From the NCBI RefSeq assembly GCF_022045235.1, contig NW_027266319.1, forward strand, positions 42,532,001-42,596,000: a stretch of 64,000 bases of DNA. Direction: 5' to 3'. Below the pieces are notes generated by a model. That model was not told where the DNA came from. It was given only the letters and a program-made list of their open reading frames with translations, and searched no databases. Both the position numbers and the translations under genes were made by a program. Within the stretch, counting starts at the first letter, position 1. The number at the start of each line of letters is the position of its first letter. The stretch comes from Haliotis cracherodii (Eukaryota). Below, piece by piece: positions 1 through 64,000 of this stretch.

Positions 1-562
1 TACATCAAATGTATTAACACGAGTAGATGAAAGTTTAAAACTCGAAGTCCTATCTGAACAGTGTCAGTTTAAGACACAGGTTCTCCTAACTGACTGACTG
101 ATATAGAAGATTTAACGTGCGCTTTCCGACTGTAGCGTATTTCGCACAAGGGCCTGGCCAGACCATTTAGTGTATTCCGAAAAGGGTGAAAGTGGTGTGT
201 GCAACCCAAGAGGGGGCTTTTAGGGGTTGCTTAATTATATTGATTTTTTGGAATTTTTAAATTTGGAATAAATGCTGAGGTGGGTGGAGGAGGAAACTAA
301 GGAGATTAATTAGTTTTTAAATGCGCTTAATTAGGTCTGTTTTGATTAGGAATACGCCTAGGGCCTTGAAGTTTTCTAGTTTATTTTGAGGGTTTAGTAT
401 TTCATCTAGAGTAGGAACCTTATTTAGATTGAGGGTGGTTTGTAGTGTGGTTCTGTGTGTTTGGTAGTGGGTGCAGTGGATGAGTGCGTGTTCTGTGGTT
501 TCGGGTTGTTTGCAGTGGGGGCAGTTGCCAGTGGTGTGCCTTTTAAGTTTTTTTAGGTGGTT

Positions 563-1618
563 ATTATCCCCCGCCACGAAGTGGAAGGGGGATATAGGAA
601 TAAGTGCCGTCCGTCCGTCCGTCACATTTCGTTTCCGGAGCAGATCTCGAAAACTGTACCATATTTCTTCACCAAACTTGGCACATAGATAGATCTAGTG
701 GTGAACTGGTGCCTTTTGATAGTTTGGGATATAAAAAAAAGTTATGTTTTGAGTTTCCATGGCAACGACTTTGATTTAGACTGAAAATGGTTGTAGTCCT
801 CGTTTCCGGAGCAGATCTTGAAAACCGTACCATTTTTCTTAACCATATGTTGCACATTGATAGGTCTAGTGGTGAACTGGTGCCTTTTGATAGTTTGGGA
901 TATAAAAAAAAGTTATTTTGCGAGTTTCCATGGCAAAGACTTTGATTTAGACTGAAAATGGCAGTAGTCCTCGTTTCCGGAGCAGATCTTGAAAACCGTA
1001 CCATATTTCTTCACCAAACTTGGCACATAGATAGATCTAGTGGTGAACTGGTGCCTTTTGATAGTTTGGGATTTTTAAAAAAGTTATTTTTTGAGTTTCC
1101 ATGGCAACGACTTTGATTTAGACTGAAAATGGTGGTAGTCCTCGTTTCCGGTGCAGATCTTGAAAACCGTACCATTTTTCTTAACCATATGTTGCACATT
1201 GATAGGTCTAGTGGTGAACTGGTGCCTTTTGATAGTTTGGGATATAAAAAAAAGTTATTTTGCGAGTTTCCATGGCAACGACTTTGATTTAGACTGAAAA
1301 TGGCAGTAGTCCTCGTTTCCGGAGCAGATCTTGAAAACCGTACCATATTTCTTCACCAAACTTGGCACATAGATAGATCTAGTGGTGAACTGGTGCCTTT
1401 TGATAGTTTGGGATTTTTAAAAAAGTTATTTTTTGAGTTTCCATGGCAACGACTTTGATTTAGACTGAAAATGGAGGTAGTCCTCGTTTCTGGAGCAGAT
1501 CTTGAAAAACGTAGTATATTTCTTTTCAAAAAGGCTCAGTGAACATAGTTCACAGGAGTTAATGCATTGCACACATCCGACATGTCATATTGGCGGGGTA
1601 TGTGAGTATTTCATGCTT
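563..1618 (+). mobile_element. Non-autonomous Helentron/DINE-1(HINE)-like element carrying a 171-bp tandem array
   Basis: 5' stem-loop tatccccc-gccacgaagtgg-aa-gggggata, (GTCC)n microsatellite at 607-622, internal tandem repeats, 3' subterminal inverted repeat ggcggggtat (1592-1601) followed by a short imperfect hairpin; inserted at a TT in the LINE ORF. Confidence 0.75.
630..1510. repeat. 171-bp satellite, ~5.2 units in an alternating A/B (342-bp) higher-order pattern
   Basis: cgtttcc/tgg unit starts at 630, 801, 972, 1143, 1314 and 1485. Units 1, 3, 5 carry caccaaacttggcacatagatag; units 2, 4 carry aaccatatgttgcacattgatag. Confidence 0.95.
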
Positions 1619-3176
1619 GTTTAGGTTAGTGTGTCCTGTTTGGAGTTTTGTAATTAATCTGTCAATTTTTTTTGAGGGGTATAGGATTTTAGGTTTGGCT
1701 AGTGGTTTTCTGAGCTATTTGAGTTTTGATATTGATTATGCCATTTTTTGGTTATTTTTTGTTTGTTTACACTTTTAATTTCTGATTTTGAGATGGGTAG
1801 GTTTAGGCTTATTTCTGGTATTTTGAGAGATAATTTAGCTGTTTTATCGGCGCTCTTGTTGCGGTAAATTCCTGCGTGGGTTGGGATCCACAAGAAGGTT
1901 ATTTGTTTGCCTGCTTTTGTTAGGTCGTTGGAGCTTTTAAGTATTTGGTTTATTAATTTATGTCGTTTTTTGGTATTTTTGTTTTGGAGGGCTTGTAGTC
2001 CACTAAGGGAGACGGTGAGAATTAGGATTTTATTGTTGTTTTTAGATTGTTGGTTTTGCAGGCTGAGGCCATGCCCATAAGTTCGGCCATGAATATAGAG
2101 GTGGTTGTTAGGGAGTCGGTAAGATTGTGTGGATATAACTGGTTGTGTGGTATGGACTCCGAAGCCTGTGTGGTTGGAGATCGGGTCTGAAGATCCGTCA
2201 GTGTATATGTGACACCAATTTGGCCAATTTTCATGTATGTATGCAAGTGTGGTGGTTTTAGCTATGTTTGGGTCGGTTTGTTTATTTATTTGGTTTGCTA
2301 GCATTGTGTCTATTTGGGGTATTTTGAGTTCAGGGGTGAAGATATTTGATTTTTTGCAGTTTTGTTTAAGATTTTGAGTTTGGTGTTCATTGAGGTAGTT
2401 AGTTATTCTTTGGGATATTGGGGTGAGTAAGGGGTGTTTGCAAGCTAGAGCTTGGTTTCTTGGGCTAATGTTTTGGTTAATTAAGTTTTGGATGAGAGGG
2501 TTTGTTTGGGACGCGGCCCAGAAATTAAGGCTTAGATGTTCCCTGCGTAGATTTAGTGGCATTTCCCCTGTAAGTGCCTGAAGTGAGGTGTAGGAGGTGC
2601 CACTTACATGGACTTTTACATGAAAGGTCCAGCATTGTTCAGCCTCTCTTCAGGTTACTGGTATTCCCAGGTGTCTGTTTGTCTGGTTGTTTATCTGACT
2701 AAAAGACATTTGTCAGGCTGGTGTACATTTACCAGGATTAGTAAGTAATATTGATGTGTATTTCTTCAGCCTGTCTGGTGTACACAAGCTGTGATTTCTG
2801 TGAACGAGTCATGTGAATGTCATATTGTCAGGCATGAAGTAATGGCGCTGTGTGGTGAATATGTTTACAGGGCAACTGTCTCCTTGCATTGTGTAAGTGA
2901 GATTTAAATATGAATTGTTTGATGGGTTTGTGTCCATGTCATAGCGTATGTAATGATTGTCATACAAGAGGATTATGGAGTTAAGCTGACTGGGGGAGGG
3001 CTCAGATCTTCTCCCTGCTTCCCCACTCACTGTGTCCAGGCATATTGAGGCAGTCCTGCTGCAGGCAACCACACCACTGACAATCTCAGCCCAGGATGTT
3101 CAGGATAAAGGGACTTCCAGGTTAATAAACAACTGTCAGCAGTCCTTACTACAATGTTAGAATTACACTTAAGGAC

Positions 3177-3215
3177 ATGGAAAAGGTTCGGCCCAGATAT
3201 TTAGAGGACCAGCAA
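3177..3215 (+). CDS. Weak candidate alternative first coding exon of the IRBIT-like gene (MEKVRPRYLEDQQ, phase 0)
   Basis: gacATGG start with in-frame stops upstream; donor CAA|GTAAAG in phase 0, matching the acceptor at 15657. The donor is only moderate and there is no homology evidence. Confidence 0.2.
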
Positions 3216-3332
3216 GTAAAGAACAGGGAAGACTTTAGTAGCCTCATAGGAGAAGGCCGGATAAGCTGGGAAAGCTCATGGTGACAAAAGAGTATTATAC
3301 TGAAGGACATAAGAAAGCAACAATGTCAAGTA

Positions 3333-3508
3333 CAGTAAACAACGGTTATAGCGAACACGCTTATAACGAACTGACGGATATAACGAACTAACTTATTTGG
3401 TCCCGACTATTTGTTGTAGTTATTCTGTATACATGCTTATAACGAACTACGGTTATAACGAACTGTAATTAGTAGTCCCCACGAGTTCGTTATAACCGTA
3501 GTTTACTG
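3333..3508. mobile_element. Tc1/mariner(pogo)-type MITE
   Basis: TIRs cagtaaacaacggttatagcgaac / gttcgttataaccgtagtttactg; TA target duplication at 3331-3332 and 3509-3510; internal ttataacgaac repeats. Confidence 0.9.
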
Positions 3509-4199
3509 TATACTTGAAAGCTTTTTATTTAAGATTATGTGGATAACGATGCTCTGGCCTAGAAGTACCTCATCGTTTAACTAAGAATTACATCTCCCAA
3601 GTCCAACTTTATCTGCAATTGGCACCTGCTTCCTTCAAATGAAACAGATGGATGAAATTTCCACAAATATTCTTTCCTAATTGGAAATGCACCAACTTAT
3701 TATATTGTTCACAAGTTTTTACGATCAATAGAAAGATCTTATTTTCTTACATTGATGTTGCCACACATATTCCTGAGCATTAAATGTGTCATGCATATGC
3801 CTTTGAGGTACAGAGATGTTATAGAACTCCATACAAAGCTAGTCATAAGATAGCTGGGAAAAGAATGTTTTGTAAGTTGTTTTGTTATAGCAATATTTCT
3901 CTGTATTTTTGTGTATCATGGAAAGAAGGAAATATTCCTGTATGAATGGAGCAGTATAGTTATAAAGACTAGTCATGCTTTTTACAAAAAAAATCAAGTG
4001 GCAAAATATTCTCAAGTAGATGCCACTTCACATTATAATAACACATTATATATGCATATTCATGATGTCTGAAGCCTGACCCAATTATTAGTGAAATTCA
4101 ACAATCCGTAACAGCACTAAAACTTCCTCTGCCCCATGCCATGTGTGCACGGAGAGAGTCTTTCTGTATATATCTGTTGATGTACAGTGAAGCCCCTTT

Positions 4200-4355
4200 C
4201 AGTGGTAGAAATTGGCACTAGTCCTGTTGTCCTTACCAAACTATTGGGCAGTTTGGTATCATAAGGACTAGTAGAGATTTGCCAATTTTTTTTGGTTTTT
4301 CTATATGTTATCGTTGTAAGGACTAGTGGACTAAAAATGTTAGTTTCTACCGCTG
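4200..4355 (+). mobile_element. hAT-like MITE (CAG...CTG ends); second copy at 61466-61621 in the opposite orientation
   Basis: TIRs cagtggtagaaatt / agtttctaccgctg; subterminal ggactagt motifs; flanks cccttt / ctcttt. Confidence 0.75.
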
Positions 4356-5045
4356 CTCTTTACTTACACCAAGTACTTATAAATAAGGGAGCATCTGAAA
4401 CTACTGATCTGTCCATTGTTGGACTTGAATGGAATTAGAACAGTAGACAATAATACATGCATTCTTTCCATACTGTTAAGATATGTAATCTCAAGAAATA
4501 CAGAAAGTTAACATATCATTTGAGTAAACATGGTAAATGTCTGGCAGGCTGGTTTGTTACCGACCACCTTAGCGGGACTCTTAGGAAGTTTAACCGCCTC
4601 CAACATGAATGTTGTTGCGAGACAATGACTTTAATTGATAAAGACAAGAAAATGGGTTTTTCCAATAATCTTGTTTGATCTGCTAGAAAGTCCTTATTGC
4701 CTTGTATGTGTTGGTTGTGTGGTAGGACATGTGGATATACATGGACCACCTAGAGCATCCTGTGTGAACAACTTGCATCAATACGGTTTTCTTAGAAACC
4801 TGAATCTTTGATATCATTTATCAATGATTGTGTTCAATGACAGTTGAGCACGATCCCTGAGGTGTTTGTGTTAGACTACTGCAGTAAGAGGTTTCGAGAC
4901 ACTGGATGTTGTTGCTTGTATTGATTTGAGATTTTTTGTGTATGTGGCAACCAAGACACCATGTTGATGTAGCAAGTGTAAATGGGTATGTTGGATGAGG
5001 TGGTTGGGGTAGGCTTGATCAGAATGTCATTTGAAACCTGCCTTG

Positions 5046-5718
5046 CCAGCATGTGTTGCAGTGTGCCCTGTCTGCAGCATGTGTCTCTATGTGCCCTGTC
5101 TGCAGCATGTGTCTCAGTGTGCCCTGTCTGCAGCATGTGTCTCAGTGTGCCCTGTCTGCAGCATGTGTCTCAATGTGCCCTGTCTGCAGCATGTGTCTCT
5201 ATGTGCCCTGTCAGCAGCATTTGTCTCAGTGTGGCCTGTCTGCAGCATGTGTCTCTATATGCCCTGTCTGCAGCATTCGTCTCTGTGTGCCCTGTCTGCA
5301 GCATGTGTTGCAGTGTGCCCTGTCTGCAGCATGTGTCTCTATATGCCCTGTCAGCAGCATGTGTCTCTATGTGCCATATCTGCAGCATGTGTCTCTATGT
5401 GCCCTGTCTGCAGCATGTGTCTCTATGTGCCCTGTCTGCAGCATGTGTCTCAGTGTGCCCTGTCTGCAGCATGTGTCTCAGTGTGCCCTGTCTGCAGCAT
5501 GTGTCTCTATATGCCCTGTCTGCAGCATGTGTCTCTATGTGCCCTGTCAGCAGCATTTGTCTCAATGTGCCCTGTCTGCAGCATGTGTCTCTATGTGCCC
5601 TGTCTGCAGCATGTGTCTCAATGTGCCCTGTCTGCAGCATGTGTCTCTATGTGCCCTGTCTGCAGCATGTGTCTCTATGTGCCCTGTCTGCAGCATGTGT
5701 CTCTATATGCCCTGTCTG
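5046..5718. repeat. 28-bp minisatellite (gcagcatgtgtctctatgtgccctgtct), ~24 copies
   Basis: Direct periodicity in the sequence; explains the Cys-rich ORFs in several frames. Confidence 0.95.
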
Positions 5719-6109
5719 CTACAGTGTATACATTGTTTTGTGGCAGAGCATCCTGTGTGAACAACTTGTACTTCTACAGCCAACTGACCACATTGTGTTT
5801 GTGACAAATAGGAGACAAGGACCTTGATCTGTTCCACTACACTGGGCAGGGTTCTCATTGTTGCACTTCAAGCAGTAAACAAAGATGGAAATTAATAAAA
5901 TCATTTCCAAAAAAAATGATTGATTTGATAGTTTTAATGATCAGCTCTAATAGCAGCCTTGTCATGTGGTTTGCATCAACATCTCTTTATCTACCAGAAT
6001 GATGCACTTGATCAGGGAATCCAGGTTCTTGCAAAGTTATGGTCTCTTGCACACTTATGCTATACATGCTTCTGGAATAATCTTGTTGCAGATGTGATGA
6101 ATGATGCTT

Positions 6110-7000
6110 CCTGACCCCACCTCAGCTCTCATCCTTACACCTCCTCTCCACCCACCACAGCTCTGATCCTGACCCCACCTCCCCCACCACAGCTCTCATC
6201 CTTACACCTCCTCCACCTACCTCAGCTCTGATCCTGACCTCTCCCCCCCCACCACCACCACCACCACCACCACAGCTCTCGCCTGACCCCCCCCCCCCCC
6301 CCACACACACACACCACCACCAACAACAACAACAACACAGCTCTCAGCCTGACCCCACCCCCCCCAACCACAGCTCTCATCCTGACCCACCCCCCACACA
6401 CCACCACACACCACCACCACCAACACAGCTCTCAGCCTGATCCCACCTCCCCCACCACAGCTCTCATCCTGATCAAACCTCCCCCACCTCAGCTCTGATC
6501 CTGACCCCACCTCCCCACCACAGCTCTAATCCTGACCCTACCTCCCCCACCACGGCTTTCATCCTGACCCCACCTCCCCCAACACAGCTCTCATCCTGAT
6601 TCCACCTCCCCCACCTCAGCTCTCATCCTGACCCCACCTCCTCCAACACAGCTCTGATCCTGACCCCACCTCCCCCATCTCAGCTCTGATCTTGAATCCA
6701 CCTCCCCCACCACAGATCTGATCCTGATCCCACCTGCACCCACCACAGATCTAATCCTGACCCACCTAAGCTCTAATCCTGACCCACCACCCCCACCTCA
6801 GCTCTGATCCCGACCCACCTTCCCCACCTCAGCTCCCCCACCTCAGCTCTGATCCTGACCCTACCTCCCCCACCTCAGCTCTGATCCTGACCCTACCTCC
6901 CCTACCTCAGCTCTGATCCTGACCCTACCTTCCCCACCTCAGCTCTGATCCTGCCCCTCCTCAGCTCTGATCCTGCCCCTCCTCCCCCTCCCCCCTTCCC
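6110..7000. repeat. C-rich ~33-bp degenerate minisatellite (cagctctgatcctgaccccacctccccaccac) with embedded poly-C and (CAC/CAA)n
   Basis: Repeated cagctct..cctgacccc motif; strong C/G strand asymmetry. Confidence 0.9.
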
Positions 7001-7675
7001 CTTGGCCACCTTCAGCCTCAATACTCCTGTCAATTAAGAGCGTGACTTCTGCTTCTGGAGGAGTGTTGTTCTTCCTTTAAGAGACCACTACATTGTGTTT
7101 ATTATGGGCAGTTTATGTCTTGACATTTTTATTAGTCTGACTGAAATGGCAAGGAGAAATGTGTTTTGACATGACTTTGTACCAGCTCATAAGTCCATAT
7201 GCATGATGCAGTGCTTTTCTCCTATGTTCAAGCTATGAATGCAACATTTGAAACTTTATTTAGGCCAGACCAATTTAATTGATAGGATTACAGATTTTTT
7301 CGGGTAAAGTGGCTGAATGGAGGAGGGAATTTAAAAAAAAAAAAAAAAGGTACTTGAGAGAAATTTTTTTCGCAGGTATTACGGATTTTAGGAGGCAGGA
7401 ATGCTGATAGGAGGAAATAAAAAATAAAAACATAAAAATCCCTCACTTGTGCCACAGAAGCTACAAAAGTATTTCAGTATTACCTACCACGCATGTTGCA
7501 ATCAATGCACTATAGTCCCTTTATCTAATGACACTCCTTACTGATGACCAGGGTTTATAGGTATCTTTTGGCAGTTTTCCACAAGCAGGTAGACTTCAAC
7601 AACAAGCTTTTAACTTATTAAAGTTTTATTGTATTTTAAAAATATAAAAACATTGTGAAATACACTGAAATTAAG

Positions 7676-7727
7676 GTTACATCCCATTAGTAAGACATCC
7701 CATTAGTGAGACACCCATAGTAAGACA
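7676..7727 (+). repeat. Three tandem cccattagtaagaca-like motifs; probable left terminal/subterminal repeat of the MULE
   Basis: catcccattagtaagacatcccattagtgagacacccatagtaagaca ~230 bp upstream of the transposase; no matching right end found. Confidence 0.45.
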
Positions 7728-7957
7728 GTGGAGTAGATGGGATTAAACAAACACAGCCAGTCTACCCACTTAACAATGGTCACAGCCCATGATTAACAGA
7801 TTAGAGTAGGCCAGTAATTCTGTTTGAATATTCTCAGGAAATAAATGAGTTATGAGCTAGTAGGAGCTTACTCAAAAAGTTGACATGCATGTTTTGTTAA
7901 AACTTACTTATTACACATATAAATTCCCCCTAGGCTGTGAACATTTCATGCACAATC

Positions 7958-9194
7958 ATGGCAGGTTTGCAACAGGTTGAGTTCATTGCAAGTCAAAGAG
8001 GTACTCTCCAGGTCCTCTTTCAGGGATATCTCCACTACAAGAACAAAATAAGACAAACTGGTACTCATTGGCTATGTACCGTTAAGACCTGCATTGGCAA
8101 ATGTACAACAGTTGAAAATTTCACTGTACACAACCACCCACCAGAAGACACCAGCAGAATCCAGTTCCTTGGCAGCTTAAGAAAGAGAGCAAGAGAAGAA
8201 CCAACCACTCCTATGCCAGCCCTCTACAACGACGAGGTCTTGAGACATGATCTGGAGGCTGCAGCTACATTTCCCTCCTTCAGCGCAGTCGGCAGCGCCA
8301 TGTACAGACACCGCAGTCACACCATCCCGAAACTCCCTAAAACCAGAGCTGAAGTCGACGTTAGAGCCCTCCGGACAGAGTTTCAAGGTTCAGACATCAA
8401 GGGGTGTTTCTTCCACTTTACCCAGGCGATTTGGAGGAAAACACAGGAGCTTGGTCTTGCTGTCTTGCCTCTGCTGCCTCTTCAACAGGTTCAGGATGCA
8501 TAGATTGACTCCATGAACCAGTCTCCCTATGTACCGAATGCTGACAAATTCAACGACTACATAGTCATAAACTGGGTGGATTATGAAGCCAGATTCCCTC
8601 TTTTGCTGTGGAGTGAGTGAGTGAGTGAGTGAGTGAGTTGGGTTTAACGCCGCTTTTAACAGTATTCCAGTTATATCGCAGCGTGTCAGCTTAATGTGGG
8701 AGGAAAGCCCCAAGTGATGCAGGTCTCTGACATTTACCACTTCGGTGAAACCCACGAGCACGGCTATGGTGCTGACAAACCTAGAAACATAATCGGGCGA
8801 ACCGGGATTCGAACCCACAATCAAAGGTTTCTGGCGTGCCCAAGGGACGCAAATCTGCACAGCGAATCGCGGTGCCTTTTCGCTGTGGAACCATCACCAG
8901 ACATTCGGCCCAAGGACCAACAACAACCTGGAGGGTTTCCAGAGTCGCCTCAATGCATCACTGAATCATCGTCATCCTAATCTCTACAGGTTCATCGAGA
9001 TCATCAAGAAGAGTGAGAAATCTGAGAAGACCAGGCTATCTCAGTTAGACCTAGGTGCAGCTCCACCAGCAAGAAAGCGTGTGTACAAGGAGATTGACAA
9101 TCGGCTTTCCAGACTGAAAGATCAGCTATCCCAGGGTGTCAAGACACCACTACAGTTCTTGGATGCTGTTGGCAAACTTCTGAAGATGGATTAA
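7958..9194 (+). pseudogene. Decayed Mutator-like (MULE) transposase with N-terminal FLYWCH-type zinc finger; internally deleted and SINE-interrupted
   Basis: W-C..C..HNH finger (THWLCTVKTCIGKC..VHNHPP); MULE CxxH motif KGCFFHFTQAIWRK; after the SINE it resumes LWNHHQTFGPRTNNNLEGFQSRLN..HPNLYRFIEIIK to TAA at 9192-9194. In-frame stop at 8501-8503; the first catalytic aspartates of the DDE core are not visible. Confidence 0.85.
8613..8875 (-). mobile_element. tRNA-derived SINE, family A (full length)
   Basis: B-box ggttcgaatcc; tail ggaatactgttaaaagcggcgttaaaccca(actc)n; imperfect TSD cttttgctgtgga / cttttcgctgtgga; homologous to 15310-15533 and 38333-38557. Confidence 0.9.
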
Positions 9195-10029
9195 GGTTGT
9201 GACAACCTCGATGTGAACTGTGATGTGAACTGTGATATTAACTTAAACTGAACTCTAAGTGGTGAATATGTTAAAACAATGGATTTAAGGGATGGATGAA
9301 TTAAAATGTTAAATGAAATAAAGTAAATGAGGGTATCAAGCATCTTGAGTCATTTCTTAAAACAGCACTTGGCTTCAAAACAAATATACATTTGGCACAT
9401 ACAAGTACTTGAAATACTCTGTCCAGTATAACTTTATCGTGTTAAATGATCAGGTAACACTCATGGCTGAAGTGTTATGCTAACATGTGGAATGCACTTA
9501 AATTAAATAGCCCTGTTTATTCTCGATTTTGCCACCACTGTCACATAATTTAGTCCAAAATCTGCTAAAACTTGCATAGGTGTAGTAAGTTCGACAATAA
9601 TCCCGTAGGAACCAGCCTTAGATTCTGTTGCATGCACCTCTTGAATAGAAAGTCCATCTCATCGGAGATTGACGATACGGCTTTCTTCGCCAAATCACCA
9701 ACTGTGTCATCCAGTGGACTTTCCATGATTCGCTTTGATAAGCACACACTACCCTTCAGAACGCTTATGCTGAAATACTTTACTGACATTGTCAAAAGAC
9801 ACCAGATAATAAAAGGCATTAAAACACACAAACTGACACCCCATGTCCTACACATGGTCCCGGCATATTCAATACACGCTGTGCGCATGCGGGAAACACT
9901 TGTAATTTAGAGTATGCATTTGATTGGCTATGTTCGCGTGGAATTTGCCAACACATTTGGAATTGATGGTTGAAATTTAGTTCTGGTGACCACCAAAGAC
10001 TGGCCGACTCAGAGTCAGTATACGTTTAG

Positions 10030-10117
10030 GTTAAACCACCAGGACCCAGTGTCTACTCGTTGAAATGGTTTAATCAACCATTTCAACAATTTTACACTGG
10101 GGTCCTAGTGGTCTAAC
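10030..10117. repeat. ~88-bp imperfect palindrome
   Basis: gttgaaatggtt-taatc-aaccatttcaac inner stem; outer arms gttaaaccaccaggacccagtgt / acactggggtcctagtggtctaac. Confidence 0.85.
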
Positions 10118-10731
10118 ATACTTAAACCATGTCACCTAAAATGCTTAAAAAACATTGTTTTGAAAATGGGTGCAACTGTATGCTTAACTGTGAGAACACT
10201 GTGTAAGTTGGCCCGGTGTGAAGCATGTGAAATGTGTTCCCCGAATCTTTCGTGCTTTTCCGATTTGTGTTATGAAATGCATGTCTTGGGGCAAGTATAC
10301 CATTCATTTTGGACCAACTCGAGCACATTTATCAATCAACTAAATATCATTTGGCCGTGTTGATGGGCCTATTATGATCAAATATAGCCCTGATCAAGAT
10401 ACTAGTAATTTCTTTTTGTTTCTTTGAACGAAAAGCTAGAAAATCACAAGTACTGTACACATACTGGAATGCATAGAGAATCATACTGGATAAAAATTGC
10501 ATAAAACACATTTCACAGTTCATAAAGGGATAAGCAATTGGTACTCATGTAAGAAAATAAGTAAATATTTAGTTGTTAATTTCATACCCTTTCTCCCATG
10601 TCGCCATGGCAGAAGACTGCATTTGTTAGCCTTCTGTGTGAACTGAAGAAGTTCCATCATTGCCAAGGGCTTTTTAACTAACAATTCAGTTAGTTAGACC
10701 ACGGTCAATGACAAAGGAGCCATGGTTTAAT

Positions 10732-10917
10732 TTGTCTAAGTGTGGTATTCATGTCAAACTGGGGCATGGTATCTCCGTGAGCTAGCACCATAAATCGGCA
10801 TTAGTCTGAACTAGTACAAGCAGCCACACACACACACACACACATCTGCATGCATGTCGCTATATAAGTGTAATAATGTTGAACGCGGCGTGAAACCCCA
10901 TTTAACCTAACCTCACC
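10732..10917 (+). mobile_element. SINE family B, 5'-truncated copy
   Basis: Matches the 3' half of 52765-53125 (ggcattagtc..actagtacaagcag..aaaccccat..acctcacc). Confidence 0.85.
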
Positions 10918-12032
10918 AATGGTTGAACCAACCATCTAAGTGTAACACAAACACAATCTGCTAGTCTGGTAATTTGCAAATAGGTACAGGTTCTTTATGA
11001 CGCTAAGAAAATGCACTGTAGTCGTGGCAACCAACCACTTGTGCTGTCAAAGTGTCAACCACACATAAATGACACAATAATGTCAGTGAAAAACTCTGCA
11101 AGTGGATGCCATAACTAGTTTGTACAGTATGGCCACACATCATTCATGCACAGTACCAGCTGAAACACTGGATATTGTTTCCGTATGTGGCGCATAAGAG
11201 TGGTCCAGCCCGTGATCAGGTGATATGTTCATATTTCCATGTTGTCTGTCATTTCCTCGGATAGTGTTTCACCATGCAATGAGCAACATATAATCAGAGC
11301 GATGCACACTGCTGTACGAGGAACATCATAATACATGCTAAATGTCAATTACTTTGCATTGCATGTAGGATAGCTCATGAGCGTATTAGGGGGAATGATC
11401 TCTTCAGTGGTCTTCAATACTTTACAGACTTGTTTGGGGCGACATTGTGCTTACAGGCATCATGAAATTTTGATAATGCTAATATGGCAAGAAATGGCAG
11501 GCAGGAAAGGGCTACCAATTGTCTGTCTGTCCTGTAAGGGGGAGGGAAGCTCATCTCAGCTGTTACTTACTGTCTGTCAGCCCAGTCAGGGGAAAGGGCC
11601 GGGGCTCTTCCAGGATGTGCTCCACCCAGCTCTTCCATGTCTCAGCCTGGCTGTCCTATACTCTCTGTACAGGAGCTCCAGTGCTGGTTCTGCATGGCTG
11701 CCACTAATGGGGCCTGCAGACTCAGTCAAGCATCATCCGTGTCACTGCCAGTTGTCACTGCCTCCCCAGAGGAGTTGAAGGCAGGTCAGTGGTTTCAGCA
11801 CTACTGACAGTCACATCAGCATCAATACAACATGGGCATTTGAGGAAAAGCGATACATTTGGTCACTACACAGTCTCTATTCACATCGTAAATTCACTGA
11901 AAGGTAAGACAGAGATTATTGAAAAGCCTGGCAGTTGTGTTGGGAGCTGTGTTTTCGGAAGGGTCCTGATTCTGTCTTCTACTGAAGTTATTGGAACAGT
12001 TTAGAAATAACTCCACAACTGAGTATCTAAAA

Positions 12033-12116
12033 ATGAAAACCATTCCAGATACCAATGGAACAACTGAGAATGGTGCTAATGGCCATGCCAATGGAGAGGC
12101 TAAGCAGAATGGGAAG
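12033..12116 (+). CDS. AHCYL1: First coding exon of an IRBIT/adenosylhomocysteinase-like isoform (MKTIPDTNGTTENGANGHANGEAKQNGK)
   Basis: aaaATG with in-frame TGA upstream at 11967-11969; strong donor AAG|GTAAGG in phase 0, in frame with exon 15657; NG-rich disordered N-terminus. Confidence 0.7.
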
Positions 12117-12194
12117 GTAAGGTGGTGACATGGCATTGTACACCAGTTGAGAAGTTCTGTCACTACATCAGTGTAGGACAGTGTCATCAGTGTC

Positions 12195-13398
12195 TTCCTA
12201 CATGAAGGGGGCATGTTCAGTCATTAATCTATGGTGCTTCATGTACATCAGGGTTGCTTGTGTGTGACACTGGACTCCTACATGAAGGGGCATGTTCAGT
12301 CATTAATCTGTGGTGCTTCATGTACATCAGGGTTGCTTTGTGTGTGACACTGGCTTCCTACATGACACACCAAGGGGGCATGTTCAGTCATTAATCTGTG
12401 GTGCTTCATGTACATCAGGGCTGCTTTGTGTGACACTGGACTCCTACATGACACACCAAGGGGGCATGTTCAGTCATTAATCTGTGGTGCTTCATGTACA
12501 TCAGGGTTGCTTTGTGTGTGACACTGGCTTCCTACATGACACACCAAGGGGGCATGTTCAGTCATTAATCTGTGGTGCTTCATGTACATCAGGGTTGCTT
12601 TGTGTGACACTGGACTCCTACATGACACACCAAGGGGGCATGTTCAGTCATTAATCTGTGGTGCTTCATGTACATCAGGGTTGCTTTGTGTGTGACACTG
12701 GACTCCTACATGACACACCAAGGGGGCATGTTCAGTCATTAATCTGTGGTGCTTCATGTACATCAGGGTTGCTTTGTGTGTGACACTGGCTTCCTACATG
12801 ACACACCAAGAGGGCATGTTCAGTCATTAATCTGTGGTGCTTCATGTACATCAGGGTTGCTTTGTGTGACACTGGACTCCTACATGACACACCAAGGGGG
12901 CATGTTCAGTCATTAATCTGTGGTGCTTCATGTACATCAGGGCTGCTTTGTGTGACACTGGACTCCTACATGACACACCAAGGGGGCATGTTCAGTCATT
13001 AATCTGTGGTGCTTCATGTACATCAGGGTTGCTTTGTGTGTGACACTGGCTTCCTACATGACACACCAAGGGGGCATGTTCAGTCATTAATCTGTGGTGC
13101 TTCATGTACATCAGGGTTGCTTTGTGTGACACTGGACTCCTACATGACACACCAAGGGGGCATGTTCAGTCATTAATCTGTGGTGCTTCATGTACATCAG
13201 GGTTGCTTTGTGTGACACTGGACTCCTACATGACACACCAAGGGGGCATGTTCAGTCATTAATCTGTGGTGCTTCATGTACATCAGGGCTGCTTTGTGTG
13301 ACACTGGACTCCTACATGACACACCAAGGGGGCATGTTCAGTCATTAATCTGTGGTGCTTCATGTACATCAGGTTTGATTTGTGTGTGACACTGGCTT
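12195..13398. repeat. ~86-88-bp minisatellite, ~14 copies
   Basis: Unit ggggcatgttcagtcattaatctgtggtgcttcatgtacatcagggttgctttgtgtgacactggactcctacatgacacaccaag. Confidence 0.95.
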
Positions 13399-15309
13399 CT
13401 CACCACTATTTATGGCCAACTTTTTGATTTGCATGGCAGTTCCATCATGTTTTTTGCAATACTGTTGGTGACATTAAACTTCCTGTATTGCATGGCAACA
13501 TCAATTTCACATGTTTTCTCAGTGCAGTCTATTAGCCTGCATGAACTACTAGTTGAACTTTTTAACCTGTATATTTTTTTCTGTACTTAGGTTTTGTTAG
13601 TGGAATTCCTCCCAGAAAAAGATTATATACATCTCAGGGTACTGTTTGTTGGGGAAATACTTTGGCTGGAGAGAATGATATTATTGTAAGAGTTCTCTCC
13701 CTTACACCTTGTACAAAGTGAAAGGCCTCAAAATGTGCACCATTGACATCTCAACTGCCCTTGGCAGTGGCTCATAGAGTTACAGGAATGGTTGTAACTC
13801 CTGAGGTGTCAATGTTTTGTATAGAATGTTGGTGAATTGTGATGTATTTAGGACTCACATTTTGATGCTGTTGAATTATCTCCTTAGTTGTTAGCTATGG
13901 TCAGTGTGGCTGTTGTCTCTTGCAAGTCCTGTTCCACTGTAATTTTAGTTGTGTCTTGTTTTCTGTAATAGAGAAAACACATGCACATGATGAGTGTTGA
14001 TTAGTGTAAGTCTTCTATTCTTATATTTAAATCATAAAGACACCTTGATCTACACACACAAAACAGCCTTTGTTCCAAACAATCTTAGGCACTTACAATC
14101 AACTTTACCACCATATTCAACTTGCACATGATTGTAAGATGGCTTGGATTTAGGATCACAATCTCAGCTGAGATGGTCCAGTGGTAGAGATAAGCTGAGT
14201 CTTGAGCTTGACTCATGTCAGTGTCTAAAAGCACATTCTTGGCTGTGTATGCAAACAGTGGAATCTATGAGGATACCTACACAATCACACCTTGCGTCAT
14301 ATATAAAAGGGTCCAAAATAATTGAAAAACTTACGTTGCTTTCAACTTTCCCTCACTGTTACCAAAACAACTGCTTCCACCATTTGATATATTTGAATTA
14401 ATACCGTCATGATTTCTGGAAATATATGGTTCTAAATTAGTATAATTTATCATAACATGTTTTTTGTCTTTTGTCTGTTAAAATAACATGTATATCCTGT
14501 ACTTTTATCTTATGAAATCAGATGTTATGACAGTCTTCACAAAATACAGAAAGGCTGTGAAGAAGTGGTTGCAGTTGTATGGTGAGCCAGTGGATACAAC
14601 CAACCCACTACATAAACATATGATCTCTCTTGTGTCTTATTCATTGCTGTCAACATCATTGCAGCATATTCAGTGGAATAAATCTATGATGTTAATCTCA
14701 GCAGTTAACCTTTTTTCAGAAAGAAATTGTTCAATTTATATTTACTTGGTATCTTTTATAATTTAGGCAATCAAGTTTGTTGTTTTGAACAAAAGAGAAC
14801 AAAATGTAATTAATTACCTTTGCTAGATATAAAGGAATATAACATACATTTGAGTATAATGTCTGTTCCTTGTTAAATGAATAATATAAAGGGAAACCAC
14901 TCCCAACTAGAGTGTGTACTAAGATTAAGTACCCCTGAGGTATCAAAAAGGTCACGGTCACACACTGTGGCTTGCAGTCACTTTCCTTCCCAAATTTTCA
15001 AATATGTATGTTGTTTCACATTTCTTTCAGTACGCCTTGGCTATCAACTCAATAATTATGTGGTTCACTATCGCGATGAAAAATATTTTTGATGCAAAAT
15101 CTGTGGATCATTTTGTCTGGTTTCATGCATCAATTGGCATCACAATGAAATTTCAATATTTGAAAGTAAAACAGATTCAAATGATGCAATACAGACCTTC
15201 CCTTGCATGCCATTTTGTCAAGTACATTGATAACAATGATCTTATCTGCTAAGAATGATCCGCAAAAATTGTAAGTTTTGATTGAAACATACAATAATCT
15301 TAGTCTGTA

Positions 15310-15533
15310 GTCCCTTGGGCATGCCATTAACCTATGATTGTGGGTTGGAAGCCCGGTTCACCCCTGATTATGTTTCTACTTTTGTCAGCACAATACACGT
15401 GCAAGTGGGTTTCACTGAAGTGGTAAACATCTCAGACCTGCATCACTTCGGGCTTTACTCACACGTTAAGCTGACACACCATGATATAACTGGAATACTG
15501 TTAACAGCGGCGTTAAACCAAACTCACTCACTC
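15310..15533 (+). mobile_element. SINE family A, slightly 5'-truncated
   Basis: Aligns with the reverse complement of 8613-8875; (actc)n tail. Confidence 0.9.
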
Positions 15534-15656
15534 ATAGCCTGTAAGGATTGAGGTACAATACTTTAGTGGTAAATTGTTTGTTTTGTGCATAGTGGGCATA
15601 GATTAAAATGATTTTTTTATGATCTGTTTTCTTAAAGTATTTGATTTCTTTTTCAG

Positions 15657-15741
15657 GAAATTAAATACAACTTAACACCAAACAGACCACGCATCCACAG
15701 CCGCTCTGTGTCCCAGTCATCCACGGATAGCTACAGCTCAG
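15657..15741 (+). CDS. AHCYL1: IRBIT/AHCYL exon encoding the first half of the serine-rich phospho-region (EIKYNLTPNRPRIHSRSVSQSSTDSYSS)
   Basis: Acceptor tttctttttcag|G, donor CAG|GTGAGC (phase 0 to phase 1). SRSVSQSSTDSYSS closely matches the vertebrate IRBIT motif SRSISQSSTDSYSS. Confidence 0.93.
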
Positions 15742-17053
15742 GTGAGCAGCTAGTTTAATACATGTACCATGCTCAGGTGAGCAGCTAGTTTAATACATGT
15801 ACCATGCTCAGGTGAGCAGCTAGTTTAATACATGTACCATGCTCAGGTGAGCAGCTAGTTTAATACATGTACCATGCTCAGGTGAGCAGCTAGTTTGATA
15901 CATGTACCATGCTCAGGTGAGCAGCTAGTTTAATACATGTACCATGCTCAGGTGAGCAGCTAGTTTGATACATGTACCATGCTCAGGTGAGCAGCTAGTT
16001 TGATACATGTACCATGCTCAGGTGAGCAGCTAGTTTAATACATGTACCATGCTCAGGTGAGCAGCTAGTTTGATACATGTACCATGCTCAGGTGAGCAGC
16101 TAGTTTAATACATGTACCATGCTCAGGTGAGCAGCTAGTTTAATACATGTACCATGCTCAGGTGAGCAGCTAGTTTGATACATGTACCATGCTCAGGTGA
16201 GCAGCTAGTTTAATACATGTACCATGCTCAGGTGAGCAGCTAGTTTAACACATGTACCATGCTCAGGTGAGCAGCTAGTTTGATACATGTACCATGCTCA
16301 GGTGAGCAGCTAGTTTAATACATGTACCATGCTCAGGTGAGCAGCTAGTTTAATACATGTACCATGCTCAGGTGAGCAGCTAGTTTGATACATGTACCAT
16401 GCTCAGGTGAGCAGCTAGTTTAATACATGTACCATGCTCAGGTGAGCAGCTAGTTTGATACATGTACCATGCTCAGGTGAGCAGCTAGTTTGATACATGT
16501 ACCATGCTCAGGTGAGCAGCTAGTTTAATACATGTACCATGCTCAGGTGAGCAGCTAGTTTAATACATGTACCATGCTCAGGTGAGCAGCTAGTTTAATA
16601 CATGTACCATGCTCAGGTGAGCAGCTAGTTTAATACATGTACCATGCTCAGGTGAGCAGCTAGTTTTATACATGTACCATGCTCAGGTGAGCAGCTAGTC
16701 TAATACATGTACCATGCTCAGGTGAGCTGCTGGTCTAATACATGTACCATGCTCAGGTGAGCAGCTAGTCTAATACATGTACCATGCTCAGGTGAGCAGC
16801 TAGTCTAATACATGTACCATGCTCAGGTGAGCAGCTAGTCTTATACATGTACCATGCTCAGGTGAGCAGCTAGTCTTATACATGTGCCATGCTCAGGTGA
16901 TCAGGTAGTCTAATACATGTACCATGCTCAGGTGAGCAGCTAGTCTAATACATGTACCATGCTCAGGTTAGCAGCTAGTCTAATACATGTACCATGCTCA
17001 GGTGAGCAGCTAGTCTAATAAATGTACCATGCTCAGGTGAGCAGCTAGTCTAA
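15736..17053 (+). repeat. 35-bp minisatellite (gctcaggtgagcagctagtttaatacatgtaccat), 38 starts, whose first unit spans the exon donor
   Basis: gctcag at 15736, 15771 ... 17031, an exact 35-bp period. Confidence 0.97.
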
Positions 17054-17194
17054 CACATATAGACACACAGAATGGTGGATGCTCGAAAAGCATGGGGAAT
17101 AAAGTCAGGGGCCAGGATTTAATCGGCTTAGTGATGTTAAAGAATTGGTATAAAAGAGATGGTATTGGAGACATTTTTAGCTTAAAATCGGAGA

Positions 17195-18728
17195 TACCAT
17201 ATTCGGCGTAATACACTCCCCATTCTTATAAGCACCTATGGTGATATTTACTAATATATTGACAAGTGAACAATCCCAACAATCTCAATAAGTGCCACTT
17301 CTGATTGATCACAGAACATAGTTATTTGTGTATACTAATGCACTCATTTGTTATACGCATCTCTAATTATGGGCAATTAAATTCTGGAAAAATATATCTC
17401 ATATGTATAATATGCACAGACTTTAGTATCATTTCAGGTTGTCAGTATATGACTGTCATGATCCGCTATATAAAAAGAATAGAATATCAGCAAATTCATA
17501 TTGAATCATGCAAGTTAACCCTTTTGTTACACTATTTAAGTGTTCATTGTATATCTGGACTTACATTTGTAATCTATTATCTTAATTTTAATAAAAAAAT
17601 CATTCAATAATGTTTACATAATAATTTTGGTGAAATAGTGTCCCTACGATACTTACAACTTCACACGGTTCCTTAAAGCTCGCTTTACCACATACCAACT
17701 CCTATTTACTAATGCAACAATGATCTTATTTTCTTCTGTTTCATTTTTTAATGAATCTACACATTAAGATAAAAATGTGTCACAGTCAACTTTCAATGAG
17801 AAAATATCTCAAAACGTGAAAAACGATTTCCAATTACGTAGTCTTCATTTGTTTACATCACATGCTGTCATCGAAGGCATAGGGAGAGGTAGCGATATGA
17901 TCACTTTGATGCATAAATATATTTTGTCGTGCACCTTACAGTCGCAGTTTTAGTGGCAAATAATTGTGCAAAACAATATGTAAAGCATCAGTCTGTTCTG
18001 ATTTCAAAGTTGTTTAAAAACAAGAGAAAAGTCCAGTCATGTCACATGGAAATTAGCGTGTGGCAGTGGTGTTATGCAAAGTTATGTTACTTATGAAGCT
18101 AGATGTACTTTAAGGATAATTGCATACATTGTCTTTGGAATTAATCTCAGGTAGGGATGTGTAGTATTTTCATATCTAAATTGTTGAACTCGTGACCTGT
18201 CATGAACAGCACAATAGCCGACATAACAACAAACATGTTTTGACAAAAACTATTCAAGTTAATTTTACAAATCGGTAGCTAAAACAAAGAAGTAGTAATA
18301 AACATTAAATATATCCTCATTATAACCGAAAAATAAAGGTAAGTAATATAAGGTAATATTTGAAAATCATGAAAACACAAAGCAGCTGTCTATTTTAAAT
18401 TTCAACTTTTCCTGCAGATTACCGGTACTTCCTGTTTGGAATGATGGTCGTCGACCTTTATTTTTACTCATCGTTGATGTCGAGTTGCATTATCACAAAT
18501 ACATAGATATGTAAATTGATATGTGCAAGCATTCATGTAGTATTATTTGTAAGAGACATCTATATCTAAAGGGATAAAATGCTGAGAGCGATCATTTTCT
18601 GTGTTCGCCAAACCACAAAATTTACAATCTTTCAATTCTGTAAAAAGAAATTACCCAAATTATATTCTAATAAGCAACCCCTATTTCTAATTTTGAGAGC
18701 GCCCTGGATGCTTATTATGTTGAATACA
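17195..18728. mobile_element. Possible old pogo/Tc1-type non-autonomous DNA transposon
   Basis: Degenerate termini taccatattcggcgtaata..ataagcacc / gcgccctggatgcttattatgttgaatac; internal segment ~17480-17585 resembles ~37629-37728. Confidence 0.35.
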
Positions 18729-19437
18729 TTAACTTATACTAAGCATTGATAGACAGTGAACATGTGGGTATATTTAATGAATACTAGTGCAAGGGAGGTA
18801 ACTCCAGCAATTGTAAGACCATATATAACAGATTCAGAAAGACGACTGTTTTTGAAATATTTAGTGGTGTTTCTAATAAAATCTGTTACTGTGTAATTAG
18901 ATTATGGAGAGATCAATTACTAAGATTCAACAGTAGTCAATTGGTGAAATGCACACAATGCCAGGCATATGCATGCATCAAGTCAGTCAGTGATCAAAGG
19001 GATGTAACTCTTGAAGTTTTATCGGTGTTACTTGTCAGAACACGCTGACAGACACAATATTTATTTGATTGGGATTTCTTACCCTGAGTGATATATGCAT
19101 ATGGATTTTAGAAGTGAAAGCCTGCATGTGTACAGTGTGTTGTGCCATGGACGTGCGGTGTATATATATGTGAGTATACACACCAATGTTTATTTCCAGG
19201 GAATTCTCTTGTCACTTTCAGCGCTACATCAACAATTGACATGTTTTAGGTTTACGATTACTTTGTAGTTACTATTATTGCCTTTCATTACTTTTCATTA
19301 CTTTTCATAGCTATTATTATGAATTTGATTACATAATGAAAGCTTTTTAAGAACGCATGAAGTATGGCTGGTGATGTCAGTGGGGTGTTGTATGTGGTGT
19401 TGATGTGGGTGAGCCAGTAGTGCACTTGTTGTTCCAG

Positions 19438-19506
19438 GAGGGCGGGGCGGCGGAGGGCGAGGAGGGCGTGGGGGGCAACTCGAGCCCATCACTGACTCTG
19501 ATTCAG
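19438..19506 (+). CDS. Candidate 69-nt symmetric cassette exon of the IRBIT-like gene (GGRGGGGRGGRGGQLEPITDSDS)
   Basis: Acceptor cacttgttgttccag|, donor CAG|GTTGTA, length 3n, phase 1-1 matching the flanking exons, no stop; GC/CpG-rich island in AT-rich intron. Confidence 0.5.
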
Positions 19507-19749
19507 GTTGTATATGTCTGCTCCCTGCTCCGCCTGTATTCTATCACTACCTACTGTGGTACTTGTAGTTCTGGCTGCTCTGCTCATGTAGTGTCTGTTT
19601 TCTTGAGATGAGCCAATACCCCATATTGTTTGTGTGGTCCAAGCTTACATGCTACTGTTTGCATGGTATTCACATTGTGCTCTACCATGAAACATGGGAA
19701 CAGTTAACCCAAGAAACTTGACATGAGTGTCATGACCATAGTCACACAT

Positions 19750-20385
19750 GACACTTACCCCAGACACATATCACTCACAACACTTGCCCCAGACACGTCA
19801 AACATGGCCCTTGCCCCAGACACATATCACTCACAACACTTGCCCCAGACACATATCACTCACAACACTTGCCCCAGACACGTCAAACATGGCCCTTGCC
19901 CCAGACACATATCACTCACAACACTTGCCCCAGACACGTCAAACATGGCCCTTGCCCCAGACACATATCACACATAACACTTGCCCCAGACACGTCAAAC
20001 ATGGCCCTTGCCCCAGACACATAACACTCATAACACTTGCCCTAGACACGTCAAACATGGCCCTTGCCCCAGACACATTTCACACACAACACTTGCCCCA
20101 GACACGTCAAACATGGCCCTTGCCCCAGACACATATCACACATAACACTTGCCCCAGACACGTCAAACATGGCCCTTGCCCCAGACACATATCACACATA
20201 ACACTTGCCCCAGACACGTCAAACATGGCCCTTGCCACAGAAACATATCACGCATAACACTTGCCCCAGACAATCATCAAACATGACACTTGCCCCAGAC
20301 ATATGTCACACATGACACTTGCCCCAGACGCATGACACACATGACACTTGCCTCAGAAACACGTCACACATGACGCTTGCCCCAA
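19750..20385. repeat. Composite 27+29-bp (56-bp dimer) minisatellite with cttgccccagacac core
   Basis: Alternating cttgccccagacacgtcaaacatggcc and cttgccccagacacatatcactcacaaca units. Confidence 0.9.
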
Positions 20386-20419
20386 ACACTTACAATAATA
20401 TAGAAGCATGGGACCTGAA

Positions 20420-22066
20420 CCCTGACACAACACATGTGAGACAATACCCAGACACATGTGAGAAAATACCCTGACACATGTGAGAAAATACCCTGACACA
20501 TGTGAGACAATACCCAGACACATGTGAGAAAATACCCTGACACATGTGAGACAGTACCCAGACGTGTGAAAAAATACCCTGGGATATGTGAGACAATACC
20601 CAGACACATGTGAGAAAATACCCTGACACATGTGAGAAAATACCCTGACACATGTGAGACAATACCCAGACACATGTGAGAAAATACCCTGACACATGTG
20701 AGACAGTACCCAGACGTGTGAAAAAATACCCTGGGATATGTGAGACAATACCCAGACACATGAGAGAAAATACCCTGACACATGTGAGACAGTACCCAGA
20801 CACATGTGAGAAAATACCCTGACACATGTAAGAAAATACCCTGACACATGTGAGACAGTACCCAGACATGTGAGACAATACCCTGGGATATGTGAGACAA
20901 TACCCAGACACATGAGAGAAAATACCCTGACACATGTGAGACAGTACCCAGACGTGTGAGACAATACCCTGGGATATGTGAGACAATACCCTGACACATG
21001 TGAGACAATACCACGACAGAAAATATACAATACCCAGTGTTCGCGGGAGGTTTTTGTACAGTGCGTGCAGAAATGAAATAATGAATTTTCAATTAAAATA
21101 TTTCGCGTGTGAAGTTTTTATTTCAATAAAATCAGTACAAGTACAGCTAATAATTATGACCAAACTTTAACTTACGGTGCATTTTTGATATAATGAACGT
21201 TCAATCATTAATAAAATATATATGACTGTTGTTAGCACATGCCCATGTGTGGAAGTTTTCTTCTGTCGCTCTGTTTATGATCGTTCATATTACCGACTAT
21301 TACTTGTAAGCTGGCTCTGATTGGATGAATCGAACGACTTCCGGGGAATTCCATCGATAGTAACGAATGACGTCTTGTGTCTGAGATTAGTTATTCCGTT
21401 GCCCAAAGACCATATATGGAAATATAAAGGATGCGATTCAAAGCGCCATCTGAACACATTCTATTTTTAGAAATGGGAATTTCCAGATTTTGATTTATTT
21501 TCGTCTGAACATCGTAAGCAGGCTATCAGCTTTGAACAGTTTTTTTATTTTATGGTATTAATACAAAATTAAGTATATCACAATCTCTGCCTGCAAAGTA
21601 TTTTTTGCGTGTTTATATGATTTTAATGCTTGAAAAACACTGAATACCCTAACACATGCGAGACAATACCCTGACACATGTGAGACAATATGCTGACCCA
21701 TGTGAGACAATACCCAGACACATGTGGGACAATACCCTGACACGATTTAGATAATACCCTGACACATGTGAGACAATACCCGAACACATGTGAGACAATA
21801 CCCTGACACATGTAGGACAATACCCTAACACATATGAGACAATATGCTGACATATGTGAGACAATACCCTGACACATGTGAGACAATACCCGAACACATG
21901 TGGGACAATACCCTAACACATATGAGACAATATGCTGACATATGTGAGACAATACCCTGACACATGTGAGACAATACCCGAACACATGTGAGACAATACC
22001 CGAACACATGTGAGACAATACCCGAACACATGAGAGACAATACCCTAACACATGAGAGACAATATC
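20420..22066. repeat. 22-bp minisatellite (gacacatgtgagacaataccct), split by an insertion at 21035-21642
   Basis: Same unit on both sides of the insertion. Confidence 0.92.
21035..21642. mobile_element. hAT-like non-autonomous element inserted in the 22-bp array
   Basis: Ends cagtgtt / aacactg; aatacc duplicated at 21029-21034 and 21643-21648. Confidence 0.7.
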
Positions 22067-25000
22067 AGTTTTTCTGTCTGTACTCATTTGTTGTTTCTGA
22101 AGCTCTCTTTTTTTTATGCACACAAACACTAATTTTCATACTGTCTACTTTGCACAGAAATCACAAAGCTGCTTCTGTTGTTACTTATATGAGCACACAG
22201 TGTTAAACTGAAGATACAGTAAACCACCACACACAGCTCTTGTTCACTAGTTTTCAGGAATTTGTAGCTTTTGTAGCCAAACGTACAGGCCAGTAGCATT
22301 TTTATCTTTTCCACGTTTTGAAATTACAGCAGATTCACAATAGCTTAACATTTAACAGTCCTTTTTACACATCATTTGTACATTTGGTCATTCATTACAT
22401 GGTACCACTACAACCAGACAAATATCATCCATGACTAATGTACTAAAGGAACTCATATCATGTAACATCTGGTTCGGTCAGCCAAAAGTAGGATATTAGC
22501 AGATTGCTAGTAACCACTTAGCATGTGTAATGTAATGAATCTCACCAAGTGTTATGAGGAATAATGCCCTATATTTTGACAAATATCGAACATGACTGGC
22601 ACATCCATTAGTGACCTGTTGAAACCATCAGTGGTCAAGCTGGCCAGCTCGATCACCAACAGGCCTGGTCAGGACAGTCTGATGGAACAGAAGTACTTGG
22701 TGCTTGGGAAGCACAGACTTAAAAATTACCTTGTTTGTGCATGTTGCATGGGGCTGATTATTTCATGTTTTAGGTGATGTTTGAAAAGCTTTTAATGCAT
22801 TGAAGTTTTTGCTTGTTTTTTTTCTTTCATTTTTCATTGTCTCATATTTATAGTAAAAGTTCAAACTTTTAGTCTTCATTGAGAAAAAGAAGGTATGGTA
22901 AATGCAATAATTCTTGTCCTAATACCTACTAGTTCTCTGTTGTCAGTTCTAGCATACTCAACATTCTGACATTCTGATTCTTTGTATACAGACATGTCCT
23001 GAATCACTGAAATATGAACATGGTGAAGTCATGGAGCATGTGACACTTTGTGGAGGATAGCATGGGTTGTAGCTGAACAGTTTGTGCAAACAGCCATATG
23101 TTTACTTCCAAAGATAGAACAGGTTTCTCATTAGATGCATCATTATGGTATCTACACATATACTACACCATCTTATATTCTACTTAATTTTATTGAGGTT
23201 AAGATATTAATTAGGGCATTTATTAAATAATAAATGACATGATTGTTCTAATCAGAATATGCATGGTTTCACTTGGTGTAGAAAACAACCCAAAGATCTT
23301 TTAATTTTTTTTTTTTTTTAAACAAGACTGAATATTTTGTTTATATGCACCTTTGTGTGATATTTTTATGAAACAATTATCTGAGTGCAGGTGTTCCTTT
23401 TTTTTGATCTTTCCAAAACTGATTTATCATTTGACCATTTTGTCAGAGTGAGTGATCATCTAGTTTTATGTAAATGTGCAAGATGAAAAACGGCCATCCT
23501 GGTGTTGTCAACAACATCTTGGCCTCCTCCCTATCTTGTTTTCCAGTCCATTAGTCAGTGCCGTGATAAGTAATTCTTCCACATAAGCTTTAACAGTTCC
23601 ATTACTTGGCCAACTACTCAATGTCCACAAGACAAGCCCCTATCTCAGTGGTAATTAACAGACTTAGCATTGTTTTAAGTGTATTATGGTGACTAAAGCA
23701 CATGGTCACATTTATGTACGACATTGAATTTTTACAATTACTGACAGTAATGGGAAGCATGGAAAGAGTAGAATTTGAGTACATTTTGGACAGTGTAATG
23801 GGCTCTAGGTGCAGTTCCTTTTTATATTTTGTATGATGAATAACAGATATATTTGAAGTATAGCTAGTTAAGGATTTTCTTTAATAGCTATCATTTTAAG
23901 TAGCCTGCCCCCTCAGAAAAAGGAGCCATAATGCCAGTTGGTTGTACAGTATTTCAAATGTGCATTTACACATATTAGGTTTTGTGTTCTGTTTCACTTT
24001 AAAACTGACTTTCACTTTGTGAGTTCATTGGAGTATGAACCTTCATAGAGTGAGGGCCAAACTGCATGAATGTGGTTTACAGGTCGAAGGATACACAACA
24101 ATTTAATTATGTATATATGTGACTTAATTATTACACTGACAATCATACAACAACCAGCAGTAACACGGAATATGATAGTTCCTCAGAAGGCAAGCAAGGT
24201 AGCATGTGCACTTATCTCACTTTATATATGAAGATACTAGTTTCTTATTGGTAAAGGAGCGGGCAATTATTTACCATGTAGCCAGCTCATGTACCCCTCT
24301 GAGAAATCAATCGAAATACCTGAAGTAGCTTACTTACATCACATAAGTATTGTTGAGCTGAAATGAACCAATGTTTATCCGAAAGCATTGGGTAAAGGGA
24401 AGTAAGTCTGTTCGTTTGCTTCGTCTGCTACCTGACAAAATAGCTGAATCAAAGCATTTTACTCAATGAAACTAAATTGGACATATATTTTGGGTGTGAT
24501 ATACCCTGTATGTGAGCCTATGTACACTTTGCCTGACAGTTTGGGATACATACTATAGGCTCACACACAGGGTACATTGCACCATATACCACCCCTCAAG
24601 ATCGGTTGACAATGTATAATATATGTTCAAATTGCACAACAGCAACATATTTTGTACTTTGGTTACAAGAAATAGATTAGATGAGAATGGTCTCTTATGA
24701 ACTACATGATTAAGTCAGTCACATTTATTATATTCAATCCAGGACGTCAAAATGTCCGACACGATAAACGTGATGAAAGAGATTTCTGAAGTTGTTAACA
24801 TAACTGTGATGTTGGTCATCATTGATCAATTTGCAGATCATTGAAAGGTTATTATGAAGATGTGTCAAATAGATCATGAGGTAAATTTATAGATTGTTGT
24901 AGACTGTCACTGTCAGTATAGGTATTGGTTGAGTCCATAGTATGGATGTGCATTCGTTTAATTCACTTATCCCAATGTATGCTAGAACGCGGAGTTCAAG

Positions 25001-28000
25001 ATTAAAGGTCTAAATGATCGGAATCCATGCTTCTGTATTTATTCATGCAAGGTTTCTCCAGGAATGTGGAAGCAGTCCATCATTTCACGACTACAGTCTC
25101 GTGAAAAATTATGAAGGTCAAAATGTGCCGTTCATACACTTTTGAACATCAGGTTCGTGTTTATGTGACTAACCTTTACTCCAATGGAAAAGCCATGTAT
25201 ATCATGTTAACATGACATTAAAAACTTATCACGCAACAATTTTTGTTGAACTTACTAATTACTCTGATCTGACACAACACATTTGCTCAATACAGTGTCA
25301 ATTGTCAAATCACCAAATCATGTGACCGCAGATGGTTGAACATCAAGACACGTCAGCCGTCCTCTGATTGGCTCATCTCACAGTTATGACTTGTATCGTA
25401 TTGTGTGCTGCTACACTGTAACAATGGTTCTTTCTCTAACTCTGACCACCTCCCCACCCACTAGCAACTGCCTAACCAGCCCCTCCTGGATACCCCAGTG
25501 TCCACAAGGAGTGAAGGCACTGACTCATTTTAACACTGTGAAATGTCTTCAGTCTTCACTTCATTCCAGATACTGATACCAGTGATACCGGTGCTGCAGC
25601 TTCTCTGTTACAATACGATCCTGAGTTTCTGCAATATTTACTGATGTCATAACCAATTGAGTGGACATTTATGACATTCTGTTTTGTTTCTTTTCTGCCA
25701 CTTATATAGATGTTTTGTAACACTGATCCAGGACGAGGTGTTTCTTTATGAATGCTAAGTTACAAATGTGTTTGATGTACTCCCTTATTTAGTACATGAC
25801 TCTGTAAGTCAATACCAAGGAAGATTGGGGAGTGTCATGTGTTTGCATTGTTTATTCCTGAAAAAGTTTCTTTGCTAGGTGAACATATTCCCAAGTATTG
25901 ATCACAGACAAAGTATACCAGGTTGTATATAGTTTGGCTAACCAGCGACGGATGTATTAACTTTTGAAAGACTTCTTATAAAGACATTAGCAAGAGCTGG
26001 ATGTCCTATCAAGGGTGTCAACAAGTGTCAGTGAAAGCTCATTTATTCTATATGTCAAATGGTTTTTGTTTTCATCCGACCGCATGGATAAGTTGATTTA
26101 TCATATAATGGGTGGGTATCTTGGCAGGACAAAGCCAACGGATAAAAATAATATCCGTTTGGGTCATATGCAGATAGAGATGCAAATATCAAAGGTCATG
26201 TAGGCACTACTTTCACTGTTTATAAACAAACATGGCGTCACCCGTGTCATTCGGTGATCGAGACAGAATTAACCATCGGGAATATGGAGAAACTACTGGG
26301 ATAATTGCTATCATTATGAAAAGTATAGTCTAATATACTGAAAACCAGTATCTAACTGTGACGTAGCTAAGGCATTTTACAAGTTTTAGCATCTTTGGAT
26401 ATGTAAATTGCGAAACAATTTAGCGGGGACACTAGCCAAGCGGGATCACTTTCCATATCTGTGCTTGTAGACCTATGCGGCTTGGAACCTTTTCCACAAA
26501 TTAAAACAGCTGGAGTTGGCTGAAATATGTTTGAATTGTTACCTTGTTTCGATTTGTCGCTGTGTGTACATCTGACTGCACACCGTAATGTTATGACAAG
26601 ACAAGCCGACTGTCAACAACGTCTGACTGTGGCCGTGACATATCATAGACTAGGGTTAGAGTAGCTTCCCTTTGATAAAGAGCAGTTACTCTATCGAACA
26701 GACCAATGGATTGGCAAGAAAAAACTTTGTGTAGTCAATTGTTGTTTTGCATATATCTAGTTACGCCACTGTATAAGAAACAGGTTTCTGTTGGAACTAT
26801 ATTGGCTACTGTCACTGTGCGACTGACGTGTCACTTACCCTCTGATGTAATATATATTAATGCACACATTCAAGGAAAAATTACAATGTTTAGGTAATGT
26901 TTGTAAGAGATGGAAAGAGATTTTCGAGCACAGAATTGAAGAATGCCATTATATAATAAAGAGGTTATCAACCGGTTTTCTATGAACACTAATAATCAAC
27001 CGAGTTTGTTCATAGTACTAGTAGGTTAGCGACAGACAACCAGGGTGACAACCAGCTGCCAACAGGGAAACTGGTCACTGGAGATGTGCAGTTCACCTGA
27101 TCAGTGGGAATAATTATCATGACAATTACATCTTATGCTCTCCAATTTTCCAGAATATGTAAGTGCTCCTGATACACATTGTCACATACACAGTGTTTGG
27201 GTAGAACCATCATTGAAAAGGGGAAGTCACTTCGCTGGTGTATATACAGTAACTCTCTCAAACAACTCGCAATAACAAGCATGAATTATTGATCAGTTAA
27301 TCAAAGTTTTTCACTTCCTGTTTCCCGTAATAGAGAGCAGTCTACAGCTCCTGCCTCGGAGTGAGGAATACATCCTTCCGGGACAGCCCATCAGCTGGGC
27401 ACATCTCCAGCAATCAATGCCCATCTGATTGACAACTGTAGTTGTCCGTGTAGTTATGACAAGCTGCTGTCCCACTGTTACCATGGCCAGCATACTGAAA
27501 TTCCTCAACATGTCAGAAACTGTTACTGTGGGTTAAAAAGTGATCATGCTGCCATAGTCTGTCAATTGGCCTGTGTTGTTTGTGGTTGTGTGGTTTGCAT
27601 TAAAATACATGCTGTCAAGTGATGTGGCAGTCAACTAAAGGTGTTTCTTCATTCATATTTTTATTTTGTGGTGTTCTTTTTCCATTTAAAAAATGTTGAG
27701 TTGGTTACATCACATAAAGTTTACCAGCTGAGTTAAAGGTGACCCTGGACAATGTAAACATGCAGCATGCTGGAATGATGGTATGACTCACCTTGCCTAG
27801 CACCCCAGGTTGCAGGGAGGAGAAAGGGACAGAGGGGGACAGTCCATTTCTTGTGTGTATCAGCTGATGCCCTGTTCCTTCCTCCCTCCCTTCTCTCTCC
27901 GCCTCCTCCTTTCTCTGCTTCCCATACAGCATACTGCTGTATGTAGTGAAGATCCTGGTTTGACTGGCTATCGCAGGACTGCCTATACTCTGTTTCCCAT

Positions 28001-28484
28001 TTCCAGCTGGAGGAATCTCTCTGGCACTCATTGCCTCACTGCCAAGAAATACCTTGCTGCACCATTTCTCCCATCTACTCACCAAACCTGCTCAACCATC
28101 TTGCACTTCCTGTTATTGATCAGAGCTTAAATGTAGTTCACTGCAGTTTAGGGTTTTAATCTGGATTGATTTGGGGAGATTATCCTATTTTTTGTCCTCG
28201 GCATAGTGACTGAAGTGTTTATACCATGTTGGTCCTTTCAGGTCATGTTTATGAGCTCGTATGTGTACTGAAGGTGTAGCTTTTCCAACATGATTCTTGG
28301 CAAATCCAATTTTGGAGGTTCAGGTCAATCATTTTCAGTTTGTCTTGTGGTAACTACTTTCCAATGTTTTAGTCCTGGTACATCCACATCCCTACTCTCC
28401 TTGCTGTACTCTCACCCTACTTGTGGGAATGTTGGCATGTTCTATCTGGAAAACACCAGAGTCATGATGAATGGAATCTTTAGA

Positions 28485-28723
28485 TTGTTTGTTTGTTTGT
28501 TGTTTAACACAGCACTCGGCAATATTACAGCTATATAACGGCGGTGAATAATCAAATCTGATCCAGTGATTGAAATAATGAGCATTGAGCTAGGCAATTG
28601 GGATACAATGACATGCATCAAACGAGTCACTGAGCTGACCACCCAATCCCGTTACAACAAGCATAGTCACCTCTTACGGCAAGCATGGGTTACTGAAGAC
28701 TATTCTAGCCCAGATCTTCACGG
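28485..28723 (-). mobile_element. SINE family D with Nin/Deu-like core
   Basis: Reverse complement ccgtgaagatctgggctagaatagtcttcagtaacccatgcttgccgtaagaggtgact resembles the Deu/Nin core GCTTGTCGTAAGAGGCGACT; (aaac)n tail; related copies at ~50222-50313, 57335-57510 and 63561-63764. Confidence 0.8.
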
Positions 28724-30557
28724 ACCAGAATCTTAAATGATATCATGAAGGTGTCTTTGATCTTTGCGTTTTATTCGAATTAAGGTGAAAAGTTTGTAAT
28801 GGCTTTCTATGATAGAAATGCAGGGTTGGAAATTATTTTTTTATTTTCACTTGCCTGCATGAACATCCGTTACAGAGTTGCCTTCTAACTTATGGTATCA
28901 GTGGTGGTCCACAACAAAATGTCACTAGTCTTTCCTGAATTTTACTAGGCTCAGACTTGTGAACATATGTAATGATAAATTATGATTTATGATCACTCAG
29001 TTTCCCTGTCATTCAATATTTATAATAATTAAGTTAAGTAAATTAGTCCTTTTATAGTAGATTATAAGGACTGTCTTTATTTCACTCGAGTTTTAGTTGA
29101 ACTGACAAGAGAAATAAGTTCAATTTCATTGATGATATTTACTTGATTTAATTAGTGATATTCACTGAATTTTTTTTAATGCTATTCACTCAATTATGGC
29201 ATATAAGTTTGACGTTTAGAAATTGTCTGCATGTCATTTTGGCTCATGTTCAGCTCAACGTACAGCTTATTTTTAAAGGATGCAGTGGTCATAACTTAGT
29301 CTTTGGAAGATGTAAGTATTGTATCAAGAAAAGGTGCACAAACAGTATCCACTGTACTTACTGTAGGTATTTAAATGAAACCCCCCCATCTCTCCACAGT
29401 CCCCATGCTTGTATCAACAGTGACATGGTCAAGCTATCGTTACATGGCGGCGTAGCAGGAGTAAACAAACTCTCTTCAGGCCATACATAATAGATAATGC
29501 ATTAGAACATTGTGGCATCACAGTACAATGACGCAACAAACCATACTAAGGGAACAAGGGAGATTCAACTTAATGGAAAACAGTCTGATAAACTTGTTTT
29601 ATTTATTTTCTAACAGCTTGTCATAATAGTAATTGTTGTAATAATTGTCAGAACGTAAAGCTTGTACATTAGAAAAATTGTAAATTTCACATTTCCAAAT
29701 TTGGCCAAATGCTTACTTAAAGGTACAGTGGGGCTATTGGTCAGATATATTTGTGATCTGTGCAAATTTATGTGTAATTTTAGCTTAAGTTAAATGTCTC
29801 CAAAAAGTATTCTTTACAACCGGAGCATATAATAACATATGCAATGTTTCTTTTGTTGCAATTAAGATTTTCTCTGTCAAAGAAATTAGTATCATTTGCT
29901 ATCTGTATTTAGATTTTAGATGTCAGGCAGCATGAATTGCCACATTTAGATACTCTAGGAACACACTCAGTCAAATTTCGTTGGTTGTCTCAAATGTTTA
30001 GATTGTTTATAACTGCTTATCATCTGACTTTTAGATGGCACTTTTCCCATTTTTGTGCTTTGAGTTACAATGGTTAAGTTACTTTGCGTGATAGACATAG
30101 CACTTTGATGATTAGGATTAAAGGTCGGCCCTAATGTTAAAACATTTTTGTAATCCTTTGGGGTTAGTTTTGGAGCTCTTATGTGACTTATGATCTAACA
30201 TTGCGAGTTTGTGTGTGTATTTGATTGAGTATTTGAATATGAATAGATGTTACTGAACTGATCCTTTGAGCCAGGTGAGCTACAGAAGTGGAGGAGATGA
30301 GCTGTCTGGGACGTGTTGCAGTAGGCTTTACAACCAGCTTTACACTGTACTTTATTGTGCTGAAGATTAATGTTACACAGATAAGAGCAGTCTCCTATCC
30401 TGCATGAATTGCTTTCTTCACTGAAGGAAATGTTTTACCACTCATGAACACTGCATATTTTATCCATACCCAATCTGATATATGTCGAGGGATACTGGAT
30501 CCCAGTACAGGTGATTAGCAACATTGGACTTCATTGTTATTGAAGAAAAGCTAGACT

Positions 30558-30863
30558 CCCTCCGTGGTTTGTGGTATAGCGTCCGCCCGGAGATGAAGAT
30601 TCGTGTTTCGATCGCCAGCCACGTCATACCCAAAGACACTTAAAAAGATGGTACTTGTTGGCGCTCGGCTAACACAAGAACTGGTCGGCTTGGAGTCAGT
30701 ATACTATTTCTAAGTGGGGTATTCCTGTTAAACTGTGGCATATGGTTTCACAGTGGGCTAGCACTATTAAATTGGCATTAGTCTGGGCAAGTACACACGT
30801 GCATGCACGTCGCAGTGCAATAATCTTAAACACAATGTTAAACCCCATTCACCTTACCTCACC
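30558..30863 (+). mobile_element. SINE family B (tRNA head + Meta-like core)
   Basis: Degenerate A/B boxes, then gtcatacccaaagacacttaaaaagatggtac (MetaSINE-type core) and (acctc)n tail. Confidence 0.85.
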
Positions 30864-32236
30864 ATAAGAACACTTTGACCCCAAAAGGCAACTTCCCATG
30901 TTGAGTGATTACATGAAATTAAGCTTTGTTAAGGTAAAGACCACTTCAAAAGAACCTTTGTTTAGGTACCGCAAACTGTCAAGCTTTTTGCTCAGGTTGT
31001 TAGCCTATGATATCATCAGCTGCATATGTTGTCCAATTGTTGATAGTTTGGGATTCCATTGCCTGTAAATATGAGCCAACATTGCTTCCATCAAATGAAG
31101 TTCAAGAGATATCATGTCATAGCAGGTTGCCTGTTGTCTGTCAGTCGTAATCTTTCACATTTTCAACATCTATGTAACCGTAAAGCTTTTTGTATAGCGT
31201 CTCTAAATATTGCTTTCTGAATTCTTATCTGATTTTGAATTTAGACAATCTGGCAGCCATGTTGAATATAACCTTTTTGCCCATTACTGAACCATTTGTG
31301 TATGTAGTGTTGTGAACTGTGATATGCATTGAGTTTGGGGTATGCTTCAGAACATGGTACTTTTTCTTTGTTTTTATGTTGGCACAATGTTCATCTTTGA
31401 CCTTTCACCATTGTTGTTGCTGTGTTGAAATGTTGTCAAAGTGCATATTCCTCTACTCTACAATCACTGAATTATCAATGTGTAATTTAATGTAGTTAGG
31501 ACGTCTGTATATAAAGGTCAGTTTATTTTTTTCTGCTTTTAGTTTACCAAGACCATGTGTTGTGACCTTTTGCGTGTAATGTTGCCAATATTCTGTAAAA
31601 AATTATGTGATCAAGCTCACATGACCTCATGGCTATGTTGTTGTTGAAAATACAGCTTGCTTCCAACCATGTTATGATACTTGTACACATAGAATGAATG
31701 CTTTTTTTTGTTTCATACAAGATAAAAACATGCACAAATAGACAGCGATACCACTACAACTACCATGGGACCCAATTTGCCATCTTTTTCAAGGAGAAAC
31801 AAATTTAATTATTTTATGTTTTGTTCTATAATTGTTTCAGGCAGACAAAAAGCTTGATGTTGTTTGGGTCTGAGAAATGTTTGTAGACGGTTGTGTGTGC
31901 ACTATTGTCGCCATGTAAACTGGTAGCCACCCTCCTGCCAACTATAGACTGTTGTATTTGGATGCCCTGTATGCACCGAGGATTCTGTATGTAGGCTTGT
32001 GAATGGCTTGCCTTGTGGATGGATATGATTACCTTTGAGAAAATATGACAACTGATCAACAGGCAGCAACTTGCATGGCCATAGCAGAAAAGCCAAACTG
32101 GCCATTGTTTTGTAAAGCTGTCAGTCAGTGATCCTCATGAGACCTTGCTTCAGTGATTTCATTGTGTTGATGTCATTGGTCTATTTACACTCCAAGATTC
32201 TAACTGCTGATATACATATTGAAAAGCTGATATTTT

Positions 32237-32299
32237 AGGTGAGGTGAGGTGAAATTTGGTCCAAGATTATTCCACTTATATGGTGATGTGCACATGCAT

Positions 32300-32330
<31 letters not shown>

Positions 32331-32595
32331 GGGGGGGTGCTGCTTGTACTAGTCCAGACTAATGCCAATTTATAGTGCTAGCTCACTGAGATATCATGCC
32401 GCTGTTTAACATGAATACCCCACTCAGACACAGTATACTGAGTCCAAGCCGACCTATCCTTGTTTTAGCCCCATTATGTAGAGCGCCAGACAGGGTAACA
32501 ACAAGTACCATCTTTAAACGTCTTTTGGTATGACACAGCCGGGGATCAAACCTTGGATATTCCACTCTCTGATAAGTCCCACCCCAACAAACCAA
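32237..32595 (-). mobile_element. SINE family B copy with internal poly-G/(GT)n expansion
   Basis: Reverse complement has gtcataccaaaagacgtttaaagatggtac core and (cacct)n tail. Confidence 0.85.
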
Positions 32596-32698
32596 ATGAT
32601 ATTGCTACGAGATTTTTTGTTAACTGTGACCAATTAGGGTGTTGTCAAATATGGTAGCCATTCTGTATTCTGGTACCTCAAGAACCCACAGTGTAGGT

Positions 32699-32740
32699 GC
32701 CCTGCCCTGCCCTGCCCTGCCCTGCCCTGCCCTGCCCTGC
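32699..32740. repeat. (GCCCT)n pentanucleotide microsatellite
   Basis: About 8 perfect copies. Confidence 0.95.
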
Positions 32741-33221
32741 TCCACCCTAAAAACTGTTGTGTGGATTAGGCTAAGCAGAGTAACAGTAGCAGCAACAACA
32801 GATGTGCAAGTAAAGCAGCCAAAAAACACATGTGTGATGTTGACAGAATCAACACTGTTATCCACTCCCATCTCTCATTCAACTCACTTCGAAACGAATT
32901 GTTTGAAAATCGTGTGCCAGCAAATAGCATTCAAGGCAATAGGGATGTATCTTTCTTCTATTTGTTGTTGATATGTTGTGAGTGTGGCCTATTCCTGATG
33001 TAGGATGGTCCACATAGCTAGCAATGAGAGCCTCGACCGGCCCACAACCTTGTCTATGTGAGCCACAGACAGACGACATGTACTCTTCAGACCCGACAGG
33101 GACGCACTTGCAGGCGATGACACACAGTTAACAAAACATGAAATATTTGTTCAATGTGTGTTTATGGCATGTGAAACATGTTGTTTATATGACAGCCAGA
33201 CAAGGCCCTGGTGGCATATAC

Positions 33222-33990
33222 TGACACACTAAGTACTTCACTACATGTGTATGACACACTAAGTACTTCACTACATGTGTATGGCACACTAAATACTTCA
33301 CTACATGTGTATGACACACTAAGTACTTCACTACATGTGTATGACACACTAAGTACTTCACTACATGTGTATGACACACTAAGTACTTCACTACATGTGT
33401 ATGACACACTAAGTACTTCACTACATGTGTATGACACACTAAGTACTTCACTACATGTGTATGACACACTAAATACTTCACTACATGTGTATGACACACT
33501 AAATACTTCACTACATGTGTATGACACACTAAGTACTTCACTACATGTGTATGACACACTTAATACTTCACTACATGTGTATGACACACTTAATACTTCA
33601 CTACATGTGTATGACACTCTAAGTACTTCACTACATGTGTATGACACACTAAGTACTTCACCACATGTGTATGACACACTAAGTACTTCACTACATGTGT
33701 ATGACACACTAAGTACCTCACTACATGTGTATGACACACTAAGTACTTCACTACATGTGTATGACACACTAAGTACTTCACTACATGTGTATGACACACT
33801 AAGTACTTCACTACATGTGTATGACACACTAAGTACCTCACTACATGTGTATGACACACTAAGCACTTCACTACATGTGTATGACACACTAAGTACTTCA
33901 CTACATGTGTATGACACACTAAGTACCTCACTACATGTGTATGACACACTAGGTACCTAATTACATATATATGACAAACTAGGTACCTCA
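33222..33990. repeat. 30-bp minisatellite (tgacacactaagtacttcactacatgtgta), ~25 copies
   Basis: Exact 30-bp period; source of the SVSYTCSEVL-type ORFs. Confidence 0.97.
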
Positions 33991-34002
33991 TTACATATAT
34001 AT

Positions 34003-35188
34003 GTCATGTACAGATAGTCAGCCTACTATAACAGTACAGTAATATCTCTATCACGACCACTGTGTCATGTACAGATAGTCAGCCTACTATAACAGTACAG
34101 CAATATCTCTATCACGACCACTGTGTCATGTACAGATAGTCAGCCTACTATAACAGTACAGCAATATCTCTCTCACGACCACTGTGTCATGTACAGATAG
34201 TCAGCCTACTATAACGGTACAGTAATATCTCTATCACGACCACTGTGTCATGTACAGATAGTCAGCCTACTATAACAATACAGTACTATCTCTCTCACGA
34301 CCACTGTGTCATGTACAGATAGTCAGCCTACTATAACAGTACAGTAATATCTCTATCACGACCACTGTGTCATGTACAGATAGTCAGCCTACTATAACAA
34401 TACAGTACTATCTCTCTCACGACCACTGTGTCATGTACAGATAGTCAGCCTACTATAACAGTACAGTAATATCTCTATCACGACCACTGTGTCATGTACA
34501 GATAGTCAGCCTACTATCACGGTACAGTAATATCTCTCTCACGACCACTGTGTCATGTACAGATAGTGAGCCTACTATAACGGTACAGTACTATCTCTCT
34601 CACACCCCTGTGTCATGTACAGATAGTCAGCCTACTATCACGGTACAGTAATATCTCTATCACGACCACTGTGTCATGTACAGATAGTCTGCCTACTATA
34701 ACAATACAGTACTATCTCTCTCACGACCACTGTGTCATGTACAGATAGTCAGCCTACTATAACAGTACAGTAATATCTCTATCACGACCACTGTGTCATG
34801 TACAGATAGTCAGCCTACTATAACAATACAGTACTATCTCTCTCACGACCACTGTGTCATGTACAGATAGTCAGCCTACTATAACAGTACAGTAATATCT
34901 CTATCACGACCACTGTGTCATGTACAGATAGTCAGCCTACTATCACGGTACAGTAATATCTCTCTCACGACCACTGTGTCATGTACAGATAGTGAGCCTA
35001 CTATAACGGTACAGTACTATCTCTCTCACACCCCTGTGTCATGTACAGATAGTCAGCCTACTATCACGGTACAGTAATATCTCTCTCACGACCACTGTGT
35101 CATGTGCAGATAGTCAGCCTACTATAACAATACAGTAATATCTCTCTCACGACCACTGTGTCATGTACAGATAGTCAGCCTACTATAA
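34003..35188. repeat. 61-bp minisatellite, ~19 copies, directly abutting the 30-bp array
   Basis: Unit gtcatgtacagatagtcagcctactataacagtacagtaatatctctatcacgaccactgt. Confidence 0.97.
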
Positions 35189-35636
35189 TGAGTTAGTTCG
35201 GTAATGGCCAATATGGTACTTCTTGTTATTGCTGATACAATAAGGAATTGATCATGGTCACTCTGATGGTATTGTCTGGATTAACAGACACTCATGCAGT
35301 CAAACTGCATGATGTGTCATTCTTAAAACATTAACCACTTAATGAAAGGTGAGCTGCAGTACTTGGGCCCTGTATTGTGAAATAGTTTGAATACTTCATA
35401 TACATATGTTTTCCTGAGCCTGGAGAAACTATTTCAAATATTGATAGAATGTATTGCCGCAAAGACTAGATTGTGCTGTAAAGTAGGAAGATATGTATTA
35501 TAAAAACATGTCTTGAGCTTGGACAGTGCTCCTTGATAAGCCTACAGAATTCATGCTGGCCTGCAGCTCGAAAGGACCCAATATAAATCCAATGATTGCA
35601 GTTGTCATTTACTAAGTACATTTCAGAATTAGATTT

Positions 35637-37570
35637 CTGTAGAGATACTGCATCTTTGACCTGTATCTACCCCATAAATGCAGCAACTTTGACCTGTGTC
35701 TACCACAAATCTGTAGAGATGTTGCATCTTTGACCTGTATCTACCACACAAATGTGACATCTTTGTCCTTTATCTACCACATAAATGTGGCATCTTTGAC
35801 CTGTATCTACCACATAAATGTTGCATCTTTGACCTGTATCTACCCAATAAATGCAGCAACTTTGATCTGTATCTACCACAAATATGTAGAGATGTTGCAT
35901 CTTTGACCTGTATCTACAACACAAATGTGACATCTTTGTCCTTTATCTACCACTTAAATGTGGCATCTTTGACCTGTATCTACCACATAAATGTTGCATC
36001 TTTGACCTGTATCTACCCCTTAAATGCAGCATCTTTGACCTGTATCTACCCCATAAATGCAGCAACTTTGACCTGTGTCTACCACAAATATGTAGAGATG
36101 TTGCATCTTTGACCTGTATCTACCACACAAATGTGACATCTTTGTCCTTTATCTACCACATAAATGTGGCATCTTTGACCTGTATCTACCACATAAATGT
36201 TGCATCTTTGACCTGTATCTACCCAATAAATGCAGCAACTTTGATCTGTATCTACCACAAATATGTAGAGATGTTGCATCTTTGACCTGTATCTACAACA
36301 CAAATGTGACATCTTTGTCCTTTATCTACCACTTAAATGTGGCATCTTTGACCTGTATCTACCACATAAATGTTGCATCTTTGACCTGTATCTACCCCAT
36401 AAATGCAGCAACTTTGACCTGTATCTACCACAAATATGTAGAGATGTTGCATCTTTGACCTGTATCTACAACACAAATGTGACATCTTTGTCCTTTATCT
36501 ACCACTTAAATGTGGCATCTTTGACCTGTATCTACCACATAAATGTTGCATCTTTGACCTGTATCTACCACATAAATGCAGCAACTTTGACCTGTATCTA
36601 CCACATGAATTTAGAGATGTGGCATCTTTGACCTGTATCTACCCCATAAATGCAGCAACTTTGACCTGTGTCTACCACAAATATGTAGAGATGTTGCATC
36701 TTTGACCTGTATCTACCACACAAATGTGACATTTTTGTCCTTTATCTACCACATAAATGTGGCATCTATGACCTGTATCTACCACATGAATGTAGCATCA
36801 CTGACCTGTATCTACCCCATAAATGCAGCAACTTTGACCTGTATCTACCACATGAATGGAGAGATGTTGCATCTTTGATCTGTATCTACCACACAAATGT
36901 GACATCTTTGTCCTTTATCTACCACATAAATGTGGCATCTTTGACCTGTATCTACCACATAAATGCAGCATCTTTGACCTGTATCTACCCCATAAATGCA
37001 GCAACTTTGACCTGTATCTACCACAAATATGTAGAGATGTTGCACTTTTGACCTGTATCTACCACATAAATGTGACATCTTTGTCCTTTATCTACCACTT
37101 AAATTTGGCATCGTTGACCTGTATCTACCACATAAATGTTGCATCTTTGACCTGTATCTACCGCATAAATGCAGCAACTTTGACCTGTGTCTACCACATG
37201 AATGGAGAGATGTGGCATCTTTGACCTGTATCTACCCCATAAATGCAGCAACTTTGACCTGTATCTACCTCATGAATGTAGCATCTTTGACCTATATCTA
37301 CCACATAAATGCAGCAACTTTGACCTGTGTCTACCTCATGAATGTAGCATCTTTGACCTGTATCTACCAGATGAATGGAGAGATGTGGCGTCTTTGACCT
37401 GTATCTACCACATAAATGCAGTAACATTGACCTGTATCCACCACATAAATGTTGCATCTTTGACCTATATCTACCACATAAATGCAGCAACTTTGACCTG
37501 TGTCTACCTCATGAATGTAGCATCTTTGACCTGTATCTACCACAAATATGTAGAGATGTTGCATTTTTGA
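35637..37570. repeat. Composite ~36/43-bp minisatellite with higher-order blocks
   Basis: Core gcatctttgacctgtatctaccacataaatg; near-identical blocks recur 379 bp apart (ORFs 35700-35933 and 36079-36312). Confidence 0.93.
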
Positions 37571-38332
37571 CACACAACCCAACTGAAAGATGCTACAGTG
37601 AGCATGTAACACCAGAAGTAGCATGTCTACAAATCCTTACTGAATTACACAAGTTAATCCTGTTATTACAATATATGATAATAAAACATATTCGTTGTAT
37701 ATCTGGACTTAAGGTTGTAATCTACTTAAGCAGTTTTATTCAAAGTTTCATTCAGTATTGTTTACATATAAGTTGGCAAAATTGTTAACTGATCAGTAGA
37801 TCGCATCATCTCCCCGTTATTTACAGTAACGACAGTCAGATGACAGCTATTGACAGCTTGAAACAAACCTTAGTTGTCAGAGAATGGATACATATATCAT
37901 TAATGCCATACTTTGAATCACTGAAAATCATATTATTGTTGTTTGACTACGTATCATTGTTTTCTAGATCAATATATCAAAACCGCGGAAAGCCTCAAAT
38001 GGTGACTTGTCACACTGTTTCATATGTAAAAGATATACGACAAATGTGCCAAAGTGCTACACTTCTGGTTATTGATATTGTAACTATATATAGTAAAAGA
38101 TGCAAATAAGATAACATTAGGTTATAATATATTATAAAAAAGTAGTTTCAGATACGTTTCCTTCTGATCACTCCATCATAATTCTTTTAAGTTATATTAT
38201 TTGGCATATTTAAGCTGAATCAATGCTTAGATCCGGGAGGAAAAGTGTGTATTTCTGGCCTAGTTTATGAGAGAAGTACACATGGCAATCCCTGCATATA
38301 AAACAATGTCTAGCAGAACAGGAAATACAATT

Positions 38333-38557
38333 GATTCGCTGTGCAGAGTTGCGTCCCTTGGGCCCCACCAGCAACCTATGATTGTGGGTTCGAAGCCCGG
38401 TTTACCCCAATTATGTTTATGTTTGTCAGCACCATGCCCGTGCTCGTGGGTTTCAGACCAGCATCACTTGGTGCTTTCCTCCCACATTAAGCTGACACAC
38501 TGTGATCTTACTGGAATACTGGTTAAAAGCGGCGTTAAACCCAACTCACTCACTCAC
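38333..38557 (+). mobile_element. SINE family A copy with a small internal deletion
   Basis: gattcgctgtgcagagttgcgtcccttgggc head, ggttcgaagcc B-box, shared (actc)n tail. Confidence 0.9.
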
Positions 38558-40633
38558 ATTTTCATTGACCAGTTTTGTTATTATCTGTTCGTTCCCCCAG
38601 ACATATATGATGTAATTTTTCACTGTGCACAATACACAAAATAGCAGTTTTCCTGAAACTTATACCCAAGAATAGGGGATGTAGTCTGAAATATACTCAA
38701 ATGTGCACTATGCATATGAAAATCTGTATGTATATATTGTAACTTGATGTACCAGTATAGTGAATAATTTGGAATTAATCTAATCTTGTTTCAAAGATCC
38801 AAATATTCAGGTGCATACAGATCTTAATGGCTCCTTCTCTTTTTCATAATTGATTTGTCATTGACATAAGTTGTATTTGAAGTTCTCTGGCTTGTGAACC
38901 AGTAGGATGTGGCAGTTACTGGTTTGTGCACAGATCAAGCCCTGGATCTTCTTAATAAAAGTCCAGTTTCCACCCTTGCCGAATTATTGAATTCTATTTT
39001 GGCTTGACTTATAAGTCTATGCATAGGCAAATCAAAATCACATAACGAAATCGGCATCTGCTTCGTAACCTGCCATGCAGATTTAGGTCAATTGCAGGAT
39101 TTGCAAAGCATGTGTACAGACAACTCAGGATCAAGAGATATTTTCAAAATGTTTTCATTTTTTTAATCATGGTGTTGATGTGAATTGATGCGAAGTAAGA
39201 CCCATTTTATCACAATAATGATTTTGATTATTGATGAGATGGTCTTGACTGGGCGCTGTCATTTTGTTTGAAGCAAATGCAAGTGATACGAGAGGTGAAA
39301 CATAGGAGGAATATTTCTCATAATAACCGCTGGTGTCGCTACAGGCGAACCCCAAAATCCTAGCCTTGCTCGGGATGGGTTGGAAAATGGACTTTTACAG
39401 TCAGTTAACTCCCTTACCTCAGGAAGATGCATTAGTTGGAGTGTGTCTGGGCTCTCCGTGACATAAAGGTACAGGAATTGTGTAGCCAGGGTGAGGCTGC
39501 AACAAGGGAAGCAGGTAATCTCACACACGTCTGCTGCAAGTCAACCATCTCACCACACATCTCTGTTACATTGGTGGGAGATTGAAATAGGCTATAGCTG
39601 GTGGTTATGACAGTGTACATTCTGTGCCTATCAAACATGGGTATTGTGGGTGCTGCCCTTTTCAACATGCTGCTTAGGCTTTGATCAGGTGTGGTATAAT
39701 AATGATTACATGGAATATGTTTGCGCACTGAATTATTGATTTTGCCATATTTTTTACTTTTTGAGAAGTTTATTTTTGTGCCTGGTTGTTTGTGTTAGGG
39801 GATAGTTTATTAATAGAAGTGGCTTTGAGAGTAGGTCTCAAGTTATTGATTGAATGCAAAGATTGATGAAATTGGTGTAGACTCGTAAACTAATAAATTC
39901 ACAGTTTGGTGTACTGGGCAGGCTTGCTGATTGGCTGTCAGACATGTATCCAAGGCTGACTGTTTGCTTGTATTAATCATGTGTATTATATGATGAAAGG
40001 CTGGCAAATCCTTACAGGTTAAAAAGGCCGAGACTAATCCTACAATTCTATTGTGATCAAACATAACCGTCCCTGCCAATTTGAGAGCTTGGTTTTTTTC
40101 CCCCTGTGTGTGAATGGACTGTTCCATGGCTGTGTGAGATCCACTATAGACGGATGGGAGAGATCCTGCTTTGTGGAGTGCAGGTTGTTATCTATTGCTA
40201 TAGGAAGTCAGTCAGGGAGTTGAAGCAAGCTTACAACCATAACACAGGTCGTGGCCAACCCAAGTCAGCTGGCATCTGAAAGGCAGTGTGTGTTCAGTGA
40301 GTGGGAGAAGACGGGGAGTATAGTGCTAGCCAAGGTGCCCTCTGATTCCTCCATGCAGTAGCGTGCCTCACTCTGCTGCTGCTGCTGAAGGATTAACTCA
40401 ATTGATTGGAGATTTGTTATTGTCTGACACTGTGTGAGGTGTGAGAGGAAGGGGACGAGTGTCATGGTAAGACAAGTGGCAGTGTCGTAGTCGCCTCTCC
40501 ACCCATACTACGGACCTACCCACTGCCTGTGTTCACCTGTCTGGGCCGTCACTGGGAGTTCTGAGGCAGACTACTGTACAAGCTGTACATTGCATCCCAA
40601 CCGGACAGATCTACATTGTAAATACACACAAAT

Positions 40634-40877
40634 ATGTCGGAGATACTAGCAAAGAAGTTCCTTAGCTTCAAGACTAACTCGAGTGAGAACTTTGACAAGT
40701 TTCATGAAGGTGAGAAGATGCAGAACATGGTGGATGAAGAGGGTGAGGACGCATACCGTGCGCGTGCTGGACGTAAACGTCACAGCGTCCAGCTGGACAA
40801 GCGCCTCACCCAGCAGCTGATGGCCCTTCAGGACAGAAGGTCCAGCACAACCAGCACTGGCACACTCGATTCTCTCT
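40634..40877 (+). CDS. AHCYL1: Alternative first coding exon of the IRBIT-like gene (81 aa, MSEILAKKF...RRSSTTSTGTLDSL), joining exon 60083 in phase 1
   Basis: Clear coding composition; ATG start; consensus GTAAGT donor after 244 nt (phase 1); T+CA gives ..DSL-SSYTGSSSDEEDISPREKPQ in frame. Confidence 0.75.
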
Positions 40878-41219
40878 GTAAGTCACACGCTAACCACCTC
40901 ACTCTGGGACCACTGTCGTAGTATATGTTATCATGCTGCACATATTGCTGTTTATCCATGTGCAAATCAGTGAGCATCACAAATTCTTGTATTTGTTGAA
41001 TTCATTATTGATATTTCATTGAACCATCACTCATAGACTAGGAATAATTCCCAGTAGATGAATATGAGTAATGAAAACTGATATTACTACATAATTCAGC
41101 AATATTTGCTGTTGCATGTGATAATGATGGCTCATGCAGGTGCCTTGCATTCAATTTTATGACTTGTGGTAATCCTATGAATTGAATTATCATCTGTTGA
41201 TTTGTCTTCATAGCTCCAT

Positions 41220-43655
41220 CCCACCTGCCACCAGTACTCCCCACCCTACCTGCCACCAGTACTCCCCACCCTACCTGCCACCAGTACTCCCCCACTTCAC
41301 CTGCCACCAGTACTCCCCACTTCACCTGCCACCAGTACTTCTCACCTGCCATCAGTACTCCCCTCTTCACCTGCCACCAGTACTCCCCACCTGCCACCAG
41401 TACTCCCCACTTCACCTGCCACCAGTACTCCCCACTTCACCTGCCACCAGTACTCCCCACTTCACCTGCCACCAGTACTCCCCACTTCACCTGCCACCAG
41501 TACTCCCCTCTTCACCTGCCACCAGTACTCCCCTCTTCACCTGCCACCAGTACTCCCCACTTACCCTGCCACCAGTACTCCCCTCTTCACCTGCCACCAG
41601 TACTCCCCTCTTCACCTGCCACCAGTACTCCCCACTTACCCTGCCACCAGTACTCCCCTCTTCACCTGCCACCAGTACTCCCCTTTTCACCTGCCACCAG
41701 TACTCCCCACCTGCCACCAGTACTCCCCTCTTCACCTGCCACCAGTACTCCCCACTTCACCTGCCACCAGTACTCCCCACTTCACCTGCCACCAGTACTC
41801 CCCTCTTCACCTGCCACCAGTACTCCCCACTTACCCTGCCACCAGTACTCCCCACCTGCCACCAGTAGTCCCCACCCCACCTGCCATCAGTACTCCCCTC
41901 TTCACCTGCCATCAGTACTCCCCTCTTCACCTGCCACCAGTACTCCCCTCTTCACCTGCCATCAGTACTCCCCACCTGTCATCAGTACTCCCCTTTTCAC
42001 CTGCCACCAGTACTCCCCACCTGCCACCAGTAGTCCCAACCCCACCTGCCATCAGTACTCCCCTCTTCACCTGCCATCAGTACTCCCCTCTTCACCTGCC
42101 ACCAGTACTCCCCACCTGCCACCAGTACTCCCCTCTTCACCTGCCACCAGTACTCCCCTCTTCACCTGCCACCAGTACTCCCCTCTTCACCTGCCACCAG
42201 TACTCCCCACCTGCCACCAGTACTCCCCTCTTCACCTGCCATCAGTACTCCCCTCTTCACCTGCCACCAGTACTCCCCTCTTCACCTGCCACCAGTACTC
42301 CCCACCTGCCACCAGTACTCCCCTCTTCACCTGCCACCAGTACTCCCCTCTTCACCTGCCATCAGTACTCCCCTCTTCACCTGCCATCAGTACTCCCCTC
42401 TTCACCTGCCATCAGTACTCACCTCTTCACCTGCCATCAGTACTCCCCTCTTCACCTGCCACCAGTACTCCCCACCCAACCTGCCACCAGTACTGCCCAC
42501 CCCACCTTCCATCAGTACTCCCCACTTCACCTGCCATCAGTACTCCCCTTTTCACCTGCCACCAGTACTCCCCTCTTCACCTGCCACCAGTACTCCCCTC
42601 TTCACCTGCCACCAGTAGTCCCCACCCCACCTGCCACCAGTACTCCCCACCTGCCACCAGTACTCCCCACCTGCCACCAGTACTCCCCTCTTCACCTGCC
42701 ACCAGTACTCCCCTCTTCACCTGCCACCAGTACTTCCCTCTTCACCTTCCATCAGTACTCCCCACTTCACCTGCCATCAGTACTCCCCTCTTCACCTGCC
42801 ACCAGTACTCCCCTCTTCACCTGCCACCAGTACTCCCCTCTTCACCTGCCACCAGTACTTCCCTCTTCACCTTCCATCAGTACTCCCCACTTCACCTGCC
42901 ACCAGTACTCCCCTCTTCACCTGCCACCAGTACTCCCCTCTTCACCTGCCACCAGTACTCCCCTCTTCACCTGCCACCAGTAGTCCCCACCCCACCTGCC
43001 ACCAGTACTCCCCTCTTCACCTGCCACCAGTACTCCCCTCTTCACCTGCCACCAGTACTCCCCACCTGCCACCAGTACTCCCCACCTGCCACCAGTACTC
43101 CCCTCTTCACCTGCCACCAGTACTCCCCACCTGCCACCAGTACTCCCCACTTACCCTGCCACCAGTACTCCCCTCTTCACCTGCCACCAGTAGTCCCCAC
43201 CCCACCTGCCACCAGTACTCCCCACTTACCCTGCCACTAGTACTCCCCACCCCACCTGCCACCAGTACTCCCCACTTACCCTGCCACCAGTACTCCCCTC
43301 TTCACCTGCCATCAGTACTCCCCTCTTCACCTGCCACCAGTACTCCCCTCTTCACCTGCCACCAGTACTCCCCTCTTCACCTGCCACCAGTACTCCCCTC
43401 TTCACCTGCCACCAGTACTCCCCTCTTCACCTGCCACCAGTACTCCCCTCTTCACCTGCCACCAGTACTCCCCTCTTCACCTGCCACCAGTACTCCCCTC
43501 TTCACCTGCCATCAGTACTCCCCTCTTCACCTGCCACCAGTACTCCCCACCTGTCATCAGTACTCCCCACCTGCCACCAGTACTCCCCACCCCACCTGCC
43601 ACCAGTCACCAGTACTCCCCACCAGTCACCAGTACTCCCCACTCCATCTGCCACC
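41220..43655. repeat. 25/20-bp C-rich minisatellite (cacctgccaccagtactcccctctt), ~2.4 kb
   Basis: Continuous periodicity; source of the Pro-rich and Gly-rich ORFs. Confidence 0.97.
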
Positions 43656-43679
43656 TATAGTCCATCATATAATTTGATA

Positions 43680-43920
43680 TAATTATGGGAGTAGATATTA
43701 TCCACTGTGATATAATTATGGTAGAAGATATTATTAGGTACTGAGATATAGTAAAGGTAAAAAATATTAATATCAACTGTAATATTATTATGGTAGTAGA
43801 TATTATTAGGCACGGAGATATAGTAAAAGTACAAAATATTAATATCAACTGAAATATTATTATGGTAGTAGATATTAATATCCACTGTGCTATTATCATG
43901 GTAGTAGATATTAATATGCA
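43680..43920. repeat. Short AT-rich degenerate tandem repeat
   Basis: Recurrent tattatggtagtagatatta and aaaatattaatatcaactg motifs. Confidence 0.7.
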
Positions 43921-46900
43921 CCTGGAAAAGAGTTATGCACCAATCCCTCCATATTTTCATATATTCTGAACTTGCATGTTATTTTCGGAAATTCATCCAT
44001 GACATTGATGTCATTTTGATAATTGTCTGAGATCAACCTGATGACACGGCAGACTGTTCCATATGGTGGCAAGGACTGGATCATGTCATCTGATGAGAAG
44101 AAGCAGAGAAAACAATCAAATTTAGGCTGTCAAATCACCTTGAAACAGTTACAAAATATGTCGTTCTTGGAATATGTATTTTAAAATACAGTTTGTTAAC
44201 AAAATCAAATGTGTTTTGTCAGAAAAGATATTATTGATTTGATTTGCTATTAAATTTGCTGTTTTATGTCAAAATATTGAACAACGCTCAGTTATTTTCC
44301 GTGTGTTTAAGTGCTTCCCATGTGGGTTTTGGTCTGCTGTATAGTTAGCACCAAATTTCCAGGACTTTGAAACCACCATCACTTGGACATTACACTCACT
44401 GGATGCTTGATACTATCACTTGGCCCTGATACTATACCAGCAGAAATCTATTTTCCCATAGCTTTCTGCATACATTTCACAAGATACCTGCACCTATAAG
44501 TACGCACTCACGCACGCACACAGGACGAGGTGTTGATGTGTTGCCCCTGGAACAATAGACATTAGTACATGATTCTTGATGCAGTCCTACTTGTACTGGG
44601 ATGCCTGTGTTGGCACTAGCCATAGACGGAAATAGACATTGTTTCTGGATGTAAATGATACAGATCTTAACTTGATACCATGGGAAATACCTGCACTGCA
44701 ACCCACACTTCTTTCTAATGAGGGTAATAATAGCCTCCTTGGTGGGCATTGATTGTGTGAGGTATATGCTGTGTTTCCCTCCAAGAAGGCAATGTTGTTT
44801 CCTTGGATGTATGTGTAGGACAGGCAGCACGGTGCTCACATTCCATTCACACCCAGGAAACAACAGGAAACACTCAGTTTGAGAACCCAAATCCTGACCT
44901 GAAATATTAATGGGGTGTGATTATGTAGCATTTAGTTGTTTGACTAACTTGATCGTTGATCAATAGACATAATTGCCATGGTGAACACAGCTGATATCTT
45001 GACCATAGATTAAGCTGCAAACTGATACTGTTGTGATCAACCCCGTGTATGGTCACCTTGGAAACCAGATGCTTAGTACCCATACAACTAACACTAGTAA
45101 TAAATGATGTGCTAACAAAGAAAAGGTTGTCATCTCAATAGAATACATCACTTTCTCTGTAGGGTTCGAGTTGGTCATCATGCAGTTTCTGTTTGTGTTG
45201 GATGTGGTAAACATGAAGGCAGTCATTAGCACATCTATCATGCAGTGCTTAGCTGGACACAAACATGCCTACATAATTATAACTATAGCAAACCTTTTTC
45301 AATTTTGCTGGGTTTTTTCACTAGAGTTAAGATTGAAATGACGTCTTTATGTTCTAGTTATGCGATATTTCCTCATGTAGGATTTGTCTGCTAACAGGGA
45401 CATGATCAGTGAGACAAGACGAGACAAGACGAGACAAGATAAACAAGTTTCATCACAGTATACTTTGTTTGCATGTGTTACCAGTAGGTCAATAAAGCAT
45501 AGAACATGTTCTCCCAACGACACTTTTGCCCTTGACAAACCAGCCCCACCCAAACTATTTCACACCCATACATTACATCATGCTTTGCTTGCTAGAACCT
45601 TAATTTAGTCCCAATGAACCGAAAGAGGAATATTTGACATGATTAGTTTGCAAAAGGAATGAAATATAAAGAATTAGGATATAACAAATATTTGTATATA
45701 TTGAAAATTTATTGTAATTGTAAGGCCACACTTATTTAATGTATGTTTCACGTATTTATTCCAGCTTTTTCACTCAAGGATGGTCAAAATAAAAACAAAT
45801 AGCTTTATCATACCTTCATGTTAGAACGATGAGATCTGATTGGTCCACATGATCTTGATACTTGATCTTGATACCACATGATACTGTGTATCACGCCTTG
45901 GAGGGAAATAAATTTTTCAGCAGTGAATAAATCCCTTATACCCCGCCACAAGCAAGCACGTGGATTTCTGAGAGGCGGAATAAATCCCTAAAACCTCGCT
46001 TCGATGTAAAAAGTTGCGCACTTTTTTACGAGTCAATGAAAGTCACGTTACATAGCATAAGTTAACCTCAGTTCATTCAAACAGCTGTGTTCTGTCAATT
46101 TTGAATTTGTTTTCATTCTTTCACAATGTCATTAAGATAAATTTATAGTAGCAGGATCGCCATGTACCCCTTGTGATCCTGCTACAACTTATAATGTCAA
46201 TTATTTATTTGTTTGTTTATTTATATTAAAGTTATTCTGCTGTATAGTTCAAACTGCAGTTGGCTTCTTGAATCACTGATAGTGATGTACGCACAGAATT
46301 TTTATATAACTTTTTTTTTTATGTGAGGGTCTATATTACTAGCGGGAGACTAATAGTGGCCCAAAGACAATGAAGCATTACGTACATATATGTTTATGAG
46401 ACAATTATTCAGTAGTGCCATCAAGTGTGTGATGTTGCGAACACTACTTCATGGAGTCAGTTGTCACTACTTATCTAGATTTGTTGATTGTTGTTTTTGT
46501 TGAGGAACATATAGTTCAAAAATTCAATTGAACCCTATTTAACATAATAGCATAAAAACATGAAAAAAGCATTTCTCACATAATAACTTAGTATGTAGTA
46601 GTGGTACGTAGGTGTTGGAAATGTTATTGATGCTGAGAGAGAACATTTTTGAAGACATGTAGACATAATATGGCATGTGAATCAGTTCAGTTTGTTTGAT
46701 GTGGAAGAGAGATAACATTGTGTGTAAATACCAGCTAAATAAATAGAACCACAATTGACACTGCAGATGTATGCGTGAAGACCTCATGACAGTCAAACAA
46801 GAGCAATGCAGTTTCTTTCTAAATGACAGTCTTACACATTTGTTATTGTCAGTGTGAATGCAACCTTACTTCTAAAGTTCATTATTGAGGAGAATGCTGC

Positions 46901-48169
46901 CTTTCCCCTTGCTGTGATATCTGAGGGTACAACTAGAGGTGTAACACACATCCTCACTTATGGCGAAATTTGGTTATTCATACATCTCGTTGTTTGGCAG
47001 AAACTGTATGGAGAAAAACAATACAGTTTGCAGTTTCTTAGTATAACAAAGAGCCCAGCATGTATATGTGGTTTATTTAAGAAATAAACGATGAGTGGGA
47101 GTTGTTTATCATACTGTCGTTTATTTCTTATATAAGATATCAACATTATGTACAGCCTCTTTAAGGATTATGATTATGGTAAAATGTACAAGTTTTAGAA
47201 ATATTTACATGTATTTTAATAATGATGACTCTGTCAATAGAATCCGACCACGGCAATGTCGGACAAGTCCATTTTTCTGCACAGATGGATATTTCCTGCA
47301 TATTCTCACAATCCTCATGTCGATTTCCTGTACCTTTTGTCATATCTCTCTTGCTTTTGGATGCTTTCGTTCAGTCATCGTATTTATCTGCATTGCCCAG
47401 CTACATCTAGACACTAGACACTGGACACTCCCCTCTCGGAAATAATGTCCAATATACGACTTTATGATCATCAAGTTGTGAGCCATACTTGAGTCTCCAG
47501 GAGTGATGTCATGATAAAACAATGTTTTATCGTGAAATAAACCATGCTTCATTCTTCATTGGTCTTTGCATCGTGTAGCTATCTGATGTACAGTGTTAAT
47601 GGTTGTCCGTCACTCAGGGTTTAACATATCATGCCTTGCATATGTTCCCACTTTCATTGCATTGATATCTTCCAGCCATGTCAAACCTGAGATTTCTGAA
47701 GAGAGGCTGGCTGATATACAATGTTCCAGTTGGCCATTGTGTCAAGGTTTCTGGGATATGGAACATGTGTTGCCTGACCCACACACCTCTGACATACACT
47801 CTTCAAACAACCCTGGCAGAGGTACAAACACAAGGAGGCCTGAGTGGGAAGGTGGTATGGTTCATTTCACAGTTAATTAGAAATATCTAAAAATTGCATG
47901 TCAGTAATCACATGTTTGCTGATCAACTTGTGTGTGTGTGACGTTGTTGATCACAGTGACAGGCAGTCAACACAGGTCTCTCATCACTTGAACTCAGGCA
48001 TAGCACTGGCCCACTATCCTGTGCCAGTTTCCATAATGCAAAGGAAATCCGAAGAGCTGGTAGAATTTCAAACCTTTTGGGTTGATATTCTAGTATATTA
48101 TCTCTATTTAGGCCAGTAAACGTGATTGGTTAATTTGTATCCTTGTCTTTACACAGTCTGTAGTGACCT

Positions 48170-48975
48170 TCTGACACAGGCTAGAGTTGCTGTCTGAACA
48201 AGGCTAGAGTTGCTGTCTGACCCAGAGTGTAGTTGCTGTCTGACCAAGGCTGTAGTTGCTGTCTGACACAGGATGTAGTGGCTGTCTGACCCAGGCTATA
48301 GTTGCTGTCTGACCCAGGCTGTAGTTGCTGTCTGACACAGGATGTAGATGCTGTCTGACCCAGGCTATAGCTGCTGTCTGACCAAGGCTGTAGTTGCTGT
48401 CTGACACAGGATGTAGATGCTGTCTGACCCAGGCTATAGTTGCTGTCTGACCCAGGCTGTAGTTGCTGTCTGACCCAGGATCTAGATGCTGTCTGACACA
48501 GGCTAGAGTTACTGTCTGACCCAGGCTAGAGTTGCTGTCTGACACAGGATGTAGATGCTGTCTGACCCAGGCTGTAGATGCTGTCTGACCCAGGCTGTAG
48601 TGGCTGTCTGACCCAGGCTGTAGTTGCTGTCTGACCCAGGCTATAGTTGCTGTCTGACACAAGATGTAGATGCTGTCTGACCCAGGCTATAGTTGCTGTA
48701 TGATCCAGGCTGTAGTTGCTGTATGACCCAGGATATATATGCTGTCTGAACCAGGCTGTAGTGACTGTTGTATGACCCAGGCTGTAGTTGCTGTCTGACC
48801 CAGGCTGTAGTTGCTGTCTGACACAGGCTATAGTTGCTGTCTGATTGAGGCTGTAGTTGCTGTCTGACCCAGGCTGTAATGACTGTTGTATGACACAGGC
48901 TGTAGTTGCTGTCTGACCCAGGCTGTAGTTGCTGTCTGACCCAGGCTGTAGTTGCTGTCTGAAACATGCTGTAGT
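48170..48975. repeat. 23-bp minisatellite (gctgtagttgctgtctgacccag), ~35 copies
   Basis: Direct periodicity. Confidence 0.95.
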
Positions 48976-49166
48976 GGTTTTCCCTGCTAGTCATCAACAC
49001 ATCCTGAAAGCAGCTTCTGGCCAACTGTCAACATCAGTTAAGCTTCTTTCATTCAGGACATGTAACTTCAACTGAACATTATTTTGGCTTGTGTATGTGA
49101 CCATGCAGTTGCAGCCTGTCAGGCTGATTGTTGTTTGTGTGTGAGTGTCATGGTCAGGATGCCCTC

Positions 49167-49227
49167 ATGGCAGATGAGGGGGATATGAGCGGCCTGGGAT
49201 CGAGTGAGGCCTCTCAATTTAGTCCGG
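49167..49227 (+). CDS. Candidate alternative first coding exon of the IRBIT-like gene (MADEGDMSGLGSSEASQFSP, phase 1)
   Basis: ATGG start with in-frame TGA upstream (49125-49127); donor CGG|GTATGG after 61 nt, in frame with exon 60083; acidic/Ser-rich peptide. Confidence 0.5.
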
Positions 49228-49544
49228 GTATGGTCAACACTGATTGGAAGCTGGTTAATTTGTGCTGACATCCATGAAATGGAGGCCATTAACGGCTTGT
49301 CACTATCAGTCAGTTAAGTGAAGTTATTTTGATAGAATCCAGATCAGCATCAAGCAGGGAGATGTATAAGAGGATGTACCTTGATGCAACCTGGATATGG
49401 ATTTTGCAGTGAATTAGACTTTTTACTCCCAGGCTCTTTGGTCTTCAGCTCAACACATGAATATCTCATTACATATCATATCTGATTACTAAAGAATTCA
49501 CTGTTATTTCTGTCATATTTCCAACTATGTGAACCACCAATTAT

Positions 49545-49695
49545 TAACCTCCGCCTAAACAAAGTTTGGCTTGGGGTACAGAAACAGGCTCCATCCGCCT
49601 GGAGCATAACTAAAGGCTCAACATTTTGTCATTAAACTTTGTATACACATCAGGTATGCCTTTTGTTACTTCTGTATTTCTAAGGCAATAACATG
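49545..49695 (+). mobile_element. Degenerate fragment of the Helentron-like/satellite family
   Basis: ttattaacctccgcc..ggggtacagaaacaggctccatccg..ggagcataact..aaacttt..tgcctttt resembles 563-760 and 62934-63110. Confidence 0.5.
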
Positions 49696-51130
49696 TTGCC
49701 AAATAATACACTCATTTCAACTATAAACTTATAAAACATTCAATAGTATACAAATAATTACTCTTGATGAGGTCAATATGAGAAAAGAAGGACCCAAGGC
49801 CCTGACCCCCCAAGGTGGCCAGACCACCGAAGGGGTCAGTCCTTCGCATATTACCCTCCTCAAAAGCAATCATGTGTTTTGTTATCCTGAAATATTACAT
49901 TTATGAAGCATTTAAACCATCCTCTGTTTCATTACAGTAACTTAGCTATAAACCTAAAAACCATGTAAATGTCAGTTTACCACAAGCCATCCAGCAGATG
50001 AGTGAATATTCATCACATGACAGGTCAATACTGATCTTTTGACGGGTTAATGTTTCAGGTCACAGTCAGTAACGGGATTTGGGGGTCTACATTCAAATGT
50101 ATTGTTGCATCACATGATACGGATGAACCAGTGGAATGGCATTCTGAATAGAGGTTTTAACGAGGTTTTAACAAGTCTTGATGAAAGTTTGTAAGCACCT
50201 CAGATATCATACCTCCCTGTTGGAAGTCTAGGTTAAAATAGGTTCCCAGCTATCTGTGCTTGTTTTGTGAGGCCTCTGGATCGGGTGGTGAGGCTTGTTG
50301 ACTTGTTGACTTGTCAGAGACAGAGAGGGATGTTCCACATGATGTAGACTAACACTCGGAAAACATGTCATTTTGATAGAAACAAACAACTACATATAAA
50401 CTGAAAAGGAGCCCCAGTGAGATGGGAGATTCAGAACCTTGGAAAAAAGGAAAATTTGCTTTATTTAGGACTGGCTATAGCATTATTGTAAGGGCTGGAC
50501 GAAAGGGAAAATAATATCTATCAGGGACTGCGAGACAGACTGCTCATAATGCAGTGTTGATTGAAAAACAGAGTATCGTACATCAATTCACGAACTGTTT
50601 TATATTGTTGCTATTTCATATGGAATTATGATTTTGATTTTTGAAAACATTGTAAGCGACATGGCTTTGAAAGTAAAAGTTCGATCTGTTGAAACACTGT
50701 GACCATTACTAATTCATGTCATGAGAATGTATAGGAAGTATATAAAGAATAGAGGGAATTATTTGGTTAAGTCTTATCAGTCAACAGTTTTGGTATGATG
50801 AGAGATATGACTTAAATTAAATGTACACATTTTTTGTGTGATTTTCTGCACATATTTAGGACAAGATATCGATGACAATGTGTTGATCTGTCATTTGTTT
50901 GGGCCATCTTTTAACATCTTTACGACATGGCCATGGTATCAAACTACCAACCTTCCACTCTCCAGGTAGATGCTCTATCCACTGGACCATGGATGAATAT
51001 ACTGGGCCACCTTACATGGTGATGGTTTGTGACACACTTCAGCCAGCTGTTACAACCTTGTGTCAGGCATTGCATCACACAAATATATTACCTAGGCCAT
51101 GCTGTTCTTCTATTTATGTAGACAATCAGA

Positions 51131-51396
51131 TGCTGGCCTAGAACATGTTAGGTAGGCTGACCATGTACCGGTACTGCTGGCGTAGAACATGTTAGGTAGG
51201 CTGACCACGTACCGGTACTGCTGGCGTAGAACGTGTTAGGTAGGCTGACCATGTACCGGTACTGCTGGCGTAGAACATGTTAGGAAGGCTGACCACGTAC
51301 TGGTACTGCTGGCGTAGAACGTGTTAGGTAGGCTGACCACGTACCGGTACTGCTTGCGTAGAACATGTTAGGAAGGCTGACTATGTACTGGTACTG
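51131..51396. repeat. 44-bp minisatellite, 6 copies
   Basis: Unit tgctggcgtagaacatgttaggtaggctgaccatgtaccggtac. Confidence 0.95.
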
Positions 51397-52764
51397 TTGT
51401 GTTGGTCATCTACCCACTACAACTACACCTCGGTTAAAACGCTGATCATCTTTTACACTCATCAATTATTTGGACCCCAAAGGTAGCGCTGTAGCGAGGG
51501 ATCACTGTACATGTATATATTTATATGTATAAATAAGTGATTTCTTCGGGTGCATGAGCATTAAATATACACGTCCAGACATTTGTGCTTGTCAAAACTC
51601 ATTGCTGCACACATGTGTAACATGAATATGGGTATAGAGTTCTGGGGGTTGTGAAATATAAAGAGGATATGTGGCATTTCTTATAAAATGACATGTTTAT
51701 ATCATCAAGAGACCTGAGAAGTTGGAATATCCATGAGTGGGGCAGATCAATACATGAGATTAACAGGTCATTGACATAAATAGACGTGTGGTCCAGTTTA
51801 TTTTGTAGTTTCTTCCTGATCTTGTTGATGTTTCTCTGAAAACCACAGTGTCATTGATGCAGAGTGAAAGTATAGTTGGGCATTAAGTGTTATGTTACTC
51901 AAGTGAAAAGTCACTTTTATAGTTTGAAACATATATAGTATATCCATAATAAAGTGCTTTATTGTTTATCATCATATTGAATTAACATAATTAATGAAGT
52001 CCTCAGTCACCACCATGCAATCACCATCAAGCGGGAAAGAATGATAAATTATTGTGTTTTATTGCAAGCTGTTAGCCTGTAGTAACGCTTAGACTGACTG
52101 CCATGTATGTCTCACCTCAGTTTTATTCAATGATGAATAATGCACCAATAGCTGATTGAGGAATGGCATCAGGTTGACAACTTACGTATGCATCCATGCA
52201 AGTCTTCACCAGCAGCCTGACATAGACTATAGACACAATGAAGCCATCAACTCCTAAATGTTAATGTAAATGTGTACCTGCAAGATGGAAGTATAATTTA
52301 TCCCCTTATGTTTGGGTTAATGACATAGACTTTTGGGTGAAGACAGAATATTTATGACAATGACTTAATTACTGTGAGAATCTAAGTGCCAGTGGTCTGA
52401 AGTCGGATGGAAGTGGTTCTGTGAGGACAACAGTTATAACATCTGTAATGGCCCCCTTTGCATGTTCCCCTGAAACCAGGAAACATAATTAGAGCAAATT
52501 TGGACCCATGATCATAGGTTTCTGGCAAGCCCAAGTTACACAACTTTGCAAAATGACGCCTGTGCCCCCTTATTGCATTGCATGTATAGGAATGATATAG
52601 CGCTGTTTCAGTGGATGCATGATTAGTAAGCCATTTTTCCACTGTGGCCAGAAGTGAAGAAACCTGAGGATTTATTAATTGTATGAAAACTGTCGATATC
52701 ATGTCATACCAACATTATCCTGTCAGCTTTTTGCAACAGTGTTTCCCTTCAATGACAAAGTCCT

Positions 52765-53125
52765 GGCCTGCCTCCGTGGTCTAGTGTTAGAGCCTCCGCC
52801 TGGAGAGCAGAAGGTTGGGGGTTCGATCTCCAGCTACATCATACCAAAAGATGTTTAATGATGGAACTTGTTGTTACCCTGTCTGGCGCTTGGCATTAAG
52901 GGACTAAAACAAGCACTAGTGGGCTCGGAGTCAGTATACTGTGTCTGAGTGGGATACTCATGTTAAACTGCAGCATGGTATCTCAGTGGGCTAACACTAT
53001 AAATTCAGCATTAGTACAGACTAGTACAAACAGGCACACACGCATGCACGCACATGTGCATGCAACATCACAATATGAGTGCAATAATCTTGAACAAGAC
53101 GTTAAACCCCATATCACCTCACCTC
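52765..53125 (+). mobile_element. SINE family B, full length (tRNA head + Meta-like core)
   Basis: A-box tggtctagtg, B-box ggttcgatctc, core catcataccaaaagatgtttaatgatggaac..ggcgcttggcattaaggg, (acctc)n tail; gtcctggc near both ends. Confidence 0.9.
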
Positions 53126-53135
53126 ATAAGGGTCC

Positions 53136-54624
53136 TGGCATGTACTGACTGATCAACAAAGGGAGGCCTTCTCTCTCTGTGATCCCAGCTATACTCTGGC
53201 ATGTACTGACTGGTCAACACAGGGAGGCCTTCTCTCTGTGTGATCCCAGCTATACTCTGGCATCTACTGACTGGTCAACACAGGGAGGCCTTCTCTCTCT
53301 GTGGTCCCAGCTATACTCTGGCATGTACTGACTGGTCAACACAGGGAGGCCTTCTCTCTGTGTGATCCCAGCTATACTCCGGCAATGGTACTGACTGGTC
53401 AACACAGGGAGGCCTTCTCTCTCTGTGGTCCCATCTATACTCTGGCAATGGTACTGACTGGTCAACACAGGGAGGCCTTTTCTTTCTGTGGTCCCATCTA
53501 TACTCTGGCAATGGTACTGACTGGTCAACACAGGGAGGCCTTCTCTCTCTGTGGTCCCATCTATACTCTGGCAATGGTACTGACTGGTCAACACAGGGAA
53601 GCCTTCTCTTTCTGTGATCCCAGCTATACTCTGGCATCTACTGACTGGTCAACACAGGGAGGCCTTCTCTCTCTGTGGTCCCAGCTATACTCTGGCATGT
53701 ACTGACTGGTCAACACAGGGAGGCCTTCTCTCTCTGTGGTCCCAGCTATACTCTGGCATCTACTGACTGGTCAACACAGGGAGGCCTTCTCTCTCTGTGA
53801 TCCCAGCTATACTCTGGCATGTACTGACTGGTCAACACAGGGAGGCCTTCTCTCTCTGTGATCCCAGCTATGCTCTGGCAATGGTACTGACCGGTCAACA
53901 CAGGGAGGCCTTCTCTCTCTGTGATCCCAGCTATACTCTGGCATGTACTGACTGGTCAACACAGGGAGGCCTTCTCATTCTGTGATCCTAGCTATACTAA
54001 ATGGCATGTACTGACTGGTAAACACAGGGAGGCCTTCTCTCTGTGTGATCCCAGCTATACTTTGGCATGTACTGACTGGTCAACACAGGGAGGCCTTCTT
54101 TCTCTGTGATCCCAGCTATACTCTGGCAATGGTACTGACTGGTCAACACAGGGAGGCCTTCTCTCTCTGTGGTCCCAGCTATAATCTGGCATGTACTGAC
54201 TGGTCAACACAGGGAGGCCTTCTCTCTGTGTGGTCCCAGCTATACTCTGGCAATGGTACTGACTGGTCAACACAGGGAGGCCTTCTCTCTGTGTGATCCC
54301 AGCTATACCCTGTCATCTTCAGACGGTGCACACACAGGGAGGCCTTCTCATTCTGTGGTCCCAGCTATACTCTGGCATCTACTGATGGTGCAGACACAGG
54401 GAGGCCTTCTCTCTCTGTGATCACAGCTATACCCTGTCATCTTCAGACGGTGCACACACAGGGAGGCCTTCTCATTCTGTGGTCCCAGCTATACTCTGGC
54501 ATCTACTGACGGTGCAGACACAGGGAGGCCTTCTCTCTCTGTGATCACAGCTATACCCTGTCATCTTCAGATGGTGCACACACAGGGAGGCCTTCTCTCT
54601 CTGTGGTCCAAGCTGTACTCTGGC
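53136..54624. repeat. 61/63-bp minisatellite, ~24 copies, starting at the 3' flank of the SINE
   Basis: Unit ctggcatgtactgactggtcaacacagggaggccttctctctctgtgatcccagctatact; a variant type occupies the distal end. Confidence 0.96.
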
Positions 54625-54942
54625 TAATCTGATATAATGGCGGGGTGAGATTCACCAGAACTGCAAGTCTGTTGACTACTGTGAATGCAATGATGTATGA
54701 TTTTGCTCATCAATTTGTAGCCCGCAGGTACTGATAGGCCAGGGAAGCCTCTCAAATGCTTTCCCCTTTAGAACCCATGCTTAGTACACAGCTGTAATGT
54801 TGTATCAGTCTAGTTATGTGAACAGAGAGCTTGTGTGTGTGTGAATGAAAAGAGCTTCATGATGAAAGGAACTGTATTGCAGACACTAGTTTCAGTAATA
54901 TAGTTTCAGCTGTACCAGTGATATTGTCTCCATATTCATCAA

Positions 54943-55105
54943 GGGGCAGTCGGGTAGCCTAGTGGTTAAAGCGTTTGCTTGTCACGCCGAAGACCGAGGT
55001 TCGATTCCTGACATGGGTACAATGTGTACAGCCCATTTCTGGTGTCCCCCGCCGTGATATTACTGGAATATTGCTAAAAGCGACGTGAAACCATACACAC
55101 TCACT
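54943..55105 (+). mobile_element. Short SINE family C with tRNA-Asp-like head
   Basis: A-box tagcctagtgg, cttgtcacg anticodon-loop remnant, B-box ggttcgattcc, tail shared with family A; 12-bp TSD catattcatcaa / catgttcatcaa. Confidence 0.9.
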
Positions 55106-57138
55106 CATGTTCATCAAACATTTGTAATAGGTTTGTTCAGTGATAAATAGCTGTCTTTTGGTAAACTGCTGGGAAATAAATAAGTGTACTTGTATTTGTA
55201 TAATTGTCTAAAGTTTGAGCCAAGGGATACAATGCAGTGTTTGCGTTGTTCTCCAAAATAATGGGTACTATCTAGGGGGCGTTTAGGGGCATGCCCCCCA
55301 CAGGAAATTTTGTTAAATGTGGACCTGAAATGGTGAACTTGAGGCCATTCTGAGCATAAATAAGTGTATGGTTAAAATCTTTAAGTGTCAGTTTTTATGT
55401 GTGTACACAAAACATCTCAGAATCTGTATAGATTAGCCACTTGACTCTTTCAACAGCTGTGACACCTGTGACACTGAGTTCCTGGGGACTCTCATGTGAT
55501 AGATGTAGCCAACATTTATCAAGGAAAATATTTGCTTGTAAAACATAGTACTGCACCATGACTGTGGAATATATTTATTTTATGAAAACAACACCAATCT
55601 AGAAACATATACAAAAGCAAGTCTAGCCAGCTCTAGCTAGGAAATCAGCATAGGGAAAATTATTTATTTATTTTTAGAGTTGAGAAGGGTATTGTGTAAT
55701 ATGAAAATCATAAAATCCACTTACCTATTTCTTTTTTATTTTCATTGTTTACGTGATCAGAAAAGAATTTTAAAAATAATTGTCAGTAGAATCTGTCATC
55801 ACCAATTTCCCGATAACAGTGGCTGTCCGCTCAGTAACATGAAGAAATACGTCCGTTTTCAGAGCTTCGAATTAGAAAGCTTATTTTTTCATCTACACAA
55901 ACCTCGCCCAGAGTCTTTTCGTAGCTGTAACATGCTTTCTTGCCAATATCTGCTACGAGGGTGGTGATTGGTCAAACTAGAGCACATGACCTATTGCTGT
56001 CAATCAAATTACAGCAATGCTACCTGTGTAATGAATTTAAGATTTTGGTGAAAGGTTTTTGTTATTCTGAAAGTTTCAAGCAGGAAACTCACGATCTATA
56101 TTAAACACATGGAACTTCATGGATGTATCGTGCTAGGTTAGGAGCTGTGACGAAGGTTTTTCAGGCATATTGGAAACATCGTATCCTAGCCGAGAAATCG
56201 AGGCGCCGAAAGCCGAGATGACATTTGACTAACATTACACGCGATCACATGAAAACATGGAAATAATAACTTAGCTGTAAGTTTGACAACTTATAGATAC
56301 ATTTTGGTTGATTTTATTTATTATTTTGTATACTATATTTAAAGATTTGCAAGAAACGTCTTTATTTTGCTCTTGGACATTTTCAATCTGGACCCGTTGT
56401 CGAAGTGTGTGTCAGAGAATTTTACTTTCAATAACATCGAGGGAAATAGTGATTAATTTTTAATCTATCAATAAAATATGATAAATTGAAATGGAATACG
56501 TATTTCAGACATTGTGAAATGTGATAGATTTGATAAATGAATGATATGACAGGTAAGTTCATAAAATTATATAGATCTACCCTCTATTTTGATGTGACCA
56601 CGGCTTGGCCGGTCTACTGGCCTACTGTGTATTAATTGGCTCTTTAAGCGAACTTTCTAGAAACCTATTTTTCTTTTGACAAGGTTTCGGCGATGCCATT
56701 TGGACCTTAGTCCTTGACATTGACAAAATACTGTTAACAAGGTCTGCGATTGGCTTCTGTTTCTATTTCCGTTTTGTAAACCAATCAGCGATGCCATTAC
56801 GGACACAACATGGAAGAGAAACGTCATCAGATACCTCTCCGTTTCCCACATTCAGACCGAAATCTGGCTAGCGCCAGAACCCAGCGAATATTGGATACAC
56901 ATTATCGCATGGGTTTGGGGAGCAAGAGAAACACGAAACAAAACAACAATAAGTTATGAGTGAAGTGAACATTTTTTCAGAATGAAAAACGCGTGAGGGG
57001 ACACGTGTATATTGGGTTTTTTTGCGTCCTGTTTTTTTTCAGTGTGTATTTTTGTATATTGGACGCCGTAAACACAAACACTACAATGGATCCCCAGTAT
57101 TGTATGACAGGCATTTCTTAGAAGTTGACGGATGACAA

Positions 57139-57313
57139 AGTAGATAAAAATGTGTTTTGGATAACAACTTCTTTGTTACACTACAGTTGCGATGTTTTGG
57201 TATAGTTTCTTGTATCGTTGTCAAGTGAAACTGATTCTGTATCAAATGTATTTAAAAACATCGCAATTTCAGTATAAGAAAGAAGTTGTTACCCATAAAT
57301 ATTTTTGTCTATT
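57139..57313. mobile_element. Palindromic MITE-like element with ~60-bp arms
   Basis: ..ggataacaacttctttgttacactacagttgcgatgtttt / aaaacatcgcaatttcagtataagaaagaagttgttaccca.. inverted arms. Confidence 0.7.
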
Positions 57314-57334
57314 TTAGGTCCCTAGTCATCTGTG

Positions 57335-57510
57335 CTGGACGTAAGAGGCAACATAACTGGTTGGTCAGGTTCCGTGAATTAGTTGACAATGTGACATTTT
57401 TAAAAAGATAGCAGAGATTGTTGCTCATAATATCAATCACTGATTTGTCTGGTCCAGACTCAATTATTTACAGGCTGCTGTCGTATGGCTGGAATATTGC
57501 CAGAGTGAGA
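57335..57510 (+). mobile_element. SINE family D (Nin/Deu-like) fragment
   Basis: cgtaagaggcaac..ggtcaggttc..caatcactgatttgtctggtccagactcaattatttacag shared with 63561-63764. Confidence 0.75.
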
Positions 57511-60082
57511 CACAAACATTGTGATGTATTCTGTGAAAGACATTGACCTCAGGGAGTGACCTTTGTGCCAGCTAACTGATTATCAATATTGTGTCATCCT
57601 GTCTGCGCCACTGGCCATAATTTATCTGTTGTGTTTGACAGAGAGGAGACCGTTGTACACTGGCTCTGGACAGAAACTCAAGTGTACCAACACTGGAGAT
57701 CAGTAAAACCTATATAATGTGATGAAGTAATATGGACTGACGTACAGTAATCACTGTGTTTGTATGTAAATTGGTGACATGTGACAAATCTAGATGCTCC
57801 ACACTGTAGCTGGTGCATATAAAACGGCTACAGATTGTTATTGGGGTCAGTAGCAAATAGTGGCCAGAGGTTGCTGACCGTGTTACATCACCATCAAGTT
57901 GATCCACGGTGCAGGTCAACACACCTGCCAGGAGAAAGAAGGAATCATGTATATTTACTTTGAAAGTGAATTGGTAAATGACTTACTTCAATAGGCTGTG
58001 TGAACTTATAATAAGGCCCATGACCTTTATCGGACAATGTTATCCCAAGGGTAACTAAATCTACACATCAAGTTCGACATAAGTGCAATGTTACGTCACT
58101 GATTACCAGATGTCCCCTCGGGCTAAGATTGAGATGTTGGCCGTGTTTGAGAAGTGGTGCCTTGGGCTGTGTGCTGCACCATACTTTTACCTGCTAAAAC
58201 AGTCCATACTCTTGTGTGTAGACATCGCTTGTCATCACCAAAACAAATCAGGACATCACAATAGACACTTATTAATGCTGACCTCAGTGGCTTGGAGCTT
58301 CCCAATCCTTTATAGGTGTGTGCCTGAAGGCAGTCGGAAGTCTACGCAGGATATGCATACATTACACCTGTCAGCTAAGAAATGACGTTCATATTTTCAT
58401 ACATCACCCATGACAATTACTATCCTGTGGTAGGCACTGGACCTGTACCCCTGTCTAGGTTGACATCAGTTGAGGAGAGAGAGATTGTCCACTCTATTAT
58501 CTGACAGTCACTGGACAACACAGGTATTCCACTCTTACCTGACAGTCGTCCAGCTTTCACGGCAGTCACACACTTTAACACAGGAGTACACTAGCAGCAA
58601 CTACCATCATAATGAGAGACCATAGTGTTTGTAAGTATCCAGGGTGTGGTACCAGTGCCCCACACAATACACACATTGTACATTGAGTGGTCTAAGCTAA
58701 CCTGTAATTCAGAATCTGTGTTTCTTAAAAAAAAAAAAAATGTTTTTGAATGTCTGTTTTCATCAAACACTGCAAGAAGTTTCAATCATTCTTCACAATG
58801 CTTCTAATGCTTCTTGATGCCATTGTGTTTGTCTTGTGAGCCACTCACACATTGCCCTGCGTTTATTCATCCTTGTCTGGTGGCAGGTTGGCTCTGTGTC
58901 TCAGCTACCTGCTGTAGAGGAAGAGGTGCATACACCTCTCCATGTCAGGTCACACAGAGTTGGTTATTGTTATTATTCTGTAACCTGTTCCTTTCAGTTG
59001 TGTTGTAAGACAGTAGACATCAGTGACCTATTTACTTTTTCAGCATATGCATTGAATGATAGTATACTTATGTTTCCCAACAAGAGCCTTTTTCAAATCA
59101 TATCAGTACATATCCACACAAGATCTGATATGTAACCTCGTTTTTGTTCATGATGCATACTTTGAATATAGCTTGGCCTTAGTTTGAGGACATTGTCCCT
59201 CTTTCTATGTAAAGATATATGGCTAGAGAATATTGGGGATAATAGCTTGATAGTTATAAATATACTGACATTTGCTTCAAAGACAAGACAAGCTTGGAAA
59301 ATGATGGCGTCTCTACAAGAAATCATATGGCAGCCAATTTCCTCTGTACATAGCAGGAAGCCCGACACATGTAATGACCGTGAATTGTGTCCTCTGCCGG
59401 CTGGCATAGGCTACCTCCCTTCTGCCAAGGTGAAACCAATGACGCTGCCTGTCACACACAAATAAACCTGTCCTCATCTTTCCACCTCTCTGTCTCCTAA
59501 GTCAGAGTATTTGTCATGCCTGACAGTTCCGTCCTGCAGAGCATGTAGACTAACTGCTTGAGGCATCTCCTGCCCACTAGAATTAATTACACAGAGACCC
59601 CTAGGTTATGCAGTTCCTACAGGACCTAAACCTGTGTTGGAATTATGTTTAAAGTTTCTTATACAGTAATTAGACTCAATTTGTCCATATTAGGGATATA
59701 TCAGCAGCTTGAATGTACACTTGAGACCAGACATTTTGAGTCATGGCCTTCTATTGTATGAATAGTGATGGTGAAAAAAAGAAGATCTTTCTATGTTTAT
59801 AGTGAACTATGCTATTTTTGACAGGCCTCTCTGACAAACCAAAGCTACGTGTTGTTTTTCTTGCCAATGTACAGGGGTCCCTTATTTCAAGACACTTTGA
59901 TCTGCTTAAAGCAGACAGAATTAAATACATCTAACAAAATGTCAAGGATTTGAGGATTTAATCACATCTTGATAAAGAACCCAACAAAATCCAATCTAAT
60001 GGAAATGTCAGTGAATGTGAAGTAAATTAGCAGGTTTGCTTTTCTGGGATGTAAATTTTTATGGCTCTTATTTGTTTTTCAG

Positions 60083-60141
60083 CATCCTACACAGGCAGCT
60101 CATCTGATGAAGAAGATATCAGTCCAAGAGAGAAACCTCAG
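60083..60141 (+). CDS. AHCYL1: IRBIT/AHCYL common exon encoding the second half of the serine-rich region (xSYTGSSSDEEDISPREKPQ)
   Basis: Acceptor ttatttgtttttcag|, donor CAG|GTAAGT (phase 1 to phase 0); matches vertebrate IRBIT ASYTDSSDDEVSPREKQQ. Confidence 0.93.
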
Positions 60142-60625
60142 GTAAGTAAACCCATTGGTTATACTCATGTCTCAATTTGGGGTCATGAAACTATCATTTT
60201 TAAATGTAATATTTTGCCTTCCCACAACATGGAATTGCCAAATATCTGACCCTTGTGAAATAATGTTGAAAGTACCGTGCCCAGTTTGGAACTTACAAAA
60301 TGAACATTTGGAACACATAATCAGTTTGGTTTCTAAGTGTTACATGCCTTCGTCATTGTGGACTCTTGTTTGATACTGTAGATACTAGCCTTAATATGTT
60401 TGGATTGATAGGGATTTCCATCTGTAGAGATCATGTCCAGTGTCACTCAGAGAGGAATCTAGCAAATCGTTAGAAGTAGGTCAGTTGTTTTCATGGCATT
60501 TAATTTTCAAATTTCCACAATGCTTGTAAGAGTATGTCCAATTCAGTTATAAATATGATCAGTTTGAGTGGACCGAATCACCAACATCTCTGAACCCAGA
60601 CATGCCATCAATGAAAGCTGTAGCT

Positions 60626-61116
60626 CATCTTCCCGAGGCAAGCATATCTGCTAGCTTATATCAAAGCCTAGTTTCTACCCTTGCCACATCAAGGCCACTT
60701 TTCTTGGCTCGACCCTGGCGCCTCCTTGCATGAATCATGAGTTGTGCCTCTTGTAATGAAAACGTGATATCCAATCAGATCACTGTTCTTATCTTGTATA
60801 CCGGTAGCTTCACAAAGATGGCGACTACCATAGGCGACGACCTAGTTGATCACATAACAAAAACATAGGCAATTGTTTGGGGGTTTAAAAAATGAAAAAG
60901 ACATATTTGTGTCAACAAAGGCAGGCAGTGGTAAATCACTTTCATATGAAGGTGTACCAGTCATTGATGTTGATTTTGTGAAACATTTTCTTATTGGACT
61001 ATAGATATGTGGGATAGTCCTATCATATTTAGCACAGGAAAGTGGGCTTGATGTGGCAAGGGTGGAAACAAGACTTTGATAAAAAGGCTAGTGGACACTC
61101 TTGCCTCAGGAAGATG
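60626..61116. mobile_element. Mutator-type MITE with ~85-bp TIRs and perfect 9-bp TSD
   Basis: TIR catcttcccgaggcaag.. / ..cttgcctcaggaagatg; gctgtagct at 60617-60625 and 61117-61125. Confidence 0.9.
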
Positions 61117-61465
61117 GCTGTAGCTGAATTTACAAGATGAATGGATAAATGAATTTGAAAAACCAATTCAGTACATATGAGTACCGGTAGTTTTGATTAA
61201 TGCTTAGCACCCAGAAGGTGAAGGTAATATTCCAATTAACATTGATTTCGGGCACATGGAAGTAATTGGTAATGAAAGTACCTCTGATACAGCAGGGAAC
61301 ATTTGTCAACCTACCTACCTTGGTATACTTGACAAATATGTGATATATTTGCTCAACACTGAATACCATCTGGCCATGTTAAAAATGCTGTAATACAAGG
61401 CTCCTGGTAGCATCTCTCCATTAACATTCTGAGGAAGAACAGATTTAAAGAACCATCATGTCATA

Positions 61466-61621
61466 CAGGGTTAGAAACTAACAGTTTTTGTCCACTGGTG
61501 CTTATAATGATAACATATAGCAAAACCCTTAAAATGGGCCAATTTCTACTAGTCCTTAGGATACCTTTACTATTGGGCAGTTTGGTAAGGACTACAGGAC
61601 TAGTGCCAATATCTAAAGCTG
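61466..61621 (-). mobile_element. hAT-like MITE, inverted copy of 4200-4355
   Basis: Ends cagggttagaaact / atatctaaagctg; (g)tcata duplicated at both flanks. Confidence 0.75.
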
Positions 61622-61727
61622 TCATAAGAGGTGACTGAAATGGAGATGAAATGGGAAAATGTATGGCCTGGTTGATTCTGTGCCATCATACATGACTGGC
61701 TTGTCCATGGATGGTATCCCCCAGTGC

Positions 61728-62310
61728 TTCGGCTGCCATGGCACAGCTGTGACAAAATATTTACTGGCTGCCATGATACGGCTATGACACAATATTTACC
61801 AGGTGCTCTGACACAATATTACCGGTTGCTATGATACAGCTGTGACACAATATTTACCGGCTGCCATGATACAGCTGTGACACAATATTTACCGGATGCT
61901 CAGACACAATATCACCGGCTGCCAGGATACAGCTGTGACACAATATTACCGGGTGCCATGGTACAGCTGTGACACCATATATACCGGGTGCTGTGACAAA
62001 GCTGTGACACAATATTACCGGGAGCTATAATACAGCTGTGACACAATATTTACCGGCTGCCATGATACAGCTGTGACACAATATGTAACGGGTGCTCAGA
62101 CACAATATTACCGGGTGTCATGATACAGCTGTGACACAATATTACCGACTGCCATGATACAGCTGTGACACAATATTTACCGGGTGTCACCACACAGCTG
62201 TGACACAATATTTATCGGGTGTCATAACACAGCTGTGACACAATATTTACTGACTGCCATGACACAGCTGTGACACAATGTTTACCAGGTGTCATAACAC
62301 AGCTGCCACA
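61728..62310. repeat. Degenerate ~34-bp minisatellite (ggctgccatgatacagctgtgacacaatattacc) with shorter variants
   Basis: Recurrent cagctgtgacacaatatt motif. Confidence 0.9.
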
Positions 62311-62933
62311 GGTTACTGAGTAGTGGAAAACCCATTTCCCTGACACTTCTGTCAACATACTGTTCATTCCCTGCCATGAAATATTCCTTATTAGGAGACA
62401 GATGCTGCGTTTTGGATACATCCCCCTGCCATCATGTCAGTTCTGTGCTCCCTCATTCAGATGCAGGGTTTATGTACACCTACACCAGGAGGCCCTGCTT
62501 CAGGCAAACCTACACTTGCAGTTACATGGAAATACTCATAACTTCAATTTGTGTCGAAAAGGAATGATATTCTCAATAGAACTTATCAGTGTATCACTAT
62601 GAACATTTCTCTATCATATCAAAACATTGCAAATTGACTTAATTACATGCTTGGAAGTCTGTACCCAAACCACCCATAAAAAGTTTGCATTAAGAAATCT
62701 TTTGGTAGCTTTGAAATAAATCTTTTGAAATGAGCATCACAATCACATGTGTGAAATAGTCAGATCATGATCAGGAAACTTCATAACTAAATCCTTTTCT
62801 TCTGCTATTACCACTTGTACCATGTTAGAGCTATCCGGGACAGCACAATATTTCATGTACGATGCAGTCGTCTGGGGCCTTCAACAATACATATATGCAT
62901 AAAAGTCCTTAATTATAGAAAATATTAAAGAAT

Positions 62934-63435
62934 ATGTAGAAACGGGCTCCGTCCGTCCCTACATCCGTCCATCATGTTTCATTTCCGGAGCATAACTTAT
63001 AAACCGTTCAATATTTTTTCATCAAACTTGCAGGTCTGTCAGGTACAAGCTGAACTGGTGCCTTTTGCTATTGAGAAATTTTAGAAATTTTTATTTTTTA
63101 CGTTTCCATGGCAACAAGATGGACTTAGGTTCTGTGAGGGTAGGGTTCGTTTCCGGAGCATAGTTCATAAACCGTTCAATATTTTTTCATCAAACTTTGC
63201 AGGTCTGTCAGGTACATGCTGAACTGGTGCCTTTTGCTATTTAGATTTTAGAAATATTTATTTTTTACGTTTCCATAGCAACAAGATGGACTTAGGTTCC
63301 AAACTCATCTTTTTTTTACAATTTCCATGACAAGTTCCACCTCGGTTAAAAAAGGTTAGGGTTTGTTTAGATTTAATTATGTCATGAATTCTTCAACAAG
63401 GGCGGGGGATATAGCCACGTTAGTGGCAAACTCTT
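62934..63435 (+). mobile_element. Second Helentron/DINE-1-like element with two ~168-bp repeat units
   Basis: (GTCC)n, tttccggagc at 62982 and 63150, gaactggtgcctttt and tttccatggcaac shared with the 171-bp unit; 3' ggcgggggata followed by hairpin gccac-gtta-gtggc. Confidence 0.75.
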
Positions 63436-63560
63436 GTTCAATTTGATTTGAATTAAAAAAAATTCAATGCCTCTGGCAGATGATCTATAATTTGTCATTG
63501 AATATCTTCAATCATGGTGGTGTTTTGGCTTCAAATCATCTCATTAATCGCTATTTTCAA

Positions 63561-63764
63561 GACCCTTGAAGATAGGTCTTCAGCAACCCATGCTTGCTGT
63601 AAGAGGCAACTATGCTTGTCGAAAGAGGCAACTAACGTGATTGGGTGGTCAGGTTCGCTGACTTGGTTGGTGCATGTCATCATATCCAATTTGTGTAAAT
63701 CAATGTTCATGATGTCAATCACTGGATTGTCTGGTCCAGACTCAATTATTTACAGACCACCGTC
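63561..63764 (+). mobile_element. SINE family D (Nin/Deu-like) with duplicated core motif
   Basis: atgcttgctgtaagaggcaact followed by atgcttgtcgaaagaggcaact; rest aligns to 28485-28723(-). Confidence 0.8.
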
Positions 63765-64000
63765 AAACAGACTGTTTTCCATCACTTAGTTTTGTGTCTC
63801 CTAAGTTTGATCCCTGCTGCTGGAAATACTGATGCGGAGTTGAAAGATGACTTTGTGGCTTGTTATAGCCTTGTGGTCATTGTGGAGTGTTATCATGCAT
63901 CTACACATCCACTAACAACCTGAGACCTCAAGTCTTGTTTTCTTGTATTGATTGAGCATATACCTTGGTGAATGTGTTGGAAAATATAAGGATATGCTAA

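Follow-up and report, generated by a model that had tools for sequence, protein, structure and literature searches.

A splice-donor minisatellite at the serine-rich exon of an AHCYL1/IRBIT-like gene in Haliotis cracherodii

What becomes of an exon whose splice donor is followed by 37 further copies of itself? The window analysed here, a stretch of 64,000 nucleotides from the genome of Haliotis cracherodii, raises this question at the end of a short coding exon, where a tandem array of donors extends into the intron. A preliminary description of the window had proposed that the array might remove itself by recursive splicing, or that it might act as a copy-number-dependent NMD rheostat for only those isoforms that carry the full phospho-motif. 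The features of the array are as follows.

15736..17058, plus strand: 35-bp minisatellite (TRF and phasing; the unit 19-mer is unique to it in the genome).
15742..15747, plus strand: authentic donor CAG|GTGAGC, the one used (contigs of runs X1, X3 and X18 exit at 15741 and resume at the exon starting at 60083).
15756..15758, plus strand: in-frame TAA in unit 1, included if any downstream donor is used (translation).
15777..17042, plus strand: 37 decoy donors, one every 35 nt (35 exact, two variants), each behind a weak CAG acceptor with YTNAY at -19.

TRF reported a period of 35, 37.8 copies, 97% matches and zero indels. Phased on the donor, the array consists of 37 full units and a partial 38th, of 11 types, each unit being made of the last 6 bases of the exon and the first 29 of the intron, and the decoy donors match the real one base for base from -6 to +29. 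CAG|GT stands at 38 of 38 positions: CAG|GTGAGC at 36, CAG|GTGATC at one (16897) and CAG|GTTAGC at one (16967). TRF and phasing thus confirmed the unit, the donor motif and the 37 near-identical decoys of the preliminary description. Its warning that any downstream donor would bring in a premature stop is also correct, as read-through from the exon translates to SSGEQLV and then the TAA of unit 1. The branch-point-like TTAAT that it had placed about 19 nt upstream of the AG, with CTAAT in distal copies, was seen as well: a YTNAY pentamer lies at -19 in all 37 full units, with no AG ahead of the final CAG, and reads mostly TTAAT in proximal units, TTGAT in nine, and CTAAT or CTTAT in the last ten full ones. 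Unit position 14 is T in proximal units and C in the last ten full units and the partial one, as in the 3' flank, so that the array is polarised. Exact matching of a unit 19-mer against the 1.18-Gb genome gave 35 occurrences, every one inside this array, which indicates that the repeat was born at this locus. A transposon origin of the unit was rejected on the same exact matches. Folding of 150 nt of RNA gave -39.4 kcal/mol, a single value computed without a control.

The exons and the intron around the array are the following.

15657..15741, plus strand: shared coding exon of 85 nt for the serine-rich region's first half (P0022, from Biomphalaria, agrees at 27 of 28 residues, and P0035 is similar; both ends are contig splice junctions).
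15742..60082, plus strand: intron of 44,341 nt, in which the array at the 5' end is accompanied by numerous further minisatellites and by an alternative first exon (contig junction).
40634..40877, plus strand: alternative coding first exon with donor TCT|GTAAGT (aligned with the P0025 N-terminus over 76 aa, 74% identical, E 2e-35; its junction was not observed in RNA).
60083..60140, plus strand: exon that follows, carrying the serine-rich region's second half (contig junction, translation).

Judged from its sequence, the host gene is AHCYL1/IRBIT-like. Its serine-rich region precedes an AdoHcyase-like domain on the same strand, which is the N-terminal-to-domain order of the AHCYL1/IRBIT family, and the best named full-length relatives are AHCYL1-like. 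Taken by itself, the exon at 15657-15741 gave no Pfam match. In P0022 and P0035 (the latter being Gigantopelta AHCYL1 isoform X1), the sequence of the 60083 exon directly continues that of 15657-15741, and the motif was present in 3 of 50 long proteins. AdoHcyase exons (PF05221) lie just past the window on the same strand (C56:42597170-42645674), and 14 further exons were mapped downstream by alignment. In mammals, IRBIT's serine-rich region is phosphorylated and governs partner binding, according to the portion of that work cited here (PMC4624786). A possible 69-nt in-frame cassette exon at 19438-19506, 2.4 kb past the array, is Gly-Arg-rich, its acceptor being of consensus type and its donor weak; it would interrupt the serine-rich region, is absent from the three motif-carrying relatives and did not appear in RNA. 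Within the upstream intron, broken transposase-like reading frames were noticed by eye at 7900-9200.

Alternative 5' coding exons of the gene number at least four: three lead into the serine-rich exon and one skips it. The three were joined to 15657 in contigs; they precede the window by 9.1, 34.5 and 48.8 kb (C56:42522869, 42497459 and 42483194), with GT after each. The fourth is the exon at 40634-40877, and an isoform starting there would, from the sequence, bypass both the exon at 15657-15741 and the array donor; an isoform bypassing the serine-rich exon is conserved in molluscs. Since this first exon avoids the array, the earlier contention that any effect would be limited to isoforms carrying the exon at 15657-15741 stands.

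Which donor is used was examined in sequence runs. Of 23 listed, four (X1, X3, X18 and X19) were compared with 15545-15776, and none of the four was labelled with the species of the window. Runs X1, X3 and X18 come from organism A and from three studies, and were presumed to be RNA, spliced junctions being present in them; X19 comes from organism B. In all three runs with spliced contigs, the exon exits at 15741 and continues at the 60083 exon 44 kb away, and in X3 this junction lies inside a single contig of 3,417 nt. The exon at 15657-15741 and its first donor are therefore real. Contigs give the presence of a junction and not its share, and a recursive route would end in the same final junction. 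A contig joining the exon to unit 1, which both +35n products and recursive intermediates require, was found in none of X1, X3 and X18, and this is not evidence of absence, as contigs reveal neither splicing intermediates nor products degraded by NMD. Unspliced contigs on the acceptor side were retained in X1 (depth 4.6) and X18 (depth 2.8). The X19 contig is unspliced and runs from the intron through the exon into unit 1, and tandem units are seen in short contigs of X1, X3 and X19, with the repeat collapsed, so that the copy number in organism A is not given by them. The presence of tandem units in organisms A and B indicates that the array is common to related organisms rather than peculiar to this assembly, and hence that it has persisted. 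An assembler could collapse or expand the 16 identical units, and the copy number is that of the assembly; an array that is over-expanded or non-existent is nevertheless barely conceivable, given the eleven distinct unit types with polarised variants, the tandem units in contigs of three independent runs from both organisms, and the intron-exon-unit contig of X19.

In recursive self-removal, splicing would run from the first GT to a later AG of the array, regenerate the donor, and take the array out step by step. The arrangement invites this reading: YAG|GT stands in every unit, and an array AG, if used, would regenerate the donor exactly, as the preliminary description had it. A ratchet point, in the part of PMC8605326 relied on here, is a conserved pairing of acceptor and donor that lies in a long intron and is accompanied by a short RS-exon which is skipped; the host intron is long at 44.3 kb, and a unit with the donor behind it looks like a short RS-exon. 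Distal exonic recursive sites backed by lariats may moreover be weak, with MaxEnt scores of -2.62 to 11.61 in the values taken from PMC10156609. Among units, the acceptor's 12 positions carry 1 of 11 distinct substitutions against 3.8 expected (P 0.07), and the YTNAY pentamer carries 4 of 11, all four consensus-preserving (p about 0.03, for a feature picked post hoc in units that are not independent). The donor's 9 positions carry 2 of 11 against 2.8 expected (P 0.43) and show no sign of sparing by mutation.

The acceptors themselves argue against recursion. Real sites for comparison came from exons of AHCYL1, AHCY and three further genes of the same genome, placed by protein alignment, with 15656 the only one confirmed by RNA. 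With a weight matrix over -20 to -3, built on this small training set and applied to real sites by leave-one-out, array units scored -3.6 to -0.5 (consensus -2.3) against -0.7 to 9.5 for 24 real acceptors. The consensus unit is weaker than all 24, and one variant (-0.5) narrowly exceeds the weakest of them (-0.7). Within the intron, 513 of 1,351 YAGs (38%) at 17100-59000 of the window score at or above the consensus unit. T occupies -5 in 24 of 26 real acceptors and -6 in 22 of 26, where the unit has C and G, and from -12 to -4 the unit has 3 T against 4-8 in the 26 real sites, in agreement with the weak polypyrimidine tract already remarked upon. On the side of recursion, YTNAY at -19 without an AG before the final CAG, found in 37 of 37 units, is shared by 12% of the YAGs in the intron and by 8 of the 26 real sites. 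The juxtaposition, for its part, has a simple source: the exon ends in CAG, so that copying the exon end yields AG|GT in every unit automatically, and 8 of 26 donors end in YAG regardless.

Position and spacing point the same way. All array sites lie within the first 1.3 kb of the intron and would probably not subdivide it, and their use would shorten it by at most 3%. Behind each array AG a donor of equal strength follows at 35 nt, a step far under the usual short-intron range, for which a human threshold of 65 nt is given in the section cited (PMC4463651). As far as PMC8605326 was drawn upon, a regenerated donor can also be suppressed by prior splicing, so that a first step into the array could favour the next decoy and thereby inclusion of the next unit with its stop. 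Recursion is also unnecessary, as direct use of the first donor already removes the array. We therefore do not retain recursive self-removal and consider it very improbable.

The array belongs instead to a known class, the junction-spanning minisatellites, which comprises those of human F7, 6-16, CBS, lamin B2 and PDGF and the amphioxus 'mirages', and every testable feature of the class was found here: a tandem unit of tens of bases, a terminal unit lying over the real boundary, a reiterated splice signal, and an authentic site that gives the normal mRNA (its junction being present in all three spliced runs of organism A). Neither the arrangement nor the first-donor rule is new, descriptions of both going back to the 1990s-2000s. 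In the account of the 37-bp VNTR of F7 intron 7 used here, sequential mutation of donors showed that the most upstream working donor alone is used, and 50 further clones from the minigenes gave no other product (PMC1557585). That VNTR resembles the present array in its near-equal period, in a first unit lying across the exon-intron boundary (4 exon and 33 intron bases, here 6 and 29), in the identical pseudo-donors behind and in use of the first donor. It differs in having 5-9 units and a UGG|GU donor without AG|GT, against 38 CAG|GT sites, a 44-kb intron and an invertebrate host here, and its donor choice was tested by mutation, whereas ours is known from contigs of a related organism. The same source, as far as cited, describes one or two extra donors in use both at human 6-16 (25 pseudo-sites) and at CBS intron 13 (15-20 units), and the authentic donor only at the lamin B2 and PDGF minisatellites (PMC1557585); in all four, as here, the donor is repeated many times into the intron. 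Amphioxus mirages (Adh3 and the globins BflGb6 and BflGb9) are described as leaving splicing undisturbed (PMC3087553); they are from another phylum and have allele length polymorphism, shown in the part of the study cited, while here a single assembly was at hand. With ratchet points, as portrayed in the parts of PMC8605326 and PMC10156609 cited, the array shares the juxtaposed AG|GT, a nearby downstream donor and a long host intron, but their motifs are highly conserved and constitutively recognised where tested, whereas here the acceptor is weak, the tandem repeat young and the position at the 5' end of the intron. The YAG|GT juxtaposition was found and an acceptor of working strength was not, and for this reason the array was not classed as a ratchet point.

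Very probably, then, this is a local minisatellite over the exon-intron boundary, of which the first donor is used and the 37 copies are likely ignored, drifting in number without function. A short duplication across the exon end would have grown by slippage or unequal exchange, as the polarised variants suggest. The spliceosome would define the 85-nt exon and commit to the most upstream donor, as in human F7, and the 44-kb intron would then be removed with the array included. Rare use of donor 2 or 3 would bring in the stop of unit 1, and if such products are cleared by NMD, the array would be tolerated. Counting against this reading are the YTNAY geometry kept by every full unit, the persistence of the array in organisms A and B, the one or two pseudo-donors used at human 6-16 and CBS, and the origin of the contigs in another organism.

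A more active role for that same leak was weighed against this, in which donors 2, 3 and later ones add 35n bases and a stop, lowering only the isoforms with the full serine-rich region in a copy-number-dependent manner. The decoys have the same sequence as the real donor from -6 to +29, and RNA that takes in the stop of unit 1, with 14 or more exons still to follow, would be open to NMD; 6-16 and CBS draw on one or two pseudo-donors, the exon-bypassing isoform is conserved in molluscs, and the serine-rich region controls IRBIT binding in mammals. A small NMD-bound leak through decoy donors is possible. Known leaks, however, use the nearest pseudo-sites, so that copies past the third should add little, and the F7 minigenes, in the experiments cited above, used the most upstream working donor only. 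The arrangement is moreover shared by unrelated genes such as those of DCAF13, PI4K and an OTUD7B-like protein, which suggests tolerance rather than tuning. We regard regulation by copy number as unlikely.

That the minisatellite over this boundary is not unusual was apparent from the rest of the genome. Twenty evenly spaced 10-kb stretches (200 kb, three contigs) held 28 arrays covering 13% of their sequence, 8 of the 28 with at least 30 copies, and the window itself holds 18 arrays making up 26% of it; an array of this size is routine in this genome. A CATGT core common to minisatellites was sought and occurred in 5 of 28 against 2.5 in shuffles, which is not significant (37 of 500 shuffles reached 5). 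Triple CAGGTRAG gave 8,627 matches against 2,072 for the reversed pattern, and triple RAGGTRAG 15,585 against 7,168. Enrichment specific to donors was rejected as an explanation of the excess over reversed patterns, an acceptor-like pattern being equally enriched: triple TGTTNCAG, the commonest acceptor form in this genome, gave 32,562 matches against 9,556 reversed.

Donor-motif arrays were sampled from the first 100 matches of each pattern, which reduce to 14 and 11 loci in the first part of contig C1 and are not a random sample. All 25 loci were inspected; the upstream frame was scanned in 17, the 8 with a short or no open frame being left out, and the sample detects coding exons, so that non-coding ones would be missed. 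In six of the 25, the array begins at a coding exon's donor and the exon is firmly matched to a family; in a seventh the match is weak.

L030, contig C1, at the donor of a coding exon: Asp/Asn hydroxylase domain, 18 x 21 bp.
L032, contig C1, at the donor of a coding exon: PI3/PI4 kinase, 19 x 49 bp.
L035, contig C1, at the donor of a coding exon: sialin-like, 22 x 31 bp.
L071, G000:C1:285231-289870, minus strand, donor at locus position 4217: DCAF13 exon (E 1.9e-18), at least 192 x 22 bp.
L075, contig C1, at the donor of a coding exon: OTUD7B-like, 64 x 35 bp.
L077, contig C1, at the donor of a coding exon: TSP1 domain, 45 x 37 bp.
L073, contig C1, possible seventh donor array of a coding exon: weak ZP-N match, below the cut-off.

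Copies number 18-89 in L030, L032, L035, L075, L077 and L073. The array of L071, the largest donor ladder among those sampled, extends beyond the stretch examined. In an unselected set formed by AHCYL1 and AHCY, none of the 25 other donors and one of the 23 acceptors is spanned by an array.

Roughly extrapolated, about 2,900 motif arrays at 24-28% would give, counting AG|GTRAG donors alone, 700-800 donor-spanning arrays (about 270 to 1,400), and the genome probably holds hundreds. If an intron number of the order of 200,000 is assumed, with 27% of donors (7 of 26) being of this type and a target of 30 nt, uniform birth of arrays would be expected to yield about 120-390. By this rough arithmetic the class would stand at chance or a few-fold above it.

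A single such locus has little significance, and the value of the arrangement lies in its scale across the genome. Donor-spanning arrays here reach at least 190 identical donors, with units of 21 to 49 bp, and the genome offers a natural panel for how the spliceosome chooses among donors of the same sequence, a mammalian minigene being the main setting in which this rule has been tested so far. Were an NMD leak tuned by copy number, these arrays would amount to molluscan splicing QTLs. The most far-reaching version, in which the units are working cassettes of branch point and AG|GT, copy number sets through recursion or decoy slippage the share of full serine-rich IRBIT that is spared NMD, and arrays by the hundred behave alike across the genome, seems to us very improbable.

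Other arrays near splice sites were met along the way. The array of L027, starting at about 1990-2004 (oriented), has a T-rich tract and then CAG and GTGAG adjoining in its first unit, with no upstream coding exon detected, and is a better ratchet-point look-alike than the array at 15736-17058. In the AHCY gene (L043:298-441, C2, minus strand), 4.5 copies of a 32-bp unit lie across a real acceptor, each unit being a good acceptor followed by GT. Finally, the arrays of L039-L040 (39049-40316 of the 60 kb that follow the window) and of L042:5083-5684 end 12 bases before an acceptor or begin 12 after a donor, the site itself lying outside them.

Follow-up and report, generated by a model that had tools for sequence, protein, structure and literature searches.

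IRBIT regulates calcium channels and ion transporters, and the window analysed here, a 64,000-nucleotide stretch of the genome of the snail Haliotis cracherodii (C56:42532001-42596000), contains several exons of the gene for this protein (Table 1). Among these, the shared exon accepts a phase-1 splice, likewise from the canonical serine exon; the latter and the exon at 40634-40877 both feed the acceptor at 60083, as had been claimed in the initial annotation of this DNA. A genome search placed the canonical upstream first exon at C56:42483096, about 49 kb before the window; tblastn over the window itself and over 40 kb in four stretches upstream of it gave no canonical first exons. The gene body was mapped exon by exon downstream on the same contig (tblastn), where an AdoHcyase family search of the genome gave five exon matches; five further matches, on contig C2, belong to a second, separate AdoHcyase locus, leaving one AHCYL locus in the genome search. 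An orthologous full-length isoform (P0002) has both PF05221 and PF00670 (AdoHcyase-like, C-terminal) above cut-off. Among 15 species pairs, 12 have a letter-identical body behind both N-terminal types and three differ in length downstream, and a separate paralogous gene as the source of the alternative N-terminus was ruled out by the single AHCYL locus together with the body comparison and tree.

Two further alternative first coding exons, at 30444-30510 and 58612-58630, are spliced in phase to the shared exon in the Haliotis rufescens RefSeq models, and would give IRBIT forms that lack a priming ladder and retain the shared acidic cluster. The joins of these two exons and of the canonical exon to the shared exon are predicted, the contig-based check covering 40877^60083. 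Another conserved mollusc first exon (in proteins P0013, P0030, P0144, P0166 and P0182), upstream of the canonical serine exon, has its own RRPS site. Starting from the canonical serine exon's donor, about 38 tandem copies of a 35-bp unit occupy 15736-17058; each unit repeats the donor context CAG/GTGAGC, which creates a series of possible decoy 5' splice sites. Open frames in the upstream intron at 1699-2562 (reverse strand) and 7958-8503 (forward strand) resemble, by eye, RNase H (retroelement) and FLYWCH/MULE transposase fragments, respectively.

Table 1. Exons and candidate phosphorylation sites of the IRBIT/AHCYL1 gene in the window.
Feature	Position	Strand	Properties and evidence
Canonical IRBIT serine exon, bypassed by the alternative start	15657..15741	+	phase-0 acceptor, phase-1 donor
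Further alternative first coding exon, no ladder	30444..30510	+	22 codons, phase-1 donor; encodes the N-terminus of Haliotis rufescens RefSeq isoform X5 at 82% identity
Transcribed 5' leader, running into the alternative exon	40056..40633	+	contigs; five upstream ATG frames, all stop-closed
Alternative first coding exon, coding part	40634..40877	+	81 codons and one extra base, phase-1 donor GTAAGT; translation, spliced contigs, orthologous N-termini
Upstream basic site RKRHSV (Ser51), 20 residues ahead of the first ladder serine	40772..40789	+	translation; [RK]RxS-hydrophobic conservation
RRSS candidate priming site (Ser71) and ladder Ser74, Thr77, Ser80; fifth step Ser83 in the shared exon	40835..40877	+	translation, conservation
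Further alternative first coding exon, no ladder	58612..58630	+	6 codons, phase-1 donor; encodes the N-terminus of H. rufescens RefSeq isoform X6 without mismatch
Shared exon: Ser-Tyr-Thr-Gly-Ser-Ser-Ser and acidic run	60083..60141	+	corresponds to human S80/T82/S84/S85, the CK2 sites and proposed IP3 mimic (PMC13319452)

At 40634-40877 an AHCYL1/IRBIT isoform has its first coding exon. The ATG of this exon is preceded by an in-frame TAA 15 bases upstream, and the translation places RKRHS at residues 47-51 and RRSS at residues 68-71. The predicted splice 40877^60083 was found in contigs from all four sequencing runs checked, one from each of four studies among the 22 runs listed. None of the listed runs is recorded as RNA and the RNA nature of the assembled contigs is presumed, but the join of 40877 to 60083 within them demonstrates splicing. 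The resulting transcript encodes an IRBIT whose priming half is exchanged and whose body stays the same. The contigs extend 5' of the exon with no loose end, beginning at 40056, 40139, 40159 and 40271, positions that do not fix the start site. The upstream ATGs of the leader open short closed frames of 2-41 codons and may damp translation. At 40634-40648, the codon that is the Met start of gastropod orthologues is Ile (ATA) in H. cracherodii, which uses an ATG three codons further upstream. An artefact or intron read-through was ruled out by the spliced contigs and by orthologues (several of 13 matches) whose unspliced frames stop at the same donor. No Pfam family matches the exon, and the N-terminal segment of the alternative isoform is likely to be disordered.

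Both RRSS (68-71) and KRHS (48-51) match [RK]-R-x-S, which we take to be the PKA consensus. From the first of these a ladder of serines and threonines at every third residue runs through S71, S74, T77, S80 and S83, five steps in the alternative form vs four in the canonical form of the snail. Within the H. cracherodii sequence alone this ladder is weak evidence and not striking: when the last 10 residues of the exon were shuffled with RRSS held fixed, 16.7% of 200,000 shuffles gave a ladder to +9, whole-frame shuffles of the exon gave the pattern in 0.5%, and a six-frame pattern search of the window returned four matches, two of them outside the exons of the gene. The ladder was judged non-random because it is conserved across genera. 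A PP1 docking site at RKRHSVQL was not adopted, its last residue being Leu (Tyr or Met in three other matches); the PP1 docking consensus ends in Phe/Trp. Counted from the first ladder serine, the alternative form has Ser at +12, Thr at +14 and Ser at +16/+17, exactly the human register, the canonical snail form having one residue fewer. The description of the ladder as one step longer holds against the canonical form of the snail itself, but human IRBIT also has five steps (S68-S80, PMC13319452). The accompanying proposal of an IP3-mimic switch rewired to a different priming kinase needs correcting on one point: the proposed mimic residues S80/S84/S85 map to the shared exon, and it is the priming half that is swapped.

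The same type of N-terminus, KR/RRxS-hydrophobic followed by RRxS with Ser at +3, was found on an IRBIT body in at least 39 other genera, belonging to the molluscs, a brachiopod, a nemertean and the arthropods. The source set comprised at least 337 rows with the shared-exon anchor, two window translations included, gathered by homologue searches, cluster look-ups and a representative search. For counting, one protein per named genus with RRxS before the shared exon was picked by hand, and the 39 genera plus the window gave 40 N-termini: 12 gastropods, 1 cephalopod, 9 bivalves, Lingula, Lineus, 6 chelicerates, 6 crustaceans and 4 non-neopteran hexapods. Further isoforms of the same genus, fly AhcyL2 and proteins lacking a genus name were left out. 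The isoform type is already present in RefSeq/GenBank in the form of automatic predictions named only as AHCYL isoforms, for example Patella vulgata X1 (XP_050414283.1), Octopus bimaculoides X3 (XP_014771430.1), Lingula anatina X4 (XP_013414751.1) and Tachypleus tridentatus X4 (XP_076369736.1). The alternative N-terminus was not seen among the neopteran insect proteins listed, fly AhcyL2 excepted, nor among the amphioxus proteins and the single fish protein compared; the compared set took in 15 of up to 196 members per cluster, with no named echinoderm, hemichordate, cnidarian or annelid proteins, and absence from any of these groups is not implied. No paper describing the isoform was found in the literature covered, outside which lie Kawaai 2017 and a 2025 Pflugers review that could bear on novelty. 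The family description in the available text of PMC12955632 is without such isoforms.

The claim of a spacing and a leading arginine shared with the canonical ladder was borne out: Ser occupies +3 in 40/40 alternative N-termini and Arg-Arg is conserved, although the 40 were selected by RR at -3/-2 and Ser at 0, which are hence no evidence. Ser/Thr stands at +6 in 34 and at +9 in 34 of the 40 N-termini, compared with 18 at +1, 5 at +2, 29 at +4, 5 at +5, 13 at +7 and 26 at +8; part of the ladder signal is serine richness, since Ser/Thr is also common at +4 and +8. In 13 lineage representatives taken from a set of 36 rows, 25 of the 26 +3/+6 positions hold Ser/Thr (mean of 14.3 in 200,000 shuffles, none of which attained 25), a figure that is no true probability because the lineages are related. 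The ladder has four to six steps in 31/31 non-bivalves, with five in 12/12 gastropods. In the nine bivalves a two-residue insertion shifts the register and leaves two or three steps (9/9), and a second run at +8/+11/+14 is present in seven of them. That the serine-rich tail is a low-complexity linker behind a PKA site, its three-residue spacing having no role, would fit the shuffled tails of the H. cracherodii exon and the broken ladder of the bivalves; such a linker is nevertheless very improbable given the invariant Ser at +3 beside nearly Ser/Thr-free +2 and +5 and the uninterrupted steps of all the non-bivalves. Many insect isoforms (P0263-P0276, P0255, P0311, P0316) drop four residues including the counterparts of S80/T82, apparently through an alternative acceptor in the shared exon.

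The canonical N-termini (n=35) differ from this pattern in a consistent manner. At -2 they have Ser or Ala in 35/35 and never Arg, Arg at -5 is found in 31/35 vs 1/40 of the alternative forms, Asp at +5 in 35/35 vs 1/40, and Tyr/Phe at +7 in 31/35 vs 1/40. The H. cracherodii isoform lacks the residues standing between the canonical rungs (Ser +2, Asp +5, Tyr/Phe +7); it is a member of the gene family without the canonical first half. Conversely, a second [RK]RxS-hydrophobic site 12-30 residues upstream is present in 39/40 alternative vs 0/35 canonical N-termini, which extends to the whole type the second basophilic site RKRHS first noticed in H. cracherodii; the lone miss is a gene model that begins inside the site. 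The Ser/acidic cluster of the shared exon, the proposed binder of the IP3 pocket, is retained in 40/40. As the aligned sequences read, the spacing and the basic sites are kept and the canonical surface between the rungs is lost. It could be argued that the kinase input has not changed at all, PKD/CaMKII or another RxxS kinase priming both forms, and that the exon serves mainly as a second promoter with an equivalent ladder. Arg at -3 in both forms, the presence of at least three alternative starts in the same intron, which makes promoter diversity a theme of the locus, and a hydrophobic residue (Leu/Met/Ile/Phe/Val) at -5 in 13/40 alternative N-termini, which fits what we take to be the PKD/CaMK consensus, are all compatible with this proposal. 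It is nonetheless improbable, in that Arg at -2 and the second RRxS site have been kept across molluscs and arthropods while the canonical form keeps Ser at -2 and Arg at -5, and in that flies turned a canonical copy into RRSS after a gene duplication, which suggests a distinct, selected function.

The human switch against which these changes are read has been described in some detail. According to the available text of PMC13319452, PKD/CaMK prime S68 and CK1 extends phosphorylation to S71/S74/S77/S80, and CK2 phosphorylates S80/T82/S84/S85, a step that in cells may require prior priming; the IP3 pocket is probably filled by pS80/pS84/pS85, with pS71/74/77 anchoring at its rim. The available part of PMC5173324 confirms the S68-primed cascade and places a PP1 site at 40-44. 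We favour, with moderate confidence, the reading that the exon gives the single IRBIT/AHCYL1 gene a second N-terminus that takes the place of the serine-rich segment's first half and whose activation would depend on a PKA-type kinase. On this reading the alternative form would be transcribed from an internal promoter, PKA (or PKG) would phosphorylate Ser51 and Ser71, and CK1 would extend from pSer71 along residues 74, 77, 80 and 83; phosphorylation of the shared Ser/acidic cluster by CK2 would then be permitted, as proposed for human IRBIT, and the phosphorylated cluster could engage basic pockets such as the IP3-binding core. The choice of partners is predicted to differ from that of the canonical form because the between-rung residues differ. 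The assignment of Ser71 priming to PKA is inferred from the motif, and a PKA input would not be unique to the alternative form, since PKA already phosphorylates S62/S64/S66 of canonical human IRBIT (PMC13319452).

A second way of reading the upstream basic site has to be weighed at this point. The two basic sites, 13-25 residues apart, could form a tandem phospho-docking pair of the 14-3-3 type, the exon then producing a phospho-regulated IRBIT with different partners that mainly alters IRBIT/AHCY multimers through the shared pseudo-enzyme body. The upstream site is kept in 39/40 genera, as strictly as the ladder, the canonical surface residues +2, +5 and +7 are lost, and most arthropods read RRxS-L-P at the upstream site, which we take to be a 14-3-3 mode I pattern; the molluscs, however, have no Pro at +2 of that site. 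A docking pair alone does not need the conserved +3 spacing, and the cluster proposed for the IP3 pocket is retained throughout. In Drosophila, IRBIT2/AhcyL2 binds ribonucleotide reductase inefficiently, as stated in the available text of bioRxiv 10.1101/737262, and AhcyL2 of three other flies has RRSS instead of the canonical motif, but that result is tied to the fetched fly sequences through the orthologue name only. A docking function as the main role of the exon thus seems rather unlikely, if somewhat less so than an unchanged kinase input.

With regard to the origin of the exon, the initial annotation had supposed it to be ancient, and its occurrence in arthropods carries it beyond Lophotrochozoa; the conservation of ladder positions that went with this claim extends to all 31 non-bivalves and breaks after two or three steps in the nine bivalves. 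A whole-exon profile built from 20 mollusc alternative N-termini scored 13/16 arthropod alternative forms above shuffles, and of the canonical N-termini 3/18 from arthropods and 0/16 from lophotrochozoans. A mollusc profile freed of the ladder still scored 4/16 arthropod alternative forms, with 0/18 arthropod and 0/16 lophotrochozoan canonical N-termini, and the reverse ladder-free test, an arthropod profile on mollusc forms, gave 1/20. Protein P0353 was matched by both ladder-free profiles (0/200 shuffles each), and its nearest rows lie outside the arthropod clade, P0353 itself being absent from the tree. Lingula and protein P0032 retain Asp-Ser-Tyr in the canonical register. The likeness of the alternative exon to the canonical serine exon may stem from either duplication or convergence. 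A single protostome origin of the mollusc and arthropod exon appears likely from these comparisons. It is possible, and we put it forward only tentatively, that protostomes have kept for more than 500 million years two interchangeable IRBIT priming modules, one of the RxRxxS type and one of a double-PKA type, with promoter choice deciding whether control of the IP3 receptor and transporters responds to cAMP; the exon may then have disappeared from neopteran insects, and RRSS may have been re-created in flies on a duplicated gene.

The isoform is real and conserved, and it already stands among database predictions without remark; its function is predicted from sequence. The identity of the kinase that primes IRBIT in cells, and of the phosphates that bind, is still debated, and a natural isoform in which the spacing and the shared acidic cluster alone are retained, with a changed priming site and changed between-rung residues, offers a ready-made test of the two-step model. 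Cross-talk between cAMP and calcium is a classic theme in gastropod neurons. If PKA primes the isoform, cAMP would be linked to IP3-receptor calcium release and to bicarbonate transport in molluscs and arthropods, those neurons included, and the convergent fly paralogue AhcyL2 makes the idea genetically testable in Drosophila.

Compared with known systems, the alternative form resembles human IRBIT/AHCYL1 in having a basic residue at -3, Ser/Thr at every third residue five times over, then a Ser/acidic cluster and an AdoHcyase-like body, all in the same register. It differs in that the snail exon carries RRxS, the PKA consensus, rather than a PKD/CaMK-primed site, in its between-rung residues, in an extra RKRHS with no PP1-type docking motif ending in Phe/Trp, and in coming from an alternative exon of a gene that also makes the canonical form. 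Alternative N-termini within one gene are also known from Long-IRBIT/AHCYL2, none of whose variants V1-V4 is known to lose the ladder. These splice variants (Kawaai 2017, cited in PMC7966362) have different N-termini and targets, with altered stability and target range; unlike the case described here, the variable part precedes the serine-rich region in the scheme given in the available part of PMC7966362. The closest likeness in the motif itself is that of fly AhcyL2/IRBIT2, compared here in Glossina, Haematobia and Rhagoletis and not in the D. melanogaster sequence, which has RRSS followed by Ser at +3, +6 and +9. The name IRBIT2 had no match in the text of the PMC7068126 supplements, a text outside which Figure S1 lies. 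An identical 11-residue stretch at the priming site is shared by fly AhcyL2 (P0107, P0125, P0376) and the alternative exon of Varroa (P0120), though the fly segment is derived from the canonical one. Unlike the alternative exon, fly AhcyL2 is a separate gene, sister to fly AhcyL1 in the tree (support 98/91), and is without the second basic site; its upstream part matches canonical arthropod N-termini in 4/4 and the alternative exon in 0/4 profile tests. The upstream profile test and the tree rule out its descent from the alternative exon, and the RRSS with +3 spacing in flies is likely to be an independent gain, by convergence, from the canonical exon.
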